In this document: one piece after another, positions 1-64,000 of the stretch
How the letters are laid out: every line of letters begins with the position of its first letter
How positions within the stretch are numbered: the stretch's first letter is position 1
Program-made: the position numbers and the translations under genes
Assembly (NCBI GenBank): GCA_003482855.1
Contig: DMXO01000003.1
Location: 16,275 to 80,274 of the forward strand
Direction of reading: 5' to 3'
Length of the DNA stretch: 64,000 nucleotides
Source of the DNA: Candidatus Magasanikiibacteriota bacterium
GTDB lineage: Bacteria > Patescibacteriota > Patescibacteriia > Magasanikbacterales > UBA922
Notes under the pieces: model-generated
What the model saw: the letters and a program-made list of their open reading frames with translations, nothing else
Databases searched by the model: none
What the model was told of the DNA's origin: nothing

Positions 1-270
1 CTTGGTAGCAGCTAGAGCAGCGGCCTGTGCATCGCGAGCTGTACCTACACCATCAAACGCACAATATATATCATGATCAGGAGACGCAAAATAATTATCA
101 CCCACAGGACCGTGATTATCTGGACTAGCGATTCTACCTATTTCACATCTGCTCTGTGTCCCTTCCACAGACTCTCTCTCCAACTTACCCGTTTCCAAAC
201 TTTCTGAACCAACCACAAAATGAGGTTCATAAACCTCAGGTGAAATAAAAATGTCTCTTTCTATAACCAT
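1..270 (-). CDS. hypothetical protein, 5' part only (start at 268-270; continues beyond window start)
   Basis: Open frame to the window edge, translating MVIERDIFISPEVYEPHFVVGSESLETGKLERES...CAFDGVGTARDAQAAALAATK. No family recognised. Confidence 0.4.
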   Translation of the reverse strand, partial: MVIERDIFISPEVYEPHFVVGSESLETGKLERESVEGTQSRCEIGRIASPDNHGPVGDNYFASPDHDIYCAFDGVGTARDAQAAALAATK

Positions 271-520
271 AGTAATAATATAAAAATATGTACGTATAAT
301 AAAACAAAAAATCCCTCTTTACAAGGGACTCTATGTGATCCTGACAACGGCAACACATATCACTACCCCTGTAAAACCAGGTGGGTGGCCGCAATCATAC
401 CCCACGGGGCATGAAAATATAGGCTTCCCAATGTAGTAATATTGTCGAATAGGATAAGTGCTGTCGTGTAAAGCAGGATCACTCTTAGTATAATATGCAA
501 TTCTATAAAAGGTCAAATCA

Positions 521-1045
521 TTAACCAGTCTTGCCTAATTCGTCATAACCAGGTTCCTCAAGTGGAACGTTCTTCGCATGATCACTAGGCATAGGAATTA
601 CTTTACCACCTCTATCTTCCACTTCGATAACAGGCTTATCAAACAAACCTAATTTATTTTTTACCATAGCCAAAGTATGCATCAATTCCCGAGCGACCTC
701 TCCCCTTTCACTTCTCCTACTTTGAGTTTGATATATACCCATGAGATGATGCAACTTACGCATATCTCTAGAGATTTCATCGCCATCAGGATGTTGTTCT
801 ACAACAACACCAAGTTTATATACCTCATCGTCAACTTTATCTATATCAAATTCAAAAATATCTGGAGCTACGTCTGCTACTTCTTCAACTTCATATTCTG
901 TTTCAGGAATACCTGTCATTCGTCTATCGTGAGCAACGGCTGACGTTATTGGTTCTGTTTCAAAATGCTCAGGTTGTGACATAAACTGACGATACGAACC
1001 TCTATCTTGGTAATTCATATAATTATTTGCATATGCAAAAGACAT
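521..1045 (-). CDS. hypothetical acidic protein
   Basis: 174-aa ORF with host-like AT-rich composition. No recognisable motif. Confidence 0.5.
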   Translation of the reverse strand: MSFAYANNYMNYQDRGSYRQFMSQPEHFETEPITSAVAHDRRMTGIPETEYEVEEVADVAPDIFEFDIDKVDDEVYKLGVVVEQHPDGDEISRDMRKLHHLMGIYQTQSRRSERGEVARELMHTLAMVKNKLGLFDKPVIEVEDRGGKVIPMPSDHAKNVPLEEPGYDELGKTG

Positions 1046-1560
1046 ACATAGTATGTCCTAAGCAGGCTTTGATTGTCAACATCATAAAACAAGAAACGCC
1101 TCGTCACTATCTACCATGAACTCATTACTCAGATAACATAACTCATGTATGTTGTGTTATCTGTATCATGTGTCATGATACATACTGACGAGGGGGCAGC
1201 GCGAGCAGACGAACAGAACCACACCCTCCTCGCCGACGACCACATACGATCGCCAAAGCACCGAACGTGGGGCTACCGAGTGCCCCACAGCACTTCGAGC
1301 CGAGCCTCACGGGCCGGCACACCTTGCGCCAGAAGAAGGCGCAGAAGATAGTGCTGTTGGGCGGTCATCTCCCTGGTATTTCGGCGCTTGGTGGGCGGTG
1401 GCGTCGCCATCGGGCTGTTCTGAGTCGTCATAAGACACCTCGAAACGAAAGTGCCCGTCCTCTACCTATGGGACGGGTCGCATGAAAATGAAATATCACT
1501 TCCACACAACCCGTCCCAAAATGCGCTGCCAAATTAAATCTCCTTATATAAAGAACTTCC

Positions 1561-1594
1561 TATGCGCGGGGGATACTAGGTAACTCCCGCGCAT
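1561..1594. other. GC-rich near-perfect hairpin (tatgcgcgggg...ccccgcgcata) just downstream of the micro-ORF
   Basis: 11-12 bp inverted repeat read directly. No U-tract follows, so it is not a classical terminator. Confidence 0.4.
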
Positions 1595-1598
1595 ATAT

Positions 1599-1724
1599 TC
1601 ACCGTGCCGGTATCATCTGTTTGCCACACTTGGGACAGCGCGGCAATTTAGACGACCCCTGCTCAGTGATTTTTCTCACCTGTTTACATTTCGGGCAATA
1701 CGCCCGCAGGTTCTTCTGGCTCAT
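1599..1724 (-). CDS. 41-aa zinc-ribbon micro-protein (CPKC...CPKC)
   Basis: Manual translation gives MSQKNLRAYCPKCKQVRKITEQGSSKLPRCPKCGKQMIPAR. AGGAGGA lies 4 nt upstream of the ATG. It is absent from the ORF track because it is under 60 aa. Confidence 0.45.
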   Translation of the reverse strand: MSQKNLRAYCPKCKQVRKITEQGSSKLPRCPKCGKQMIPAR

Positions 1725-1830
1725 CTATCCTCCTATTGATTGGTAACCAGATAAAGAAATTTCTTGAGAAAACTGCTTATATCTGGTCATCAAGGGCTTA
1801 CGAGACATTGTAAGCTTCCTTAACAAACAA

Positions 1831-1860
1831 AATCCCCGCCTTTTGCAAGCGGGGTTATTT
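1831..1860. terminator. rho-independent-type hairpin (ccccgc-cttttgcaa-gcgggg) flanked by A/T tracts
   Basis: Sits immediately downstream of the minus-strand ORF at 1876..2133. T-tracts on both sides. Confidence 0.5.
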
Positions 1861-1875
1861 ACTCATGTGTATCAT

Positions 1876-2133
1876 CTATTCATCACAATTGCATTCATCA
1901 CCACAACCACATCCACCATTACATCCTTCATCCTCTGAGTAAATTACCCCGCATGCTGGGACATATGCGGGTACAATAAGACCCCAGACCTTGCGGAGGT
2001 TGAGTACTGAAAGAATGAAATGTTTAGATATAGAATTCATAGATGTTGTATCACTAAATATAGTGTAACAGCATATTAATACATGGTCAACCGAGGTTAT
2101 CCACAAAATACCCTTGCGGGCTTTCAGTGCCAT
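1876..2133 (-). CDS. hypothetical small protein with Cys-rich C-terminus (…CNGGCGCGDECNCDE)
   Basis: 85-aa ORF followed by a terminator hairpin. Coding status uncertain. Confidence 0.35.
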   Translation of the reverse strand: MALKARKGILWITSVDHVLICCYTIFSDTTSMNSISKHFILSVLNLRKVWGLIVPAYVPACGVIYSEDEGCNGGCGCGDECNCDE

Positions 2134-2361
2134 ATAGATGACATCGAGGCTACCATCACTTTGATATCAAAATATCTCGCCATTCGTTATAATACCACCC
2201 CGGCACTTTTGATACTTTTGGTGACAAAAGTACGAAAGAAAAACGTACACACCCACTAGCTTCTCTGATGGTTTTTATATTAATAAAAAACTCATGGATA
2301 TTATACCACGAGTTTTGATCCAAACAATCATGAACTTTAACAACCCCAACAGCACCAAAAA

Positions 2362-2844
2362 CTATTCTCTTTCCTCATCAATATACACATGCATATATTC
2401 GGTCTTATCATAATCACAAATATCTTCTTCAGAGAAAAATCTGGCCACTTCTGTCTTAGCTGTCTCCACACTATCTGATGCATGAATCACATTGCATGCG
2501 ACACTCATAGCAAAGTCCCCACGAATAGATCCTGCTTCTGCTTCACGTGCTTTGGTAATGCCAGTAATCTTGCGTACCGTATTTACCACGTCCAATCCTT
2601 CCCAACACATAAGTATGACAGGAGTGCTCTGCATAAAATGTGCAACTCCAGGGAAAAATGGTTTATCAGCAATATGCGCATAATGCTCTTTCAGAATTTT
2701 CTCACCAAGCCGCATCATTTTCATGCCAACTAACTTCAATCCTTTGTGCTCAAATCGCTGAGTAATAGTACCCACAAGACCGCGTTGGATGCCATCGGGT
2801 TTAATAATGACGAGTGTTTTTTCTTTGAGTCCAGTAAAATCCAT
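2362..2844 (-). CDS. ndk: nucleoside diphosphate kinase
   Basis: IIKPDG motif and NVIHASDS active-site region. Typical ~150-160 aa length. Confidence 0.9.
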   Translation of the reverse strand: MDFTGLKEKTLVIIKPDGIQRGLVGTITQRFEHKGLKLVGMKMMRLGEKILKEHYAHIADKPFFPGVAHFMQSTPVILMCWEGLDVVNTVRKITGITKAREAEAGSIRGDFAMSVACNVIHASDSVETAKTEVARFFSEEDICDYDKTEYMHVYIDEERE

Positions 2845-2916
2845 ATGTATTTTTTAGTAGGTTAATTGGCAAAAGTATAACGAAATAAAAGGAAGAAGTC
2901 AAGGATGATCACTAGT

Positions 2917-2946
2917 AAATTGTCAAATTGTTAAACTGTCAAATTG
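2917..2946. repeat. left arm of ~30-bp inverted repeat flanking the four-helix-bundle gene (aaattgtcaaattgttaaactgtcaaattg)
   Basis: Reverse complement of 3338..3374 matches at about 27 of 30 positions. Confidence 0.5.
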
Positions 2947-2957
2947 CTGGGTTAAGA

Positions 2958-3332
2958 CTATTCTTTCAAACGCTGGTTAGTAAAATTTATCAAATTATTA
3001 ATCTCTCTCGGTAGATTATTTAATTCTTTCAAGATAAAAAGGTATTGTTCTTCATTGACCAATTTTCTTACCTTGGATTTTTGATTCCAGTCTAACGCTT
3101 CCTTGACTGAACCAGAAGCATATCGGTAAAATTTTATTTTGTCTTTTTTGGTATATCTTCCAAACCCCTCAGCAATGTTTGCGGAAATAGAATCAATAGC
3201 TCTTACAAATTGAGATCCAACTGTTTGTTTTTCAAACCATCCAAACTTAATTACAATATTCCATACGTAATTGGAAAGGTGAAAAGCTAGCTTATATGAA
3301 CTAACATTTTTTAATTCCAAAAATTTATCCAT
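2958..3332 (-). CDS. four-helix-bundle protein (23S rRNA intervening-sequence-protein family, TIGR02436-like)
   Basis: MDKFLELKNVSSYKLAFHLSNYVW...ANIAEGFGR pattern. Start set at the internal Met (3330-3332), because the upstream 16 codons are encoded by the flanking inverted repeat and overlap the uvrD stop. Confidence 0.7.
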   Translation of the reverse strand: MDKFLELKNVSSYKLAFHLSNYVWNIVIKFGWFEKQTVGSQFVRAIDSISANIAEGFGRYTKKDKIKFYRYASGSVKEALDWNQKSKVRKLVNEEQYLFILKELNNLPREINNLINFTNQRLKE

Positions 3333-3337
3333 ACGAA

Positions 3338-3374
3338 CAATTTGACAATTTAACAGTTTAACAATTTTACAATT
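3338..3374. repeat. right arm of the inverted repeat flanking the four-helix-bundle gene
   Basis: caatttgacaatttaacagtttaacaattttacaatt is the reverse complement of the left arm. It overlaps the last codons of uvrD. Confidence 0.5.
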
Positions 3375-5460
3375 CATCCAGCCCCTTCAAAAAACTTCGG
3401 CGCGGAGTATCCTCATCCAGTGATTCATACGTTACATCGTCATCATCGCTACTTGGATCAAAAAAAGTCGTGTCGTCCTCGTTTGTATTGTAATCTATCA
3501 AATCTCTATTTATCTCATCAATAAAAGGACTGGGGCCCTGCAATAAACTATGCGAATTCGACACAAGTGGATATGTGAGATACAAATATTTTTTTGCACG
3601 GGTAATAGCCACATAAAAAAGTCGTCGTTCTTCTTCTAAATCATCTCCTCGTGACGCTCTATCATTGGGGAATTGCCCAGCAGACACATTCAACACAAAA
3701 ACAGCAGACCACTCAAGCCCTTTTGCCTGATGGACTGTAGAAAGAATAAGCCGTTCTTCATTCCCCCCAGAATTATCATGGGCCTGCTGAGCATGGTAAC
3801 TCTCTTGCAATGTAGCTTCTCCCAGAAATCTATCCAATGCTTCAGATGGATCCTCAAGCGACATGTAACGTTCAGCAAAAACCGCAAGCTGTTCCAAATC
3901 CTGCATACGATCACGATAATCTGGATATTCATTTTCCAAATATTCCTGATACTTTGAGTCAATCACTGCACGGATAAGTTCGCTTGGTATTTTATTATGT
4001 ACCTTATTCAACTTTTCCCATATCTGCAAAAAATCACTCCACCCTATTTGCCCGCGTGCTGGCAACACAGAACCCAAATGGCGCAAATGCTCTGTACGTA
4101 CGGGCGGCTCTAGAGCCGCCCCTCCTGCGACAATCTTCTCATAAATTTTCTGCACCCCCGCTGGCCCAATCCCCACCTGCATATTAAGTACTCTACTCCA
4201 TGCAATAGTGTCTTGGATATTATTATACATACGCAAATATGCCAAAATATCTTTCACATGGGCGCGCTCAAAAAAACGTATACCTCCACGATAATCATAA
4301 GGAATATCTTCCTTTGTAAGTCTCATTTCAAGCTGTTGGGAATGAAATGCCGCACGAAATAATACGGCAATCTCACTCAGAGGGACACCTTCATCGCGCA
4401 ATTCTGAAATTCTATTCAAAATAAATTCTGCCTCTTCTCCTGCATCAGTAAACGCGTGAACCTCTGGCTTGGTAAATCCCTGCAGTACACTTACCAGTTC
4501 CTTCTTATACTGTTTAGTATTATTTGCAATCACTTCATTTGCCACATCCAAAATCTCTGGAGTGGAACGATAATTTGTTTCTAATTTAAATATCTTTGCA
4601 TCTGGGTATACTGTTTCTCCACCAGAGGCGGATCCGCCTCTGGCGGAAAAACTCAAAATATTTTGAATATCTGCCGCACGAAAACTATAAATACTCTGGG
4701 CATCGTCACCAACGACCAAAATATTTTTATGAATTGACGCACACAAATTAATAATACTCGCTTGTATTTTATTGGTATCCTGATATTCATCTACGAGTAC
4801 ATACAAAAATTGTTGCGCGTATTTATTTCTTACGTCTTCTGATTTGAGCAGGAGCAAATGAAAATATACCAGCAAATCATCAAAATCCATGACGTTTGCA
4901 GATTTCTTTCTCTTGGTATATTCTTGGGCAATACTCACGAGTATATCTTCGAAATTAATCCACTGTTCATGTTGCAATTCCAAAACATCATGTATCGTCA
5001 TTTCTGCATTACGCGCATAACTAATAATAGACTGCACAACATTGGGTGAAGGAAATCGACGCTGTGTCCGGTCAATCCCCTCTTGTTTAATACATGACTT
5101 GATCATGTCCCTAGAATCTTCACTGTCAAGTACGGAAAAATTATTTTGAAACCCGAGAACTTGAGCATACTTTTTCAAAATCCTATATCCAATATGGTGG
5201 AAAGTTCCTGACCAAGGCAATGTAATTTCTCCTTGAGTCAACTCTTGCACACGGCGTATCATCTCGTGCGCAGCTTTATTGGTAAACGTCACAAGCAAAA
5301 TATTTTTTGGGTCAACCCCTTTTTCAAGCAAATATGCCACGCGGTAAGTAATCGTACGCGTCTTTCCGCTTCCCGCTCCAGCCAAAACCAAACAAGGGCC
5401 ATCGCCCTCTAATACAACTCTCAGCTGTTCAGAATTCAACTCTTTGTCAAAATTTATCAT
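3367..5460 (-). CDS. uvrD: ATP-dependent DNA helicase, UvrD/PcrA family
   Basis: Walker A motif GAGSGKTRT plus helicase motifs (DEYQDTN, TNYRST). 697 aa. Confidence 0.9.
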   Translation of the reverse strand: MINFDKELNSEQLRVVLEGDGPCLVLAGAGSGKTRTITYRVAYLLEKGVDPKNILLVTFTNKAAHEMIRRVQELTQGEITLPWSGTFHHIGYRILKKYAQVLGFQNNFSVLDSEDSRDMIKSCIKQEGIDRTQRRFPSPNVVQSIISYARNAEMTIHDVLELQHEQWINFEDILVSIAQEYTKRKKSANVMDFDDLLVYFHLLLLKSEDVRNKYAQQFLYVLVDEYQDTNKIQASIINLCASIHKNILVVGDDAQSIYSFRAADIQNILSFSARGGSASGGETVYPDAKIFKLETNYRSTPEILDVANEVIANNTKQYKKELVSVLQGFTKPEVHAFTDAGEEAEFILNRISELRDEGVPLSEIAVLFRAAFHSQQLEMRLTKEDIPYDYRGGIRFFERAHVKDILAYLRMYNNIQDTIAWSRVLNMQVGIGPAGVQKIYEKIVAGGAALEPPVRTEHLRHLGSVLPARGQIGWSDFLQIWEKLNKVHNKIPSELIRAVIDSKYQEYLENEYPDYRDRMQDLEQLAVFAERYMSLEDPSEALDRFLGEATLQESYHAQQAHDNSGGNEERLILSTVHQAKGLEWSAVFVLNVSAGQFPNDRASRGDDLEEERRLFYVAITRAKKYLYLTYPLVSNSHSLLQGPSPFIDEINRDLIDYNTNEDDTTFFDPSSDDDDVTYESLDEDTPRRSFLKGLDEL
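4616..4650. repeat. GC-rich perfect palindrome (ccagaggcggatccgcctctgg + cggaaaa) inserted in frame in uvrD
   Basis: A 22-nt perfect palindrome inside AT-rich coding DNA. Encodes the loop ...SARGGSASGGE.... A near-identical element lies in aroB. Confidence 0.6.
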
Positions 5461-5473
5461 AAAACAACATTTT

Positions 5474-5616
5474 TAATTCACCTAATTTCTAATTGTCTAA
5501 TTCACCTAACAAAATTCCAAATGCCCAAATCATAATTTTTACCTTTTAATTTTTATTAGGTGAATTGGGTGAACCACGTAGATATTTACGTGGTGAATTG
5601 TAATTTAGGTGAATTC
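5474..5616. repeat. MITE-like intergenic element, copy 1 (terminal inverted repeats aattcacctaa / ttaggtgaatt)
   Basis: Multiple aattcacctaa units at the left end and ttaggtgaatt units at the right end. The internal core matches the core at 11108..11217 in the opposite orientation. Carries an extra palindromic insert, ccacgtagatatttacgtgg. Confidence 0.6.
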
Positions 5617-5634
5617 TATAATAACACACCTTGA

Positions 5635-6828
<1,194 letters not shown>

Positions 6829-6862
6829 AAATCTGTAAAATCCATATAAATCAGTGTAATCA

Positions 6863-7549
6863 ATGTTTATGAAATACAAATATCTTGATCTCATCACCGC
6901 TACTTTTGCTGTGGTATTAATTCTTTCAAATATCACCAGTGCTGCAAAAATCAGCAACGTGTGGGGTTTTGTTTTTGATGGGGGGATGATCCTCTTTCCA
7001 CTTGCCTATATCTTTGGTGATATATTGACTGAAGTGTATGGCTATGCCCGTGCACGACGCGTCATCTGGATCGGCTTTGCCATGAACCTACTTGCGGTTA
7101 TTACTTTCTGGGTTGTGGGAAAACTGCCTGCTGAAAGTTCATGGGGACTACAGGAATCGTATGACAGTATATTGGGAATCGTGTGGCGTATTTCCCTAGC
7201 AAGCCTTATCGCCTATCTTGTAGGTGAATTTTCAAATAGTTACATCTTGGCAAAACTAAAAATAAAAACCCAAGGAAAATATCTGTGGCTTCGAACACTG
7301 AGCTCAACAATCATAGGACAATTTCTTGATACTACCATCTTTCTGCTTATAGCATTTGCTGGTGTATTACCATGGAGTATCATCTGGTCTATCTGGATAG
7401 CAAATTACATATTCAAAATTTTAATCGAAATTATATTACTCCCAATCACATATCGTGTGGTCAATTTCTTGAAAAAGAAAGAAGATGCCGATGTATATGA
7501 CAAAGAAACCAATTTTAACCCAATAAAAATAGAACACGGATCAAACTAA
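6863..7549 (+). CDS. yhhQ: queuosine-precursor transporter (YhhQ/DUF165 family)
   Basis: Polytopic membrane protein with the ...AKISNVWGFVFDGGMILFPLAYIFGDILTEVYGY... pattern. Adjacent to tgt. Confidence 0.7.
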   Translation: MFMKYKYLDLITATFAVVLILSNITSAAKISNVWGFVFDGGMILFPLAYIFGDILTEVYGYARARRVIWIGFAMNLLAVITFWVVGKLPAESSWGLQESYDSILGIVWRISLASLIAYLVGEFSNSYILAKLKIKTQGKYLWLRTLSSTIIGQFLDTTIFLLIAFAGVLPWSIIWSIWIANYIFKILIEIILLPITYRVVNFLKKKEDADVYDKETNFNPIKIEHGSN

Positions 7550-7607
7550 TCTAACGAATCATAATGAATTCGTTCAAATTCGTTACATTCGCGCTCTATT
7601 ATTTCAT

Positions 7608-8081
7608 ATGATACATATAACGGTAATATCTGTTGGAAAACTCAAAGAACAATATTGGAAAGACGCAGAAAAAGAATATCTCAAACGTCTGTCTGTTTTT
7701 GTAAAACTTGAGATAAAAGAACTGAAAGAAGAAAAATTTGATGAAAAAAGTAATCACGAAACTATAAAAGAAAAAGAAGCTGAAAAAATTACAAAAGCAA
7801 TTCCTGAAAATAGCCATGTCATTGCCTTAGATAAAGACGGCAGACAATATTCATCACACGATTTATCAGATCATCTACAACAATTAGAACAGTTACAACA
7901 TTATAACATTACCATAGTCATCGGCGGTCCACTAGGTCTTTCTGACGAAATCAAACACCTCGCCAAAGAGTCTATTTCATTTTCCCAAATGACCTTCACC
8001 CATCAAATGACGCGAATTATCTTACTTGAACAAATATACAGATCATGTATGATACAAAAAGGTAAGACATATCATTACTGA
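7608..8081 (+). CDS. rlmH: 23S rRNA (pseudouridine1915-N3)-methyltransferase RlmH (SPOUT)
   Basis: MIHITVISVGKLK...WKDAEKEYLKRL N-terminus. ~155 aa. Confidence 0.8.
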   Translation: MIHITVISVGKLKEQYWKDAEKEYLKRLSVFVKLEIKELKEEKFDEKSNHETIKEKEAEKITKAIPENSHVIALDKDGRQYSSHDLSDHLQQLEQLQHYNITIVIGGPLGLSDEIKHLAKESISFSQMTFTHQMTRIILLEQIYRSCMIQKGKTYHY

Positions 8082-8086
8082 CACAT

Positions 8087-8857
8087 ATGGTAGCAAATGA
8101 AACATCTCCACAATATAATGGAGCCCAGGAATTAGATACGCGAGAAACAACACCGGGACGCGAAACTGAGGTACCTCGCTTTATATCACTTGCAGAAGCG
8201 CGAGAAGAATTACTAAATTTAGAACGAGTACTTGAATCGTACCCAAAAAATATTGAACAGGCAAAAAGAGAAAATAAAAAACATAGGAAAACATTTGCAG
8301 CTTTAAGTTCTGTATTTGGATATGTCACGCTTGCTTCGAGACTGCTAAGGACATACGGATGGGACACAACAGAAATTCGTACTATAAAAGATCACATAAG
8401 AAATGGTTTTGATATTAGACATTCTGACAATGACAAAAAACACCATGTACCAGGTGTACAAGAAATACAAAAAGCTATCGGGCAAAAAGGACAAGAAATT
8501 ATGCAACACATCCCTCATGCTACTCTTCAAAAATATGGCACAGACAATACACCACTTCTTCCTGCTATTATACTCAAAGGAAGATTTGTCGAAGGAGCAA
8601 AAATGCTTGGTGAAAGTCGAGGAATGAATGAGAAAGAATTAGAACAAAAACATAAAGAACTTGAAGCAGAAGTGCGAGCAGATTTCGAAGAATATTTTCA
8701 AAATTATGATGCATTCCTCAGAGATGAACATGGCGGTGGTATATCGAATGGATTGGTAGATGAATTGGATCTTCTCATACAAACAACAAAATCAACTCTC
8801 ATACAGGCAATAAACCCGGAAGAACGCATACAACTAGTACCAGAAAATCGAGCCTAG
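8087..8857 (+). CDS. hypothetical protein
   Basis: 256-aa ORF with host composition. No motif recognised. Confidence 0.5.
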   Translation: MVANETSPQYNGAQELDTRETTPGRETEVPRFISLAEAREELLNLERVLESYPKNIEQAKRENKKHRKTFAALSSVFGYVTLASRLLRTYGWDTTEIRTIKDHIRNGFDIRHSDNDKKHHVPGVQEIQKAIGQKGQEIMQHIPHATLQKYGTDNTPLLPAIILKGRFVEGAKMLGESRGMNEKELEQKHKELEAEVRADFEEYFQNYDAFLRDEHGGGISNGLVDELDLLIQTTKSTLIQAINPEERIQLVPENRA

Positions 8858-8885
8858 GCTCGATTTTTATTATATGTTGAATACG

Positions 8886-9983
8886 CTATATAATGAGCAT
8901 TGCATCTCCAAAACTATAAAATCTATACTTGTACTCAACAGCTTGCTTATAACACTCGAGCATAAATTCCCGATCACCTGCAAACGCACTCACCAACATG
9001 AGCAATGTTGATTTTGGCAGATGAAAATTAGTAATCATGGCGTCTACTACTTGAAATTTGAAGCCTGGTTTAATAAAAATATTTATATCACCATGATAAA
9101 CTTCAAATTTTTTATCTGCATATTCTGCCAAACCAGCGACTCCTTCAAGTGTGCGAACGGTGGTCGTCCCTACCGCTACTATTCTTCTACCTTCAGCTTT
9201 AGCACGATTAATTTTGTCTACGTTCTCCTGTGTCAATTCGATCCACTCACTATGCATAGTATGATCCTCCACACGTTCAGACTTTACAGGAAGGAATGTA
9301 CCAAGACCTACATGCAAGGTAACTTCAGCAAACTCAACTCCTTTGTTTTTTAATTTCTCTATAAGTTCCAGCGTAAAATGAAACCCTGCAGTTGGCGCGG
9401 CGACCGAACCTTCTCTTGCATCATGTGCATACACAGTCTGGTACATTTCGAGCTGGTCAGGTTCATCTTTTACATATGGTGGCACAGGGATATGCCCATA
9501 AATGTTAGCCTTTCTCCGGACTGTTTCAGCATCTTCGGGAAACTCAACTAAGACATCGCCATCCGGCTCTTTGACCATAACCGTACAATAAAAATCAGAA
9601 GCAAATCTTACATTCATACCCGGTTTCAACCTCCTACCTGGCTTTGCCAATACTTTCCATACGCCTTCATTTTCCATAGGACGAACAAGAAAAATCTCAA
9701 CTTCTTGATTGTGCAACAATGGCTTGTCTGGCATCCCATCTCTATTTACATCAATCTCTGTTGACTCAAGCCTTCCAAATAGACGGGCTTTGAAAACTTT
9801 AGAGTTATTCCACACGAGCAAATCTCCTTTTTGTAAATAATCAACAATATCATAAAAATGACGGTCTTGCGTCGTCTTTTTTGCAGGGTCCACAACCATA
9901 AGACGTGAATGATCACGCGGGGTTATGGGATGTTGCGCGATTAGTTCTTGGGGGAGATTGTAATCAAAATTTTTTGTAAACAT
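8886..9983 (-). CDS. queA: S-adenosylmethionine:tRNA ribosyltransferase-isomerase
   Basis: N-terminal DYNLPQELIAQHP. 365 aa. Confidence 0.9.
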   Translation of the reverse strand: MFTKNFDYNLPQELIAQHPITPRDHSRLMVVDPAKKTTQDRHFYDIVDYLQKGDLLVWNNSKVFKARLFGRLESTEIDVNRDGMPDKPLLHNQEVEIFLVRPMENEGVWKVLAKPGRRLKPGMNVRFASDFYCTVMVKEPDGDVLVEFPEDAETVRRKANIYGHIPVPPYVKDEPDQLEMYQTVYAHDAREGSVAAPTAGFHFTLELIEKLKNKGVEFAEVTLHVGLGTFLPVKSERVEDHTMHSEWIELTQENVDKINRAKAEGRRIVAVGTTTVRTLEGVAGLAEYADKKFEVYHGDINIFIKPGFKFQVVDAMITNFHLPKSTLLMLVSAFAGDREFMLECYKQAVEYKYRFYSFGDAMLII

Positions 9984-10050
9984 AATATCTCAATATCATA
10001 ATATCTTGATATCAACCATGCTGATATTAAAATATTATGATATTACGATA
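9984..10050. repeat. AATATC/GATATT-rich tandem and inverted repeat block in the queA-mltG intergenic region
   Basis: atatctcaatatcataatatcttgatatcaa...ctgatattaaaatattatgatattacgatattgat. Same octamer family as 61940..61970 and the blocks inside aroB. Confidence 0.45.
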
Positions 10051-10056
10051 TTGATC

Positions 10057-11097
10057 TTACCGAAGATACCTGTTTACATTCACATTGTGTTCTTCCAACG
10101 TCTTTGCATATTTTACTTCTCCTTCTGGAGTGGTAAGAAAATACCAATAGTCATTTGGCGTGGGATACATAGCAGCCATAATTGATTCAAAACTTGGATT
10201 GCTAATTGGTCCAAGAGGTAGCCCAGGATATTTGTATGTATTCCATGGTGACAGCGAATCTCGATCTTCTTTGGTTGTGAATACATTGCCCTTCTTCCCC
10301 ACTGCGTAATGCACCGTAGAATCTGCCTGAAGCGCCCAATTCAAATCATAACGACGCCAGAATAAATCCGAAACCACTTTTTTATTTTTTTCTCCTCTCA
10401 CTTCACGCTCGAGCAAACTAGCGACAGTGATGACTTCATATACACTTCTACCCGATGCTTCAATGTCAGCATACATCTCTTCGGTAAATTGTGAATCCCT
10501 ATGTTGTACCAATTTGGAAACAATGTCAGTGATACTCGCATCTTTGAAAACTCTAAATGTATCCGGAGACAAATATCCCTCAAGACCAAAATAATCAGAT
10601 TTATCTTGAAGCACTAAGACATCATCAAAAGGTTGTGGAGCATATTGCCCTGCTGCTTTATAATTGTATGCGGGTAAACCAACAACATCATAAAATTCAG
10701 TTGAACTTGCAATACCTTCTTGCTCGAAATACTCAGCGATATCACGAAGATCCCAACCAGGAATGATAGTGATCGTCCGTTCGCCCACCCCCGGAAGCAG
10801 AAGAGTATTGGCTACACGCGCTATAGTAATCGGCGCGTCTACTTCATAATCACCCTGTTGTATTTTTCTGTCTATTCCTTTCCAAATCAAATATCGACGA
10901 AATAGCCATGCGTTCCTCACAACTTGTTCATCAGCGAGGCGCTTCGTCATTGCACTCACATCTTCACCATTTTTTATCTGGAATGAAACTTTCTCAACTT
11001 TTTGCGCCTCGGCTGTATATATTTCTGAATAAAAAAACCACACACCAACAACAAGGCAGAATATGATGATAAAAAACATTATCTTTTTCATGTTCAT
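10057..11097 (-). CDS. mltG: endolytic murein transglycosylase MltG (YceG-like)
   Basis: N-terminal TM segment plus YceG domain. 346 aa. Confidence 0.8.
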   Translation of the reverse strand: MNMKKIMFFIIIFCLVVGVWFFYSEIYTAEAQKVEKVSFQIKNGEDVSAMTKRLADEQVVRNAWLFRRYLIWKGIDRKIQQGDYEVDAPITIARVANTLLLPGVGERTITIIPGWDLRDIAEYFEQEGIASSTEFYDVVGLPAYNYKAAGQYAPQPFDDVLVLQDKSDYFGLEGYLSPDTFRVFKDASITDIVSKLVQHRDSQFTEEMYADIEASGRSVYEVITVASLLEREVRGEKNKKVVSDLFWRRYDLNWALQADSTVHYAVGKKGNVFTTKEDRDSLSPWNTYKYPGLPLGPISNPSFESIMAAMYPTPNDYWYFLTTPEGEVKYAKTLEEHNVNVNRYLR

Positions 11098-11107
11098 AAC
11101 ACACTAT

Positions 11108-11217
11108 AAATTCACCTAAATTACAATTCACCTAATTCATCTAATAAAAATTAAAAGGCAAAATTATGATTTTGGTATTTGGAATTTTGTTAGGTGAATT
11201 AGAAATTAGGTGAATTA
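11108..11217. repeat. MITE-like intergenic element, copy 2 (inverted relative to copy 1)
   Basis: aaattcacctaaattacaattcacctaa ... ttaggtgaattagaaattaggtgaatt. The core is the reverse complement of the copy-1 core, with about 3 mismatches over ~45 nt. Confidence 0.6.
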
Positions 11218-11223
11218 AAAATT

Positions 11224-12276
11224 CTACAAATACTTCCCCTTCCCCTCTCCTTCTATTTTTTTAAGTAACTCTTTCACACGTGGTACATCATCTTTGTGAC
11301 ACACAAGAAGAGCATCCTTGGTATTTACAACCATCATACCCTTGAGTCCAATAGTCGCTACGAGACGATGGTCATCTTCATTCAAGATAAAACAATCTTT
11401 TGACTCAAGATCTATGACATGACCTTTTTCAAAATTTTTCTGTTCATCACTCACAAGTGCCTCTTTGAGCGCATAGAGTGTGCCGGGATCGCTCCATCCC
11501 AAATCAACTTTAAGTACAATAGCTTGGTCTCCATACACATGCTCAACAATTGCGTTATCAAATGATATGGCTTCAAGATGCTCGTATGCGGTATGTATGT
11601 CACTGACACCGCTCACAATATCTTCAAGTGCCATATACATCTTGGGCTGGTACTTACGATACAAGCCCAATACAAAATCGATATCGAATACAAAATAACC
11701 AGGATTCCACATCCACTCACCCGATTCAAACATTTCTTGGCAACGCAATAATTCGGGTCTGTATTTCCACTCTTTGAATGCATACAGTTCTCCATCTATT
11801 CGTTCGCCAAGACGTATCCATCCCAAATTATGATTTGCAAAACGAGGTTGTTCACCCAAAAATACAAATCTATGTGGATTTTCTTGTATCAAATTCTCTG
11901 CCTTCGTGAGTGCATCACGAAAACGATCAGGGTGACGCATAAAATGATCCGCCCATAACATAGCTATAGTACCAGAAATACCCTGTTGTTTGAGCCGCAT
12001 GAGGGAGAGACCAACCGCAGCAGCCAAATCTCGTCGTGCCGGTTCTCCAAAAATATTCGCTCGCGGTACTTCAGGTACTTGCCCACATACCATATTTACA
12101 TATCTATTGTTGGTAGAAATATAAATATGTTTGAAGCCAAATTCTTCAATACGTTCAACAGCCATCTGCAACGTCGATTTATTATCTTTTAATACTTCAA
12201 ACTGTTTGGGGCTCGACTCACGGCTCAGTGGCCAGAGACGTGTGCCAGATCCACCAGCGAAGATGAGAATAGTCAT
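11224..12276 (-). CDS. mannose-1-phosphate guanylyltransferase (NDP-sugar pyrophosphorylase)
   Basis: GGSGTRLWPLSR nucleotidyltransferase signature. Confidence 0.75.
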   Translation of the reverse strand: MTILIFAGGSGTRLWPLSRESSPKQFEVLKDNKSTLQMAVERIEEFGFKHIYISTNNRYVNMVCGQVPEVPRANIFGEPARRDLAAAVGLSLMRLKQQGISGTIAMLWADHFMRHPDRFRDALTKAENLIQENPHRFVFLGEQPRFANHNLGWIRLGERIDGELYAFKEWKYRPELLRCQEMFESGEWMWNPGYFVFDIDFVLGLYRKYQPKMYMALEDIVSGVSDIHTAYEHLEAISFDNAIVEHVYGDQAIVLKVDLGWSDPGTLYALKEALVSDEQKNFEKGHVIDLESKDCFILNEDDHRLVATIGLKGMMVVNTKDALLVCHKDDVPRVKELLKKIEGEGKGKYL

Positions 12277-12329
12277 AAAATAAACAAAAATAAATTACAA
12301 AATATAAATGTGCACAAAATCCGAATATC

Positions 12330-12419
12330 GAAATACGAAACAATAATAAAATTCTAAATTCAAATGTTTAAAACTTTTTGAAAATTCGAATTTGTTTCGA
12401 ATTTCGTATTTCGAATTTT
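12330..12419. repeat. imperfect inverted repeat (ccgaatatcgaaatacgaaacaa / ttgtttcgaatttcgtatttcgaa)
   Basis: Shared tcgaaatacgaaa units in the intergenic region. A related aatttcgaaatt palindrome lies at 13025-13040. Confidence 0.35.
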
Positions 12420-12433
12420 TGTCCTTATATATT

Positions 12434-13024
12434 TTAAAAAAATAATCCGATAACATTATACATCGGCTGGGTCACATACTCCAATAACCATGGTGCACCA
12501 AGTGCAAATACAACTGCAAGGAATAAACCACCAACAATATCCCGAGGATAATGAACTCCCACATATACACGTCCATATGCCACGAGCATCGCAAGCACAA
12601 TCAACAAACCGCTAAGTACTAAAGGCGCACCAATATGTATGGTAATCAAAGCAAAAATAAAGGAAAAAATAGTATGATCAGATGGAAACGATTTCCACGA
12701 CTCGACAGGCTTCAAAATATATTTTATATGAGGAAATTCGATATATGGACGTGGATGTCTCCACAAAAGTGCGATGCCATAACTCAATATTTCTGCCAAA
12801 ACTAACCCAGTCAAAAGCAATTTGATGAAACCAACAAATAAATCGGGTTGTTCATCCACGAGAGAAAAGGCACCCCACCACATAGCCATGATACCAATAA
12901 TATAAATAAGCCAATGTGCACAAAAATACATGAGGCCGTCGACCCATTTTCGTTTGCCAACTTGGGCATTTACTCTAAAAAATAATTTATGCGACCAGGA
13001 GAGCTTCATAATTTTTAATTTCAA
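12434..13024 (-). CDS. PAP2-family membrane phosphatase
   Basis: PSDHT and GVHYPRDIVGG (SRxxxxxHxxxD-like) motifs. Multi-TM. Confidence 0.75.
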   Translation of the reverse strand: MKLKIMKLSWSHKLFFRVNAQVGKRKWVDGLMYFCAHWLIYIIGIMAMWWGAFSLVDEQPDLFVGFIKLLLTGLVLAEILSYGIALLWRHPRPYIEFPHIKYILKPVESWKSFPSDHTIFSFIFALITIHIGAPLVLSGLLIVLAMLVAYGRVYVGVHYPRDIVGGLFLAVVFALGAPWLLEYVTQPMYNVIGLFF

Positions 13025-13040
13025 ATTTTGAATTTCGAAA

Positions 13041-14138
13041 TTATTTAATCCATCTAAGATAATTCTCTACAAATTCATCTAAATCCCCATTCAATACAGC
13101 CACATCATCTGTCGTTTCATAGCGCGTACGTAAATCTTTCACCATGTGATAGGGGTGTAAGACATATGATCTTATTTGGTTCCCCCATTCAGGACTTTTG
13201 TATTCGCCACGCAATTTGAGACGCTCTTCTTCTTCTTTTTCTTCCTGCAACTTTTGCAATTTTGATTTAAGAATTTTCAAAGCTGTTTCCTTATTTTGTA
13301 ATTGTGAACGTTCATTTTGACACTGTACTGTGATACCAGTAGGAATATGTACAATACGCACAGCCGAATATGTTGTATTTACACTCTGACCACCTTTGCC
13401 TCCTGACATGAATGTATCGATTCTCAAATCTTTATCTTCTATTTTCACTTCGTCCTCGTCCTCCATTTCAGGAATAACTTCTGTAAGTGCAAAAGAAGTA
13501 TGACGCATCTTCTCTGCATCAAAAGGAGAAATGCGTACGAGTCTATGTGTGCCATGTTCACTTTTGAGATGCCCATATGCATGATTTCCTTCTACACGAA
13601 ATATAATTGATTTTATACCCGCTTCTTGCCCCTTTGTCTCATCAATAATAGTTACTTTCCATTTCTTATTTTCACAATATTTCATATACATACGCAAAAG
13701 CATCTCTGCCCAATCCTGTGCTTCAGTACCGCCCGACCCTGCATGAATCGAAACAATCGCGTTATTTCTATCATGTTTGCCATCCATGAGCGTGTTGAAT
13801 TCCAACTTGCCAACTCGATTACTTACCAACACATATTGTTTCTCAATCTCCTCACGCAAATTTACATCCTTGTCCACCTCATCCATACCCGCCATTTCCA
13901 GCAAATCTCCAACTTCCTTGTTCAGCTTTTCCCATTCACTAATTTCATTTTGCAAGTCTCCCATTTCTTTGCTTATCTTTGTTGCTGTTTCTGAATTATC
14001 CCAAAAACCTGGCTCACTAATTACTTGAGCAAGTTTTTTCACCTTTTCCTGTTTTTCATCCAATTTCAAAATCACACACATATCTGCGAGTTTTTTGGCT
14101 AAATCTTCTAGAGATTTTACTAAATCGTGCATGTCCAT
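13041..14138 (-). CDS. prfB: peptide chain release factor 2
   Basis: GGQ motif (SGGKGGQSVNTT) and the RF2-specific SPF motif. Uninterrupted frame with no programmed frameshift. Confidence 0.9.
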   Translation of the reverse strand: MDMHDLVKSLEDLAKKLADMCVILKLDEKQEKVKKLAQVISEPGFWDNSETATKISKEMGDLQNEISEWEKLNKEVGDLLEMAGMDEVDKDVNLREEIEKQYVLVSNRVGKLEFNTLMDGKHDRNNAIVSIHAGSGGTEAQDWAEMLLRMYMKYCENKKWKVTIIDETKGQEAGIKSIIFRVEGNHAYGHLKSEHGTHRLVRISPFDAEKMRHTSFALTEVIPEMEDEDEVKIEDKDLRIDTFMSGGKGGQSVNTTYSAVRIVHIPTGITVQCQNERSQLQNKETALKILKSKLQKLQEEKEEEERLKLRGEYKSPEWGNQIRSYVLHPYHMVKDLRTRYETTDDVAVLNGDLDEFVENYLRWIK

Positions 14139-14261
14139 ATGGTGAGTTTACCTAGCACAGCCTGAGGGATGAAAACGGAGACGAGCATGTCCGTAATTCG
14201 AAATATGATATATATAATTCTACGTTAGTTAAGGCAAAAATACAATACTAAATACTATTTT

Positions 14262-14352
14262 TTGGCTAAAATTGGCAAAAAAATATGTTTTAAAAAAAAT
14301 CTCATAAAATAAAAAATACTTATTAAAAAAATTGGCTAAAATTAGCAAAAAA
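14262..14352. promoter_or_regulatory. two ~21-bp direct repeats (ttggctaaaattggcaaaaaa / ttggctaaaattagcaaaaaa) 70 bp apart, upstream of the consensus promoter
   Basis: Read directly. Candidate regulator-binding sites or UP-element-like sequences. Confidence 0.4.
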
Positions 14353-14368
14353 CTAACACGAGAAAACC

Positions 14369-14397
14369 TTGACAAAACAGTTTATTTATGATATAAT
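14369..14397 (+). promoter_or_regulatory. sigma70-type promoter with perfect -35 TTGACA, 17-bp spacer and perfect -10 TATAAT
   Basis: ttgaca at 14369-14374 and tataat at 14392-14397. Drives a ~275-nt hairpin-containing leader and the GC-rich ORF at 14673. Confidence 0.55.
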
Positions 14398-14672
14398 TTG
14401 CTGTTTTGTACCTTACAAAAACTGTCTTCGTGTCCACCAATATATGTATATCTTAACGTGTACATATACTGGTTGGCACAAACAGTCAACCTCAAACACT
14501 GTACAACCTGTCTCAGACAGGTTCACATATCACCCAGATCAAACCACCTTTGTGGCGAAGGTGGTGCAGATATCATAAAGAGCGAGAGTTCGAGTGCCTG
14601 ACTGACCCTACTCAACAGTTCCTACACAAACCCAGTCTCCATTGGTGAGACAGCTACGAAAGAGAGGATACG

Positions 14673-17015
14673 ATGAGCGGAACGACGACGCGCAAGATCG
14701 CCGGCATCGCCGGCAAGGACTGGCTCCTCAACGTGACCGGGATGAAGGTGTTCGGCGACTCGCTCCTCACGGAGCGGGTGCGCAAGGAACTCTCCCGGTT
14801 CGCCTGGGTCCTCCTGATCCAGTTGATCGTGGACCTCTGGGTCTGGACCACCCTGTGGTCCTACGCCCTCCCGAGCTCGATGTTCTGGTCCCTGTCGCTC
14901 GGAACGATGTTCGCCCTGTTGATCTTCAAGGTCGACCAGGGCGTCATCACCCACGACACGTCGAGTGACGAGGGACGCCTCCGGCCGATCATCGGCCGAG
15001 CGATCCTCCTGCTCATGATCGCGCTCATCACGGCCCTCGCCGTGGAACTCGGCGTGTTCGCCACGGCCATCGATCGGCGACTCGACCAGCGCGAGAACAT
15101 CGCGGTCACGGAGCTCAAGGAGACCGAGATCGCGAAGATCAACAGCAAGTACCAGAAGCTGATCGACCAGGCGCGTGCCGACGGCACCGAGGCCACGTCC
15201 CACGCCCAGACCACGGGGCAGCAGGACGTTGAGTCCTACAAGTCCCAGCGTGCCACCGAGCGTGCCTCAATCGAGGCCCGGTACGCGGCCGACAAGAAGG
15301 CCATCGAGGACCAGATCGCCGCCGGCGACCAGCGCATCCTCGACGAGACCAAGGGCCGTTTCACCGGTCGCTCGGGCATCGGCCCCATGGTCATCGCGCT
15401 CCAGCAGGAGAAGGAGAAGGCTCTCGGTGAGCTCTCCAAGATCCGCCAGGCCGAGGCCACCGAACTCGGCACCTTCGACACCACTACCGCGGCCTCCATC
15501 GCCTCGCTCGAGAGCAAGCGCGACACCGACACGGCCACGGCCACGACGACCAACAAGGCGAGGGTCGAAGGCCTCCAGATGCAGTGGGAAGACAAGGTGC
15601 AGGAGATCCGCGAGATGAATCGCGACCGATTCGCCACCATCTACGGTGGTGACTGGAAGCAGGATCGCGGCTTCCTCACCAGGTTCCACGCGCTCCAGGA
15701 GATGGCGAGCGAGGACTCGATCATCCAGTGGCTCATCTGGGGCACCCGGCTCCTGATGATGATCATCGGTATGGCCATCCTCATCCTCAAGCTCAGCTCC
15801 AGCCGTGAGTTCGTCAACTACTTCTCCTACCGGGCGCAGATCGCCGCCGGCAACCCCGACGCCACCGCCCACGCGGAAGCAGAAGGGTACAACGACCCCA
15901 CCAACCGCAAGGCACTCGCCTGGCCACCCGAGACCCTCGAGGTCATGGGTGCCCTGCACATGGCGCGACTCAACCTGTGCAAGGCCTGGCGTGCCTGGTG
16001 GCAGCAGGCCGGTGAGACCTGCAAGCAGGACGCAAAGACTGGCCTCTGCCGGTCCCGCGATGACGTCGCCACCCAGCTCCGGCTGGCGTGGAACTTGACC
16101 GTCCAGCCCATGGTCGACGCCCTGGCCACGGCCGAGCGTGAGGTCGAGCTCAACGGCCGCAGCATCCCCCGCTGGGATGAAACGCGCTACCCCGAGCCCG
16201 ACCCCCGCAACATGACCGAACCGTGGGACCTGTCCGACACGCAGCTCCGCGGTCTCGGATGGGAGGACCCCTCCGAGAAGGTCCGTGATGCCCAGGAGGC
16301 CGTGATTCAGCTGCCGGGTCTCTACCGGCAGATCATCGACTTCATGGCGACCATGGACATGGGAACCCGGCGGCAGATCCGCACTGCTCCGGCCACCTCC
16401 CTCCTCGTGCTCGAGGATCGGCGCTTCCAGTTCTACCACACGCAGATGCGTAGGGTCCTGGAGGACATGGAAGATGCCGAGCGCAAGATCGCTTCGACCG
16501 GTCGGCACATGCCCGAGCGTCCCCGCTCCCTGCGGGAGACGGACCAGATCCGGGAGTGCTGGCGGCTCGACCGCCGCACGCTCCGTGACTGGGGCTGGCA
16601 GCAGGACGTGCCCCGCAGCACGCCCCCTGCTCCGGCTCCTGTCCGGACCCCGGCTCCCACGACCACCTCGGCCCCGACCGCCACGCCCCCGGCCCCGCCG
16701 GTGAACACCGTCTCGACGTCGCTGCCCGAGGTCGACATGTCCCTGACCGGTGACGACGCGACCCGCGTCGACATCCGGCCCCCGGCCGAGCTGGCCGACG
16801 AGACGGACGACGAACCCGAATTCGACGTCGGGGCCGATCTCTCGGAAGCCGACACGAACCCGGGGTCGATCCACCCCGACCTCGTCGCCATCCAGACTGA
16901 GGGCGGCAACGGACAGACGCCGCCGGTCAACGGCGATGGCTTCGGCCAGGACGACATGGCGTTCTTCCGCAGCGAGCCGGAGACGGCCACGCCCGGCGAC
17001 AAGCTGGCCAACTAG
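14673..17015 (+). CDS. GC-rich membrane protein (N-terminal TM helices, central coiled coil, third TM, acidic Pro/Thr-rich C-terminal tail); DUF4407-like architecture
   Basis: Codon third positions are almost all G/C in this frame only. AGAGAGGA SD 5 nt upstream. Composition differs sharply from the flanking DNA. Confidence 0.7.
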   Translation: MSGTTTRKIAGIAGKDWLLNVTGMKVFGDSLLTERVRKELSRFAWVLLIQLIVDLWVWTTLWSYALPSSMFWSLSLGTMFALLIFKVDQGVITHDTSSDEGRLRPIIGRAILLLMIALITALAVELGVFATAIDRRLDQRENIAVTELKETEIAKINSKYQKLIDQARADGTEATSHAQTTGQQDVESYKSQRATERASIEARYAADKKAIEDQIAAGDQRILDETKGRFTGRSGIGPMVIALQQEKEKALGELSKIRQAEATELGTFDTTTAASIASLESKRDTDTATATTTNKARVEGLQMQWEDKVQEIREMNRDRFATIYGGDWKQDRGFLTRFHALQEMASEDSIIQWLIWGTRLLMMIIGMAILILKLSSSREFVNYFSYRAQIAAGNPDATAHAEAEGYNDPTNRKALAWPPETLEVMGALHMARLNLCKAWRAWWQQAGETCKQDAKTGLCRSRDDVATQLRLAWNLTVQPMVDALATAEREVELNGRSIPRWDETRYPEPDPRNMTEPWDLSDTQLRGLGWEDPSEKVRDAQEAVIQLPGLYRQIIDFMATMDMGTRRQIRTAPATSLLVLEDRRFQFYHTQMRRVLEDMEDAERKIASTGRHMPERPRSLRETDQIRECWRLDRRTLRDWGWQQDVPRSTPPAPAPVRTPAPTTTSAPTATPPAPPVNTVSTSLPEVDMSLTGDDATRVDIRPPAELADETDDEPEFDVGADLSEADTNPGSIHPDLVAIQTEGGNGQTPPVNGDGFGQDDMAFFRSEPETATPGDKLAN

Positions 17016-17129
17016 ACCAAGCGACGCCACAACGCAAGGTCTATAAAAACGTCCTCTGTGTGACTCACGCAACTACTGCGACACAGATTCAACATACTAG
17101 CCTCCCTACAGGCGTAGTCCCTACTTTCT

Positions 17130-17202
17130 CGTTTGTTTCTCAAACAAACGGTAGGATGACTCGACTAGGAAGGTTGTGCGATTTGCCCCAAACAAATCGC
17201 AC
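17130..17202. other. two adjacent perfect hairpins (cgtttgttt-ctc-aaacaaacg; gtgcgatttg-ccccaaa-caaatcgcac) in a mid-GC spacer
   Basis: 9- and 10-bp perfect stems read directly. Possible tandem terminators or a small structured RNA. Confidence 0.35.
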
Positions 17203-17244
17203 AGCACAGTGATCTTGAAAATATTTTCGAGATTAGTGTGTAAT

Positions 17245-17280
17245 AAAAAACTACTCAATTTGTGAGTAGTTTTTTATTTT
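17245..17280. terminator. bidirectional rho-independent terminator (aaaaaactactca-atttg-tgagtagtttttt)
   Basis: Stem flanked by A- and T-tracts, between the 3' ends of the convergent GC-rich gene and groEL. Confidence 0.6.
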
Positions 17281-17297
17281 AAAATGTTATCTTCTCT

Positions 17298-19022
<1,725 letters not shown>

Positions 19023-19034
19023 CTACCCAAGAAA

Positions 19035-19059
19035 GATCCCTCTCCGCCCTGGGCGGATC
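19035..19059. repeat. GC-rich palindrome (tccgccctgggcgga core) in the groEL-groES spacer, related to the uvrD/aroB in-frame elements
   Basis: Core tccgccc-t-gggcgga compared with tccgcctctggcgga in uvrD. Confidence 0.4.
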
Positions 19060-19074
19060 AGGATGACAGACTGT

Positions 19075-19350
19075 TTACTCTATCACCGCAATCACATCGT
19101 CATGGTTCAAAATCTTGTGTTCTACTCCATCAACATCCACTTCTTCTCCACCCCATTTTTTGAACAAAACTTTCATGCCAGCTTTCAAATCTAATCGAGA
19201 AAGTTTCTTACCATTGCCAAGGGCAATGATTTCTCCCTCCATCTTTTTTTCTTTGTCTACAGTGTCTGGTAATACAATGCCAGACTTAGTCACTTCTTCC
19301 TCCTTCATTGGTTTGACCAATATACGATTGCCGAGTGGTCTTATTGTCAT
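19075..19350 (-). CDS. groS: co-chaperonin GroES
   Basis: MTIRPLGNRILVKP... Start set at the internal Met (19348-19350), giving the canonical ~91 aa. Confidence 0.9.
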   Translation of the reverse strand: MTIRPLGNRILVKPMKEEEVTKSGIVLPDTVDKEKKMEGEIIALGNGKKLSRLDLKAGMKVLFKKWGGEEVDVDGVEHKILNHDDVIAVIE

Positions 19351-19378
19351 ACAAAATATATTAAAATTACTTATTAAT

Positions 19379-19405
19379 TTGTCACTCAATATTATTGAGT
19401 GCTAA
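19379..19405. promoter_or_regulatory. CIRCE operator (HrcA binding site): ttgtCACTC-N9-GAGTGCTAA
   Basis: Matches the consensus TTAGCACTC-N9-GAGTGCTAA with a 9-nt spacer. Lies ~30 nt upstream of the groES start and overlaps the predicted transcription start. Confidence 0.75.
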
Positions 19406-19415
19406 TAACATACAC

Positions 19416-19444
19416 ATATTACTATTACTCAAAAAAGGTGTCAA
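19416..19444 (-). promoter_or_regulatory. groESL promoter: -35 TTGACA, 17-bp spacer, -10 TAATAT (minus strand)
   Basis: Reverse complement of 19416..19444 reads ttgaca-ccttttttgagtaatag-taatat. Confidence 0.5.
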
Positions 19445-19498
19445 GAACCAAAAAATGTGGATATTTTTTAGGCCTCTTTTTTAAAGGTAAATAAAAAA

Positions 19499-19607
19499 CC
19501 CATCATAGGTAGCGGCTTGATGCGGCGACCGCAGATGAAGTTCGTGATGCCTGTCAGTAACACGACCTTCGGGCAAGCGCCGCTTCACGCATGCTACCTA
19601 TGATAGG
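19499..19607. other. GC-rich ~110-nt structured element closed by a 13-14 bp terminal stem (catcataggtagc / gctacctatgat); candidate ncRNA or small MITE
   Basis: A GC-rich block in an AT-rich spacer, containing internal hairpins (tgcgg-cga-ccgca; gaag-u-ucgug…cacga-c-cuuc with a UUCG loop). Confidence 0.3.
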
Positions 19608-19702
19608 TTCTTATGCATTGGGATTCCATTGTACCCTCAAATAGGAAACCTGTCAATTGGCTTATTTTAGCAAAATTTTTAATATTGGGGACAAACAGTG
19701 GA

Positions 19703-21088
19703 TTACCTGTTCAAATGATCTAATGTAAACCGACAAAATAGTCCCCAATATATCCCTGTTACAATTAAACCAATATATGACGAAAAGAGATAATGGTCAA
19801 ACATGGCTAAAATAAGATAAAAAAAACTAAAAATAGTCACCTTATAGAAAAATTGCATATTGTCGACAAACCAACCCATCCTCTTTTTTTTCTGTTGCAC
19901 GAAATAGTACAAAAAAACAATCATTGTCAAATACACACCTACTGCGAGGATACACCCCACCCAACCAACTTCGACAAGCAAGAGAAGCCACATGTTGTGG
20001 ACTGGCTGATATTCCCATCCGGGCCGAGTAGGATTAAGAGTATACAAAGCGTGCGTGTAATTACCTATGCCAGCACCATACCACGTATATATAGTAGACA
20101 ATTTAAATGACTCATCTACTGAGTCGACTCGCTCAGTAATGGATCTAACTTCAGTAATAGACTCTGGAGAAAAACGTGTTTGAAGCATGGGGGAAAAAAT
20201 GACCCCGAGCGAAAGAAAAAGACCGATAATAAAAATAAAATTTGAAGAAACAAAAAAATGTTTCCTAATATACAAACCATGCAAAAACATAATCATCAAA
20301 GCAAAACAAATGCCAATCAATGCGCTCCTGCTAAGGCTTACAAATAAACCAAATAATAAAATAGCAGAAATCAAAAATTGAAATGTATACTGATACCTCT
20401 TGGCGCATATACTTACTATAAACAAAGTGAAACCCCACACTAACGCCATACTCATATAACCACCAAATATATTCGGATGCGAAAAACTACCATATGCGCG
20501 CAGTACCCTGCCTATACTATCTGAAGCAACAATGGATGTACCTGCCTGCCACGCTACGTGAAGCGGTAATCCAAACCATTTAGAAACAAAAGTTTGTTGA
20601 AGAAAAAATTGAAATATGCCAAGTAATGCCGACGGCAAAGCCCCCATGAAAAACCAAAATCCAGACTGACGAAACGTGAGAGGACCTGTGAGTAATAACA
20701 GAAATATAAATATAGATTCCACAATATGAAGCGCTTGTTGCAAAGCAACATCTCTATCCCCTGCCCACATAATAGAGGCAAAACTCCACAGCACAAACAA
20801 TAATAAGGAAAACAAAAATAGTCTGTCAGTGGTAAATTTGAAATTTGTCCCGATTTGATCGGGATGAAATTTGAAATTTTTATGTTTGAATATCCACCCA
20901 ATAAATACAAAAATAATAACCCATAATAGTATCTCTGTGCCATAAAAGCCAAGTGTCCCATACTCCCACTTTACGCTATTTAAAAACTGCTCTTTCGTAA
21001 TCAAGACAGTCTGCCAAGGCAAAACAAATAAAAAAATACTCAAAAGAATTTTGAGTATGTCTTCAATTGTCCATCGGGGTAACGTCAT
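19703..21088 (-). CDS. O-antigen ligase/polymerase-family membrane protein (Wzy_C-like)
   Basis: Polytopic membrane protein with GSFSHPNIFGGY and SLSRSALIG motifs. Confidence 0.7.
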   Translation of the reverse strand: MTLPRWTIEDILKILLSIFLFVLPWQTVLITKEQFLNSVKWEYGTLGFYGTEILLWVIIFVFIGWIFKHKNFKFHPDQIGTNFKFTTDRLFLFSLLLFVLWSFASIMWAGDRDVALQQALHIVESIFIFLLLLTGPLTFRQSGFWFFMGALPSALLGIFQFFLQQTFVSKWFGLPLHVAWQAGTSIVASDSIGRVLRAYGSFSHPNIFGGYMSMALVWGFTLFIVSICAKRYQYTFQFLISAILLFGLFVSLSRSALIGICFALMIMFLHGLYIRKHFFVSSNFIFIIGLFLSLGVIFSPMLQTRFSPESITEVRSITERVDSVDESFKLSTIYTWYGAGIGNYTHALYTLNPTRPGWEYQPVHNMWLLLLVEVGWVGCILAVGVYLTMIVFLYYFVQQKKKRMGWFVDNMQFFYKVTIFSFFYLILAMFDHYLFSSYIGLIVTGIYWGLFCRFTLDHLNR

Positions 21089-21098
21089 ATATAATTAA

Positions 21099-22037
21099 TC
21101 AAACTCCCAACACACGGCATTTCTCCATCCACTTCTCCTGATATTCTTGCCGTCGATCATTTTCATGAAACTTGAGCACGGCGTCATTGACGACCACACG
21201 TGTATCTGATAAGTGTCCTATACTATGTATATTTCGTTTCATTTTTCTTTGCTGTACATACTTCGCGTATGCATTCATGTTGTCATTAATAAAATACGCA
21301 AAAAATCTTTTGGCCCGTAATGACCAAGCTGTATCATCGACTCGATAACGATCCAAAAGAAAATATGACATCGATGCATAAGGCACATACACATAAGCCC
21401 ATGCGTTCGCCCGCTGTATACTCTCGTAGAGATCATCTGGGTCATACATAGGCACGAGCTGCGCTAACCAGTAGACAAGATATATATCAGGATGTGCAAT
21501 TCTAAGCGATGACATATTGAGATGCGAATCAGCTACGTAGAAGCTCAGACATATTTTATTTGCTATTCTTCTCTTCGTGCGTCGAAGTCTAAAAAAAGAA
21601 AGGGTAAGTGTAACTAACAATCTCGTAAACCATAGACGATTTTTTTTCACAACAATAAATACATCCACATCACTGTCTTCCTGTGCAGAAGATGAGGCGA
21701 CCGTATTGCAAACAAATACAGCGCGTACAAAAGGAATCCATTTTATCTTCTGTACTCCACGATGAGCAATCTTCATTTTTTGCTCCAAAAATGCAACACG
21801 TCGCTGACGCTGTGCGATAATTTTTTCTCTCCTTGGTAAAAAATAGAATCCATCACTACACGACCACATATGAAACGAATCGTCTTGTGAGAGAATATTC
21901 AAAAAATCTTTGTACTCCCATTGCCCTGTACTTTCAGTATACAAAAATCGATACAATTCCTCTTTGGTCAATGGATAATCAAATATGTCAAAATATGCAA
22001 GTGTGCGTACAATAGATTGTGCCAATGTTTGATCCAT
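21099..22037 (-). CDS. hypothetical protein with a nucleotidyltransferase-like motif
   Basis: CNTVASSSAQEDSDVDVFIV resembles the pol-beta-type GS...DxD motif. Confidence 0.45.
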   Translation of the reverse strand: MDQTLAQSIVRTLAYFDIFDYPLTKEELYRFLYTESTGQWEYKDFLNILSQDDSFHMWSCSDGFYFLPRREKIIAQRQRRVAFLEQKMKIAHRGVQKIKWIPFVRAVFVCNTVASSSAQEDSDVDVFIVVKKNRLWFTRLLVTLTLSFFRLRRTKRRIANKICLSFYVADSHLNMSSLRIAHPDIYLVYWLAQLVPMYDPDDLYESIQRANAWAYVYVPYASMSYFLLDRYRVDDTAWSLRAKRFFAYFINDNMNAYAKYVQQRKMKRNIHSIGHLSDTRVVVNDAVLKFHENDRRQEYQEKWMEKCRVLGV

Positions 22038-22054
22038 ATTACCCTAAGTGTACA

Positions 22055-22098
22055 GCAAAAAAATTAAAAATAAAAGTGAGTCTTTCAGACCCACTTAT
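22055..22098 (-). terminator. rho-independent terminator downstream of the PRC-barrel gene
   Basis: Hairpin aagtgggtc-tgaaag-actcactt followed on the minus strand by ttttatttttaattttttt. Confidence 0.5.
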
Positions 22099-22111
22099 TA
22101 TCTCTTTTTGA

Positions 22112-22417
22112 TTAATATTCTTCTATCATAGCGATAGGTTCAGGTGTAGACACAGACTGTTCATTCTTTTCTTCTGTTTTATTCTGCTCGGTAAGGGTCG
22201 TATCATCTACAATCATTTTATCTTGTTCAAACTGCACAACTTGGTCACGGCTCACTATATATTCTCTTTTGCCAAACACAGAAGACTTCACAATATATTG
22301 TGCAACGAGCTGTCCATCTGTCTGCAAAATAACATCATGTACCTTTCCCAAAACTACACCTGACTGTGTTTCAACAGGTAACTGTTTTAATTGCTTCAAA
22401 TTTATTTTCATATACAA
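22112..22417 (-). CDS. PRC-barrel domain protein
   Basis: GVVLGKVHDVILQTDGQ...YIV pattern. Confidence 0.55.
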   Translation of the reverse strand: MYMKINLKQLKQLPVETQSGVVLGKVHDVILQTDGQLVAQYIVKSSVFGKREYIVSRDQVVQFEQDKMIVDDTTLTEQNKTEEKNEQSVSTPEPIAMIEEY

Positions 22418-22445
22418 CAGTTATAACAATAAGACAATGAAACAA

Positions 22446-23201
22446 CTATTTTACTATTTTCCCCTCAACAACTCCACCTGGACCATTTCCTTCGTCTTTC
22501 TTCTTAAACAAAAGCACTTGTTGCAATGCTGTCAAACCGGTCGACAAAAACCAATATAATGCAAGACCTGCAGGAAGCTGGAAACCGATAATAACCGTAA
22601 TGAACGGCATAAAATAAGTCATTTGCTTATTCATCATAGCAGACATGCTTTCATCTTTGGCACCTTTGCCAGCCTCAACTGGCGGTTTTTTGTGAGAAAA
22701 CATTTTTGCCTGCAAAAATTGTGCTCCACCTGCAAGCAAGGCAAGAAAAATATTGCCGTTCTTGCTCAGGTCAAATAAACCTAAAGTAACAGAATTGATA
22801 TGTCCAGGACTTTTTACAAATGAATAAAGCAAGTCAAAATTATCAGATGTAAGTGCTGCTCGCAATACCCAATATAAGGCGATGAATATAGGCAATTGTA
22901 CAAGCAAAGGCAAACAAGATCCAAGAGGATTAACTTTATGTTCCTTATATAATTTCATGGTTTCTTGGGCAATCCGCTGTTGGTCCCCTTTATATTTTTG
23001 TTTTATTTCTTCAAGTTTTGGTTGTAATTCAGTCAATGCTTTCTGTGCTTTGATAGATTTACTTGTGGTAGGGTATAGTACCAGCTTGATAAGAATAGTG
23101 ACAATCAAAATCACCGCGCCTACATCTGGGATAAGGTTATATAATGCGACAAACGCATTAAAAATCGGCTGGTACAAAATGGCATTAAATAATTCACTCA
23201 T
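22446..23201 (-). CDS. yidC: membrane protein insertase YidC (short form)
   Basis: Five TM segments. ...NPLGSCLPLLVQLPIFIALYWVL... motif. Confidence 0.85.
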   Translation of the reverse strand: MSELFNAILYQPIFNAFVALYNLIPDVGAVILIVTILIKLVLYPTTSKSIKAQKALTELQPKLEEIKQKYKGDQQRIAQETMKLYKEHKVNPLGSCLPLLVQLPIFIALYWVLRAALTSDNFDLLYSFVKSPGHINSVTLGLFDLSKNGNIFLALLAGGAQFLQAKMFSHKKPPVEAGKGAKDESMSAMMNKQMTYFMPFITVIIGFQLPAGLALYWFLSTGLTALQQVLLFKKKDEGNGPGGVVEGKIVK

Positions 23202-23302
23202 ATATGGTTAATTTACTAAATTACGCGGGTGGGAGTATAACATAAACTTACTCAGCAATCAACCTTCTCCCATAACCACTCAAACCTCATATTCACAAGG
23301 AG

Positions 23303-23337
23303 TAAAAAATAAAATGACGAGCTAAAGCCCGTCATTT
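23303..23337 (-). terminator. rho-independent terminator downstream of nusA (aaatgacgggctttagctcgtcattt + U-tract on the minus strand)
   Basis: 8-bp stem plus T-tract, read directly. Confidence 0.5.
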
Positions 23338-23359
23338 CTAATACCAAATATTCAATAAT

Positions 23360-24679
23360 TTATTCTTCTTTCTTACTTTCCTCAACCTTCTTTTCAACAT
23401 CATCCTGTTGTACGGGCAGGTCTAGATCTGCCCCTGCTGGAGCTGCCTCTTCATGACTAACCCCTGCATCCTCCGGACCAACTTTTGGTTCAACTTCTCC
23501 CTCTACCACTTCTCCATCACTACTCACTTCTTGTGCCCCGCCCAAATCAACAACCTTGATTTTCCAGCCAGTAAGCTCGGCGGCGAGACGAACATTTTGT
23601 CCGCCACGGCCTATAGCTAAAGAAAACTGATCTGATGCCACATGCGCGATAGCTTCTTTGTTTTCTTCATCAAGATCTACATGGTCTACCTTTGCTGGAG
23701 ATAACGCGTGCTTGATATAGTCTCGCGCATCATCACTATATTGGATGACATCAATTTTTTCTCCACCCAGTTCATCTATAATAGTCGTGATACGACTGCC
23801 ACGTTGACCAATACATGATCCAATAGGATCAATACCTTCATCATCAGTCCATACAGCAACTTTTGAACGATTACCCGCATCGCGAGCTATGCCTTTTATA
23901 ATGACTTCTTCGTTGGCAATCTCTGGGATTTCTTGTTCAAACACCGTTTCGACCATGCGTTTTTCTTTTCTGGATAATATAATCTCTGGCCCACGACTAC
24001 CCATATTTACTGATATAATATAAAACTTCATGCGATTACCCAAATTGTAACGTTCGCGAGGCACTGTCTCACCTTGTGGCAAAATGCCAGTTATTTTACC
24101 AAGATCGATAAGGTATCCTCCTGTCCTGTCACGACGCTGTATGACACCTTGCGTAACACCACCTTCTTGAGTTTTGAAATCATCAAATACCGTGTTACGT
24201 TCTGCTTCACGAAGCTTTTGTATGATGACTTGTTTGGCAGTTTGCGCAGCCATACGACCAAAATCTCCAGGAACTTCCAAATCAATCTTGAGTATATCGC
24301 CTATTTTTGCTTTTTTGTTGTGTGCCACAGCGTCTTTCATCATAATCTGTGTCTTTGGATTAAATCGTAAAAGACCTTCCATTTCTTCTTCGGATAATTC
24401 ACGATCTTCTTTGCGTGCTTCTTCACGACGACGGGTAAGCTCTTCCTGATCTTTTTCAAGTTGTTCTTCATCAATATCTTCGACAACTTCTTTTTCATCC
24501 CACATTTTCATATTGCCAGTCTCTGGATCAAAAATACACATGATATTCTGTTGACGATTACCAAAATCTTTGCGATATGCAGCAGCAAGCGCTGATTGAA
24601 GCGCGTCCATGACAATATCATAATTAAGTCCTTTTTCATCACAGATAAACTGGATGCTTTTTGTGATTTCTGATGACAT
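23360..24679 (-). CDS. nusA: transcription termination/antitermination factor NusA
   Basis: N-terminal NusA domain, S1/KH region, long acidic C-terminal tail. 439 aa. Confidence 0.9.
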   Translation of the reverse strand: MSSEITKSIQFICDEKGLNYDIVMDALQSALAAAYRKDFGNRQQNIMCIFDPETGNMKMWDEKEVVEDIDEEQLEKDQEELTRRREEARKEDRELSEEEMEGLLRFNPKTQIMMKDAVAHNKKAKIGDILKIDLEVPGDFGRMAAQTAKQVIIQKLREAERNTVFDDFKTQEGGVTQGVIQRRDRTGGYLIDLGKITGILPQGETVPRERYNLGNRMKFYIISVNMGSRGPEIILSRKEKRMVETVFEQEIPEIANEEVIIKGIARDAGNRSKVAVWTDDEGIDPIGSCIGQRGSRITTIIDELGGEKIDVIQYSDDARDYIKHALSPAKVDHVDLDEENKEAIAHVASDQFSLAIGRGGQNVRLAAELTGWKIKVVDLGGAQEVSSDGEVVEGEVEPKVGPEDAGVSHEEAAPAGADLDLPVQQDDVEKKVEESKKEE

Positions 24680-24705
24680 AATATTGAGTACACTAATTTA
24701 AATGG

Positions 24706-24757
24706 ATTTCGCAGATTCAAATCAGTGTAATCTGACTAATCTGTGGAATCAATGTGT
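24706..24757. repeat. ~45-bp repeat element immediately upstream of nusA (…aatcagtgtaatctgactaatctgtggaatcaatgtg)
   Basis: Aligns with the element upstream of trpS (51236..51313), with only a few mismatches over ~45 nt. Confidence 0.55.
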
Positions 24758-24843
24758 AAAAAAAGTAGCATCTTCATGATGCTACTTACATATACATAAT
24801 ACCATACACAAGACATTTTGTCAAATCTATGTGCACACAATGA

Positions 24844-25239
24844 CTAACCCATTGGTATCTCATAGTGATTAATTTCAAATCTGCCATGTACCATACACAA
24901 ACTCACCTGCTCAAATTGTATAGGAGTATGATCAATATCTATACCGTGTTTCAAACAATAAAGCCACCCAACAGATTTCAACGCACTCATCTTCTTTTTG
25001 CCAACAGCACGCTCGGCACTGCCGTCACTTCTCTCTCGTGTTTTTACTTCAACAAAACATAATGTCTTTCCAAAGTGGGGCTTTGTCGACCATGCGATAA
25101 TATCTATCTCCCCTTTTTTGGGGATGCTAAAATTGCGATCAATAACCTCATAACCTCTCTGTAATAAAAAAGAGGCTGCTTTTTCTTCGCCCCATGTGCC
25201 TATTTGTTGTTGCTTAGTTTTTGTCATACCCTCCCCCAA
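24844..25239 (-). CDS. yraN: YraN-family (UPF0102) endonuclease
   Basis: GEEKAASFLLQRGYEVIDRN...GEIDIIAW...FVEVKTR. Confidence 0.8.
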   Translation of the reverse strand: MGEGMTKTKQQQIGTWGEEKAASFLLQRGYEVIDRNFSIPKKGEIDIIAWSTKPHFGKTLCFVEVKTRERSDGSAERAVGKKKMSALKSVGWLYCLKHGIDIDHTPIQFEQVSLCMVHGRFEINHYEIPMG

Positions 25240-25282
25240 AAAATTAGACAGCTGTGCTAGCTAAAAAACTCAGATGGCTCGA

Positions 25283-25837
25283 CTACTCCTGCCTAAACAA
25301 AATCATACACCTATGATAAGGACCGACACCGAAATCATCCTGCACTACAAAACCCGCGTTGATAGCCCATGTTTGTATTTTATCAAAATCTACTAATGAA
25401 TGTTCGTCAGGGCCAATGGCTGCGAGTCTACGCATCCAATCAACCACTACAATCCTGCTTTTATCCTTGAGAACACGGGCCGCCTCTTGTAACGGCTTTG
25501 TATAATCCTCAAAATGAAACAAAACATTAACAAAAAAAGCAACATCCAAAGTCCTCGGGGCAATAGACAAACCACCCAATTGTTCAATATCTGCCCATAT
25601 TGTTTCGACATTATGTATTGCTTCAAGCGCAGCACGGCGACGTATACTTTCGAGTACATCTTTCAAAATATCTACAGCATATACAATCCCACGTTCACCA
25701 AGTACCTTTGATCCTGGAAATACAATATGCCCAGTGCGTCCACACCCAAAATCTGCAATATGCATACCTTCATGTATATGTGCGTGCTCAAATAATTCTT
25801 GTGGATTGATAAGTTGATTGCCAGAATGATAACTCAT
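25283..25837 (-). CDS. class I SAM-dependent methyltransferase
   Basis: IADFGCGRTGH glycine-rich motif I. Confidence 0.75.
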   Translation of the reverse strand: MSYHSGNQLINPQELFEHAHIHEGMHIADFGCGRTGHIVFPGSKVLGERGIVYAVDILKDVLESIRRRAALEAIHNVETIWADIEQLGGLSIAPRTLDVAFFVNVLFHFEDYTKPLQEAARVLKDKSRIVVVDWMRRLAAIGPDEHSLVDFDKIQTWAINAGFVVQDDFGVGPYHRCMILFRQE

Positions 25838-26082
25838 ACATTCATACCAAATAATCTGCCAAATATACCAATGATCATTTCACCAAGTAAACCCGTCATA
25901 GCTGCAAGCGAACCAAATATAAAAACAATACCTAAAATTTTGTACATGAGATGTGTACCACCACCGCCCAATTTTGCTTCTGCCCATTCGCTATGACCAA
26001 AATTTTCTACAAACCAAGCAGTTTTTATTACCATGAGCGCCCCCACAACTATGACAAGCCCACCCAAAATATATTTCATCAT
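25834..26082 (-). CDS. small membrane protein (2 TM), hypothetical
   Basis: 4-nt start/stop overlap with the downstream methyltransferase gene. Confidence 0.45.
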   Translation of the reverse strand: MMKYILGGLVIVVGALMVIKTAWFVENFGHSEWAEAKLGGGGTHLMYKILGIVFIFGSLAAMTGLLGEMIIGIFGRLFGMNV

Positions 26083-26132
26083 ATTATATAATGCAGTTAA
26101 ACATCCTCCATCCCCAATATCATACCATAAAA

Positions 26133-28109
26133 TCAGTCATTTATGTAGTACATGGGCTCTCCTTGTTTGTTCCACGAAACTTTGACAACATCTCCATCAA
26201 CTGCGTTGTCGACAATATGTGAACGGAGATACTGAGTAGATGTATCAAACACACTGACACGATAATTTATTTTTGTTCTCTCTTGTCCTCGATCATATTC
26301 CAAAAGAGCAATATACTGCCCATCTGGAGACCAAACAGGAGTCTCTGCATAGCACGAAGCACCACAGACATCAAATGAATTTACTTCAATACTATCGTAG
26401 GTATCAGAATCAATATGATATATATATAAATCAGATCTCCCTACACCGTGGGCAGTGGTAAATGCCACATGTTTTGCATCAGGTGACCATACAAATACAC
26501 CGACATCTGGATATGATCCTACCTCCTCTTTGAGGGGCACCCTATTTTCGAAATCTTTGTAATTTTCAACATCAAAAAAAGAAATGCTATACGCTTCATC
26601 AGCTTCAAGCGCTATGAAATGTTTGTCTGGAGACAATTCAAGTACTCTATTACTCGTCAAATATTTATATCCGTTATCATATTTATATGATAATTGATAT
26701 GTCCGGATCGTCTCAGAGCCGACTTGTTCTGTATTCAAAGTCTCAAGCAAGGGTGTGGGGCCAAAATCCATATTCCCTGCTAGATAACTCAATTTTTCGC
26801 TATACACAAGACGATAAATAACCCCAGCTTTGTCATCGGATATATACATCACTCCATCTGGTTCTACCAATATATCTACGGGACGACCAAGAGCACCATC
26901 ATCAGTGAGCCAACCTGAAACAAAATCATATGAACCTACATAATTTCCTTCCGCATCAAAATCCAAACGTACAACTTTGTACCCGACTGGCTTGGTGCTA
27001 TTCCATGAACCATGATATGCAACAAGCAAATCACCCCACATATATTCTGGCCATCCTTCACTGTGCGGAATAAATGCAAATCCGAGTGGTGCAACGTGCG
27101 CAGGAAGATCAATATAACTCCCTATTTTGTTATTATTTTCATTACATGGATCAATACCATAATCTCTTTGGTCATAATCGCTATCAAATACATTTTTACC
27201 ATAACAAAGTGGCCATCCATAATCTTTCGGTACATCATTTGAATCAAGCTCTCGAGATTTAATTATATTTATTTCATCAGGAGGCAAATCATCTCCCAAT
27301 AAATCTCTCCCCATTTCAGTTGCCCATACCTCACCTGTCGTTGGGTGAGTAGTCATAAAAACACTATTGCGTAAACCAGTGGCATAATGTTGCCAAGCAC
27401 CAGTCTCTGGTTCAACTGCAATAATCGACGCGCGTCGGTTATCTTCCTCATCACACACATTACATGACGAACCAATAGATACAAGCAACATATCATCAGA
27501 GATAAACTGTAATGAACGTGTAGTGTGACGCCCTCCTTGTGGAAGTGCAGTGATTTCTTTTCTATCGAAAACTTGGTAAGTATCGATATCATAATTGTAA
27601 CGCGATACAACGTGTTCTTCAGCTACATAAAGTTCACATACATCATGGCAGCCTCCGCCTGTACCGTCTGGATTCAATTCTATACACGTCGTAATACAAT
27701 CACCAAATGTAAAGCCGTGGGGTTTATTGAGATCAGATACTACATCAATTGTTTCATCAGACACATTGTCCCCATTGGTATCACGCAAGGCAACAATTTT
27801 ACCTTGTGTAGGAATACTTACCAATAGTTCTCCTCTTTGACCCGTGTGCATGACACGAGGGCCATCCAAATCTTGTGCAAAAACAGAGATAGCAAAACCA
27901 TCAGGTAACATGAGAGGAAAATTTGTATTGTTTTGTTCAGAAGACAACTGTCCTTGCCCATTATAATCTTCTAATATGCGTACGATATCACCCGAAGGTT
28001 TGCCTATGGCGGGTCCTACTCCGCGCAAATACGAATACCAAAACCAGCCAACATATAAAAATGTAACGACAATGATGAAAATAATAATACCCAAAATTAT
28101 TTTTTTCAT
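26133..28109 (-). CDS. secreted/membrane-anchored beta-propeller protein (GSDH-like N-terminal part, TolB-like C-terminal repeats)
   Basis: N-terminal TM/signal segment. Repeated ...VWSPD(A/G)K... propeller blades. Confidence 0.55.
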   Translation of the reverse strand: MKKIILGIIIFIIVVTFLYVGWFWYSYLRGVGPAIGKPSGDIVRILEDYNGQGQLSSEQNNTNFPLMLPDGFAISVFAQDLDGPRVMHTGQRGELLVSIPTQGKIVALRDTNGDNVSDETIDVVSDLNKPHGFTFGDCITTCIELNPDGTGGGCHDVCELYVAEEHVVSRYNYDIDTYQVFDRKEITALPQGGRHTTRSLQFISDDMLLVSIGSSCNVCDEEDNRRASIIAVEPETGAWQHYATGLRNSVFMTTHPTTGEVWATEMGRDLLGDDLPPDEINIIKSRELDSNDVPKDYGWPLCYGKNVFDSDYDQRDYGIDPCNENNNKIGSYIDLPAHVAPLGFAFIPHSEGWPEYMWGDLLVAYHGSWNSTKPVGYKVVRLDFDAEGNYVGSYDFVSGWLTDDGALGRPVDILVEPDGVMYISDDKAGVIYRLVYSEKLSYLAGNMDFGPTPLLETLNTEQVGSETIRTYQLSYKYDNGYKYLTSNRVLELSPDKHFIALEADEAYSISFFDVENYKDFENRVPLKEEVGSYPDVGVFVWSPDAKHVAFTTAHGVGRSDLYIYHIDSDTYDSIEVNSFDVCGASCYAETPVWSPDGQYIALLEYDRGQERTKINYRVSVFDTSTQYLRSHIVDNAVDGDVVKVSWNKQGEPMYYIND

Positions 28110-28855
28110 AGATCTTTATTCAAAAAATTTTTAACATTCCTCCATACTAGCCATTTCGTCAATAATGACGTAGATATATGCCCACCTTTTTTTCGTGAAA
28201 TGAATACACACCCGATATCATGAGCAAATTTTTTCACTGGTTCATACGACACAACCTCATCGTCTTGCGCATGCATAATCAAAATTTTCTGAGGATCGAA
28301 TTCTTTTGTGTGATTGACCGGGTTAAAAAATGTACCTGATTCCAATTTTTTCCAATTTTCATCTGAAAACCGATAACCACCTCCATACCCTTGTCTGATA
28401 ATATTTTTTAAATAATCCAAAGACTCAGTATCTTCCTGATATGTCCAATCAATGGGTGGACACAACGCGACTATCTTATACACTTTTTCACTGAGTGACG
28501 ACATGAGCGCAGCAGTACCACCAAAACTTGAACCGATCACAAAAATACGTCTTGCCTCCACCTTATATTCTACTCCATCCCAGATACTGGCAAAGGGTTT
28601 TGTCAAGGATTCTATAACTCCCCAAATATCCTCTTCAGGAGAGTGAGACAAAAATTCCCCATCACTTTCCCACGTGCCTGTATAGCGTATATGAAACACC
28701 CAAAAATTTTTCTTTGACAAAAACCGTATCAGTTTCTTCTTCGCTGGTAGAGTAGGAAGACCATCGCAAAGAATAATCACATCATGTGATTCTTTTTTTG
28801 GTGGAAGAAATTCTGCAACAATGCCGTTTTGGAATTGTGTTCGAAGTAAATGCAT
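28106..28855 (-). CDS. alpha/beta hydrolase
   Basis: GSSFGG nucleophile elbow. Overlaps the upstream gene by 4 nt. Confidence 0.7.
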   Translation of the reverse strand: MHLLRTQFQNGIVAEFLPPKKESHDVIILCDGLPTLPAKKKLIRFLSKKNFWVFHIRYTGTWESDGEFLSHSPEEDIWGVIESLTKPFASIWDGVEYKVEARRIFVIGSSFGGTAALMSSLSEKVYKIVALCPPIDWTYQEDTESLDYLKNIIRQGYGGGYRFSDENWKKLESGTFFNPVNHTKEFDPQKILIMHAQDDEVVSYEPVKKFAHDIGCVFISRKKGGHISTSLLTKWLVWRNVKNFLNKDL

Positions 28856-29115
28856 ATGTGAATGACTGAATTTTAGGTTATAGGTTATAGGTATTAGGTA
28901 GATTAGATTTTTAAATCAGAATATATAATACTTATCTAAATACCTATAACCTAATACCTTCTAATAATATCATAATCTTGACATTGGTTCCAAAAGATGT
29001 TTATATAAAATACTTTGTTCTTTATATACATCGTTGGTGCTGTACCTATTTATTTATACAAATAGATATATACGGCATCAACGACGCGGGCGATGACCCG
29101 CACAGGAGGGATCTC

Positions 29116-29826
29116 ATGACCAGACAGTTCAGGAAGGGCCGGCCTCGGCGAAAGAAGGGGCAGCAGGCCCCGACGGGGACGAGGCCGAAGGAGTGGCGCA
29201 AGAAGTACACGAACGACGAAGATGACGTCGATGACAACGAGGTGAAGGGGTGGATTGGCTTCGCCCTGCTCGCCTTCGTCATCATCGTGATCGCTGTGTT
29301 CGTGTTGGTCGTCTTCGTCTCGTGCGCCATCGAGGGCGCCGAGTGGCAGGATGGCACCCTGGACACCGACGACCCCCCCACGATCGGAGAGGTCGTCGAG
29401 TCGGACAGCAGTGTCCGCCACTGCACGGGGGGCCTCCCATTCTGCGACTGCGAGACCGACGCCGACTGCCCGGAGGAGTACATCTGCAGCGATCGCTACG
29501 GCTCGCTCTCGTGCGTCGGGCCCGAGTGCACGCCCGACGATGAGGAGGGCATATACAGCGACTGCGACGACGACGAGCGCTGCAGCTTCGACCGCTGCTA
29601 CGAAGGGCGGTGCTTCTACACCCAGTGGACGCACATCCCGGAGTGCTACGGTGAGTCGTCGTGCTACGTGGACGACGACTGCGAAGCGCCGCCCGGCTTC
29701 GAGCCGGGTCCATGCGTCGCGTACGGGTGCTTCCTCCCGAGCGGCGTCTGTGGCGCCGTCGTGCTCGACGGGGAGTCGTGCTCCGCCGGGCTCGGGGTGT
29801 GCGACCCCGATGGCGTGTGCCGCTGA
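29116..29826 (+). CDS. GC-rich single-pass membrane protein with basic N-terminal tail and acidic Cys-rich (CxxDxDC…GxC) extracellular repeats
   Basis: Start set at the ATG preceded by AGGAGGG (29104-29110). The ORF-track start at 28978 lies in AT-rich non-coding DNA. About 30 Cys residues in 4 repeat units. G/C-dominated third positions. Confidence 0.6.
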   Translation: MTRQFRKGRPRRKKGQQAPTGTRPKEWRKKYTNDEDDVDDNEVKGWIGFALLAFVIIVIAVFVLVVFVSCAIEGAEWQDGTLDTDDPPTIGEVVESDSSVRHCTGGLPFCDCETDADCPEEYICSDRYGSLSCVGPECTPDDEEGIYSDCDDDERCSFDRCYEGRCFYTQWTHIPECYGESSCYVDDDCEAPPGFEPGPCVAYGCFLPSGVCGAVVLDGESCSAGLGVCDPDGVCR

Positions 29827-29922
29827 CCATGTCCGGCAAGCATAAAAAACTCAAGGAGACGCGATCGTGGGGGCGATCGCATGGAGTTCAGTGTCCCGAT
29901 GTATATCGGGATAGTGAAATAC

Positions 29923-29957
29923 AAAAATCCGCTGAAAAAGCGGATTTTTGTATTTTG
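29923..29957. terminator. bidirectional rho-independent terminator (aaaaatccgc-tgaaaaa-gcggattttt)
   Basis: 10-bp stem flanked by A- and T-tracts. Confidence 0.6.
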
Positions 29958-29963
29958 CATTTA

Positions 29964-30131
29964 CTATTCTGCCTTTTCATCATCTTCATCCACCATGTGT
30001 TCAGGTGCGTCGCATGAACACTCTTTAAGTGGTTGTCCATGCATAGAACAACTTTCTGCTTGGCATGTACCCGGATGTGCTGAGACGCCACCACATTCCC
30101 CAGTACATACATAATGTGTAGTGCCTTCCAT
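29964..30131 (-). CDS. 55-aa Cys-rich putative metal-binding protein (heavy-metal-binding-domain-like Y.C…HPG.C…C.M..L pattern)
   Basis: Manual translation gives MEGTTHYVCTGECGGVSAHPGTCQAESCSMHGQPLKECSCDAPEHMVDEDDEKAE, with a double stop. Starts 9 nt after the HD-domain gene stop. Not in the ORF track. Confidence 0.45.
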   Translation of the reverse strand: MEGTTHYVCTGECGGVSAHPGTCQAESCSMHGQPLKECSCDAPEHMVDEDDEKAE

Positions 30132-30140
30132 ATAATTATA

Positions 30141-30719
30141 TTAAGAATTAACATTGAAAACTTTTTTTGCTCGTTCAAATGTACGATTGAGCTCAGTCAA
30201 AATCGGACTATCCAATCGCTCTTCCAAAATCATAAGTGCTTGCTTATAAAACCACAAACGTTTATCAGCCGGAGCATTGAATCGTTTCCACATCTCATCT
30301 CCATACGTCTCATAATCATAGAGCATGGATGATAAATTGTGGAGTTTGTCTGCAGCACTTACGAGAAGCGTCTTCTCTGTCATAGTTTTCATGAGAGACA
30401 AATACCGCTCTTTGCGTTCGAGCCATGGTATATCTCCCTCGTCACGCTTTTTTACCTCGGTCATAGACTCGACCATGGTACGCACAGTATTCCCAAAATC
30501 TTTTTCTACCTCATCACAAGTATAATCAGTCTCTTCCACGGTATCATGCAAAATACCTGCCACGATTGAATCTTCGTCATCCGTATAATCCATAAGTATG
30601 AGCGCGACAGCAAACGGATGTGTCACAAACGGCGTCAATCCATCCCCTTTGCGCAGTTGCCCACGATGTAATAATGTTGCTTTTCGAATCGCCTGTTCTA
30701 TGGTATGAGAATATCGCAT
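30141..30719 (-). CDS. HD-domain (RelA/SpoT-like) phosphohydrolase
   Basis: HPFAVALIL...AGILHDTVEETDYT HD motif. Confidence 0.7.
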   Translation of the reverse strand: MRYSHTIEQAIRKATLLHRGQLRKGDGLTPFVTHPFAVALILMDYTDDEDSIVAGILHDTVEETDYTCDEVEKDFGNTVRTMVESMTEVKKRDEGDIPWLERKERYLSLMKTMTEKTLLVSAADKLHNLSSMLYDYETYGDEMWKRFNAPADKRLWFYKQALMILEERLDSPILTELNRTFERAKKVFNVNS

Positions 30720-30722
30720 ATA

Positions 30723-31139
30723 TTATTTGAACGCTTGAACAAACTGTCCCATACTATCAGTTTGTGGCAAAAAGAAAAAATGAAATTTCCAAGTCTTATC
30801 TTTGGATACAATCTCCAATGTCTGTTCGTCATATATATTTTTACCTGCGTTCACCGATACTATATCTGCGCGAGGAACAAATACATTGCCTTTTTCTTTC
30901 AACAATTCTTCAAGCGGTGTCGCATCTATACGAGATTCACCTTGAGCGACCTTTTTGTCCTGTGAACTACGAACTGCGTCTACTACTGCGTTATTGATAC
31001 TACCCGTCACTCTCACATGACGACCAGCTGGCCCCGTGTGAAAAATATACAATCCATTTTCATCTGCAATGAGTGAATACGTCTTTGCACTACGTATAAG
31101 CCCTGCAGGTATGACTGCCCCATTGATACGATATAACAT
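30723..31139 (-). CDS. hypothetical protein
   Basis: 138-aa ORF in an apparent operon with the HD-domain gene. Confidence 0.5.
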   Translation of the reverse strand: MLYRINGAVIPAGLIRSAKTYSLIADENGLYIFHTGPAGRHVRVTGSINNAVVDAVRSSQDKKVAQGESRIDATPLEELLKEKGNVFVPRADIVSVNAGKNIYDEQTLEIVSKDKTWKFHFFFLPQTDSMGQFVQAFK

Positions 31140-31261
31140 ATAATTAAATTATATATAACAAACCTGTCATAATACTATTAGAATATATTTTTTGAACTCC
31201 GTCAATAGAGGTACAAAAAATCACTCACCATAAGTGAATGATTTTTGAATAACAGATAGTA

Positions 31262-31912
31262 TTATGCTTTCTTTTTCTTTGTTACTTTTTTTGTCGTCAC
31301 TTTTTTCTCTTTTGTTTTCGCTGGTTTAGCAACGACTTTTTTCTCATCTAGTACTTTCTTCACTTTCTTTTCTACTTTTTCTTCCTTCTTCTCTTTTTTA
31401 TTTTTTTTCTCTTTTACTTCATTGATAGAGACATCATGATTCAAAAGACCAAGAATTTTATCCAGTTTAGTGTTGAGCATGTTCAATTGATCCTTGAACT
31501 GGTCCCCACCTTTACCACGTGAACCTGCATCATTTTTTCCGAAACATTGACTACAGTACACTGGCTTATTGCCTACTGGTCTAAAAGGAACTTCGCAGGT
31601 GTCTCCACACGTTGCACACGTTGCTTTGTGCATTTGTTTTGAACCCATGTCAGAACGTTGAAAACTATTTCTTCCAAACTTTCCTGATGTTTCTCCATTT
31701 TTCTTTCCAAAACAATTACTACACAAAACTGGTCTACCACCTGTCGGTCTAAAAGGAATTTGACATTCATCGCCACATTCACTACATACTGCATCAAACA
31801 TTTCCCGTTTTGCACCACGATCAAAGCCCCTGCCACCACCAAAATCTCTTTTCCCAAAACTCTTTTCACTGTGATAACCACCCGGCTTACCACCTCGTTT
31901 AAAATTTCCCAT
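31262..31912 (-). CDS. tandem CxxC…CxxC zinc-ribbon protein with Lys-rich (histone-H1-like) C-terminal tail
   Basis: Two repeats of C(S/A)xCGDxC(Q/E)(I/V)PFRP…RPVxCSxCF, followed by a K/E-rich tail. Likely nucleic-acid binding. Confidence 0.6.
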   Translation of the reverse strand: MGNFKRGGKPGGYHSEKSFGKRDFGGGRGFDRGAKREMFDAVCSECGDECQIPFRPTGGRPVLCSNCFGKKNGETSGKFGRNSFQRSDMGSKQMHKATCATCGDTCEVPFRPVGNKPVYCSQCFGKNDAGSRGKGGDQFKDQLNMLNTKLDKILGLLNHDVSINEVKEKKNKKEKKEEKVEKKVKKVLDEKKVVAKPAKTKEKKVTTKKVTKKKKA

Positions 31913-32040
31913 ACTATGTCTTTTACTTAAATTATGTGAGAACCGAGGTGAGTGTACTCTATTTATAGATAAAAAGCAAGGGATGAGTACAAAAAAGATC
32001 CTTGAGACAAGCCGACAGGCAAGAACCCTACAAAATAAAA

Positions 32041-32232
32041 TTAATCAAATATAAATAACTCTTCAATGGTTGTTTCGAGAGCCATAGCCACATCATGAGA
32101 CAATTGCAATGAAGGATTGTATTTACCTTGTTCCAAAAAAACAATGGTTTCACGTCTCACATTCACTTGTTGTGCAAGTTGCTCTTGAGTCAAACCAAGT
32201 CGTGCTCTTAGTTCTTTTATTCGTGTACGCAT
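32041..32232 (-). CDS. XRE-family HTH transcriptional regulator
   Basis: [31 protein letters not shown] Cro/C1-type HTH. Confidence 0.8.
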
Positions 32233-32248
32233 AACGTATTAAATTAGG

Positions 32249-32680
32249 TTAGAGACTCTTCCTATCATACACAATATTCGATATTGCTTTCACAACTACT
32301 CCGACAAACAACGTCGCTACCAAAAACCAATCTATTTCAATTGTTTTGGAAAAACCACTTTTGATGATCTGGTACAATATGCCCACTACTATTGTGCCCA
32401 CCATTGCCCATGCGGCATTGCGTTCAGCAAATGCTTCTATTTTTGTCTCACGCTCATCATTATTGAGAGACATCATAATATGAAGTACATCAATAATAAG
32501 CAAAGTAATCCAACCAATAGTAACACCTATACGTAGTGAATCAGACCATATGGGGAATACCTGAAATATAGCAAAAGGAATTAAAAAAATACCAATATAC
32601 ACCCATCCTTGCCATGTGGCTGGAGCCAATCCCCATCCACCATATTTACGACGTCTGAACCATTGTGGTTTTCCAAACAT
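32249..32680 (-). CDS. membrane protein paired with the XRE regulator (DUF2178-like arrangement)
   Basis: Four TM segments. Confidence 0.55.
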   Translation of the reverse strand: MFGKPQWFRRRKYGGWGLAPATWQGWVYIGIFLIPFAIFQVFPIWSDSLRIGVTIGWITLLIIDVLHIMMSLNNDERETKIEAFAERNAAWAMVGTIVVGILYQIIKSGFSKTIEIDWFLVATLFVGVVVKAISNIVYDRKSL

Positions 32681-32832
32681 ATAATAGTTCTTAGTTTAGA
32701 ATTCATATCCAGTAGGATCTGGCTATGAATATAAAATAATATGTTATATATTTCTAACTATATGTTAGACATTTCTAACATAATTGTCAAGAAAACATAA
32801 GTGGATAAGTATAAACTATATAGCAAAGACCC

Positions 32833-33651
32833 CTAACTAAAAAATATATTTTTATTTATAAAAAATAGGAAGATATTCCAAATAGAATTTGACTGAATCA
32901 AATCCTGAATAGTATATGATGCGGCACGAGACTGACTCACCATGAACTCTTCTTTCCTTGGCGAAGTAAATAACGCTCGAGGTGGCCCTTCGGTCTTCCC
33001 TGTTTCATGCACATAGTCGGACATGCTGCTCATGACGATGTCATAACCATATGTAATAAAATTACCATTAGACATACCTGGCTCGTGAACAATAAATTGC
33101 TTATCACCGTCATCATACCCGACAAGCACAATCGTATGAAATGAAGATGAGGTATTCAAAAAAGGCACATTTTTATTTTGTAAACTATATCCATGATGAA
33201 ACGTGATAACAGGTCTTCCTTCCATCAACTCCAATTTTATATCCTCAAGCTGGGGATTTTCTACAACGGTTGAAAAAAAATTATGTGCTACACGCTCTAT
33301 CATATCAGATGTCCTATATGCATTAGAATTGTCATTGTCCCCGTATATCTTATTTTGATATTCAAAAAGAGGTCTCATCTTCTGTTTTGTCTCCTGCTCT
33401 CCGAGCACACCTGTCTTCCCATTATAATATTCATCTATCATAACAATACTACTCTCTTCACATGCTTGACTATATGGTTTGACCCACACCCCATCAGGAA
33501 TTTGTGTCGCGAAAGGTACACCAAGCCTCACCTGTCTTTTGTATACTGTCTTGGCATTTACCTCGAAAGACAATATAAAAAAATATAGTAATAAAACCAA
33601 GTATGCAGACAAAAAAAATTTTGGAGGATTAATTATTTTCATATATATCAT
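32833..33651 (-). CDS. secreted C39-like (papain-fold) cysteine peptidase family protein
   Basis: Signal peptide. YSQACEESSIVM Cys region and HTIVLVGYDDG...VHEPG His region. Confidence 0.5.
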   Translation of the reverse strand: MIYMKIINPPKFFLSAYLVLLLYFFILSFEVNAKTVYKRQVRLGVPFATQIPDGVWVKPYSQACEESSIVMIDEYYNGKTGVLGEQETKQKMRPLFEYQNKIYGDNDNSNAYRTSDMIERVAHNFFSTVVENPQLEDIKLELMEGRPVITFHHGYSLQNKNVPFLNTSSSFHTIVLVGYDDGDKQFIVHEPGMSNGNFITYGYDIVMSSMSDYVHETGKTEGPPRALFTSPRKEEFMVSQSRAASYTIQDLIQSNSIWNIFLFFINKNIFFS

Positions 33652-33881
33652 ATAATATTGGTATGATAAATATGTATCTTCATATTGTCAATATATTTTC
33701 CCTAAAAAATAACCATTTAAGCCAGCCGACACTGCAAACGCAAGCTATACTGCCTTAGATATACACCAAATATATTCATCACATGGGTATAACCTGTGAC
33801 TAACATATATTGACAATCTTGTCCTATATAATCCATACTAAATATATATGAAATATCAAAAGTAACACATAAACAAACTAT

Positions 33882-36800
33882 ATGAGAAAAACAAAAAGAA
33901 TGTATTCAGGATTTATATTTTTACTTATTGTCAGCTTCTCATTGCTACCGGTATACCCCGCTTTTGCGGTAGCTTTTTTAACACTGGACAATTTTAGCGG
34001 ATATGCAACTACAATCATGGCAAGCGGTGGCGGATGGACGGGTGGAGAAACAATATCTTTTTATCTCAACACTGCGTCTGGCTCCCCTGTTGCCACCACA
34101 GTAGTTGGGGACAATAGTTTTTTTGGACCGACGGCTGTACCTATTCCCGCAAATACTCCTCAAGGCCCTTTGCCGATTATCGCGGTTGGATCCATAAGCA
34201 GTGAACAACAGACAAACAGCTATTATGTTGTTCCTTTCAACCCAAATACAACTATTGTGGGAAACAATACGCCCGGAAGTATATTATCAATTGACGGACA
34301 AGGCTTTGCTCCAAATGAGATAGTCCAATTTACCATGGAAGGCATCACAATGGGTCAAGTGACTGCTGATACGGATGGAAATTTCTTAGACGGCCAAGCT
34401 ATAATTCCGAGTATAACTACAGCAACACATATTCTTCATGCTACAGGCCAGTCTTCAGGCGCTGATGCTGCCACCTATTTTTATGTGGGTGGATTTTATC
34501 CAAGCGTAGCTCCATCAACCTATTATATTCTGCCAACCCAGGTGCTGAGTTTTTCAGGAGGCGGGTTTGCGCCAGGTGAAACAATTGACGTTTTTGACGG
34601 ACAAAATCAAACGCCGCTCTCGTCTATCACTGCTGATGACGCGGGGACATTTGCTGACGCAGGAAGTATTACCATTCCCTTGAGCTTTATCGGTACAAAA
34701 ACATTTCGGGCTGTGGGACGCATAAGTCATGGCGCAGCTCAAACAGATATTACGGTTGGATCATTTATCCCATTTGCAACGCCTTCTACATTCTATATAT
34801 TACCCGGTGATGTATTGACATTTAGCGGTGGAGGATTTGCAGCCAGTGAACCAGTAAAAATTTTTGAAGGCGCGAGCCAAACCGAAATTTCAAATTTTAC
34901 AGCTGACGCGGAAGGTAATTTTGCAAATACTGGAGCGACATCTATTCCTTTTGACTGGGTCGGCACAAGTCATACCTTTAGATTAGTCGGACAAATTGGT
35001 GGTGGTGTAACTGAAGTCATGCTTACGATAGGACAATTCAATTCACTCGTATCCCCTTCGTTGTATCATCTCAATGCGGGAGAAAACATTAGTTTCACAG
35101 GTACTGGATTTTCTCATGGCGAAATAATCTCTGTTACCGAAGGACAAAGCCAAACTGTACTTACAACTATTACTGCAGATGCAGATGGTAATTTTATTGA
35201 TGGTGGAACATTTACTATCCCCTATGACTGGGCAGACAGCAGCCGTACATTCACGCTGACCGGAGAAAACAGTCACACACAAGCAACAGTCATTATTACC
35301 GTTGCAAAATTTATACCCCTTGTACTCCCATCAAGTTATTATCTTCCGCCTGGTTCTAATATTTCTTTTTCTGGATCAGGATTCGGTATGAATGAAAACA
35401 TTTTGGTCACAAATGGGCAAAACAATACGCCACTTACCATGTTTCAATCTGATACAGCCGGTGCGTTTCTTGACGCAGGGATCTTTAACATTCCCTTCAA
35501 CTGGGCTGGTGTGCAATCACTTCATCTGATGGGAGAAAACAGCCACGCAATTGCTGATATTGATATTACCATAGCAGGATTTAATCCTCTCATTTCACCA
35601 TCGAGCTATTACATTGCTCCAAAACAAACATTCACTCTGTCTGGTACAGGTTTTGCGCCAGACGAAATAGTAGACATTGTCATGAATAATGGAACACCGT
35701 TACCCATAACAACAGACACAACAGGGGCATTTGATGAGGCAGGCCCTTTGATAGCACCACTTTCGGGAAACGAAATACATATTGTGGCAATTGGGCAAGA
35801 TAGTGGTGTAAACGCAAATGTGGATATTGGACTTGCAGCTCTATATCCTCTAGTCATGCCTGATATGTGGTATGTGCCATCAGGAAGTACTGTTACATTT
35901 TCAGGCACAGGTTTTGCTCCAAACGAAGATGTGATTCTCACAAACAATAATACAACGCTTGTTACTGTCCCAACTGACGCGAGCGGTAATTTTGTAGGAC
36001 TTTCTGTTCCTACAGATTTCGGAATAGACAGACAGGCTACTTACACATTTACTGGAGCCGAAAGCAACATGATCTCTACGGTTACTATTACCATTGCGGC
36101 ATTGCAACCATTTGTGTTTCTCGATTCCTACTATGCCCCACCGGGCAGCATTATTTACGCGACCGGTATAGGATTTGCTCCAAACGAAGAAGTAACTATA
36201 CGTATTGGATCTTTGGCAGTGGTAAGTGTTGCAGACGGCACGGGCATGGTTAGCTCCACTCCCATTACCATTCCATTTGGTTTAGCCGGGCCAACAGCAG
36301 ACATAACCATGATAGGCAATGCGAGTAATGCAGTGGCTACAACCATGATTACCTTGGCTCCGTTCTTGCCACAAGTCACGCCCAGCACGTGGTATACCAC
36401 GCCAGGGACAACAGTTGTATTTAATGGCACAGGATTTTCGACTCAAGAAATCGTACATATCTTACTCAATGGAACAGACGTGGGCTCAGTGACTGCAGAT
36501 GCAACAGGAAACTTTGTTTCTCCAGGTATTACTATCCCCGTCAATGCGACGCAAGCTCATTTTGTACTCACCGGTGAACAAAGCAATTCTCCAGCTATGA
36601 TTGATATAGGACTGGCAGGATTTGCACCACTCGTAACTCCGAGTACATGGTATGCACCTGTTGGTTCAAATATTATATTTATGGGAACTGGATTTGCCGC
36701 CGGTGAAACAATAGGCATTGTGTTGAATGATACACCATTAAATTCAATAATTGCTGATGCTCAAGGCGGATTTACTACGCCCCCAATTATCATTCCTACT

Positions 36801-37415
36801 GCTACGACAGTTGCTAACTTTGTATTTACCGGTAGCATGAGTAACGCACAGTCTTCAATTCCTATCACACTGGCAGAACTTAACCCAGGAATTCAACTTT
36901 CTACGTATTATGATGTTGGAGGTGGACCAATCACTATAACGGGTATGGGATTTTCAAGTAGTGAAAATATAGACGTTACATTTGGCGGACAAAATCTTGG
37001 CATTGCCGTGACAGATGTAAATGGAAATTTCTCATTTGAAACAACCGTGCCATATCTCCCAGCTGGCAATCACACGGTGCAGGCAATAGGACAAAACAGC
37101 GGCGCCAACGCAATGGCTACATTTACTAAACCGCAAGTATATGTAAGCGTTGAACTCGCACAGTATGCGAGCGCACCAGGTTCAGTGATTAACTTTCTAG
37201 GAAGTGGATTTATACCTGGAGAACCAATTGACGTCTTCACCGATAGAAGTGGTGCCATAGCAGTACATACCTTTAATGCAGATGGGGCAGGCGCATTCAA
37301 TGATTCAAGTTATACAATTCCCCTTGATTATATTGAAGGAACACTAACACTTACCGTAAAAGGAAGGTATAGCCTTGCCCCAGTAAACATCATATATTAC
37401 GTGACAGGGTCATAA
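33882..37415 (+). CDS. large secreted repeat protein (~11 tandem ~95-aa Ig-like repeats with F(S/T)G(S/G)GFAP(N/G)E motif)
   Basis: Signal peptide plus highly regular internal repeats. Confidence 0.7.
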   Translation: MRKTKRMYSGFIFLLIVSFSLLPVYPAFAVAFLTLDNFSGYATTIMASGGGWTGGETISFYLNTASGSPVATTVVGDNSFFGPTAVPIPANTPQGPLPIIAVGSISSEQQTNSYYVVPFNPNTTIVGNNTPGSILSIDGQGFAPNEIVQFTMEGITMGQVTADTDGNFLDGQAIIPSITTATHILHATGQSSGADAATYFYVGGFYPSVAPSTYYILPTQVLSFSGGGFAPGETIDVFDGQNQTPLSSITADDAGTFADAGSITIPLSFIGTKTFRAVGRISHGAAQTDITVGSFIPFATPSTFYILPGDVLTFSGGGFAASEPVKIFEGASQTEISNFTADAEGNFANTGATSIPFDWVGTSHTFRLVGQIGGGVTEVMLTIGQFNSLVSPSLYHLNAGENISFTGTGFSHGEIISVTEGQSQTVLTTITADADGNFIDGGTFTIPYDWADSSRTFTLTGENSHTQATVIITVAKFIPLVLPSSYYLPPGSNISFSGSGFGMNENILVTNGQNNTPLTMFQSDTAGAFLDAGIFNIPFNWAGVQSLHLMGENSHAIADIDITIAGFNPLISPSSYYIAPKQTFTLSGTGFAPDEIVDIVMNNGTPLPITTDTTGAFDEAGPLIAPLSGNEIHIVAIGQDSGVNANVDIGLAALYPLVMPDMWYVPSGSTVTFSGTGFAPNEDVILTNNNTTLVTVPTDASGNFVGLSVPTDFGIDRQATYTFTGAESNMISTVTITIAALQPFVFLDSYYAPPGSIIYATGIGFAPNEEVTIRIGSLAVVSVADGTGMVSSTPITIPFGLAGPTADITMIGNASNAVATTMITLAPFLPQVTPSTWYTTPGTTVVFNGTGFSTQEIVHILLNGTDVGSVTADATGNFVSPGITIPVNATQAHFVLTGEQSNSPAMIDIGLAGFAPLVTPSTWYAPVGSNIIFMGTGFAAGETIGIVLNDTPLNSIIADAQGGFTTPPIIIPTATTVANFVFTGSMSNAQSSIPITLAELNPGIQLSTYYDVGGGPITITGMGFSSSENIDVTFGGQNLGIAVTDVNGNFSFETTVPYLPAGNHTVQAIGQNSGANAMATFTKPQVYVSVELAQYASAPGSVINFLGSGFIPGEPIDVFTDRSGAIAVHTFNADGAGAFNDSSYTIPLDYIEGTLTLTVKGRYSLAPVNIIYYVTGS

Positions 37416-37422
37416 CTAAAAA

Positions 37423-37449
37423 TGAAAACCGCCCTTTTGGACGGTTTTT
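37423..37449. terminator. bidirectional rho-independent terminator (aaaaccgcccttttggacggttttt)
   Basis: Sits between convergent gene ends. Confidence 0.55.
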
Positions 37450-37450
37450 G

Positions 37451-37711
37451 TTATGCCTTTTTCCATCTTTTCAATGTTGGCAATACTCTATCTGCCATCT
37501 CTGTTGCTTCCTCTTTTGTTATCTCCATCATATCTGCCATACCAATCATCTTGTCACGGAATTGTTCAAATGTTATATCTGGAAAAGTAAATGAACCTGC
37601 CTTGAAACAATACTGGCAATATTCTTCATTTTTACTACCATCTATATTGGTACCAAAATCTTCTGCCACTGCCATGGGCATAGCACAACTTTGACAAATT
37701 TGTTCAGACAT
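37451..37711 (-). CDS. putative zinc-ribbon domain protein (zinc_ribbon_2-like)
   Basis: CQSCAMPM...YCQYCF pattern. Confidence 0.6.
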   Translation of the reverse strand: MSEQICQSCAMPMAVAEDFGTNIDGSKNEEYCQYCFKAGSFTFPDITFEQFRDKMIGMADMMEITKEEATEMADRVLPTLKRWKKA

Positions 37712-37747
37712 AAAAAATAACAGTTATGAAATAATTTTTAAAAAAAA

Positions 37748-38200
37748 TTATTTTTTCAACAAATCATCCGGCAGAACCCACTTGCCGACAGGCATTGCAT
37801 TACATGCCCGAGCCAGATAACTTGCCTCTTCTATAGAAATAGGTTCGCCACCATAATCATATGACCATGCAATACTTTCCGCCACCGTGCCAGGAGTTGC
37901 TTGGCATCCTCCCAAATCTGAATAGGGACACGCATCCAAAGAAAATGTCCCTTCGGCACAGGAAAGCTTCATGCGTTCTTCGGTAAATACAGAACCAATA
38001 AAATCTATACACGTACTTTTGGTATTGATAACATTGCAGCTTCCACGAACTTTGCGCGCGTCGGTTTCTTCAATAAGAGGTTTTACGTCTTCTTCATAAT
38101 CCACACTGGTTGCCTCAGGCATATCACCACTACTACATCCAAAACCAAACAATACACACAAAGAGACACACAGGGGTAAAACAATAATGCGGTATGACAT
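37748..38200 (-). CDS. lipoprotein, hypothetical
   Basis: Signal peptide with a lipobox-like LFGFGCSS. Start set at the internal Met, which also avoids overlap with the next gene. Confidence 0.5.
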   Translation of the reverse strand: MSYRIIVLPLCVSLCVLFGFGCSSGDMPEATSVDYEEDVKPLIEETDARKVRGSCNVINTKSTCIDFIGSVFTEERMKLSCAEGTFSLDACPYSDLGGCQATPGTVAESIAWSYDYGGEPISIEEASYLARACNAMPVGKWVLPDDLLKK

Positions 38201-38210
38201 AGGTAAAAAA

Positions 38211-39158
38211 TTATCTTGTAGACACAGGTTTTGTAACATCTTCAGGATACAATTCAGGATCTATGGTACGGCTAAAGCATACGCGTCCTGCATCATGACT
38301 CCAATTTTGGTTGTATGAATCATAGGGAGATCCAAAATATAATCCTGCGGGTGTTATATCTTTATTGACACGTTCAAATACAACACAAAGTTCAAATGAA
38401 AGCTCATTTGCTATCAGATACTCATATTGTTCATTTGTTTTTGGATCAAGTGGTGCAATAAATCCAGTAATACTATTATTGAGTTCACTCAACTGTACTG
38501 GCAACTCTCTCTTTTGAACCCAATAGTTTACAATCTCTGACTGGATCATTTGAAGATCTTGGACACGTTCATCATCAAATCTACGCGCGCGCTGGTCGGT
38601 CGGTGTACCAATAATAAAAAACCCTGCGATAATACTACCAAGCACAATCGCTGATACGACCCCTGCTAAGATCATGGGTATTTTTGTCTTTTCAAGTGAA
38701 CGCTTCAAATCCCAAAGATAATACCCAAATACAGCTGCAGCCACAAGAAGTACTACCAACACTTTCAATACAAAACGTACGGTAAGTTCGCCACTCAAAA
38801 AATTATATACAAACGTCATGAGATCAATAATAATGGTAATGGCTGAAATAAAAAGTGTAAAATACACGAGCCATTTACGGAGTTTCAGGTTTCTTTTTTC
38901 TGGTGTTTTGTACAAATCTTTCTCAAGCATCCACGACGTCACGAGATACGCAATCACGGCAATCAACAAAACAGATGTCGACCAACGTACGCCATTGGCA
39001 ATATTGGTAAAATAATAATTTAGTTTATCAGGAAATAAAGCATTGATATATTGGATAAAAAGTGTAATAAAACCAATGATACTCAAATAAAATGTCACGA
39101 TATTAAATAAATGTAAAAAGACATCTTTTGGAGTACTGCGAAGTGGTGTTTGTTCCAT
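38211..39158 (-). CDS. membrane protein (possibly DUF5671-like)
   Basis: Four TM segments plus a conserved C-terminal RRFDDERVQDLQMIQSEIVNYW region. Confidence 0.55.
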   Translation of the reverse strand: MEQTPLRSTPKDVFLHLFNIVTFYLSIIGFITLFIQYINALFPDKLNYYFTNIANGVRWSTSVLLIAVIAYLVTSWMLEKDLYKTPEKRNLKLRKWLVYFTLFISAITIIIDLMTFVYNFLSGELTVRFVLKVLVVLLVAAAVFGYYLWDLKRSLEKTKIPMILAGVVSAIVLGSIIAGFFIIGTPTDQRARRFDDERVQDLQMIQSEIVNYWVQKRELPVQLSELNNSITGFIAPLDPKTNEQYEYLIANELSFELCVVFERVNKDITPAGLYFGSPYDSYNQNWSHDAGRVCFSRTIDPELYPEDVTKPVSTR

Positions 39159-39222
39159 AAAAAATGATTATTGTAATAATAAGTTTAGTATAACATGAGA
39201 TGATTCAATTTGTATATGCACA

Positions 39223-39258
39223 AAAAACACCCCTATTTCTAGGAGTGTTTTGTTTGTG
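39223..39258 (-). terminator. rho-independent terminator downstream of the cold-shock gene
   Basis: Hairpin aacac(c)cc-tatttcta-gg(a)gtgtt with flanking A/T tracts. Confidence 0.45.
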
Positions 39259-39265
39259 AAAAAAG

Positions 39266-39469
39266 TTACGCGATTTTGCGGACTTTCACTGCGTTCAAGC
39301 CTTTTGGACTTTCTTCGACTTCGAACTCTACTTTGTCGCCTTCACGAAGATCATCATATTGAACGTCTACGAGCTCATTTCTATGAAAGAAAAGATCTTT
39401 TCCTTCACCTTCACGAGCGATGAAACCAAACCCCTTATCGGTAAGTCTGGCAATAACACCTTGTTGCAT
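39266..39469 (-). CDS. cspA: cold-shock protein
   Basis: GFGFI RNP1 motif and FFH...V RNP2 motif. 67 aa. Confidence 0.9.
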   Translation of the reverse strand: MQQGVIARLTDKGFGFIAREGEGKDLFFHRNELVDVQYDDLREGDKVEFEVEESPKGLNAVKVRKIA

Positions 39470-39624
39470 AGTTGTAAAACAAATAAATTACTTCCCAGCC
39501 TAAGCAGGGAATCAAACATCATGTAGTAATTTCAAACTCGACTTTGTTTGTTTTACAACACTCTTTTTGATATATATATACTATCACAAAACACGCGATA
39601 TGTCAACCTCTCAGCCAATGGACA

Positions 39625-39885
39625 CTATTTATCGTCTCCCATTGCCTTGCGCTCAACGATAATTGTACAGTTCGATACGAGTGCGGCAAGAGCTCCAATA
39701 GCAGCAACTATAGGCGCAGCAAGTACACCTACTGCACCAATAGTAAGGGGAAATTCGATAAGTGTTTCTCCATCTTCCTTCTTTATAATGATTTTACGCG
39801 CATTCCCCTCTTTTACGATTTCCTTTATCTTGGAGACAAGTTTATCTCCAGATATAGTGTACTCTTCGTGTGTTTGCTGTGGCAT
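39625..39885 (-). CDS. DUF4342-domain protein
   Basis: ...KIKEIVKEGNARKIIIKKEDGETLIEFPLTIGAVGVLAAPIVAAIGA... Confidence 0.55.
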   Translation of the reverse strand: MPQQTHEEYTISGDKLVSKIKEIVKEGNARKIIIKKEDGETLIEFPLTIGAVGVLAAPIVAAIGALAALVSNCTIIVERKAMGDDK

Positions 39886-39929
39886 AATGTTATATATTAT
39901 TAAGTAATTTCACTCCTATTAAAAATTTT

Positions 39930-41249
39930 TTAAAGTGAAAATTTTTCAAAAAAAATATGATTATTAGAAGCCCCACATTTCTTCAAAGAGGCTCGTACGC
40001 CCTTCATCATGGCAATTGGTCCACACATATATACATCGGCCTTGTCTATATTTTTTATATACATATTCAAAAATTGTTCGTCCACCCTGCCTTTCAGACC
40101 TTCCCACGACGTATCATCACTAACTAGATAATAAATTTTCAAAAACCGTTCTTGTGTAATTTTTTCTATTTCATCTTTAAATACAAAATCTTTTTTAGAC
40201 TTCACTGAATATACAAGAATAACCTGCTTGTGTTTATCAAATGATTCAATAAGGGCACGAACAGGAGTAATACCAATACCACCAGCAATACATACAACTG
40301 TATCTCTCGTGCTCCTCGCTGTCACAAAATTGCCATGCGGACCGTCAATAATAATAGATGTGCCAGATGATACAGTGCCAAGTTCATGAGTAAAATCACC
40401 AAGATCCTTGAACGTAACACGCAACACACCATCTACCACAGCTGAAGAAAATGAAAAAGGATGTGCTTTCCACCAACGCTTCTTGTCGAGGAAACGAAAA
40501 ATAGCGAATTGTCCTGATTGAACTTTGAATGAATCCAAATTTTTGCCCCTTATATACAAAGAATATACATTGTCATTTTCTGATTCCACATGATCAACAA
40601 CAAAGTGATGTTTATTCCACATATACACTGGTTTTATAAACCTATAGGCAAGCAAATTTCCAAATACTCCTACGTACAATATATACCAATATGCTTGAAA
40701 AATATTATTACCTACAAAATCGCCACCAAGCTCAATCTCATGCCCAAATGCCAAGGCTATGGCTATATATACGGTGAGATGAACGGTATACCACATCTCA
40801 TATGACATCATCCGTCTTATTTTGGAAATAGAAATTACTGCAACACATACCAAAATAAACAAACCGAAAAATGCGCCAACCAACTCATCTCCATAAAACA
40901 AAAAATTATACTGTTGTTGCCAAAAGGAAATATCATTGGTAGATGCGTATGACAAACCCAAAAATATAGGATGTAGTATCAATGATATAAGCAACCACAG
41001 ACCATTGAGGTGGTGAAGATATGTCAGTCGATCGAAACTCAATAGTTTCTCCATCCATGGAATACGTGCAATACACATGACCTGAAACAATACAAAAAAG
41101 GCTGCAAAAAGACCCATAAGCCGCCCGAGTCCAAGCAATAATTGTACATTGTCTCCAGATAACAGGTCTCCAGATGAACTATACCAAAACCAGATAATCA
41201 ATACTATATTGGCACAGGTAAACAGTAATAAAATATATTTTTTATACAT
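39930..41249 (-). CDS. ferric-reductase-like transmembrane protein with FAD/NAD(P)-binding domain (NOX/FRE family)
   Basis: Six TM segments with His pairs, then HPFS(FSS) FAD motif and GGIGITP NAD(P) motif. Confidence 0.75.
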   Translation of the reverse strand: MYKKYILLLFTCANIVLIIWFWYSSSGDLLSGDNVQLLLGLGRLMGLFAAFFVLFQVMCIARIPWMEKLLSFDRLTYLHHLNGLWLLISLILHPIFLGLSYASTNDISFWQQQYNFLFYGDELVGAFFGLFILVCVAVISISKIRRMMSYEMWYTVHLTVYIAIALAFGHEIELGGDFVGNNIFQAYWYILYVGVFGNLLAYRFIKPVYMWNKHHFVVDHVESENDNVYSLYIRGKNLDSFKVQSGQFAIFRFLDKKRWWKAHPFSFSSAVVDGVLRVTFKDLGDFTHELGTVSSGTSIIIDGPHGNFVTARSTRDTVVCIAGGIGITPVRALIESFDKHKQVILVYSVKSKKDFVFKDEIEKITQERFLKIYYLVSDDTSWEGLKGRVDEQFLNMYIKNIDKADVYMCGPIAMMKGVRASLKKCGASNNHIFFEKFSL

Positions 41250-41305
41250 ACAAACAAAATATCATGCACAACTATCATACACTCATATCAGATGCTTTTC
41301 AATAT

Positions 41306-41334
41306 AAAAACACCCACTGTTAGTGGATGTTTTT
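41306..41334. terminator. terminator-like hairpin (aaaaacacccact-gtt-agtggatgttttt)
   Basis: Stem with one mismatch plus T-tract, at the 3' boundary of the GC-rich asparaginase island. Confidence 0.45.
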
Positions 41335-41347
41335 ATTCCATGTGTCC

Positions 41348-41423
41348 GTCTTGAACGGATTCAAGACCACCCTCGTTATGACTATAATTTTTTATAATAA
41401 TAACGAGTTGTCGGGTGGTCTTG
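41348..41423. repeat. strong nested hairpins at the asparaginase 3' boundary (tcttgaa-cgga-ttcaaga; caagaccaccc…gggtggtcttg)
   Basis: A 7-bp perfect stem and an 11-bp perfect inverted repeat enclosing a further inner repeat. Confidence 0.45.
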
Positions 41424-41455
41424 TGAAAAGAACGCCCTCCAACTCTATCTGCATA

Positions 41456-42523
41456 TCAGTCCTCCTCTTCCTCCTCATCCTCGAAGCCGATCAGCAGTTC
41501 GCCGACGATGTTCGTGGAGAGGAACATCTGGATCCGATCCGGGTGCTTGGGGTGCATGGCGATGGCCTGGCGGAACTTGATGTCCCCCATAGCCGGCGTG
41601 AGGCTCTCCAGCGAGAGCGCCCCGGCCGCCTTGGCCTTCGCACCGAGCTCGTACCGACTCAGGACGACGCGCCCGTCCTCGAACGGGGAGAGGATGCCCA
41701 CGTGGATGCCCGCGTCGGTCGCGGCCTTGATCGCGTCGATCCACGAGTAGTTGGCGTCCCCCATGTCCCACGGCCGATCCGGGATGTTGCCCGCGCCCTT
41801 GGCCTCAAGGATCACGCCCTTGATGCGACCAGCCTTGACCATATCCATCAGGACGTAGGGCGGGGTGTCAGCGGACACCATGAGCGACACTACGTGCTGC
41901 TCAAACTTGGTGTCGAGGCGGAGGCCCTGGACCGCGGCGACGGGGTCCTTGCGATGGACGCCGTCCATGATCATGATCTTCGGGAAGGCTTTGGCCACAG
42001 GGTGACGTCCGGGCGTGTGGAACGCCGCGAAGTCGGCCTCGTTGCGCTTGCGGACACGCGAGCCGTCGAGCACGTCGCCGAGGCAGACGCTGTAGACGCC
42101 CACGATGCCGTTCCGCAGGAAGGACTTGCCGACGCGCATGGTGTTCGCCACCTGCATGGCCACATCCGAGCCCGACTCCTCCTTGGTCATCTGCGCGCCG
42201 ATCACGAAGACCGGCTTCTGCAGCGACAGCTTGAAGAGCATGGCCAGGAACGCACAGGACTCCGCCAGGGAATCCGTGCCATGCAGGATGATGAACATCT
42301 CGTGGTCGTCGTAGGCCGCCGCGATCATCTGGCCCATCACGACCCGGTCGTTGTGCATGACGTTGGTCGAGTCCTGCCGTTGCGGGAAGTCCTCGAGCGT
42401 CAGCTCGATGCCCTTGGGGAGTACGATCCCCTCAAGCAGCTCGGCCGCGGACTTCGCGGGATGCAACGGATCCCCGACCATCCCCAGAGTTCCTCCCGTG
42501 TTAAGAACGTATGCTTTCTTCAT
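41456..42523 (-). CDS. ansA: L-asparaginase (type I / GatD-like asparaginase family), GC-rich
   Basis: TGGTLGM and HGTDSL signatures. Start set at the ATG preceded by GGAAGGAA; the ORF-track start is a TTG. G/C-dominated third positions. Confidence 0.8.
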   Translation of the reverse strand: MKKAYVLNTGGTLGMVGDPLHPAKSAAELLEGIVLPKGIELTLEDFPQRQDSTNVMHNDRVVMGQMIAAAYDDHEMFIILHGTDSLAESCAFLAMLFKLSLQKPVFVIGAQMTKEESGSDVAMQVANTMRVGKSFLRNGIVGVYSVCLGDVLDGSRVRKRNEADFAAFHTPGRHPVAKAFPKIMIMDGVHRKDPVAAVQGLRLDTKFEQHVVSLMVSADTPPYVLMDMVKAGRIKGVILEAKGAGNIPDRPWDMGDANYSWIDAIKAATDAGIHVGILSPFEDGRVVLSRYELGAKAKAAGALSLESLTPAMGDIKFRQAIAMHPKHPDRIQMFLSTNIVGELLIGFEDEEEEED

Positions 42524-42605
42524 CTTCGGTTCCTTCCACAATCAAAGGCTCTTCACCTCCACACTCCCACACTCGCGGGTGTGCGCTCGGTGTTATCGAC
42601 CCTCC

Positions 42606-42643
42606 AGCACACTGATTATCTAGTCAAAGATAAACAATGTGCT
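42606..42643. promoter_or_regulatory. imperfect 9-bp inverted repeat (agcacactg…caatgtgct) enclosing atctttgactagat, in the asparaginase 5' region
   Basis: Read directly. Candidate operator. Confidence 0.3.
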
Positions 42644-42755
42644 AAAGGGTTAAATTTTTTTGTAAAGAACTATTATTTAAAAAAAGTTTTAACCGCAAAA
42701 TATACCAGACATACAAAGAAAAACAATGACTAAACACCGACCTTGTCTAGAACAG

Positions 42756-43373
42756 CTAACCACTAAACATAATTTTCCGTATAAGTTCGCTAAGATTATG
42801 GTTGTGGATATTGTTGAAACGAAATTCCATTTCTTTGAAGTACAACAACACATATTTTTTATTGATCCCATTATATTTTTTTAATTTGGTTTTCACATAT
42901 GTCCAAAACATTTTTGTTTCATCAACTAAAATCTTATTCGTCAATTTCGTTTTGTACGGTTTGGTGTTATAATAGGTATGTCCATTCAAAATTAAAGCAT
43001 CATATATTTTAAAACTTTGTGTATCTCGCACATCAAATGGCACAATATGAGTACGCATGATCTGTTTTAATTTCAATGCTTCTATATCGTTTACTGCACC
43101 TGTAAAAATAGTATTATCGAGCTTGCAAATACCTATTATTGATACTAGTGATTCTATATTTTTTGTTAGATACACATACGGAAATTTCTTATCACACTCA
43201 CAGGCAATAGCAGTCCGAATGAAAAAATAAATACGATCTACGGTGTGACGATTTATTTTTATTATCTGACTCGCTTTGGACGCAGGAACTTCCAATACAA
43301 ACAAATCAATTATTTTTTCAATTTGTCTATTAGAAAGTTTGCTGTTCTTTATTAATCGATGTTTCATACACAC
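42756..43373 (-). CDS. IS1595-family(-like) transposase
   Basis: N-terminal LSNRQIEKIIDLFVLEVPASKASQIIKINRHTVDRIYFFIR resembles the IS1595/ISXO2-type HTH region, with a DDE-like ...VDET... segment. Adjacent to the GC-rich island. Confidence 0.45.
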   Translation of the reverse strand: MCMKHRLIKNSKLSNRQIEKIIDLFVLEVPASKASQIIKINRHTVDRIYFFIRTAIACECDKKFPYVYLTKNIESLVSIIGICKLDNTIFTGAVNDIEALKLKQIMRTHIVPFDVRDTQSFKIYDALILNGHTYYNTKPYKTKLTNKILVDETKMFWTYVKTKLKKYNGINKKYVLLYFKEMEFRFNNIHNHNLSELIRKIMFSG

Positions 43374-43410
43374 ACTATTCTTATTGTTCTATACAAGCCA
43401 CATACAGCCC

Positions 43411-43453
43411 ATAAGCAGATTAAGCTACAAAATTTAATTACTTAATCTGCTTA
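43411..43453. repeat. 13-bp perfect inverted repeat (taagcagattaag / cttaatctgctta) upstream of the transposase gene
   Basis: The same TTAATCTGCTTA unit recurs in tandem at 63414..63450. Confidence 0.45.
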
Positions 43454-43591
43454 CTTTGCTTATTCTGTTTATAGACTTGTATAGGACATGGATTATTGAT
43501 TGTGCGTGTACTTTATGTTAATCTCTATAGGGTGTTCAATGACACCCTTGGGTGAAGAATATCACCCCATATTTTTACTTAATTTTTCTCT

Positions 43592-44386
43592 ATGTACAGC
43601 GAATTATTGCAAGAACTAAATCTCTCACCTAACGAAGCAAAAATATACGAAGGCATGCTATCCACAGGAGAAACCAATGCTTCTATTATTGCACTGCGTT
43701 CAAATGTGCCAAGACGCAATGTATACGACGCATTAAACCGTTTAATCGAGAAAGGTTTGGTATACAAAATTGTTGGATCAGGAGAAAACTTATTTCAAGC
43801 GGTAAATCCAAACAAACTGCTCGACTTGCTTCATGAAAAAGAAAAATGGCTCAAAAGCAAATTGCCAGAGCTTCAAGATTTATACGCGACCGATCCCCCG
43901 CTCAAAGCCGCGTATATTTATAGCGGCGTAGAAGGATACAAAAATTACCACAATGATTTGTTGCGAATCTCACAAAAAGAAGAAGTGTATTTTTTAGGTG
44001 CAAAAGCATTGTGGAACAGTCCGCAGGTGAACAAAGCTTTTCGCACCAATTATTTGAAAGAATTTGAAAAAAGAAAAGTTCCCTACTACACGCTGTTTGA
44101 TCCGGGAGTTTTACGCGAACTTCCAGAAGTAGTACAAAATGCAAAAGGAGAATATAAAGTATTGCCTGATCAATACGCAACGCAAGGTTTGGTAGATATT
44201 TTTGGCGACTATGTGGTGACTTTTAGCGGCGTGCATGTAGGCAGATTTGATGATCACTTGAGAATTTTTATTATCATTGACAAAGACCTTGCCAATACCT
44301 ATCGCACATGGTTCAAAATGATTTGGGATCTGCTCCCTGGAAAATCTTGGACTGAAACGCAACAGACAGTACTTTTGAAAAAATGA
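43592..44386 (+). CDS. TrmB-family transcriptional regulator
   Basis: NLSPNEAKIYEGMLSTGETNASIIALRSNVPRRNVYDALNRLIEKGLV TrmB-type HTH. Confidence 0.75.
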   Translation: MYSELLQELNLSPNEAKIYEGMLSTGETNASIIALRSNVPRRNVYDALNRLIEKGLVYKIVGSGENLFQAVNPNKLLDLLHEKEKWLKSKLPELQDLYATDPPLKAAYIYSGVEGYKNYHNDLLRISQKEEVYFLGAKALWNSPQVNKAFRTNYLKEFEKRKVPYYTLFDPGVLRELPEVVQNAKGEYKVLPDQYATQGLVDIFGDYVVTFSGVHVGRFDDHLRIFIIIDKDLANTYRTWFKMIWDLLPGKSWTETQQTVLLKK

Positions 44387-44447
44387 TATCTTGCTATAAC
44401 AAAACACCCTGACAAAGGGTGTTTTTAGTATTTTAACATCAAATATC

Positions 44448-45788
44448 CTAATACACACCAAGATATCTCTCTCGTTCCCAATCTGTCACATGAATCCTAA
44501 ATTCATCCCATTCTCTCATTTTTATATCATGGTACTTTTTGTATGTCACCGCACCAAGCACATCTTTTACTACTTCATCTTTCGCAAGTGCATGTAACGA
44601 GCCATACAGGTCAGCAGATAATGTATCAATACCGCGATTCATCATCTCTTCAGTCGTGAATTCATATACGTTCTCTTCCACTGGAACCGGGGGCATCATT
44701 TCATTTTCTATACCATCGAGTCCCGCTGCAAGCATGACTGCAAAAGCAAGATATGGATTTGCAGAAGGATCTGGACAGCGGAGTTCTACACGAGTTGCTT
44801 TTGGTCGAGCAGGATTAATGCGTGGAACACGGATAAGTGCTGAACGATTGGTCTGACCCCAAGATAGATAGACAGGCGCTTCGTATCCTGCGACCAATCG
44901 CTTATATGAATTTACAAGTGGATTCAAAATAGCATTCATAGCTTTGATATGTTTGAGCTGTCCTGCAATGAAATTGCGAGCCAGTAGAGAAAGCCCATAC
45001 TCTGCCTGTGCATCATAAAATGCATTGTTTCCTCCAACAAAAATACTTTGATGCACATGCATACCTGAGCCATTGATTCCAAAAAATGGTTTTGGCATAA
45101 ACGTCGCGTGCAAACCATACTTTGCAGCAATCATTTTAAGTGTGTATTTGAATGTTGTTGCATTGTCTGCAGTCATGAGTGGATCACCGTATTTGAAATC
45201 TATCTCATGTTGGCCATCTGCAACCTCATGATGTAGGGCTTCAACCTCTATACCAAGCTCTTGCAACGCATTGGTCATCTCTTTTCTCACCTCAGTTGCA
45301 GCATCAATTGCTTGATCAAAATATCCAGCATTGTCATGTGGCAAGGGTACGATGTTTCCGTTATCTTTTTTAAGAAGAAAAAATTCTAATTCCGGACCAC
45401 AAAAATATTTGTATCCCAAGCTTTCTGCGCGGGCAATCTGTTGTTTTAAAATATAGCGTGGATCACTTTCATATGGTTCACCATTTGGTCTATATACATC
45501 ACAAAAAAGGCGAGCTGTCACATTAATACCCTCTTTGGTCCATGGAAGTAGGGCGAATGTTGAGAGATCTAATTTCAAATACATATCACTTTCAAATATA
45601 CGCGCAAAACCTTCAATCGAAGATCCATCAAACCACACATTTCCATCTATTCCCTCTTCTAGTTTTTCAACAGGAATAGTCACTGCTTTTAGTTGACCGA
45701 GCAAATCGGTAAACTGCAGATCAACAAATTTGACTCTTTCTTTCTCGCATAGCGAGAGTATCTCCTCCTTGGTGTATGCTTGAGACAT
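44448..45788 (-). CDS. glnA: glutamine synthetase, type I
   Basis: 446 aa. GS beta-grasp N-terminal domain and catalytic domain motifs. Confidence 0.9.
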   Translation of the reverse strand: MSQAYTKEEILSLCEKERVKFVDLQFTDLLGQLKAVTIPVEKLEEGIDGNVWFDGSSIEGFARIFESDMYLKLDLSTFALLPWTKEGINVTARLFCDVYRPNGEPYESDPRYILKQQIARAESLGYKYFCGPELEFFLLKKDNGNIVPLPHDNAGYFDQAIDAATEVRKEMTNALQELGIEVEALHHEVADGQHEIDFKYGDPLMTADNATTFKYTLKMIAAKYGLHATFMPKPFFGINGSGMHVHQSIFVGGNNAFYDAQAEYGLSLLARNFIAGQLKHIKAMNAILNPLVNSYKRLVAGYEAPVYLSWGQTNRSALIRVPRINPARPKATRVELRCPDPSANPYLAFAVMLAAGLDGIENEMMPPVPVEENVYEFTTEEMMNRGIDTLSADLYGSLHALAKDEVVKDVLGAVTYKKYHDIKMREWDEFRIHVTDWERERYLGVY

Positions 45789-45830
45789 AGCGGGTTAAAT
45801 TAATAATTAATTAATAATTAATTAATAAAA

Positions 45831-46463
45831 TTAAATAATTTGTATACATAATCTAATTGCAAAGAATATAAGCAGGCTAGACATAGCAAGATAAAAAACG
45901 TTTGTTAACCATTGTATCTTTAATTTGAAAACAAAAAAACCTAACAACATAACAAATATGAAACAAGCTAATGCGCCTATCATCAAAAATAGAGAACTAA
46001 CTATAACTTGCGACATCGAAAATGTTTTAATTGCAAATAAAGTACCTGCCACACCTATAAAATATAAAATTGTTGGCGGGTGCAATGACACAAGTAACAT
46101 ACCATTCCAAAATGTTTTTTTATCCACTAATTTTATTATTTTCTTATCCTTTTTTATCGCAACTGTTAGACCATTCACCCCTAACAATAACATATAGCCC
46201 ACACCTGCCAGACCTAATAATAATTTTAACCAAGCAATGTTTACAATAAATTGTATTATTCCAACATATGCTAACATCAAAAACAAGCCATCCATACAGG
46301 AAGCTCCCAAAGCCAATACCAAGCTCTCCCTTATCCTCCCTATTACAGAGCTTTGTAAAACGGTAGTCTGCACCGCTCCAGGCAAAGCCGCAGCAGTAAA
46401 ACCTATAACAAATGCATCTAAGAAAATCATATTCCAAAATTTACTAATCGTAAATTGTTTCAA
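45831..46463 (-). CDS. LysE-type translocator-like membrane protein
   Basis: Six TM segments. AALPGAVQTTVL near the N-terminus. Confidence 0.45.
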   Translation of the reverse strand: MKQFTISKFWNMIFLDAFVIGFTAAALPGAVQTTVLQSSVIGRIRESLVLALGASCMDGLFLMLAYVGIIQFIVNIAWLKLLLGLAGVGYMLLLGVNGLTVAIKKDKKIIKLVDKKTFWNGMLLVSLHPPTILYFIGVAGTLFAIKTFSMSQVIVSSLFLMIGALACFIFVMLLGFFVFKLKIQWLTNVFYLAMSSLLIFFAIRLCIQII

Positions 46464-46488
46464 AATTCAAAATCTAAAATTATTCTAG

Positions 46489-46560
46489 CTCCCCCGGTAG
46501 GACTCGAACCTACAACATCTGCATTAACAGTGCAGTGTTCTACCATTGAACTACAGGGGA
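46489..46560 (-). tRNA. tRNA-Asn (anticodon GTT)
   Basis: Manual cloverleaf: acceptor TCCCCTG/CGGGGGA, D-arm GTTC/GAAC, anticodon stem CTGCA/TGCAG with loop CTGTTAA, T-arm GTAGG-TTCGAGT-CCTAC. CCA not encoded. Confidence 0.85.
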
Positions 46561-46569
46561 ATAACGTCA

Positions 46570-46591
46570 AACCCGCCGGTGACGGCGGGTT
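46570..46591. other. GC-rich 9-bp hairpin (aacccgccg-gtga-cggcgggtt) immediately 5' of the tRNA on the minus strand
   Basis: Read directly. Possible terminator for the upstream glycoside-hydrolase gene or a processing element. Confidence 0.35.
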
Positions 46592-46749
46592 GTGTGTAGA
46601 TTGATTGTTGTTGAAACTACTCAACAAAAAGACACATTCCGCCGGTCGGTCTGTTATTATTGTTATTATTGTTCACGAATATGTATTTCATAACTAGAGT
46701 AGTGTAACACACTATTAAAACTCTGCAAATGATTTATCCACAACGAACA

Positions 46750-49700
46750 TTACTTGGTAAATTTCATATACGTAATAGAATAACCAGGGAACGTATAACT
46801 AAACTGCTGTGAAGCTGGGATAGCCTTAACTTGGTAATCAATATCATTGTGTGTCTCCGTAAGCGATGAAGCATCAAGCTGATATACTTCCCCTTGTGCT
46901 TGTGGCGCAAATCCATTTAACTGGAGTGTGTAATCATGATTTTCTGTGTCACGATTCAATACAGCAACATACAAGGTATTTCCATCTGCAGACAAACTAC
47001 TTACTGCGGTAACCCTTGGTGCTTGTTTAGTAGTTACTGCGTCATGACCCATAAATTTTTCATAACTTACAGGAAGCATTTTCCCATCCCACGCAAAGTA
47101 TCGTGCAAATGCCTGGAATGTATCCCCATTCAAATTTTGTTTAGGAACCCAGTTATAATCTCCTACCAAACCATTCACAAATCCTTCACCTGGTGTAGCA
47201 CTATTCCAGAAGAATAATGACCCGCCGTGAATTCCCTGCTCCAACATATACGCAAGTTCTGACCATGCATACGCCGCATCGAGGAATTTGTCAGTCTGTT
47301 TGTTTTTGAAGTCATTCAAAATACTATTGAACTCATCTACAAAGTACGTCACTTGTTGCCCGGGCAAATATCTTTCTGCCAACTGTTTGTTTGAAGTATA
47401 CCGTGTCTGACCTTCCCAATACGGACCTGCCATGGTTGAAAGCGGATATTGGTTAACACGATCTTGATTGTAGTAATCATAATAATGGTGAATCGCAAGG
47501 CCTGAAACCAAACTGCCCTTGCCACGTGAAGTAATTTGTTGTAATACTCTTTCAAAATTAAACTGTGAAGATGACTGTGCTGGTAGAATACATTTCAAAT
47601 CAGCTTTAACTTGATGGATAGAGTCACAAAGATCAACAAATCTATTTGCAAATCCTACTTCATTACCCGTGTACTCTTGATAATATGGCTCATTACCTAA
47701 TTCTACATAATGAATGTCATAGGGAGCCAAACGACCACGACTCGCACGTAGGTTTGCATAGTTGTATTGTGCGACGTCCAAAGGCCACCCCGCTTGCTTT
47801 AGTTCTTCAACTTTTTGATTGTAATCTGCGTCTGGTGTTCCAACCATATACTCAATCATGGCAGTAAGACCTTCTACACTATACAAATCTTTGAAAAACC
47901 CAGTCCATGTGTTTGTCTGTGACCCGTACGCTGTTTCCTTGGGGCTTGGAAGCTGCAAAAGTAGTTCAGCATTCATTTTCTCTGCCATCTGGCCATAATC
48001 ATCAAGTGTCATGAGATTACTATCAAAACTCCATGCATAAATGACATCTGAATTGAATAAAGAGGTGGAATTTTGATTCACTGGATTTATTGAATTCAAA
48101 CCTGCGTACGTAGTACGAAGCTGCAACTCGTCAATTTTAAATTTATACGAATCCTGGCGCTGCGATTCTGCATTGAGTTCATACGTAGCAATGGTACCAA
48201 ATTTAATCCCCGTTTTTTTACCTTCGGATGAGATATCCAAATTATCCAATGTAAGTTCTGCCATGAGTTGCCCATCAACCCAGACTTTTGATATATTGTC
48301 AGTCAATATTTCAATGCTATACCATCTATCAAAAACAACAGGCTGAGGTAAAACAAATGTTTTATTATATGCTGTACCAATCTGAATCTCAAACGTACGA
48401 TCAGGTCTTAGCATCATGCGGAATTGAGATGAATCTGCAATTACCGCTTTATTATTTACACTGTACGGAATATCAGATGAAAGTTTAAAATCAAAACGAG
48501 TATACCTATTATGATCAGGAAATTGCATTCCTGTATTTTGTCCTTGTACATACAGTGTATTGACTTGGGTCGTGGACCCAGATTTCTTTGTATAACTGAT
48601 TGAATGTCGATTAAATTCATCAGCATACGTTGGTGAATGATCAAACCATTCTGCCTCATAATAATTTTGTGATTGTTCTCCACTGGGATACTGAACATAT
48701 AAATCTTTTACTGGGCGTTGGATGCCCCATGTATAGGTATTCACTGGCTGTGCATTGTCGTACTGTGGGATCATGGGATTATAAAGTCCATCTGTCATGC
48801 GGCCAAAACCTTGTCCATACATCCAGTAATTTTTGTGAACTCCGGTATCCCACATGTGCATGCGCCACAAGGGACGATTGATATTATTCCCTGATGGCTG
48901 TGCATTGCCACCAAGTTCAGTAAATACATTATAATTATAATCCCACACGCGATCATTCATTGAGTTGCCACCCAAAACTCCACGGTCAACATAGGGGACT
49001 TTGGTCCCTGTTGCATCAATGACCATTGCATTTGCCGGAGTTGGTGTGGGAGTGGGAGTGGGAGTTGGTGTCGGCGTAGGAGAAGTCGTTGTTCGTGTCA
49101 TCCGTAAATTAGTAATCTTTACATCCATGGTTGTAGAACCAGGTACTAGATATTGTATGAAAAAATGAGAAATCTGTGCAGGGTTGAAACTTGAAGCCGA
49201 TAGATTACTTAAAGGTATGGAAATCGCTTGTGGATTTCCATTTAGCATACCTGCAGGAAGACGAATAACTGCCGAGGTATTTAACCAACCGCTAAAAAGG
49301 TACAGATTAACAGTAATCCCATCAATATTAACTTGTTGGGCGTTTAGCCGATCTCGTGTTGCCGTACTGAGATCACTCTCTAAAGAAAATTCTAATGTGT
49401 CATACCCAGCAATACTAAAGGTAGGATCAAAATCATACTGCATACGTTCATCACCCCATGCATTTACAAAATGCATACCTGTTGCATCTGGTGTCGGTTG
49501 CGTACCACTCAGATTAATGCGTGAAGGTGTAGGAAAATTCATTGTCTCGACAACCGGCGTTGGAGCTGGGGTAGGAGTTGGCGCTGGTGCCGGAGTCGGA
49601 CTTGGTGTTGGAGCTGGTTCTGGTGTGGGAGTAGGAGCCGGTGCTGGTGTAGGCTCAGGAGCAGGAGTGGGGGTAGGTGAAGGTGCAGGATCTTGAGGTA

Positions 49701-49977
49701 CACTACAACCTGCAATTTTTTTGACTTGCAATCGTCTATTTGTCAAACAAGTAAACTGATTCGTGTAAGCTCCATTTGAAATGCAACCATTTTGCATCGA
49801 AAGTTGTTTGCCAAAAATAACAAGGGACACACCATTTGATGTTTGTGTACATTGGTTGACACTAAAATTGTATGTCTGAACTACATCCCCATCTGCAGCG
49901 CGTGCAAAACTAGGTATTGCAATTGCCACAAATACCAAAACAAATACTTGAATTAAAAAACGTGATAGCTTCTTCAT
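46750..49977 (-). CDS. large secreted glycoside-hydrolase-like protein (clan GH-A TIM-barrel with YVELGNEP motif) with Pro/Thr-rich linkers
   Basis: Signal peptide, PTPTPAPEPTP… and (TP)n linkers, ELGNEP catalytic-acid motif. 1075 aa. Confidence 0.5.
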   Translation of the reverse strand: MKKLSRFLIQVFVLVFVAIAIPSFARAADGDVVQTYNFSVNQCTQTSNGVSLVIFGKQLSMQNGCISNGAYTNQFTCLTNRRLQVKKIAGCSVPQDPAPSPTPTPAPEPTPAPAPTPTPEPAPTPSPTPAPAPTPTPAPTPVVETMNFPTPSRINLSGTQPTPDATGMHFVNAWGDERMQYDFDPTFSIAGYDTLEFSLESDLSTATRDRLNAQQVNIDGITVNLYLFSGWLNTSAVIRLPAGMLNGNPQAISIPLSNLSASSFNPAQISHFFIQYLVPGSTTMDVKITNLRMTRTTTSPTPTPTPTPTPTPTPANAMVIDATGTKVPYVDRGVLGGNSMNDRVWDYNYNVFTELGGNAQPSGNNINRPLWRMHMWDTGVHKNYWMYGQGFGRMTDGLYNPMIPQYDNAQPVNTYTWGIQRPVKDLYVQYPSGEQSQNYYEAEWFDHSPTYADEFNRHSISYTKKSGSTTQVNTLYVQGQNTGMQFPDHNRYTRFDFKLSSDIPYSVNNKAVIADSSQFRMMLRPDRTFEIQIGTAYNKTFVLPQPVVFDRWYSIEILTDNISKVWVDGQLMAELTLDNLDISSEGKKTGIKFGTIATYELNAESQRQDSYKFKIDELQLRTTYAGLNSINPVNQNSTSLFNSDVIYAWSFDSNLMTLDDYGQMAEKMNAELLLQLPSPKETAYGSQTNTWTGFFKDLYSVEGLTAMIEYMVGTPDADYNQKVEELKQAGWPLDVAQYNYANLRASRGRLAPYDIHYVELGNEPYYQEYTGNEVGFANRFVDLCDSIHQVKADLKCILPAQSSSQFNFERVLQQITSRGKGSLVSGLAIHHYYDYYNQDRVNQYPLSTMAGPYWEGQTRYTSNKQLAERYLPGQQVTYFVDEFNSILNDFKNKQTDKFLDAAYAWSELAYMLEQGIHGGSLFFWNSATPGEGFVNGLVGDYNWVPKQNLNGDTFQAFARYFAWDGKMLPVSYEKFMGHDAVTTKQAPRVTAVSSLSADGNTLYVAVLNRDTENHDYTLQLNGFAPQAQGEVYQLDASSLTETHNDIDYQVKAIPASQQFSYTFPGYSITYMKFTK

Positions 49978-50248
49978 ACTTATATTAGTTAAAATTAACG
50001 TACTGGACAGGATTTTAAAATTAAAAAAACCCAGCCTCTGGGTTTAAAACGTTGAAAATATAATTGTAAAACACATGCCCCCATACTATGTATATTACGT
50101 TGGCGCAATTCTATCAAACACAAAAAAATGCGTCAATGGAGCAAAATACTATACCTTTTTTGTATGTAATTATCAAAATGCTCAACACACATAAAAACCG
50201 ATGGTACACATCGGCTTTATCTATCCACAAGTTGAGTGCGCTTGGTTG

Positions 50249-51232
50249 TCAACGAACTCCTATCATCTTTCGCACTTCTTCCATTGTTTGTGATGCAACT
50301 TTCTGAGCTTTGCTCGCACCTTCACTAAGTATTTCTCCAAGTTCATTATGATTATCAAGTAATTCCATTCGGCGTGTTCTAAAATCTGCAAAATAAGTTG
50401 AAATTGATTCGCCTAAAACTTTTTTCAAATCACCGTACCTTATAGTTCCGTCTTTTTCTGCTTTTACAAATTCTTTATAAATTGTTTCGTTGCCAAATTG
50501 TTTCAACAACAATAATAAATTAGCAACTCCTGGTGCTTCTCCGCCACCTTCGGTTGCAGTCACCGCTTTTTTCAATTTCTTTTCAATAACTCCTGATTCA
50601 TCTGCAAGCTCTATTACATGATCAGCACCCAAACTCTTGCTCATCTTTTTATGCGGTTCAACCAAACTCATAACTTTGGGGATTTGGGTAAGCAAGTGTT
50701 TTGTTTCTGGAAAATATTCTTGGTAGCGTTTATTAAACCAACGAGCAACATCTCGCGTCAATTCAACATGCTGAATCTGGTCTTGTCCAACAGGCACTAC
50801 TTCACCATGATAAAGTAAGATGTCCGCAGCTTGGAGAGCTGGGTACGTGAGCAAACCGGCATTAATATTTTTTGCTTGCTGTAAAGATTTATCCTTATAC
50901 TGTGTCATGCGTTCAAGCTCGGAAATAGGGGTCACGCTATTAAACACCCACGCCAACTCTGTGTGTTCTAGCACATGAGACTGAACCCAAAAAACTGTTT
51001 TCTCTGGATCAATGCCCGCGGCAAGAAGTTCTGCGGCCGTACGCGTAATTTGTGCGCGACGATCTTCAGGCTTCATGTTGCCTGTAAGTGAATGATAGTC
51101 TGCAATAAAAATATACATCTGATATTTACCAGAATTTTGGAGTTCTACCCAATTTTTTACTGCACCCAAATAATTACCAATATGGAGATTGCCAGTTGGT
51201 TGGATGCCTGAAACAATAATTGGTTTAGACAT
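50249..51232 (-). CDS. trpS: tryptophan--tRNA ligase
   Basis: HIGN class-I motif and KMSKS. Confidence 0.9.
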   Translation of the reverse strand: MSKPIIVSGIQPTGNLHIGNYLGAVKNWVELQNSGKYQMYIFIADYHSLTGNMKPEDRRAQITRTAAELLAAGIDPEKTVFWVQSHVLEHTELAWVFNSVTPISELERMTQYKDKSLQQAKNINAGLLTYPALQAADILLYHGEVVPVGQDQIQHVELTRDVARWFNKRYQEYFPETKHLLTQIPKVMSLVEPHKKMSKSLGADHVIELADESGVIEKKLKKAVTATEGGGEAPGVANLLLLLKQFGNETIYKEFVKAEKDGTIRYGDLKKVLGESISTYFADFRTRRMELLDNHNELGEILSEGASKAQKVASQTMEEVRKMIGVR

Positions 51233-51235
51233 AAA

Positions 51236-51313
51236 AACATTGATTACACTGATTTAACATTGATTACACAGATTATTCAGCGTAATCCTGACTAATCTGT
51301 GTAATCAATGTTA
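51236..51313. repeat. repeat element immediately upstream of trpS with a perfect 20-bp inverted repeat (aacattgattacacagatta / taatctgtgtaatcaatgtt) and an extra tandem half-copy
   Basis: Same family as 24706..24757 upstream of nusA. Confidence 0.55.
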
Positions 51314-51350
51314 ATTTTAGCTCTAAACCATCTAAAAAACAAGAGACGGA

Positions 51351-52544
51351 CTAGACCGTCTCTTTATACTCTTTTATTTTAAGCAAACCTTCTTTGAGCT
51401 CGTCTTCGCTCTCCCCAAACGCATACCGTATATATCCTTCCTTACCAAAAGCAATTCCTGGCACAGTTGCTACACCTGCCTTATCTAATAATTCCGTACA
51501 CACCTGTTTTGAGTCTGAACTTTTTATACCAAGAGATACGATAGGCAAAAAACAGTACAGGGCCGAAGCTGGATATGAAAAATTAGTTTTAAATAATTCA
51601 TTATATATATTCATAAAAACGTTTCGCCTTTTCTGCATTGCATCTCTCACGTGTGGTATTATTGTAGAAGCATTTTGTAACGCACACAATGCCGCGTACT
51701 GACTCGCTGTAGCCACACCACTAGTCGTCTGACCTAATAAGATTGTAAGAATTTTTATAATTTCTTCTGGTCCGAATGCAAAACCGACTCGCCAGCCAGT
51801 CATAGCAAAATGTTTTGAACAACTTTGTATTACAATCACATTCTCTTTGTGTTCTTCAAACGAACCACACGATATAAATTCTCCATCATACACAAGCCCA
51901 CTGTATACTTCATCTGAAATGACAAAAATATGGTGTTCATGAGCCACGCGAAGTATATTTTCTAATTCTTGTTTTGAGTATAAGGCGCCAGTTGGATTAG
52001 AAGCATTATTCAAAATCAAGATCCTTAAATTTTGTTCAACCGCTTTTTCCAATTCCGCAATTTCTAGTTTCCAACTTGCCCCGATACCGCCAGGTTTTTC
52101 GGGGTTTCCAATTTCTTCTGTTTCTAATATAATTGGTTCCCCTCCGAAAATCTTCACCATACTCGGATATGAAACCCAATATGGTGCAATAATTCCAACT
52201 TTGTCGCCAGGCTGTATCAAAGCTTGCAATAACAAATATATACCAAACTTTCCCCCAGGTGTTATGACACATTCTGACACTTCATAATTCGCATAATACG
52301 TTGCATTAAGCCAGTCGGTAGCTTGTTCTCTTAGTTCTGGAATACCTGCCACTGGCGGATAGTGTGTTTTGCCATCTCTCATTGCTTTCATTACCGCTTC
52401 AATAACAATATCTGGCGTATCTATCATGGGTTCTCCCGCGCTTAAATTATATATACGCTCGCCCTTCTTCTTTTTCTCCATTGCTAAAGTATTTATTGCG
52501 ACGGTGGCTGATTGTTCAAGTTGTAGATGGCTCCTGAGATCCAT
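51351..52544 (-). CDS. pyridoxal-phosphate-dependent aminotransferase, class I (aspartate/aromatic)
   Basis: NLSAGEP and the SKxFAMTGWR(V)G Lys-region. Confidence 0.85.
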   Translation of the reverse strand: MDLRSHLQLEQSATVAINTLAMEKKKKGERIYNLSAGEPMIDTPDIVIEAVMKAMRDGKTHYPPVAGIPELREQATDWLNATYYANYEVSECVITPGGKFGIYLLLQALIQPGDKVGIIAPYWVSYPSMVKIFGGEPIILETEEIGNPEKPGGIGASWKLEIAELEKAVEQNLRILILNNASNPTGALYSKQELENILRVAHEHHIFVISDEVYSGLVYDGEFISCGSFEEHKENVIVIQSCSKHFAMTGWRVGFAFGPEEIIKILTILLGQTTSGVATASQYAALCALQNASTIIPHVRDAMQKRRNVFMNIYNELFKTNFSYPASALYCFLPIVSLGIKSSDSKQVCTELLDKAGVATVPGIAFGKEGYIRYAFGESEDELKEGLLKIKEYKETV

Positions 52545-52545
52545 A

Positions 52546-53172
52546 TTACCTCTTACTCAACGCAACTTTTAATCCCAAGGCGACAAGCAAACCGCCAAAC
52601 GTTTTATTAAATATATTTTGATATTTTTCAAACACACTACGAACTTTATTATGTGTCAAAATAGTTGCTACAAAAGAAAACCATAGCATTGTTTGAAGAA
52701 TAACAATAACACCAATTATACCAAGCACATACGATGGTGTGTTTGCTGGAATCATGAGCGTAAAAAGTCCTAAAAAAAGCAGAGAAACTTTTGGATTAAG
52801 TACATTTGTCAGAAAACCGCTCCGAACCCCACCCCATGCTGACATAGTATCTAATTTCTTTTCAACTTCTACATCAAATTTTTTTGACTTTGACATAAAT
52901 GAACGAATACCAATGTAGATAAGATACCCAGCCCCTAGTAACTTAATGCTATTAAACAAGATTATTGATTGAGAAATGATAAATGCAATACCCGCAAGAC
53001 AATACAGCACATGTACACCAATACCAAGTCCGAATCCAACTGCTGTCCAAATTCCTACTTTACGTGAATGTGCGAGAGAATTTTTTACAACCATAACAAA
53101 ATCTGGACCAGGACTGATAGCCGCGAGGAGATGTATACCTGCGACTGTAACAATAAGTGTTATGTAATTCAT
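52546..53172 (-). CDS. LysE/RhtB-family amino-acid exporter
   Basis: AISPGPDF N-terminal motif. Six TM segments. Confidence 0.7.
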   Translation of the reverse strand: MNYITLIVTVAGIHLLAAISPGPDFVMVVKNSLAHSRKVGIWTAVGFGLGIGVHVLYCLAGIAFIISQSIILFNSIKLLGAGYLIYIGIRSFMSKSKKFDVEVEKKLDTMSAWGGVRSGFLTNVLNPKVSLLFLGLFTLMIPANTPSYVLGIIGVIVILQTMLWFSFVATILTHNKVRSVFEKYQNIFNKTFGGLLVALGLKVALSKR

Positions 53173-53181
53173 AAAAAAATA

Positions 53182-53445
53182 TTATTTTTGTAATCGTTTT
53201 GACTCTTCAATTATAAATTCAAATAACTTATTCAAAAATTCTTGATCTACACCAAACTCGTCCCCCAACTTTCTATAAAATTCAAACAATCTCTGTTCTC
53301 TATCTTTGTCTTGAATACTCATGCCTGATTCTTTTTTTATTTTTCCAATCTGTTTTGCAAGTTCAAAACGCTTGGCAAGTAGCTCAATAATTGAATGGTC
53401 AGTGTCATTTATTTTATTTCGTAATTGTTGTAAATTATTGTTCAT
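53182..53445 (-). CDS. chorismate mutase (AroQ class, type II)
   Basis: LRNKINDTDHSIIELLAKRFELAKQIGKIK pattern. 87 aa. Confidence 0.7.
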   Translation of the reverse strand: MNNNLQQLRNKINDTDHSIIELLAKRFELAKQIGKIKKESGMSIQDKDREQRLFEFYRKLGDEFGVDQEFLNKLFEFIIEESKRLQK

Positions 53446-54154
53446 ATGATTGAATATTATTGCCTAACTTTTGTAACGCTTGTATCAGCTCTTCTCTGAC
53501 TTCCTTTGCGTACGGATTAAATCTTTGCATATCAAGAAACAACTGCAGGGTGTCATTTGTAACCAAGTCATTTATCCGCAGTAATGACTGATAATCTGGC
53601 GTAGAAATTTCCTGATCCTGTAAATCTAATTCTGCAAGTCCCCTGCCCAAAAAATGTACCAGGGCTTGTGATCGCGCCATTTGTCTATCATGCTCTTCGG
53701 GTGTAGCATGAATGATTTTGAATTTCATTTTTTCAAACATTTTTTCAAACATATTCAGCTGCTCTTCCGTTACCCTAACTGGTGAAACAACAATCTTTTG
53801 GCCTTCGATGCCTAGTCGTTTTACTGAGTCGGGACCAAATAGTGGGTGCGTGGCAATTATTGGCTGGGTATGTCTCAATTCAAAAAGCATGTCTTCGACA
53901 GGTTTCACTTTTACCGAACAGGCGTCTACCACAATAGTTTTGGGGTCGAGTTTATCCGTAATTTCCTTACACACATTTTTTATTTCAGAAATTGGTACAA
54001 GTAAAAATAATACATCAACATTCAAAACGTCATCGACTTTTCCTTTTTCCTTTTTCCTTTTTCCCTTATCACATATCGCAACATCACCGAACTCTTTCAT
54101 CAGCCCGGCCCACAATGTCCCAAATCGTCCATGTCCTATGATACCTATTTTCAT
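53435..54154 (-). CDS. tyrA: prephenate/arogenate dehydrogenase
   Basis: MKIGIIGHGRFG Rossmann motif. Confidence 0.8.
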   Translation of the reverse strand: MKIGIIGHGRFGTLWAGLMKEFGDVAICDKGKRKKEKGKVDDVLNVDVLFLLVPISEIKNVCKEITDKLDPKTIVVDACSVKVKPVEDMLFELRHTQPIIATHPLFGPDSVKRLGIEGQKIVVSPVRVTEEQLNMFEKMFEKMKFKIIHATPEEHDRQMARSQALVHFLGRGLAELDLQDQEISTPDYQSLLRINDLVTNDTLQLFLDMQRFNPYAKEVREELIQALQKLGNNIQSYEQ

Positions 54155-54159
54155 ATTAA

Positions 54160-54729
54160 TTATTCTCTATTCTTTACAACGATGAATGTTGTAAGATTGG
54201 GATGCTCATCTTGAATTCCACGATCTAACAAATCCAACTTATAAATCTGTGCGCTCCGAGCTGGAGCAATCACTGCAGTTTCACGAGGTAACACTCCTTC
54301 TGCTAAATCTTTTGCTGCTTTTGCGGTGTCTTCCCATTCTAGTAATTTTGCATTTGGGAACTCACGTTTGATATATCGTTCACATTGAGAAATTGCTTGG
54401 GGATGCGTGGCAATTTGTCTTATATCTTCTTTTTTCACGCCAGACAAAACTATAATACACTGGTACACTTCAAACCATAATTCATCTACCATAGTAAACA
54501 AATATTTTCCCATTGCTTCAAATGCCGTCTGCACAAGCCCACCGCGAGAATTTACCACAGGAAAAATACCATATTCAGCTCGGCCTTCAGTTACGGCTTT
54601 CAAAACGCCTTCCATATCTATAGCAAATAAAATCTCTGGATTATCCCAACCTTGCCGTTGTGCATACAAAAGTCCTGCTTCTTCTGAAAATGATCCTTGA
54701 TCGCCAGAAACGGCTATTCTGATACTCAT
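54160..54729 (-). CDS. pheA: prephenate dehydratase (no ACT domain)
   Basis: N-terminal PDT domain beginning IRIAVSGDQGSFSEEA. 189 aa. Confidence 0.8.
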   Translation of the reverse strand: MSIRIAVSGDQGSFSEEAGLLYAQRQGWDNPEILFAIDMEGVLKAVTEGRAEYGIFPVVNSRGGLVQTAFEAMGKYLFTMVDELWFEVYQCIIVLSGVKKEDIRQIATHPQAISQCERYIKREFPNAKLLEWEDTAKAAKDLAEGVLPRETAVIAPARSAQIYKLDLLDRGIQDEHPNLTTFIVVKNRE

Positions 54730-55763
54730 ATTTTATTTACTTTACTAAGTAAGTAATGATCCACGAGCACTAGTGCCACCATCGCCTCTACAATCACGGG
54801 CGCGCGCAATGCAACACATGGATCATGCCGACCATGAACTTGGATGTCAACTTCCTGGCCATTCGTATCTACTGTTTTTTGTGCTTTAACGATACTTGAT
54901 GTTGGTTTGAATGCTACTCGCAATACAATATCTTCCCCATTTGATATACCTCCCACAATCCCACCAGCATGATTAGTTTTAGTCCTCACCTTTCCATCTC
55001 TCATTTCTAACTCATCATTATTTTCCGAACCCTTCTTTTCTACGCACGCAAATCCATCACCGATCTCTACACCCTTTGCGGCAGGTATGGTCATAAGTGC
55101 ATGTGCCAAATCTGCGGATAATTTATTAAACACTGGCTCGCCAAGCCCCACAGGAACATTTTTAGCAACAACCTCCACAACTCCACCCACAGAATCACCA
55201 TCTTTGCGAGCTTCTTCAATTTCTTCAATATATCTTTCTTCAAATTTTTTTCCTTTATTTTCGTATTCTACATTTCTTTTAATCTTTCCTACCTGGATAA
55301 TCTCAGCATTTACTTCAACCCCTATTCGTTGCAACAGTGCCTTCGCCACCGCTCCTGCCGCCACTCTCCCAATTGTTTCTCGTGCAGATGCCCGTCCTCC
55401 GCCTCGCCAATCGCGAAAACCGTACTTCATATCATACACATAATCAGCATGGCCTGGACGATATGTGTCTTTTATTCCTTCGTAACTTACAGACTGTGCG
55501 TCTCCGTTGCGTATAAGCAACGCAATAGGTGTGCCCAATGTTTTCCCATCAAAAATGCCCGATAAAATTTCTACCTGATCTTTCTCTTTTCGTTGCGAAG
55601 TTAGATTACTTTGCCCAGGTCTGCGTCTGTCTAATTCTTTTTGAATATCTTCCCTTGTAATTTCTAATCCTGCAGGACATCCGTCAATCACAACACCGAC
55701 CCCAACGCCATGTGATTCGCCGAATGTCGTTATTTTAAATATATTTCCAAAAATGTTACTCAT
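54726..55763 (-). CDS. aroC: chorismate synthase
   Basis: N-terminal FGESHG. Confidence 0.9.
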   Translation of the reverse strand: MSNIFGNIFKITTFGESHGVGVGVVIDGCPAGLEITREDIQKELDRRRPGQSNLTSQRKEKDQVEILSGIFDGKTLGTPIALLIRNGDAQSVSYEGIKDTYRPGHADYVYDMKYGFRDWRGGGRASARETIGRVAAGAVAKALLQRIGVEVNAEIIQVGKIKRNVEYENKGKKFEERYIEEIEEARKDGDSVGGVVEVVAKNVPVGLGEPVFNKLSADLAHALMTIPAAKGVEIGDGFACVEKKGSENNDELEMRDGKVRTKTNHAGGIVGGISNGEDIVLRVAFKPTSSIVKAQKTVDTNGQEVDIQVHGRHDPCVALRAPVIVEAMVALVLVDHYLLSKVNKI

Positions 55764-56893
55764 ATTAGTAAGGATTCTTTAATAATCTTTTCATCGACAC
55801 TATGTACAAAATTATTTTTTTCTTTATAAAACTCACCAATTCCTTTCAACAACACGAATCTCGCTTCTCCATCTTTTGCTTTTTTATCCAACCTAATCTC
55901 TCTCAAAATATCTTTCCAGCCAAAGGCTGGTCCGCCTTTGGCGGAAATATCCCAATATCCCAATATCTTAATATCCAATATTTTTTTCAAAAAATTTTCA
56001 ATTTCAATATAATCTTCCTCATCCAATACCCCCATCAACATAGAAATTCTTGCTTCAACCAACATCCCCAATCCTACGGCTTCACCGTGCATCAATTCAT
56101 ACTTACTTAACTTTTCAATCGCATGCCCGATTGTATGTCCAAAATTCAAAATACTCCGTTCCCCTTTTTCTCGTTCGTCTCTCATCACCACTCTTGCCTT
56201 AATTTCAACTGCGCGAGTAATTATTTTTTCTAATACATGTAAATCTAAATCTAAAATATTTTTTATATTTTTTCTTACATATTCAAACATCTCTATGTCA
56301 TGCGTTAAAAACATTTTTATGGCTTCCAACAATCCATTAATAATATGCTTGCGAGGAAGTGTTTCTACAACTCCTGGAGTAATAAAAACTGCAACTGGTT
56401 GCCAAAATGAGCCAATCAAATTTTTACCATACTTCGTGTCTATTCCCGTCTTTCCACCCACCGAACTATCCACCATTGCAAGCAATGTTGTTGGGATTTG
56501 AATATACGAAATACCGCGCATATAGGTGGAGGCGACATAGCCTGCGACATCACCAACTACTCCGCCACCAAGTGCGATAATAAGAGTATCACGGCTACAC
56601 GCGAGTTTGAACATTTCGTTGTGCAAATGAGTAACGATTTTTTGTGTTTTGCTTTTTTCGCCATGAGAAAAATGAAAAATATTGGATATTGGATATTGGA
56701 TATTATTTTTTAAATCTTTCAACAATTTATCGCCGTATAATTTCCTTACCTTACTATCAGTAATAATAACAATATGTGAGACATCTTGTTTTTTTATAAA
56801 CTGAATCAAAGGCTTCAACAAACCATTTCCAATTACAATATCATATTGTCTATGTGCGCTTGGTAAATTTATTTTTATTTGTTTATTTTTCAT
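55760..56893 (-). CDS. aroB: 3-dehydroquinate synthase
   Basis: GGGVVGDVAGYVASTYMRGI and GHTIGHAIE motifs. Confidence 0.9.
   Translation of the reverse strand: MKNKQIKINLPSAHRQYDIVIGNGLLKPLIQFIKKQDVSHIVIITDSKVRKLYGDKLLKDLKNNIQYPISNIFHFSHGEKSKTQKIVTHLHNEMFKLACSRDTLIIALGGGVVGDVAGYVASTYMRGISYIQIPTTLLAMVDSSVGGKTGIDTKYGKNLIGSFWQPVAVFITPGVVETLPRKHIINGLLEAIKMFLTHDIEMFEYVRKNIKNILDLDLHVLEKIITRAVEIKARVVMRDEREKGERSILNFGHTIGHAIEKLSKYELMHGEAVGLGMLVEARISMLMGVLDEEDYIEIENFLKKILDIKILGYWDISAKGGPAFGWKDILREIRLDKKAKDGEARFVLLKGIGEFYKEKNNFVHSVDEKIIKESLLI
55916..55985. repeat. composite in-frame repeat inside aroB: GC palindrome (gccaaaggc-tggtcc-gcctttggc + cggaaat) followed by ccaatatc tandem octamers
   Basis: The palindrome half tccgcctttggcggaaat is about 16/18 identical to the uvrD element. 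It encodes ...SAKGGPAFGW... An inverted copy of the octamer block lies at 56673..56712. Confidence 0.55.
56673..56712. repeat. gatattgg tandem octamers inside aroB (inverted relative to 55946..55985)
   Basis: aatattggatattggatattggatatt encodes ...NNIQYPISNI... Confidence 0.5.
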
Positions 56894-56930
56894 ATATGCT
56901 TAAGTGCCGATGTACTTCTGTGCTTGAGTG

Positions 56931-57968
56931 TTAGAGTCTAGAAGCCAATTCCTTCACCAACTTCTCTGTCTGCTCCCATCCTAAACACGGATCAGTAATA
57001 GAAAGTCCACTCATATCAATATCTTGCGCTTCTTTCCCATCAACTTTTTGGTTTCCAGGTTTGATAAAACTTTCAATCAAAAATCCTTTCACCATATGTT
57101 TTAATTCTGGGAAATCATGCAAATTACTGACAACTTCATGAACTACCTGAATCTGGCGTTCCAAACTTTTTGTACCATGTATCATACAATTATCATGACT
57201 TGCATCTATCACAATAGCTGGATTCTTCACTTTCTGATCTTCCATTAATTTTTTGGCGCGCATAATATGCTCTATATGATAATTTGGCCCATCTACTCCA
57301 CCACGAAGCACAAGGTGAGCGAACTCATTGCCATGCGTTTCAACTTGATTGCCATGAAATACGGCAATATGTGGGTGTTGCGCGGCAATAACGCTATTCA
57401 CGCCAATATCTACTGCTCCGCTTGTTGGATTTTTCATACCTACGGCCGCGTCAATCGCTGACGCAAAAATACGATGCTCTTGGTCTTCAGCACTTCGGGC
57501 GCCAACGGCAACCCATGATAATAATTCAAGAAACCCTTTTGCATTATGCGTAAATAATGCTTCATCTGCAATGGGAAGTCCCATTTCAAGCACGGTAACC
57601 ATAAGTTTGCGGGCATATGCGATTCCTTTTTCAATATCTGCGGGAGCAAATAAATCTGGCTGATTTACGGGGCCAGTCCAACCTTTTGTTGTACGGGGTT
57701 TTTGAATGTACACGCGCAAAATCAATTTCAGTTTGTCTTCAACTTCGGCACTTAGCTGTTTCAACTTTTCTGCATATTGAATCACCGCATCAAACGGCCA
57801 CGCAGAACACGGACCCACGACCACAATCAATCTGTTGTCTTTGCCAGCAAGAATATCTTTCACTTCTTGCTTGTCTCTTTCAATTCTTTCACACGCGTGT
57901 TCTGACAAAGGAAAATTTTGGATAATTTCTTCAGTAGTTGGTAATTTTTTTATGATATTCATTCTCAT
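56931..57968 (-). CDS. aroG: 3-deoxy-7-phosphoheptulonate (DAHP) synthase, class I
   Basis: LIVVVGPCS and KPRTTKGWTG motifs. Confidence 0.85.
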   Translation of the reverse strand: MRMNIIKKLPTTEEIIQNFPLSEHACERIERDKQEVKDILAGKDNRLIVVVGPCSAWPFDAVIQYAEKLKQLSAEVEDKLKLILRVYIQKPRTTKGWTGPVNQPDLFAPADIEKGIAYARKLMVTVLEMGLPIADEALFTHNAKGFLELLSWVAVGARSAEDQEHRIFASAIDAAVGMKNPTSGAVDIGVNSVIAAQHPHIAVFHGNQVETHGNEFAHLVLRGGVDGPNYHIEHIMRAKKLMEDQKVKNPAIVIDASHDNCMIHGTKSLERQIQVVHEVVSNLHDFPELKHMVKGFLIESFIKPGNQKVDGKEAQDIDMSGLSITDPCLGWEQTEKLVKELASRL

Positions 57969-57984
57969 ACTGTTCAGTTCTTAT

Positions 57985-58776
57985 TTATAAAATTATAATT
58001 TTTTTCATTTCCTCAGTATACTTTGCGATGTCTATTTTCATGTCTTTCCACAATTCAATTTGTCGTAATCCCTGTGCCACAAACATATCTAATCCTGAAA
58101 TTGTTTGTGCCCCAACTAACCCTGCATCTTTTAACAACTTCGTTTCAATAGGATTGTAGACTATATCAAATACAATATGATGTGATTGTAAAAATGACTC
58201 TGGCACGGAACTTTGGTCAACACTTGGATATATACCAATAGGTGTTGTATTAATTATTACATCAATATCTTCTGGTTTAATTTCTTCCCATGTTACAGAT
58301 CTTCCCCCAAAACTTTTAACTAGCCCTTCTGCTTTTTCTTTTGTCCTATTTACCATTAACACATTACCTTGCTGCTGTTGCAAAACATACACAACGCTTC
58401 TTGCTACTCCACCCGCACCGATAACCAACACATTTTTATTTTTTAATTCAATATTTCGCAGTGCATATTCAATACCATACACATCAGTATTATAGCCAAA
58501 CAATTTTCCATTTCTATTTATTATTGTATTTACTGAACGTGTTCTTCCTGCAACCTCATCAAATTTTTCTACCAGATTAATACATATTTCTTTATACGGC
58601 ATAGTAATTGCAGACAATTCATATGGAACATTCAATATATGTTTAGTAATCTGTGAGATTCCACCACACTCATCTCTTACCAATTCTGCGTCTATCCCAA
58701 GCCGTTTGTACATTTCATTGTGCAATATAGGGCTTAAGCTATGTGTTAATGGAAATCCTATTACTGCGTTATGCAT
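57985..58776 (-). CDS. aroE: shikimate dehydrogenase
   Basis: Start set at the internal Met (58774-58776), giving AVIGFPLTHSLSPILHN. NADP-binding GAGGVA. Confidence 0.8.
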   Translation of the reverse strand: MHNAVIGFPLTHSLSPILHNEMYKRLGIDAELVRDECGGISQITKHILNVPYELSAITMPYKEICINLVEKFDEVAGRTRSVNTIINRNGKLFGYNTDVYGIEYALRNIELKNKNVLVIGAGGVARSVVYVLQQQQGNVLMVNRTKEKAEGLVKSFGGRSVTWEEIKPEDIDVIINTTPIGIYPSVDQSSVPESFLQSHHIVFDIVYNPIETKLLKDAGLVGAQTISGLDMFVAQGLRQIELWKDMKIDIAKYTEEMKKIIIL

Positions 58777-58820
58777 ACTAAGTTCATAATTTTGTAAGCA
58801 TTGTAAGCCTCGCAAGCATT

Positions 58821-59249
58821 TTAAGCCTTAATTAATAATTTTAAACCCTCAATATACCCCAACTCTTTTTTGCCACTAATCTTTGCAATACACGCTGGCG
58901 CAGTGACAGAAATCTTTCTCCACTCTTCACGATTTTCCACATCAGACAAATGGACTTCCACGCACGGCAACTCAGTATCAAACAATGCATCATGCAAAGC
59001 ATAACTATAATGCGTCAACGCGCCTGGATTGATAATAATCCCATTTGCTTTCTCACTATGCTGTTGTATCCAATCAATCAATGTGCCTTCATGATTTGAC
59101 TGAAACGTTTCAATTTCAATCTCATATTTAGTTGCCTCTCCTGTAACTAAGTCTTCAATATTTTTCAATGTCAAATCACCATAGTGATTTTTATCTCGCT
59201 TGCCTAGTAAATTCAAATTTGGTCCATGTATCAACAATATTTTTTTCAT
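58821..59249 (-). CDS. aroQ: 3-dehydroquinate dehydratase, type II
   Basis: ILLIHGPNLNLLGKRD signature. Confidence 0.85.
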   Translation of the reverse strand: MKKILLIHGPNLNLLGKRDKNHYGDLTLKNIEDLVTGEATKYEIEIETFQSNHEGTLIDWIQQHSEKANGIIINPGALTHYSYALHDALFDTELPCVEVHLSDVENREEWRKISVTAPACIAKISGKKELGYIEGLKLLIKA

Positions 59250-59258
59250 AATTATGTT

Positions 59259-59795
59259 TTACACGTTACAAGTTGTAGGAAGAACAGATTTTATTTCCTC
59301 TACTGCTTCCCTAATGGATGTATTATTCATGACCGTCATATGCGCAAGTGACTCGAACAATGGTTCGCGCTCATCCCATATTTGTTTGAATGCGTCAAAC
59401 GGATTCATATTTTCTGGAAAAAAAGCAGGCTTCCCATTTACCATGATACGTTCAAATACAATACCACGAGGAGCTGTCACATGAATCACGGTGTGTTGTT
59501 TAATGATTTCTCTATTATGTTCACTAAGCGGAGTTCCCCCGCCTACTGATATCACCTGCTGTGTTCCTGACAATACTACCTTATGTAATGCTTCTTGTTC
59601 AAGTCTACGCACAGTTTCCATTCCTTTATCAAATCCTATTTGTCTACAAGATAAAAACTCGCCGCTCTGCTCCTGGTGCAGTTGTTCTACCTTGTCATCA
59701 AGATCAACATGTTGAATATTTAAACTCTCTGCAAGTTTAGCACCTATTGCCGACTTGCCAGTGTGTTTAAAACCGATTAAGATTATGTGTTTCAT
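59259..59795 (-). CDS. aroK: shikimate kinase
   Basis: GFKHTGKS P-loop. Confidence 0.85.
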   Translation of the reverse strand: MKHIILIGFKHTGKSAIGAKLAESLNIQHVDLDDKVEQLHQEQSGEFLSCRQIGFDKGMETVRRLEQEALHKVVLSGTQQVISVGGGTPLSEHNREIIKQHTVIHVTAPRGIVFERIMVNGKPAFFPENMNPFDAFKQIWDEREPLFESLAHMTVMNNTSIREAVEEIKSVLPTTCNV

Positions 59796-59838
59796 ACATT
59801 TAGTAAAAAGTCTATTATATTCGTTAAAATCCGTTAGA

Positions 59839-61164
59839 CTAGTTAGGTTTGCGTTCTATTTTAGCACCCAACTGTTGCATCACCTCAACATAATCCGGAA
59901 ATGTCTTACTAATCTCTTCTGCCGTGTCAATAATCGTATCGCCCTCTGCGATCATACCTGCGAGGCTTAAGGACATAATGGTTCTATGGTCCTGGTAGCC
60001 ATGCAATACACTACCATATAAATAACTTTTTTCAACTATGAGCCCGTCTTCTCTTTCTTCAATTTTTGCACCCATTTTTTGGAGTTCAGTTGCCATAGAA
60101 TGTATACGATCTGTTTCTTTTATGCGTGCCTGTGGCACATTCACTATTTCAGTCTTCCCTTCTGCATATGTACCAAGTACCGCAAGTGTTGGAACCATAT
60201 CAGGAATATCATTTGCATCAATTATTTTACCCTGCAATGGTTTACCGCCGTGAATAACCAATTCATTTTCTCTAATTTCAATATCTGCGCCCATATCTTG
60301 CAATATATATATTAATCTCTTGTCGCCCTGCTGTTCATTTATATCTATTCCTTTCAAAACTACTTCTCCTGGAACCATACACGCCGCGGCAAGTGGATAT
60401 GAAAGTGAAGAAAAATCTACAGAAATTTGTTTTGTAAACGCATGATATTCTTGTTCTGCTTTAACTCGATACACGTCTTCATTTTCAATTTGTTCATGGG
60501 AATAATTAATTCCCTGTTCACCCAACCACGCAAGTGTTATGTCTACATATGGTCGTTCATTGAGATTTTTTACATGAATCTCCATATCATTCTTCGCATA
60601 ACATGCGGACAGTAGTAAAGCGGAAACGTATTGTGAGGTAGTTCCATCTGCTTCAACTTTCCCACCTTGCAATTGTCCGGATATCTTCAAAGGGCAATGG
60701 CCACTCTGCGATGTGATGTTCATTCCTAATGTTTGCAATGCGTCTATAAGTGATTTGAGTGGTCGCTGTTTCATTTGTTCTCCGCAATCTAAAATAATTT
60801 CTTCATCAAAATTAGCTCTCAAACCCAATACGGGCATAATAAATCTCGTAGTTATGCCAGAATTTTGTGCATACAATTTTTTGGAAATAACATTCAAAGG
60901 AACTCCGTTACTTTCGACAATCAAAGAATTATTTTCACTTGTAATCTTTGCCCCCAAGCCTCTACACACATCAATCGCTCCCCGTGTGTCATCCGACTCC
61001 AGTGGATTTATAAGTATACTTCTTCCCTTTGCCAAAGTCGCCAAAATTAAAGCTCGTATGGTTTGAGATTTGGATGATGGAGGAATAATGCTCCCATCTA
61101 ACCTTTCAGTTTTATTAATTATTAATTTCATAGGTAATGAGTTTATATCTTCAGTGTAATCCAT
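59839..61164 (-). CDS. aroA: 3-phosphoshikimate 1-carboxyvinyltransferase (EPSP synthase)
   Basis: PSSKSQTIRAL motif. The true start may be the internal Met at 61129-61131. Confidence 0.9.
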   Translation of the reverse strand: MDYTEDINSLPMKLIINKTERLDGSIIPPSSKSQTIRALILATLAKGRSILINPLESDDTRGAIDVCRGLGAKITSENNSLIVESNGVPLNVISKKLYAQNSGITTRFIMPVLGLRANFDEEIILDCGEQMKQRPLKSLIDALQTLGMNITSQSGHCPLKISGQLQGGKVEADGTTSQYVSALLLSACYAKNDMEIHVKNLNERPYVDITLAWLGEQGINYSHEQIENEDVYRVKAEQEYHAFTKQISVDFSSLSYPLAAACMVPGEVVLKGIDINEQQGDKRLIYILQDMGADIEIRENELVIHGGKPLQGKIIDANDIPDMVPTLAVLGTYAEGKTEIVNVPQARIKETDRIHSMATELQKMGAKIEEREDGLIVEKSYLYGSVLHGYQDHRTIMSLSLAGMIAEGDTIIDTAEEISKTFPDYVEVMQQLGAKIERKPN

Positions 61165-61403
61165 TTTAATCTGTCCTAAATCAATGCTAATTAAAAGAAC
61201 CTCATCACTGAGGCTCTTGAACTATTTTTAGGTAGAACAAACAAGAACGCTCAGCTTAGAGGTTTCCAAAAAAATAGAAATAAAAATTTGCAGCGCTTGT
61301 ATGTTTCATAATGGACGTACTATATCGCGACTAGAAAGTAATGTCAAAATGGCATGTGGATAAAACAATATTTATATTTCTTTCCATGCAACTCATCCTC
61401 CTG

Positions 61404-61432
61404 TTCTCCTTCTCTTAAAAAGAGAAGGAGAA
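61404..61432. other. perfect 12-13 bp hairpin (ttctccttctctt-aaaa-agagaaggagaa) in the 370-nt leader upstream of the aro operon
   Basis: Read directly. Followed by a G-rich segment. Candidate attenuator or regulatory RNA structure. Confidence 0.35.
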
Positions 61433-61533
61433 ACGCTCTAAAAAGTGAGTTTCAAGTAAAACATTCCCATCTCTTCGTAAGAGGGGGGCTAGGGGTGAGT
61501 TGCGTTGCAAAAATACTTACATTTATTTACTAT

Positions 61534-61938
61534 CTACTCCAACTTAGAAAGTTCTATTCTAATCCTCTCCTTTCTACCAGCCACATAATGCCTCGTTGTC
61601 TTTCTATTAAAAGAATCGCCCGATAATGCCGTAGTTAAAATAAACTGCTTCAGTAATTTCATAGGCAAGTCTTTTCGCCGTAAATATACTTTTACTTCAT
61701 CACTCATATAATCAATCAGCATACACGGCACTTTTGTATATCCTAATTTCTTCAATGCCTTCACCCGATGATGACCATCAAGAATTACATGCGTATCTTT
61801 TTCAACAACAATCGGCTTAACGAATTCACCTTTTTTTCTAATCAATTCAACAACTTCTTTCACTCGTTTGGTAGATGTTTTTTCATGAGTTTTTAGATCT
61901 TGAATTTCTAGAAGGACAACATGTTTGTTCATATACAA
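61534..61938 (-). CDS. ParB/sulfiredoxin-like nuclease-domain protein
   Basis: VILDGHHRVKAL (DGHHR) motif. Confidence 0.55.
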   Translation of the reverse strand: MYMNKHVVLLEIQDLKTHEKTSTKRVKEVVELIRKKGEFVKPIVVEKDTHVILDGHHRVKALKKLGYTKVPCMLIDYMSDEVKVYLRRKDLPMKLLKQFILTTALSGDSFNRKTTRHYVAGRKERIRIELSKLE

Positions 61939-61939
61939 T

Positions 61940-61970
61940 ATCTTAATATCTCAATATCCTAATATCACAT
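61940..61970. repeat. (Y)YAATATC tandem octamers (aatatcttaatatctcaatatcctaatatcac)
   Basis: Same family as 9984..10050 and the aroB internal blocks. Confidence 0.45.
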
Positions 61971-61974
61971 ATTT

Positions 61975-63291
<1,317 letters not shown>

Positions 63292-63306
63292 ATGATAAAA
63301 AAATAA

Positions 63307-63331
63307 AAAACTGCTTAAATTGAGCAGTTTT
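63307..63331. terminator. bidirectional terminator-like hairpin (aaaactgct-taaattg-agcagtttt)
   Basis: 9-bp stem with A/T tracts, between the TrpR-like and trpB2 genes. Confidence 0.4.
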
Positions 63332-63413
63332 AAATAATAAAAAATAAGCACTGCTCAGCTTCGCCAGCAGTTCCACCAATTTAATAAATTTCCATTCCCT
63401 TTCATAATACAAA

Positions 63414-63450
63414 GCTTAATCTGCTTATTGCTTAATCTGCTTAATCAATA
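63414..63450. repeat. tandem gcttaatctgctta repeats overlapping the stop of the TrpR-like gene
   Basis: gcttaatctgcttattgcttaatctgcttaatc. Same unit as the inverted repeat at 43411..43453. Confidence 0.45.
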
Positions 63451-63706
63451 TCTTCCCAAATCCCCCTTTTTTATCCAACAACTCTCGAGCTCCTCTCTCA
63501 ACCTTTGAAATGCTCACCCCAAGTTTCTTCGCCACCTCACGCTGAGTAATCCCTTGACTAAGTAATTTAACAATCTGCCAGCGCAAAACAATGTCCTTCA
63601 CTTCAGCAGGTGTAAGCAAATCAACCAAAAAATCTTCCATTAATTTTACGTCCTTTATCCCAGATAAAATTTTCAAAAGTTCTTTTTTATTCTGCACAAA
63701 TCCCAT
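63425..63706 (-). CDS. TrpR-like regulator (YerC/YecD family)
   Basis: LLTPAEVKDIVLRWQIVKLLSQGITQREVAKKLGVSISKVERGAREL. Start set at the internal Met (63704-63706). Confidence 0.6.
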   Translation of the reverse strand: MGFVQNKKELLKILSGIKDVKLMEDFLVDLLTPAEVKDIVLRWQIVKLLSQGITQREVAKKLGVSISKVERGARELLDKKGGFGKILIKQIKQ

Positions 63707-63888
63707 ATATAAAGTTCTAGTTTGGTATTTGCATTTTGAGTTTGTACTACTGTACCAGTACAACGATATACTACCAAATAAAAAATCCACAGTCAATAAC
63801 GGCTGTGGATAACAAAAATTATCATGTTCCAAAAATCTTTCAGGACCTATGACCTAAAATAGCCTACCCAATACCTCGTCACACTTCT

Positions 63889-64000
63889 ATCACCACCGGC
63901 AATATCATCGGTCGCTTCTCAGTCTTCGTAAAAATAAACTGCCCTATCTTATCCCTGATATCATTGCGAATTTGATTGCTGTCTGCCCATGATACAGGAT
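63889..64000 (-). CDS. 3' end of an unidentified gene (C-terminus …FIFTKTEKRPMILPVVIEV)
   Basis: Open frame entering from beyond the window end. Stop at 63889-63891. Confidence 0.3.

Follow-up and report, generated by a model that had tools for sequence, protein, structure and literature searches.

Gene content of the asparaginase locus

The window, that is the whole 64,000 nt stretch analysed, belongs to the genome of Candidatus Magasanikbacteria, an ultra-small groundwater bacterium with a genome GC content of roughly 40%. The locus discussed here is composed of an asparaginase gene with its leader and trailer, an IS1595-derived ORF, a TrmB-family regulator (trmB) and a glutamine synthetase (glnA). 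Its features, and two other GC-rich genes of the window, are the following:

41300..41455, minus strand: 3' trailer of the asparaginase gene, with stems and terminator
41304-41336: A-tract/T-tract intrinsic terminator in the trailer
41346-41365: 8-bp stem in the trailer, overlapping the outer-stem region
41362-41423: outer 11-bp stem with nested inner stems in the trailer
41456..42523, minus strand: asparaginase coding sequence, the GC-rich cargo (355 aa, NCBI HAT03450.1, GC 0.64, GC3 0.89)
41327..42733, plus strand: spurious antisense ORF of 468 aa (GC1/GC2/GC3 0.77/0.37/0.60)
42524..42700, minus strand: 5' leader of ~175 nt, with an AT-rich part, a 22-bp hairpin, a GC-rich part with a second stem, and the Shine-Dalgarno (SD) site
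42756..43373, minus strand: IS1595-derived ORF (203-205 aa), sub-threshold family matches, DDE triad gone
43412-43424 / 43441-43453, no strand assigned: 13-nt perfect palindrome TAAGCAGATTAAG-N16-CTTAATCTGCTTA in a lineage-specific stretch of ~50 nt
43531..43566, plus strand: tandem pair of GGTG-N8-CACC palindromes directly preceding trmB
43592..44386, plus strand: TrmB-family regulator (Pfam TrmB), the conserved anchor gene
44448..45788, minus strand: glutamine synthetase glnA (Pfam Gln-synt_N, Gln-synt_C)
14673..17015, plus strand: DUF4407 membrane protein (780 aa), second single-gene island (GC 0.67, GC3 0.90)
29116..29826, plus strand: Cys-rich protein (236 aa, one TM segment), third island (GC 0.67, GC3 0.90)

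The asparaginase coding sequence has a GC content of 0.638 versus 0.399 for the remainder of the window, and its GC3 of 0.89 compares to a window median of 0.317 (MAD-sd 0.031, 53 ORFs), a deviation of the kind expected for a horizontally acquired island. The GC3 of 50 other ORFs of the window ranges from 0.21 to 0.39, and no ORF falls between 0.40 and 0.89. Measured over 400 nt at a time, the GC content passes from 0.36-0.43 to 0.60-0.66 across ~41430 to 42610 and then to 0.29; the boundaries are sharp and lie at most ~100 nt from the ends of the ORF.

The ATG at 42523, with the SD GGAAGGAA before it, is the true start of the gene, and the ORF is intact, with the catalytic residues kept. The original prediction of a GC-rich asparaginase gene with its own SD, unlike its neighbours, is borne out on each point. 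In NCBI the 355 aa product is labelled only as a hypothetical protein. The gene calls of JGI, Logan and ENA take the 468 aa antisense ORF instead (called in contigs L078-L083 and catalogued as P0123/P0124, without a Pfam match on record). Judged from its GC1/GC2/GC3, which are typical of an antisense frame to a GC3-rich gene, this ORF is spurious. As most pipelines call it, the exact 355 aa product has no match in the contig index.

The leader runs from the AT-rich part with the 22-bp hairpin (42599-42650) through the GC-rich part with the second stem to the SD. Fold energies obtained for the leader are -58 kcal/mol (z -7.3, over 42524..42700) and -32.4 kcal/mol (z -8.0), and that of the 3' trailer is -56.3 kcal/mol (z -7.8); z scores are relative to shuffled controls, and for the last two values 0 of 200 shuffles folded as well. 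An inverted repeat 5' of the gene and a terminator-like hairpin with nested inverted repeats 3' of it had been predicted and were all recovered, as the leader hairpin, the terminator and the 11-bp stem with its inner stems, respectively. A homologous leader precedes the allele in contig L001 (Magasanikbacteria GWC2_37_14); counted from the start, the hairpins of the two alleles lie at -119 and -118. The hairpins of the locus are a 5' leader stem common to this second Magasanikbacteria allele, the 3' stems and the terminator. In Rfam the leader, the trailer and the element upstream of trmB returned no known RNA family, the sole hits being spurious miRNA hairpin matches. Directly after the trailer the ferric reductase gene has its promoter-like site (41302-41274).

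The asparaginase and its family

The protein carries the Pfam domains PF00710 (Asparaginase N-terminal, 91.9 bits, gathering cut-off 22.5) and PF17763 (Asparaginase C-terminal, 45.9 bits, gathering cut-off 34.6). The catalytic residues T18, T89, D90 and K165 (361-aa numbering), i.e. the threonine of the TGGT motif, the Thr-Asp pair of HGTDS and the lysine, do not vary among 21 members of the family, the window protein being one of them, and align to the 9ufq asparaginase. By domains and by catalytic residues the protein belongs to the asparaginase/glutaminase superfamily. The original assignment to type I is approximate: TIGR00519 (asnASE_I) is the best NCBIfam model, but its score of 119.8 bits is less than half the cut-off of 260.5. 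Like the type I L-asparaginases (E. coli AnsA, the Thermococcus/Pyrococcus enzymes and the amidase domain of GatD), the window protein is composed of Asparaginase_N and Asparaginase_C, keeps the catalytic residues, and aligns over its full length to the type I structures 9ufq, 5ot0 and 2p2d. Among solved structures the nearest are type I asparaginases from archaea and bacteria, which are matched weakly (E ~1e-21).

Out of 257 homologues, all those with a taxon name are from Patescibacteria or DPANN archaea, with 55-78% identity, while the next group outside these lineages, in Fusobacteria and Clostridia, is merely 25-30% identical. Sequence comparison places the window protein in a separate, tightly conserved clade of type-I-like L-asparaginases which, unlike type I asparaginases, is seen in Patescibacteria and DPANN only. 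Its predicted activity is the hydrolysis of asparagine (or glutamine), and the ammonia released would probably serve the glutamine synthetase, glnA being the presumed functional partner that consumes it.

Neighbouring genes and the locus in relatives

The anchor of the locus is trmB, whose product is 90-92% identical in contigs L084-L087 and L011. The two GGTG-N8-CACC palindromes upstream of it are conserved in six relatives with the stems kept and almost no covariation, and the motif has 3 matches in the window versus 0.46 expected; the pair is probably the autoregulatory operator of TrmB.

The gene beside trmB varies among close relatives. In L084 it is an 869 aa double asparaginase at native GC, in L011/L087 a glutaminase-ankyrin gene together with a 63%-identical asparaginase of GC 0.49, and in L086 another gene, a different occupant again. 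Conservation of the same GC-rich asparaginase at this place in all relatives would have spoken against recent transfer; it is absent there from L084, L011/L087 and L086. As no relative found shows synteny on the ferric-reductase side, no empty site was available for comparison and composition alone defines the junctions of the asparaginase. Of the usual hallmarks of mobility (integrase, tRNA target, repeats) none was seen: there is no integrase among the 10 neighbouring ORFs scanned, no direct repeats were found flanking the window asparaginase, and the tRNA-Asn lies 4 kb off, beyond glnA and lysE.

The gene predicted to be an IS1595-like transposase is indeed homologous to this family (ISXO2-like DDE). 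Its 119 homologues nearly all carry PF12762, and it is 35-58% identical to the compact IS1595 transposases of 218-225 aa which are abundant in Patescibacteria. Its own scores, however, are below threshold (Pfam 24.8 vs 27, NCBIfam 40.9 vs 75), and unlike members of the family it has lost all three catalytic positions. In alignment A5 the DESYFGG...GRGAAGK block with the first D is deleted, the second D is displaced or missing with YSD changed to RDT, and NGIENFW has K in place of its E. The N-terminal HTH and the C-terminal segment are kept, the ORF being shortened by a deletion of 16-17 aa, and P0127 and the L084 ortholog have the same defects. The ORF is host-like in composition (GC 0.30, GC3 0.29) and occurs once in the window. 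The IS ends and target-site duplications suggested as a check were not found: no matching arms of terminal inverted repeats occur around 42700-43480 or 41300-43480, nor do direct repeats (of at least 14 nt) as a target-site duplication for the ORF with or without the asparaginase.

In the synteny comparison that had been suggested, the asparaginase and the transposase gene are not absent together. An ortholog of the ORF adjoins trmB in the same place and orientation in L084 and L085, both of which have no GC-rich gene there, and the ORF therefore predates the acquisition of the asparaginase. By its sequence and conserved position it is a long-resident, catalytically dead relic or a domesticated HTH protein and not an active IS. 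The 13-bp perfect inverted repeat predicted upstream of it exists as described, in a ~50 nt stretch which is absent from relatives. Its 13-mer has four exact copies in the window, two of them outside the palindrome, at 63415-63443. The palindrome was rejected both as IS ends, as its two arms lie upstream of the ORF, and as a conserved operator, being lineage-specific.

Origin of the asparaginase gene

In a plain neighbour-joining tree without support values the window allele groups with the compositionally foreign alleles of L001, L023, L008 and L005, next to alleles of Paceibacterota, Kaiserbacteria and Taylorbacteria and apart from L011, which belongs to a relative of the host. To the extent that such a tree without bootstrap support can tell, gene phylogeny and host relatedness disagree, in agreement with the acquisition that had been predicted. 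In the moderately GC-rich Patescibacteria L006 and L030 (flanks of 0.53-0.57 GC) the asparaginase is natively of 0.63-0.67 GC, and a genome of this type is a plausible donor type. The donor itself was not found among the homologues: the best non-self match has 78% identity and forms a GC-rich island too (L094), and no contig with a close asparaginase allele has flanks of more than 0.57 GC. An actinobacterial or other non-CPR donor was rejected, the named homologues being all from Patescibacteria or DPANN. This fits transfer between Patescibacteria, since most gene transfers into groundwater Patescibacteria originate in other Patescibacteria (Gios et al., mSystems 2025, PMC12455944), a paper in which asparaginase is not mentioned.

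We consider, with a probability of about 0.7, that the asparaginase is a single-gene island of ~1.2-1.4 kb horizontally acquired from a more GC-rich member of the Patescibacteria/DPANN, and that the IS1595-like ORF had no part in it. Of the predicted mobile-element-associated cargo gene the horizontal acquisition thus probably stands, while the link to a mobile element does not. The unit would consist of the 5' leader, the asparaginase ORF and the short 3' trailer, passed from the more GC-rich part of the Patescibacteria/DPANN gene pool to the AT-rich Magasanikbacteria genome. There it would have landed in a variable amidohydrolase slot beside trmB and glnA, or replaced an earlier occupant of it, the gene now being transcribed, as proposed, from an AT-rich host-type promoter and stopped at a host-type intrinsic terminator. 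The gene probably integrated after being taken up as a fragment of gene size or as a small circular cassette, and not by transposition. What the data show is foreign composition, an assembly that is reproducible, membership of the family, a slot that varies in relatives, a foreign position in the tree, the lost DDE triad and the hairpins; from these we infer from whom and in which direction the gene passed, how it integrated and its physiological role. That neither a donor nor an empty site was found counts against this explanation, and so do two other observations. The common, partly AT-rich leader of the L001 and window alleles is explained better by a unit of common ancestry than by captures unrelated to each other. 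The DUF4407 gene has a syntenic ortholog, also GC-rich, in L097, a genome whose GroEL is just 80% identical, and a picture of recent transfer followed by amelioration does not easily accommodate that island.

Three other explanations have far less in their favour. An IS1595-type element carrying the asparaginase as cargo, mobilised by the adjacent transposase, is suggested by the position of the homologous ORF on the same strand, 232 nt from the asparaginase start, but is very unlikely and was rejected. The DDE triad is lost, neither the ORF alone nor the ORF with the asparaginase is bracketed by terminal inverted repeats or a target duplication, the ORF has host composition, its ortholog adjoins trmB in L084 and L085 with a different neighbour, and 0 other GC-rich asparaginase islands have an adjacent IS1595 gene. 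Abrupt shifts of composition are also the classic sign of a chimeric contig, and several pipelines call the gene on the wrong strand; a foreign fragment joined to the Magasanikbacteria contig by misassembly or by binning is nonetheless hardly credible. The region 39001-46500, both junctions included, is 100% identical in six assemblies (JGI, Logan, ENA) from several samples, assemblers, pipelines and databases, the boundaries coincide with gene ends with SD, promoter-like site and terminator in place, and the same gene family shows the same phenomenon in unrelated MAGs; on the six independent identical assemblies a chimera was rejected. Single genes of foreign composition with their own promoter and terminator resemble phage morons, and a moron or accessory gene left behind after delivery by a phage or plasmid would look similar. 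This too is most improbable, as IMG/VR yielded no relative of any of the three island genes, the asparaginase, DUF4407 and Cys-rich proteins have no PHROG or PADLOC matches, and no phage or plasmid genes are present among the neighbouring ORFs scanned or called; an origin from a phage or a defence island is accordingly unsupported in these databases.

A more serious competitor, although still an unlikely one, is that GC-rich genes circulate as a pool among Patescibacteria and that the window asparaginase is one cassette of it and not a one-off capture. Insertion would be by recombination at short host-like intergenic segments, and the GC-rich composition would be kept by transfer outpacing amelioration or by gene-specific constraint. 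Three single-gene islands in 64 kb with equal GC3 (0.89-0.90) point in this direction. The clade of the asparaginase forms GC-rich islands in at least seven other contigs (L001, L023, L094, L096/L030, L104, L102, L005), each in its own different context. No GC-rich donor genome was seen, and this and the leader hairpin common to the window and L001 alleles likewise speak for it. Direct repeats of host-like intergenic DNA (71-150 nt) bracket GC-rich genes in three relatives (71 nt at 94% identity in L023, ~150 nt at 84-89% in L096, ~75 nt in L097), and the flanks of the DUF4407 island are 77-82% identical at the DNA level in L097, while the cargo protein is merely 57% identical and GC-rich in both. 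As for the relatives of these other islands, the word-based search with DUF4407, saturated by a low-complexity tail, returned one homologue, and the Cys-rich 236 aa protein had no family match. Against circulating cassettes, blastn detected no boundary or att sequence common to the three islands of the window, the window asparaginase has no flanking direct repeats, and no recombinase lies beside any island among the neighbouring ORFs scanned. A CAGTG...TAGTG motif 3' of the DUF4407 island (island 1) and of island 2 was rejected, being derived post hoc and with a count not above chance, and an apparent cargo turnover between L097 and L099 turned out to be the same sequence with different gene-call starts. 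Repeated ordinary transfer from unsampled GC-rich Patescibacteria accounts for most of the pattern.

Acquisition of a single gene resembles the individually transferred genes and small islands described by Gios et al. (PMC12455944) in three respects: a single metabolic gene of foreign composition within a streamlined genome of Patescibacteria, a donor pool that apparently consists of other Patescibacteria and exchanges with DPANN archaea, and no classical mobility genes attached. It differs from them in the extreme contrast (GC3 0.89 vs 0.32), in the island being exactly one gene, and in a family which is foreign in many lineages and whose donor is not identifiable. There is also some likeness to integron cassettes or Campbell-type insertions, since single foreign ORFs are followed by structured hairpin elements and the GC-rich genes of L023, L096 and L097 lie between direct repeats. 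Unlike integrons, no IntI-type integrase (10 ORFs scanned) and no attC consensus were identified here, and unlike attC the repeats of those three relatives are promoter-bearing host-like intergenic DNA, the window asparaginase having none.

The boldest reading, which we regard as rather doubtful, is that an AT-rich Patescibacteria host circulates GC-rich single-gene cassettes by an undescribed system of cassette exchange or maintenance of composition. The set would comprise the CPR/DPANN-specific asparaginase, the DUF4407 membrane protein and small Cys-rich secreted proteins, inserted through recombination into short intergenic segments that carry a promoter or a hairpin, and leaving direct repeats of 70-150 nt. 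If true, genes of GC3 ~0.9 would long be kept in hosts of GC3 ~0.3 without a recognisable integrase or transposase. Two features merit a survey: the recurrent GC-rich asparaginase clade with no sampled donor, and the repeats flanking GC-rich genes in relatives.

From the practical point of view, a match to an IS family beside a gene of foreign origin should not be read as evidence of mobilisation, the transposase in this case being a conserved, inactivated relic. The asparaginase will be missed when metabolism is reconstructed from this MAG and others like it, because three public resources annotate the antisense ORF and NCBI gives the product only as hypothetical. As a probable horizontal acquisition the locus is an unusually clean single-gene case in the Candidate Phyla Radiation: exactly one gene, connected to a promoter and a terminator of host type, at a locus for nitrogen scavenging where near relatives carry different occupants. 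This suggests that the supply of ammonia from amides is a trait which these reduced bacteria have repeatedly re-equipped.

Composition and identity of the asparaginase gene

The G+C content of the window is low and uniform (about 0.37-0.41 per kb), with three sharp exceptions at 14.6-17.1 kb, 29.1-29.85 kb and 41.4-42.6 kb. The third is the asparaginase gene, which, as stated in the original prediction, is GC-rich unlike its neighbours: its coding sequence has a GC of 0.638 against 0.399 in the remaining window, and a GC3 of 0.89 against a window median of 0.317 (robust sd 0.031; 53 non-overlapping ORFs). The GC3 of the window is strictly bimodal, the 50 ORFs outside the islands ranging from 0.21 to 0.39. 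A TrmB protein identical to that of the window occurs on 20 contigs, and all six contigs compared (JGI, Logan and ENA; several groundwater samples) are 100% identical over 39001-46500 or the part covered. As both composition junctions are present in all six, an assembly artefact is ruled out.

Features of the asparaginase island
~42730-42700, minus: promoter-like AT-rich region
42650-42599, minus: 22-bp hairpin
3' of this hairpin, minus: GC-rich leader with a second stem, then the SD, then the ORF
41456..42541, minus: asparaginase ORF, Pfam Asparaginase_N and Asparaginase_C both above gathering
directly after the ORF, minus: ~45 nt of intermediate composition
41423-41362 (long stem), minus: long stem and overlapping short stem
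41336-41304, minus: A-tract/T-tract terminator
immediately past the terminator in minus-strand order: promoter-like site of the ferric reductase gene
41327..42733, plus: spurious antisense ORF, a 468-aa or 451-aa gene call opposite the asparaginase

Translation most likely begins with the ATG at 42523; it follows GGAAGGAA, so that the gene does have its own SD. The resulting 355-aa product is identical to NCBI HAT03450.1 ('hypothetical protein DCS29_01575, Candidatus Magasanikbacteria bacterium'). Homologues at E 1e-10 or better number 257, the best 120 of which are 51-78% identical, with P0001 being the same protein (100%). Those of the best 120 that carry a taxon name all belong to Patescibacteria (Kaiser-, Nomura-, Magasanik-, Doudnabacteria and others) or to DPANN archaea (Aenigm-, Micrarchaeota); in species-representative genomes the next-nearest group, Fusobacteria and Clostridia, is just 24-30% identical. 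The catalytic residues do not vary in the family alignment (the nucleophilic Thr of TGGT, the Thr-Asp pair of HGTDS, and the Lys); among solved structures, type I asparaginases of archaea and bacteria, together with GatD, come closest (E 1e-21 to 1e-18). The type I model TIGR00519 is the top NCBIfam match, but at 119.8 it misses its cut-off of 260.5; the earlier label of type-I asparaginase thus holds for the superfamily and for type I likeness and not for the model itself. On these grounds the protein is classified, from its sequence, as a type-I-like superfamily member in a distinct clade common to two groups of ultra-small prokaryotes.

In the JGI, Logan and ENA gene calls the asparaginase is replaced by the opposite-strand ORF of 468 or 451 aa, whose GC1/GC2/GC3 of 0.77/0.37/0.60 is the pattern expected when a GC3-rich gene is read in antisense. 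For this reason an exact look-up of the asparaginase among the contig gene calls gave no match. NCBI holds the correct 355-aa product, but names it 'hypothetical protein' only.

The inverted repeats previously noted around the gene are all present and fold far better than shuffled controls, with -32.4 kcal/mol (z -8.0) for the 5' leader hairpin and -56.3 kcal/mol (z -7.8) for the 3' trailer of three stems and terminator; two Rfam searches on the hairpin elements returned no credible family. The leader is homologous over ~170 nt to that of the allele of Magasanikbacteria GWC2_37_14 (L001), with the hairpin at -119 in the window and -118 in L001. The hairpin core AGCACA/TGTGCT is conserved and its flanks differ yet are complementary. 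Because of this homology and spacing, the transferred or shared unit is taken to include the leader.

The IS1595-like gene and the locus beside trmB

The asparaginase had been proposed to be cargo of a mobile element, represented by the adjoining IS1595-like ORF (42756..43373, minus). This ORF is homologous to compact 218-225-aa IS1595 transposases, which are common in Patescibacteria and lie mostly on ~1 kb contigs, as expected of an active multi-copy IS. The window ORF scores below the Pfam and NCBIfam cut-offs and, aligned with canonical members, is devoid of the DESYFGG...GRGAAGK block bearing the first Asp, has RDT for YSD, and has K for the Glu of NGIENFW; the same triad defects are found in P0127 and in the ortholog of the related contig L084. 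Its composition is host-like (GC3 0.29), no terminal inverted repeats or target-site duplication were found around it, and both L084 and L085 carry it beside trmB, placed and oriented alike, its 5' part being 72% identical at the DNA level. On this evidence the ORF is judged to predate the acquisition of the asparaginase and to be unable to transpose; that it moved the asparaginase is excluded, and the proposed transposase link is refuted. The open frame and the well-conserved N-terminal HTH are kept in three lineages, which suggests domestication. The derived subfamily without the DDE triad (194-212 aa: window 42756-43373, minus; L084 7272-7856, minus; P0127) keeps, besides the HTH, a C-terminal FW..K.KLKKY..KEMEFRFN, two members being syntenic beside trmB, and may represent a domesticated transposase.

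The 13-bp perfect inverted repeat upstream of this ORF is present, but its reading as an element end is rejected. It lies in a ~50-nt stretch missing from L084 and L085, and the 13-mer TAAGCAGATTAAG is a short genomic motif with four exact copies in the 64 kb: the inverted pair at 43412-43453 and a tandem pair at 63415-63443 (minus), between a TrpR-like ORF (63425..63832) and a trpB-like gene (61975..63351). The 13-mer may serve as a binding site for a regulator.

The locus is anchored by TrmB (43592..44386, plus), whose identity to the proteins of relatives is 92% for L084, 91-92% for both L085 and L086, and 90% for L011/L087 (Candidatus Magasanikbacteria RIFOXYC2_FULL_42_28).

Genes beside trmB in relatives
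L084: IS1595-like ORF, then an 869-aa protein with two asparaginase modules, native GC ~0.40
L011/L087: EF-hand_14-glutaminase-ankyrin protein, small ankyrin protein, 355-aa asparaginase
L086: unrelated gene

The L011/L087 asparaginase is just 63% identical to that of the window and has a GC of 0.49 against flanks of 0.41. Since these relatives carry different genes there, an amide-hydrolysing enzyme is the usual occupant of the slot adjacent to trmB (which in the window has glnA on its far side), but the enzyme varies from one near relative to the next. The same asparaginase with similar GC was not found at this locus in all relatives, so the synteny leaves horizontal acquisition unrefuted.

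Several other features of the locus were recorded. In L011 (8048-9616, plus) the 522-aa EF-hand_14, Glutaminase and ankyrin protein, beside trmB and the native asparaginase, has the domain order of animal kidney-type glutaminase. Between 26 and 61 nt ahead of the trmB start lie the tandem palindromes GGTGTTCAATGACACC and GGTGAAGAATATCACC (43525-43570, plus). They are conserved in six relatives and show hardly any covariation, which makes them look like a protein operator rather than RNA. GGTG-N8-CACC occurs three times in the window against 0.46 expected, with two conserved copies upstream of trmB and the third inside the asparaginase CDS (41864-41879). The sole tRNA gene of the window, tRNA-Asn(GTT) (46488-46560, minus), is separated from the asparaginase by 4 kb that include glnA and lysE, and no island boundary in the window is associated with it.

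Recurrence of GC-rich single-gene islands

In a neighbour-joining tree of 30 asparaginase alleles, that of the window clusters with L001 and L023; L008 and L005 are close by, and alleles of Paceibacterota, Kaiserbacteria and Taylorbacteria lie alongside this group. The allele of the relative L011 falls in another clade, which supports horizontal acquisition, and DPANN alleles are nested among bacterial ones. The alleles closest to that of the window are GC-rich single-gene islands too, and their contexts show no mutual synteny.

GC of close asparaginase alleles and of their flanks
L001, Magasanikbacteria GWC2_37_14: gene 0.643, flanks 0.365
L023, Parcubacteria BM521: gene 0.634, flanks 0.410
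L094, metagenome contig: gene 0.632, flanks 0.476
L096 (= L030), Magasanikbacteria GWA2_56_11, mosaic contig: gene 0.673, flanks mosaic
L104, metagenome contig: gene 0.653, flanks 0.431
L102, metagenome contig: gene 0.581, flanks 0.422
L005, Patescibacteria: gene 0.610, flanks 0.454

In L001 the GC-rich CPR-type copy (10016-11098, GC 0.65) directly precedes a canonical AT-rich asparaginase (11293-12321, GC 0.35, 28% identical, 197 bits to Pfam Asparaginase), so that a foreign and a native amidohydrolase stand in tandem. In L094 two identical 23-nt tRNA D-arm-like segments, 78 nt apart (3964-4064), ~280 nt upstream of the GC-rich asparaginase, suggest tandem tRNA genes adjoining that insertion.

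Both other islands of the window are likewise single genes:
14673..17015, plus: DUF4407 membrane protein, 780 aa, GC3 0.90, between prfB and groEL
29116..29826, plus: Cys-rich protein, 236 aa, one TM segment, GC3 0.90

The Cys-rich gene is followed by a hairpin-rich trailer and terminator (29917-29955); its product matches nothing in Pfam, NCBIfam, PADLOC or PHROG and lacks relatives in IMG/VR, and none of the three island genes has relatives in IMG/VR, PADLOC or PHROGs. The sole DUF4407 homologue found (L097-L099, 55-57% identical) is in orthologous position; in L097 (region 1305-6900) GroEL is 80% and two further neighbours are 46% identical. DNA identity extends to the promoter/leader (window 14363-14490, 82% over 128 nt) and the trailer (17106-17241, 77% over 136 nt), and the L097 gene is GC-rich as well (GC 0.58 and GC3 0.73; flanks 0.39).

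In three relatives GC-rich genes are bracketed by host-like intergenic DNA in direct repeat:
L023, 9798-9868 and 11278-11348: 71 nt, promoter-bearing, 94% identical, before the asparaginase and before the GC-rich gene next to it, which encodes a small secreted Cys-rich protein
L096, 2014-2156 and 3922-4065: ~150 nt, promoter-bearing, 84-89% identical, before the asparaginase and the next GC-rich gene (a 443-aa acetyltransferase)
L097: ~75-nt 3' element after both of two consecutive GC-rich genes

Such a repeat-cargo-repeat layout would be the expected trace of single-crossover insertion of a small circle. No direct repeats were found flanking the window asparaginase, nor a boundary sequence common to the three window islands.

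Origin and possible role

Foreign composition, the variable slot and the position in the tree support the part of the original prediction which described the asparaginase as a horizontally acquired cargo gene. The best-supported reading is that a gene-sized unit was acquired from within the Patescibacteria/DPANN pool, from a member richer in GC, and entered the variable amidohydrolase slot, where it would be expressed from host-type signals. Candidate routes of integration are DNA uptake followed by illegitimate or short-homology recombination, and the cassette-type insertion which relatives suggest. No donor was found, and no close-allele contig has flanks above 0.57 GC; as L006 and L030 carry the gene natively at 0.63-0.67 GC where flanks are 0.53-0.57, genomes of this type are plausible donors and a 65% GC genome is not required. 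A published study of groundwater Patescibacteria reports ~83% of inferred single-gene transfers to be between Patescibacteria and some to involve DPANN, and does not mention asparaginase (PMC12455944). The lack of a donor, the strictly bimodal GC3, the GC-rich DUF4407 island at the orthologous site of a fairly distant relative and the flanking repeats in relatives together keep alive a less ordinary explanation, by which GC-rich cassettes circulate or GC-richness is maintained; we consider it unlikely.

The place of the gene between glnA and a TrmB-family regulator, together with general knowledge of asparaginases and glutamine synthetase, suggests that the enzyme would supply glutamine synthetase with ammonia released from asparagine or glutamine. 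The case is chiefly valuable for showing that the pattern recurs and that annotation can go astray.
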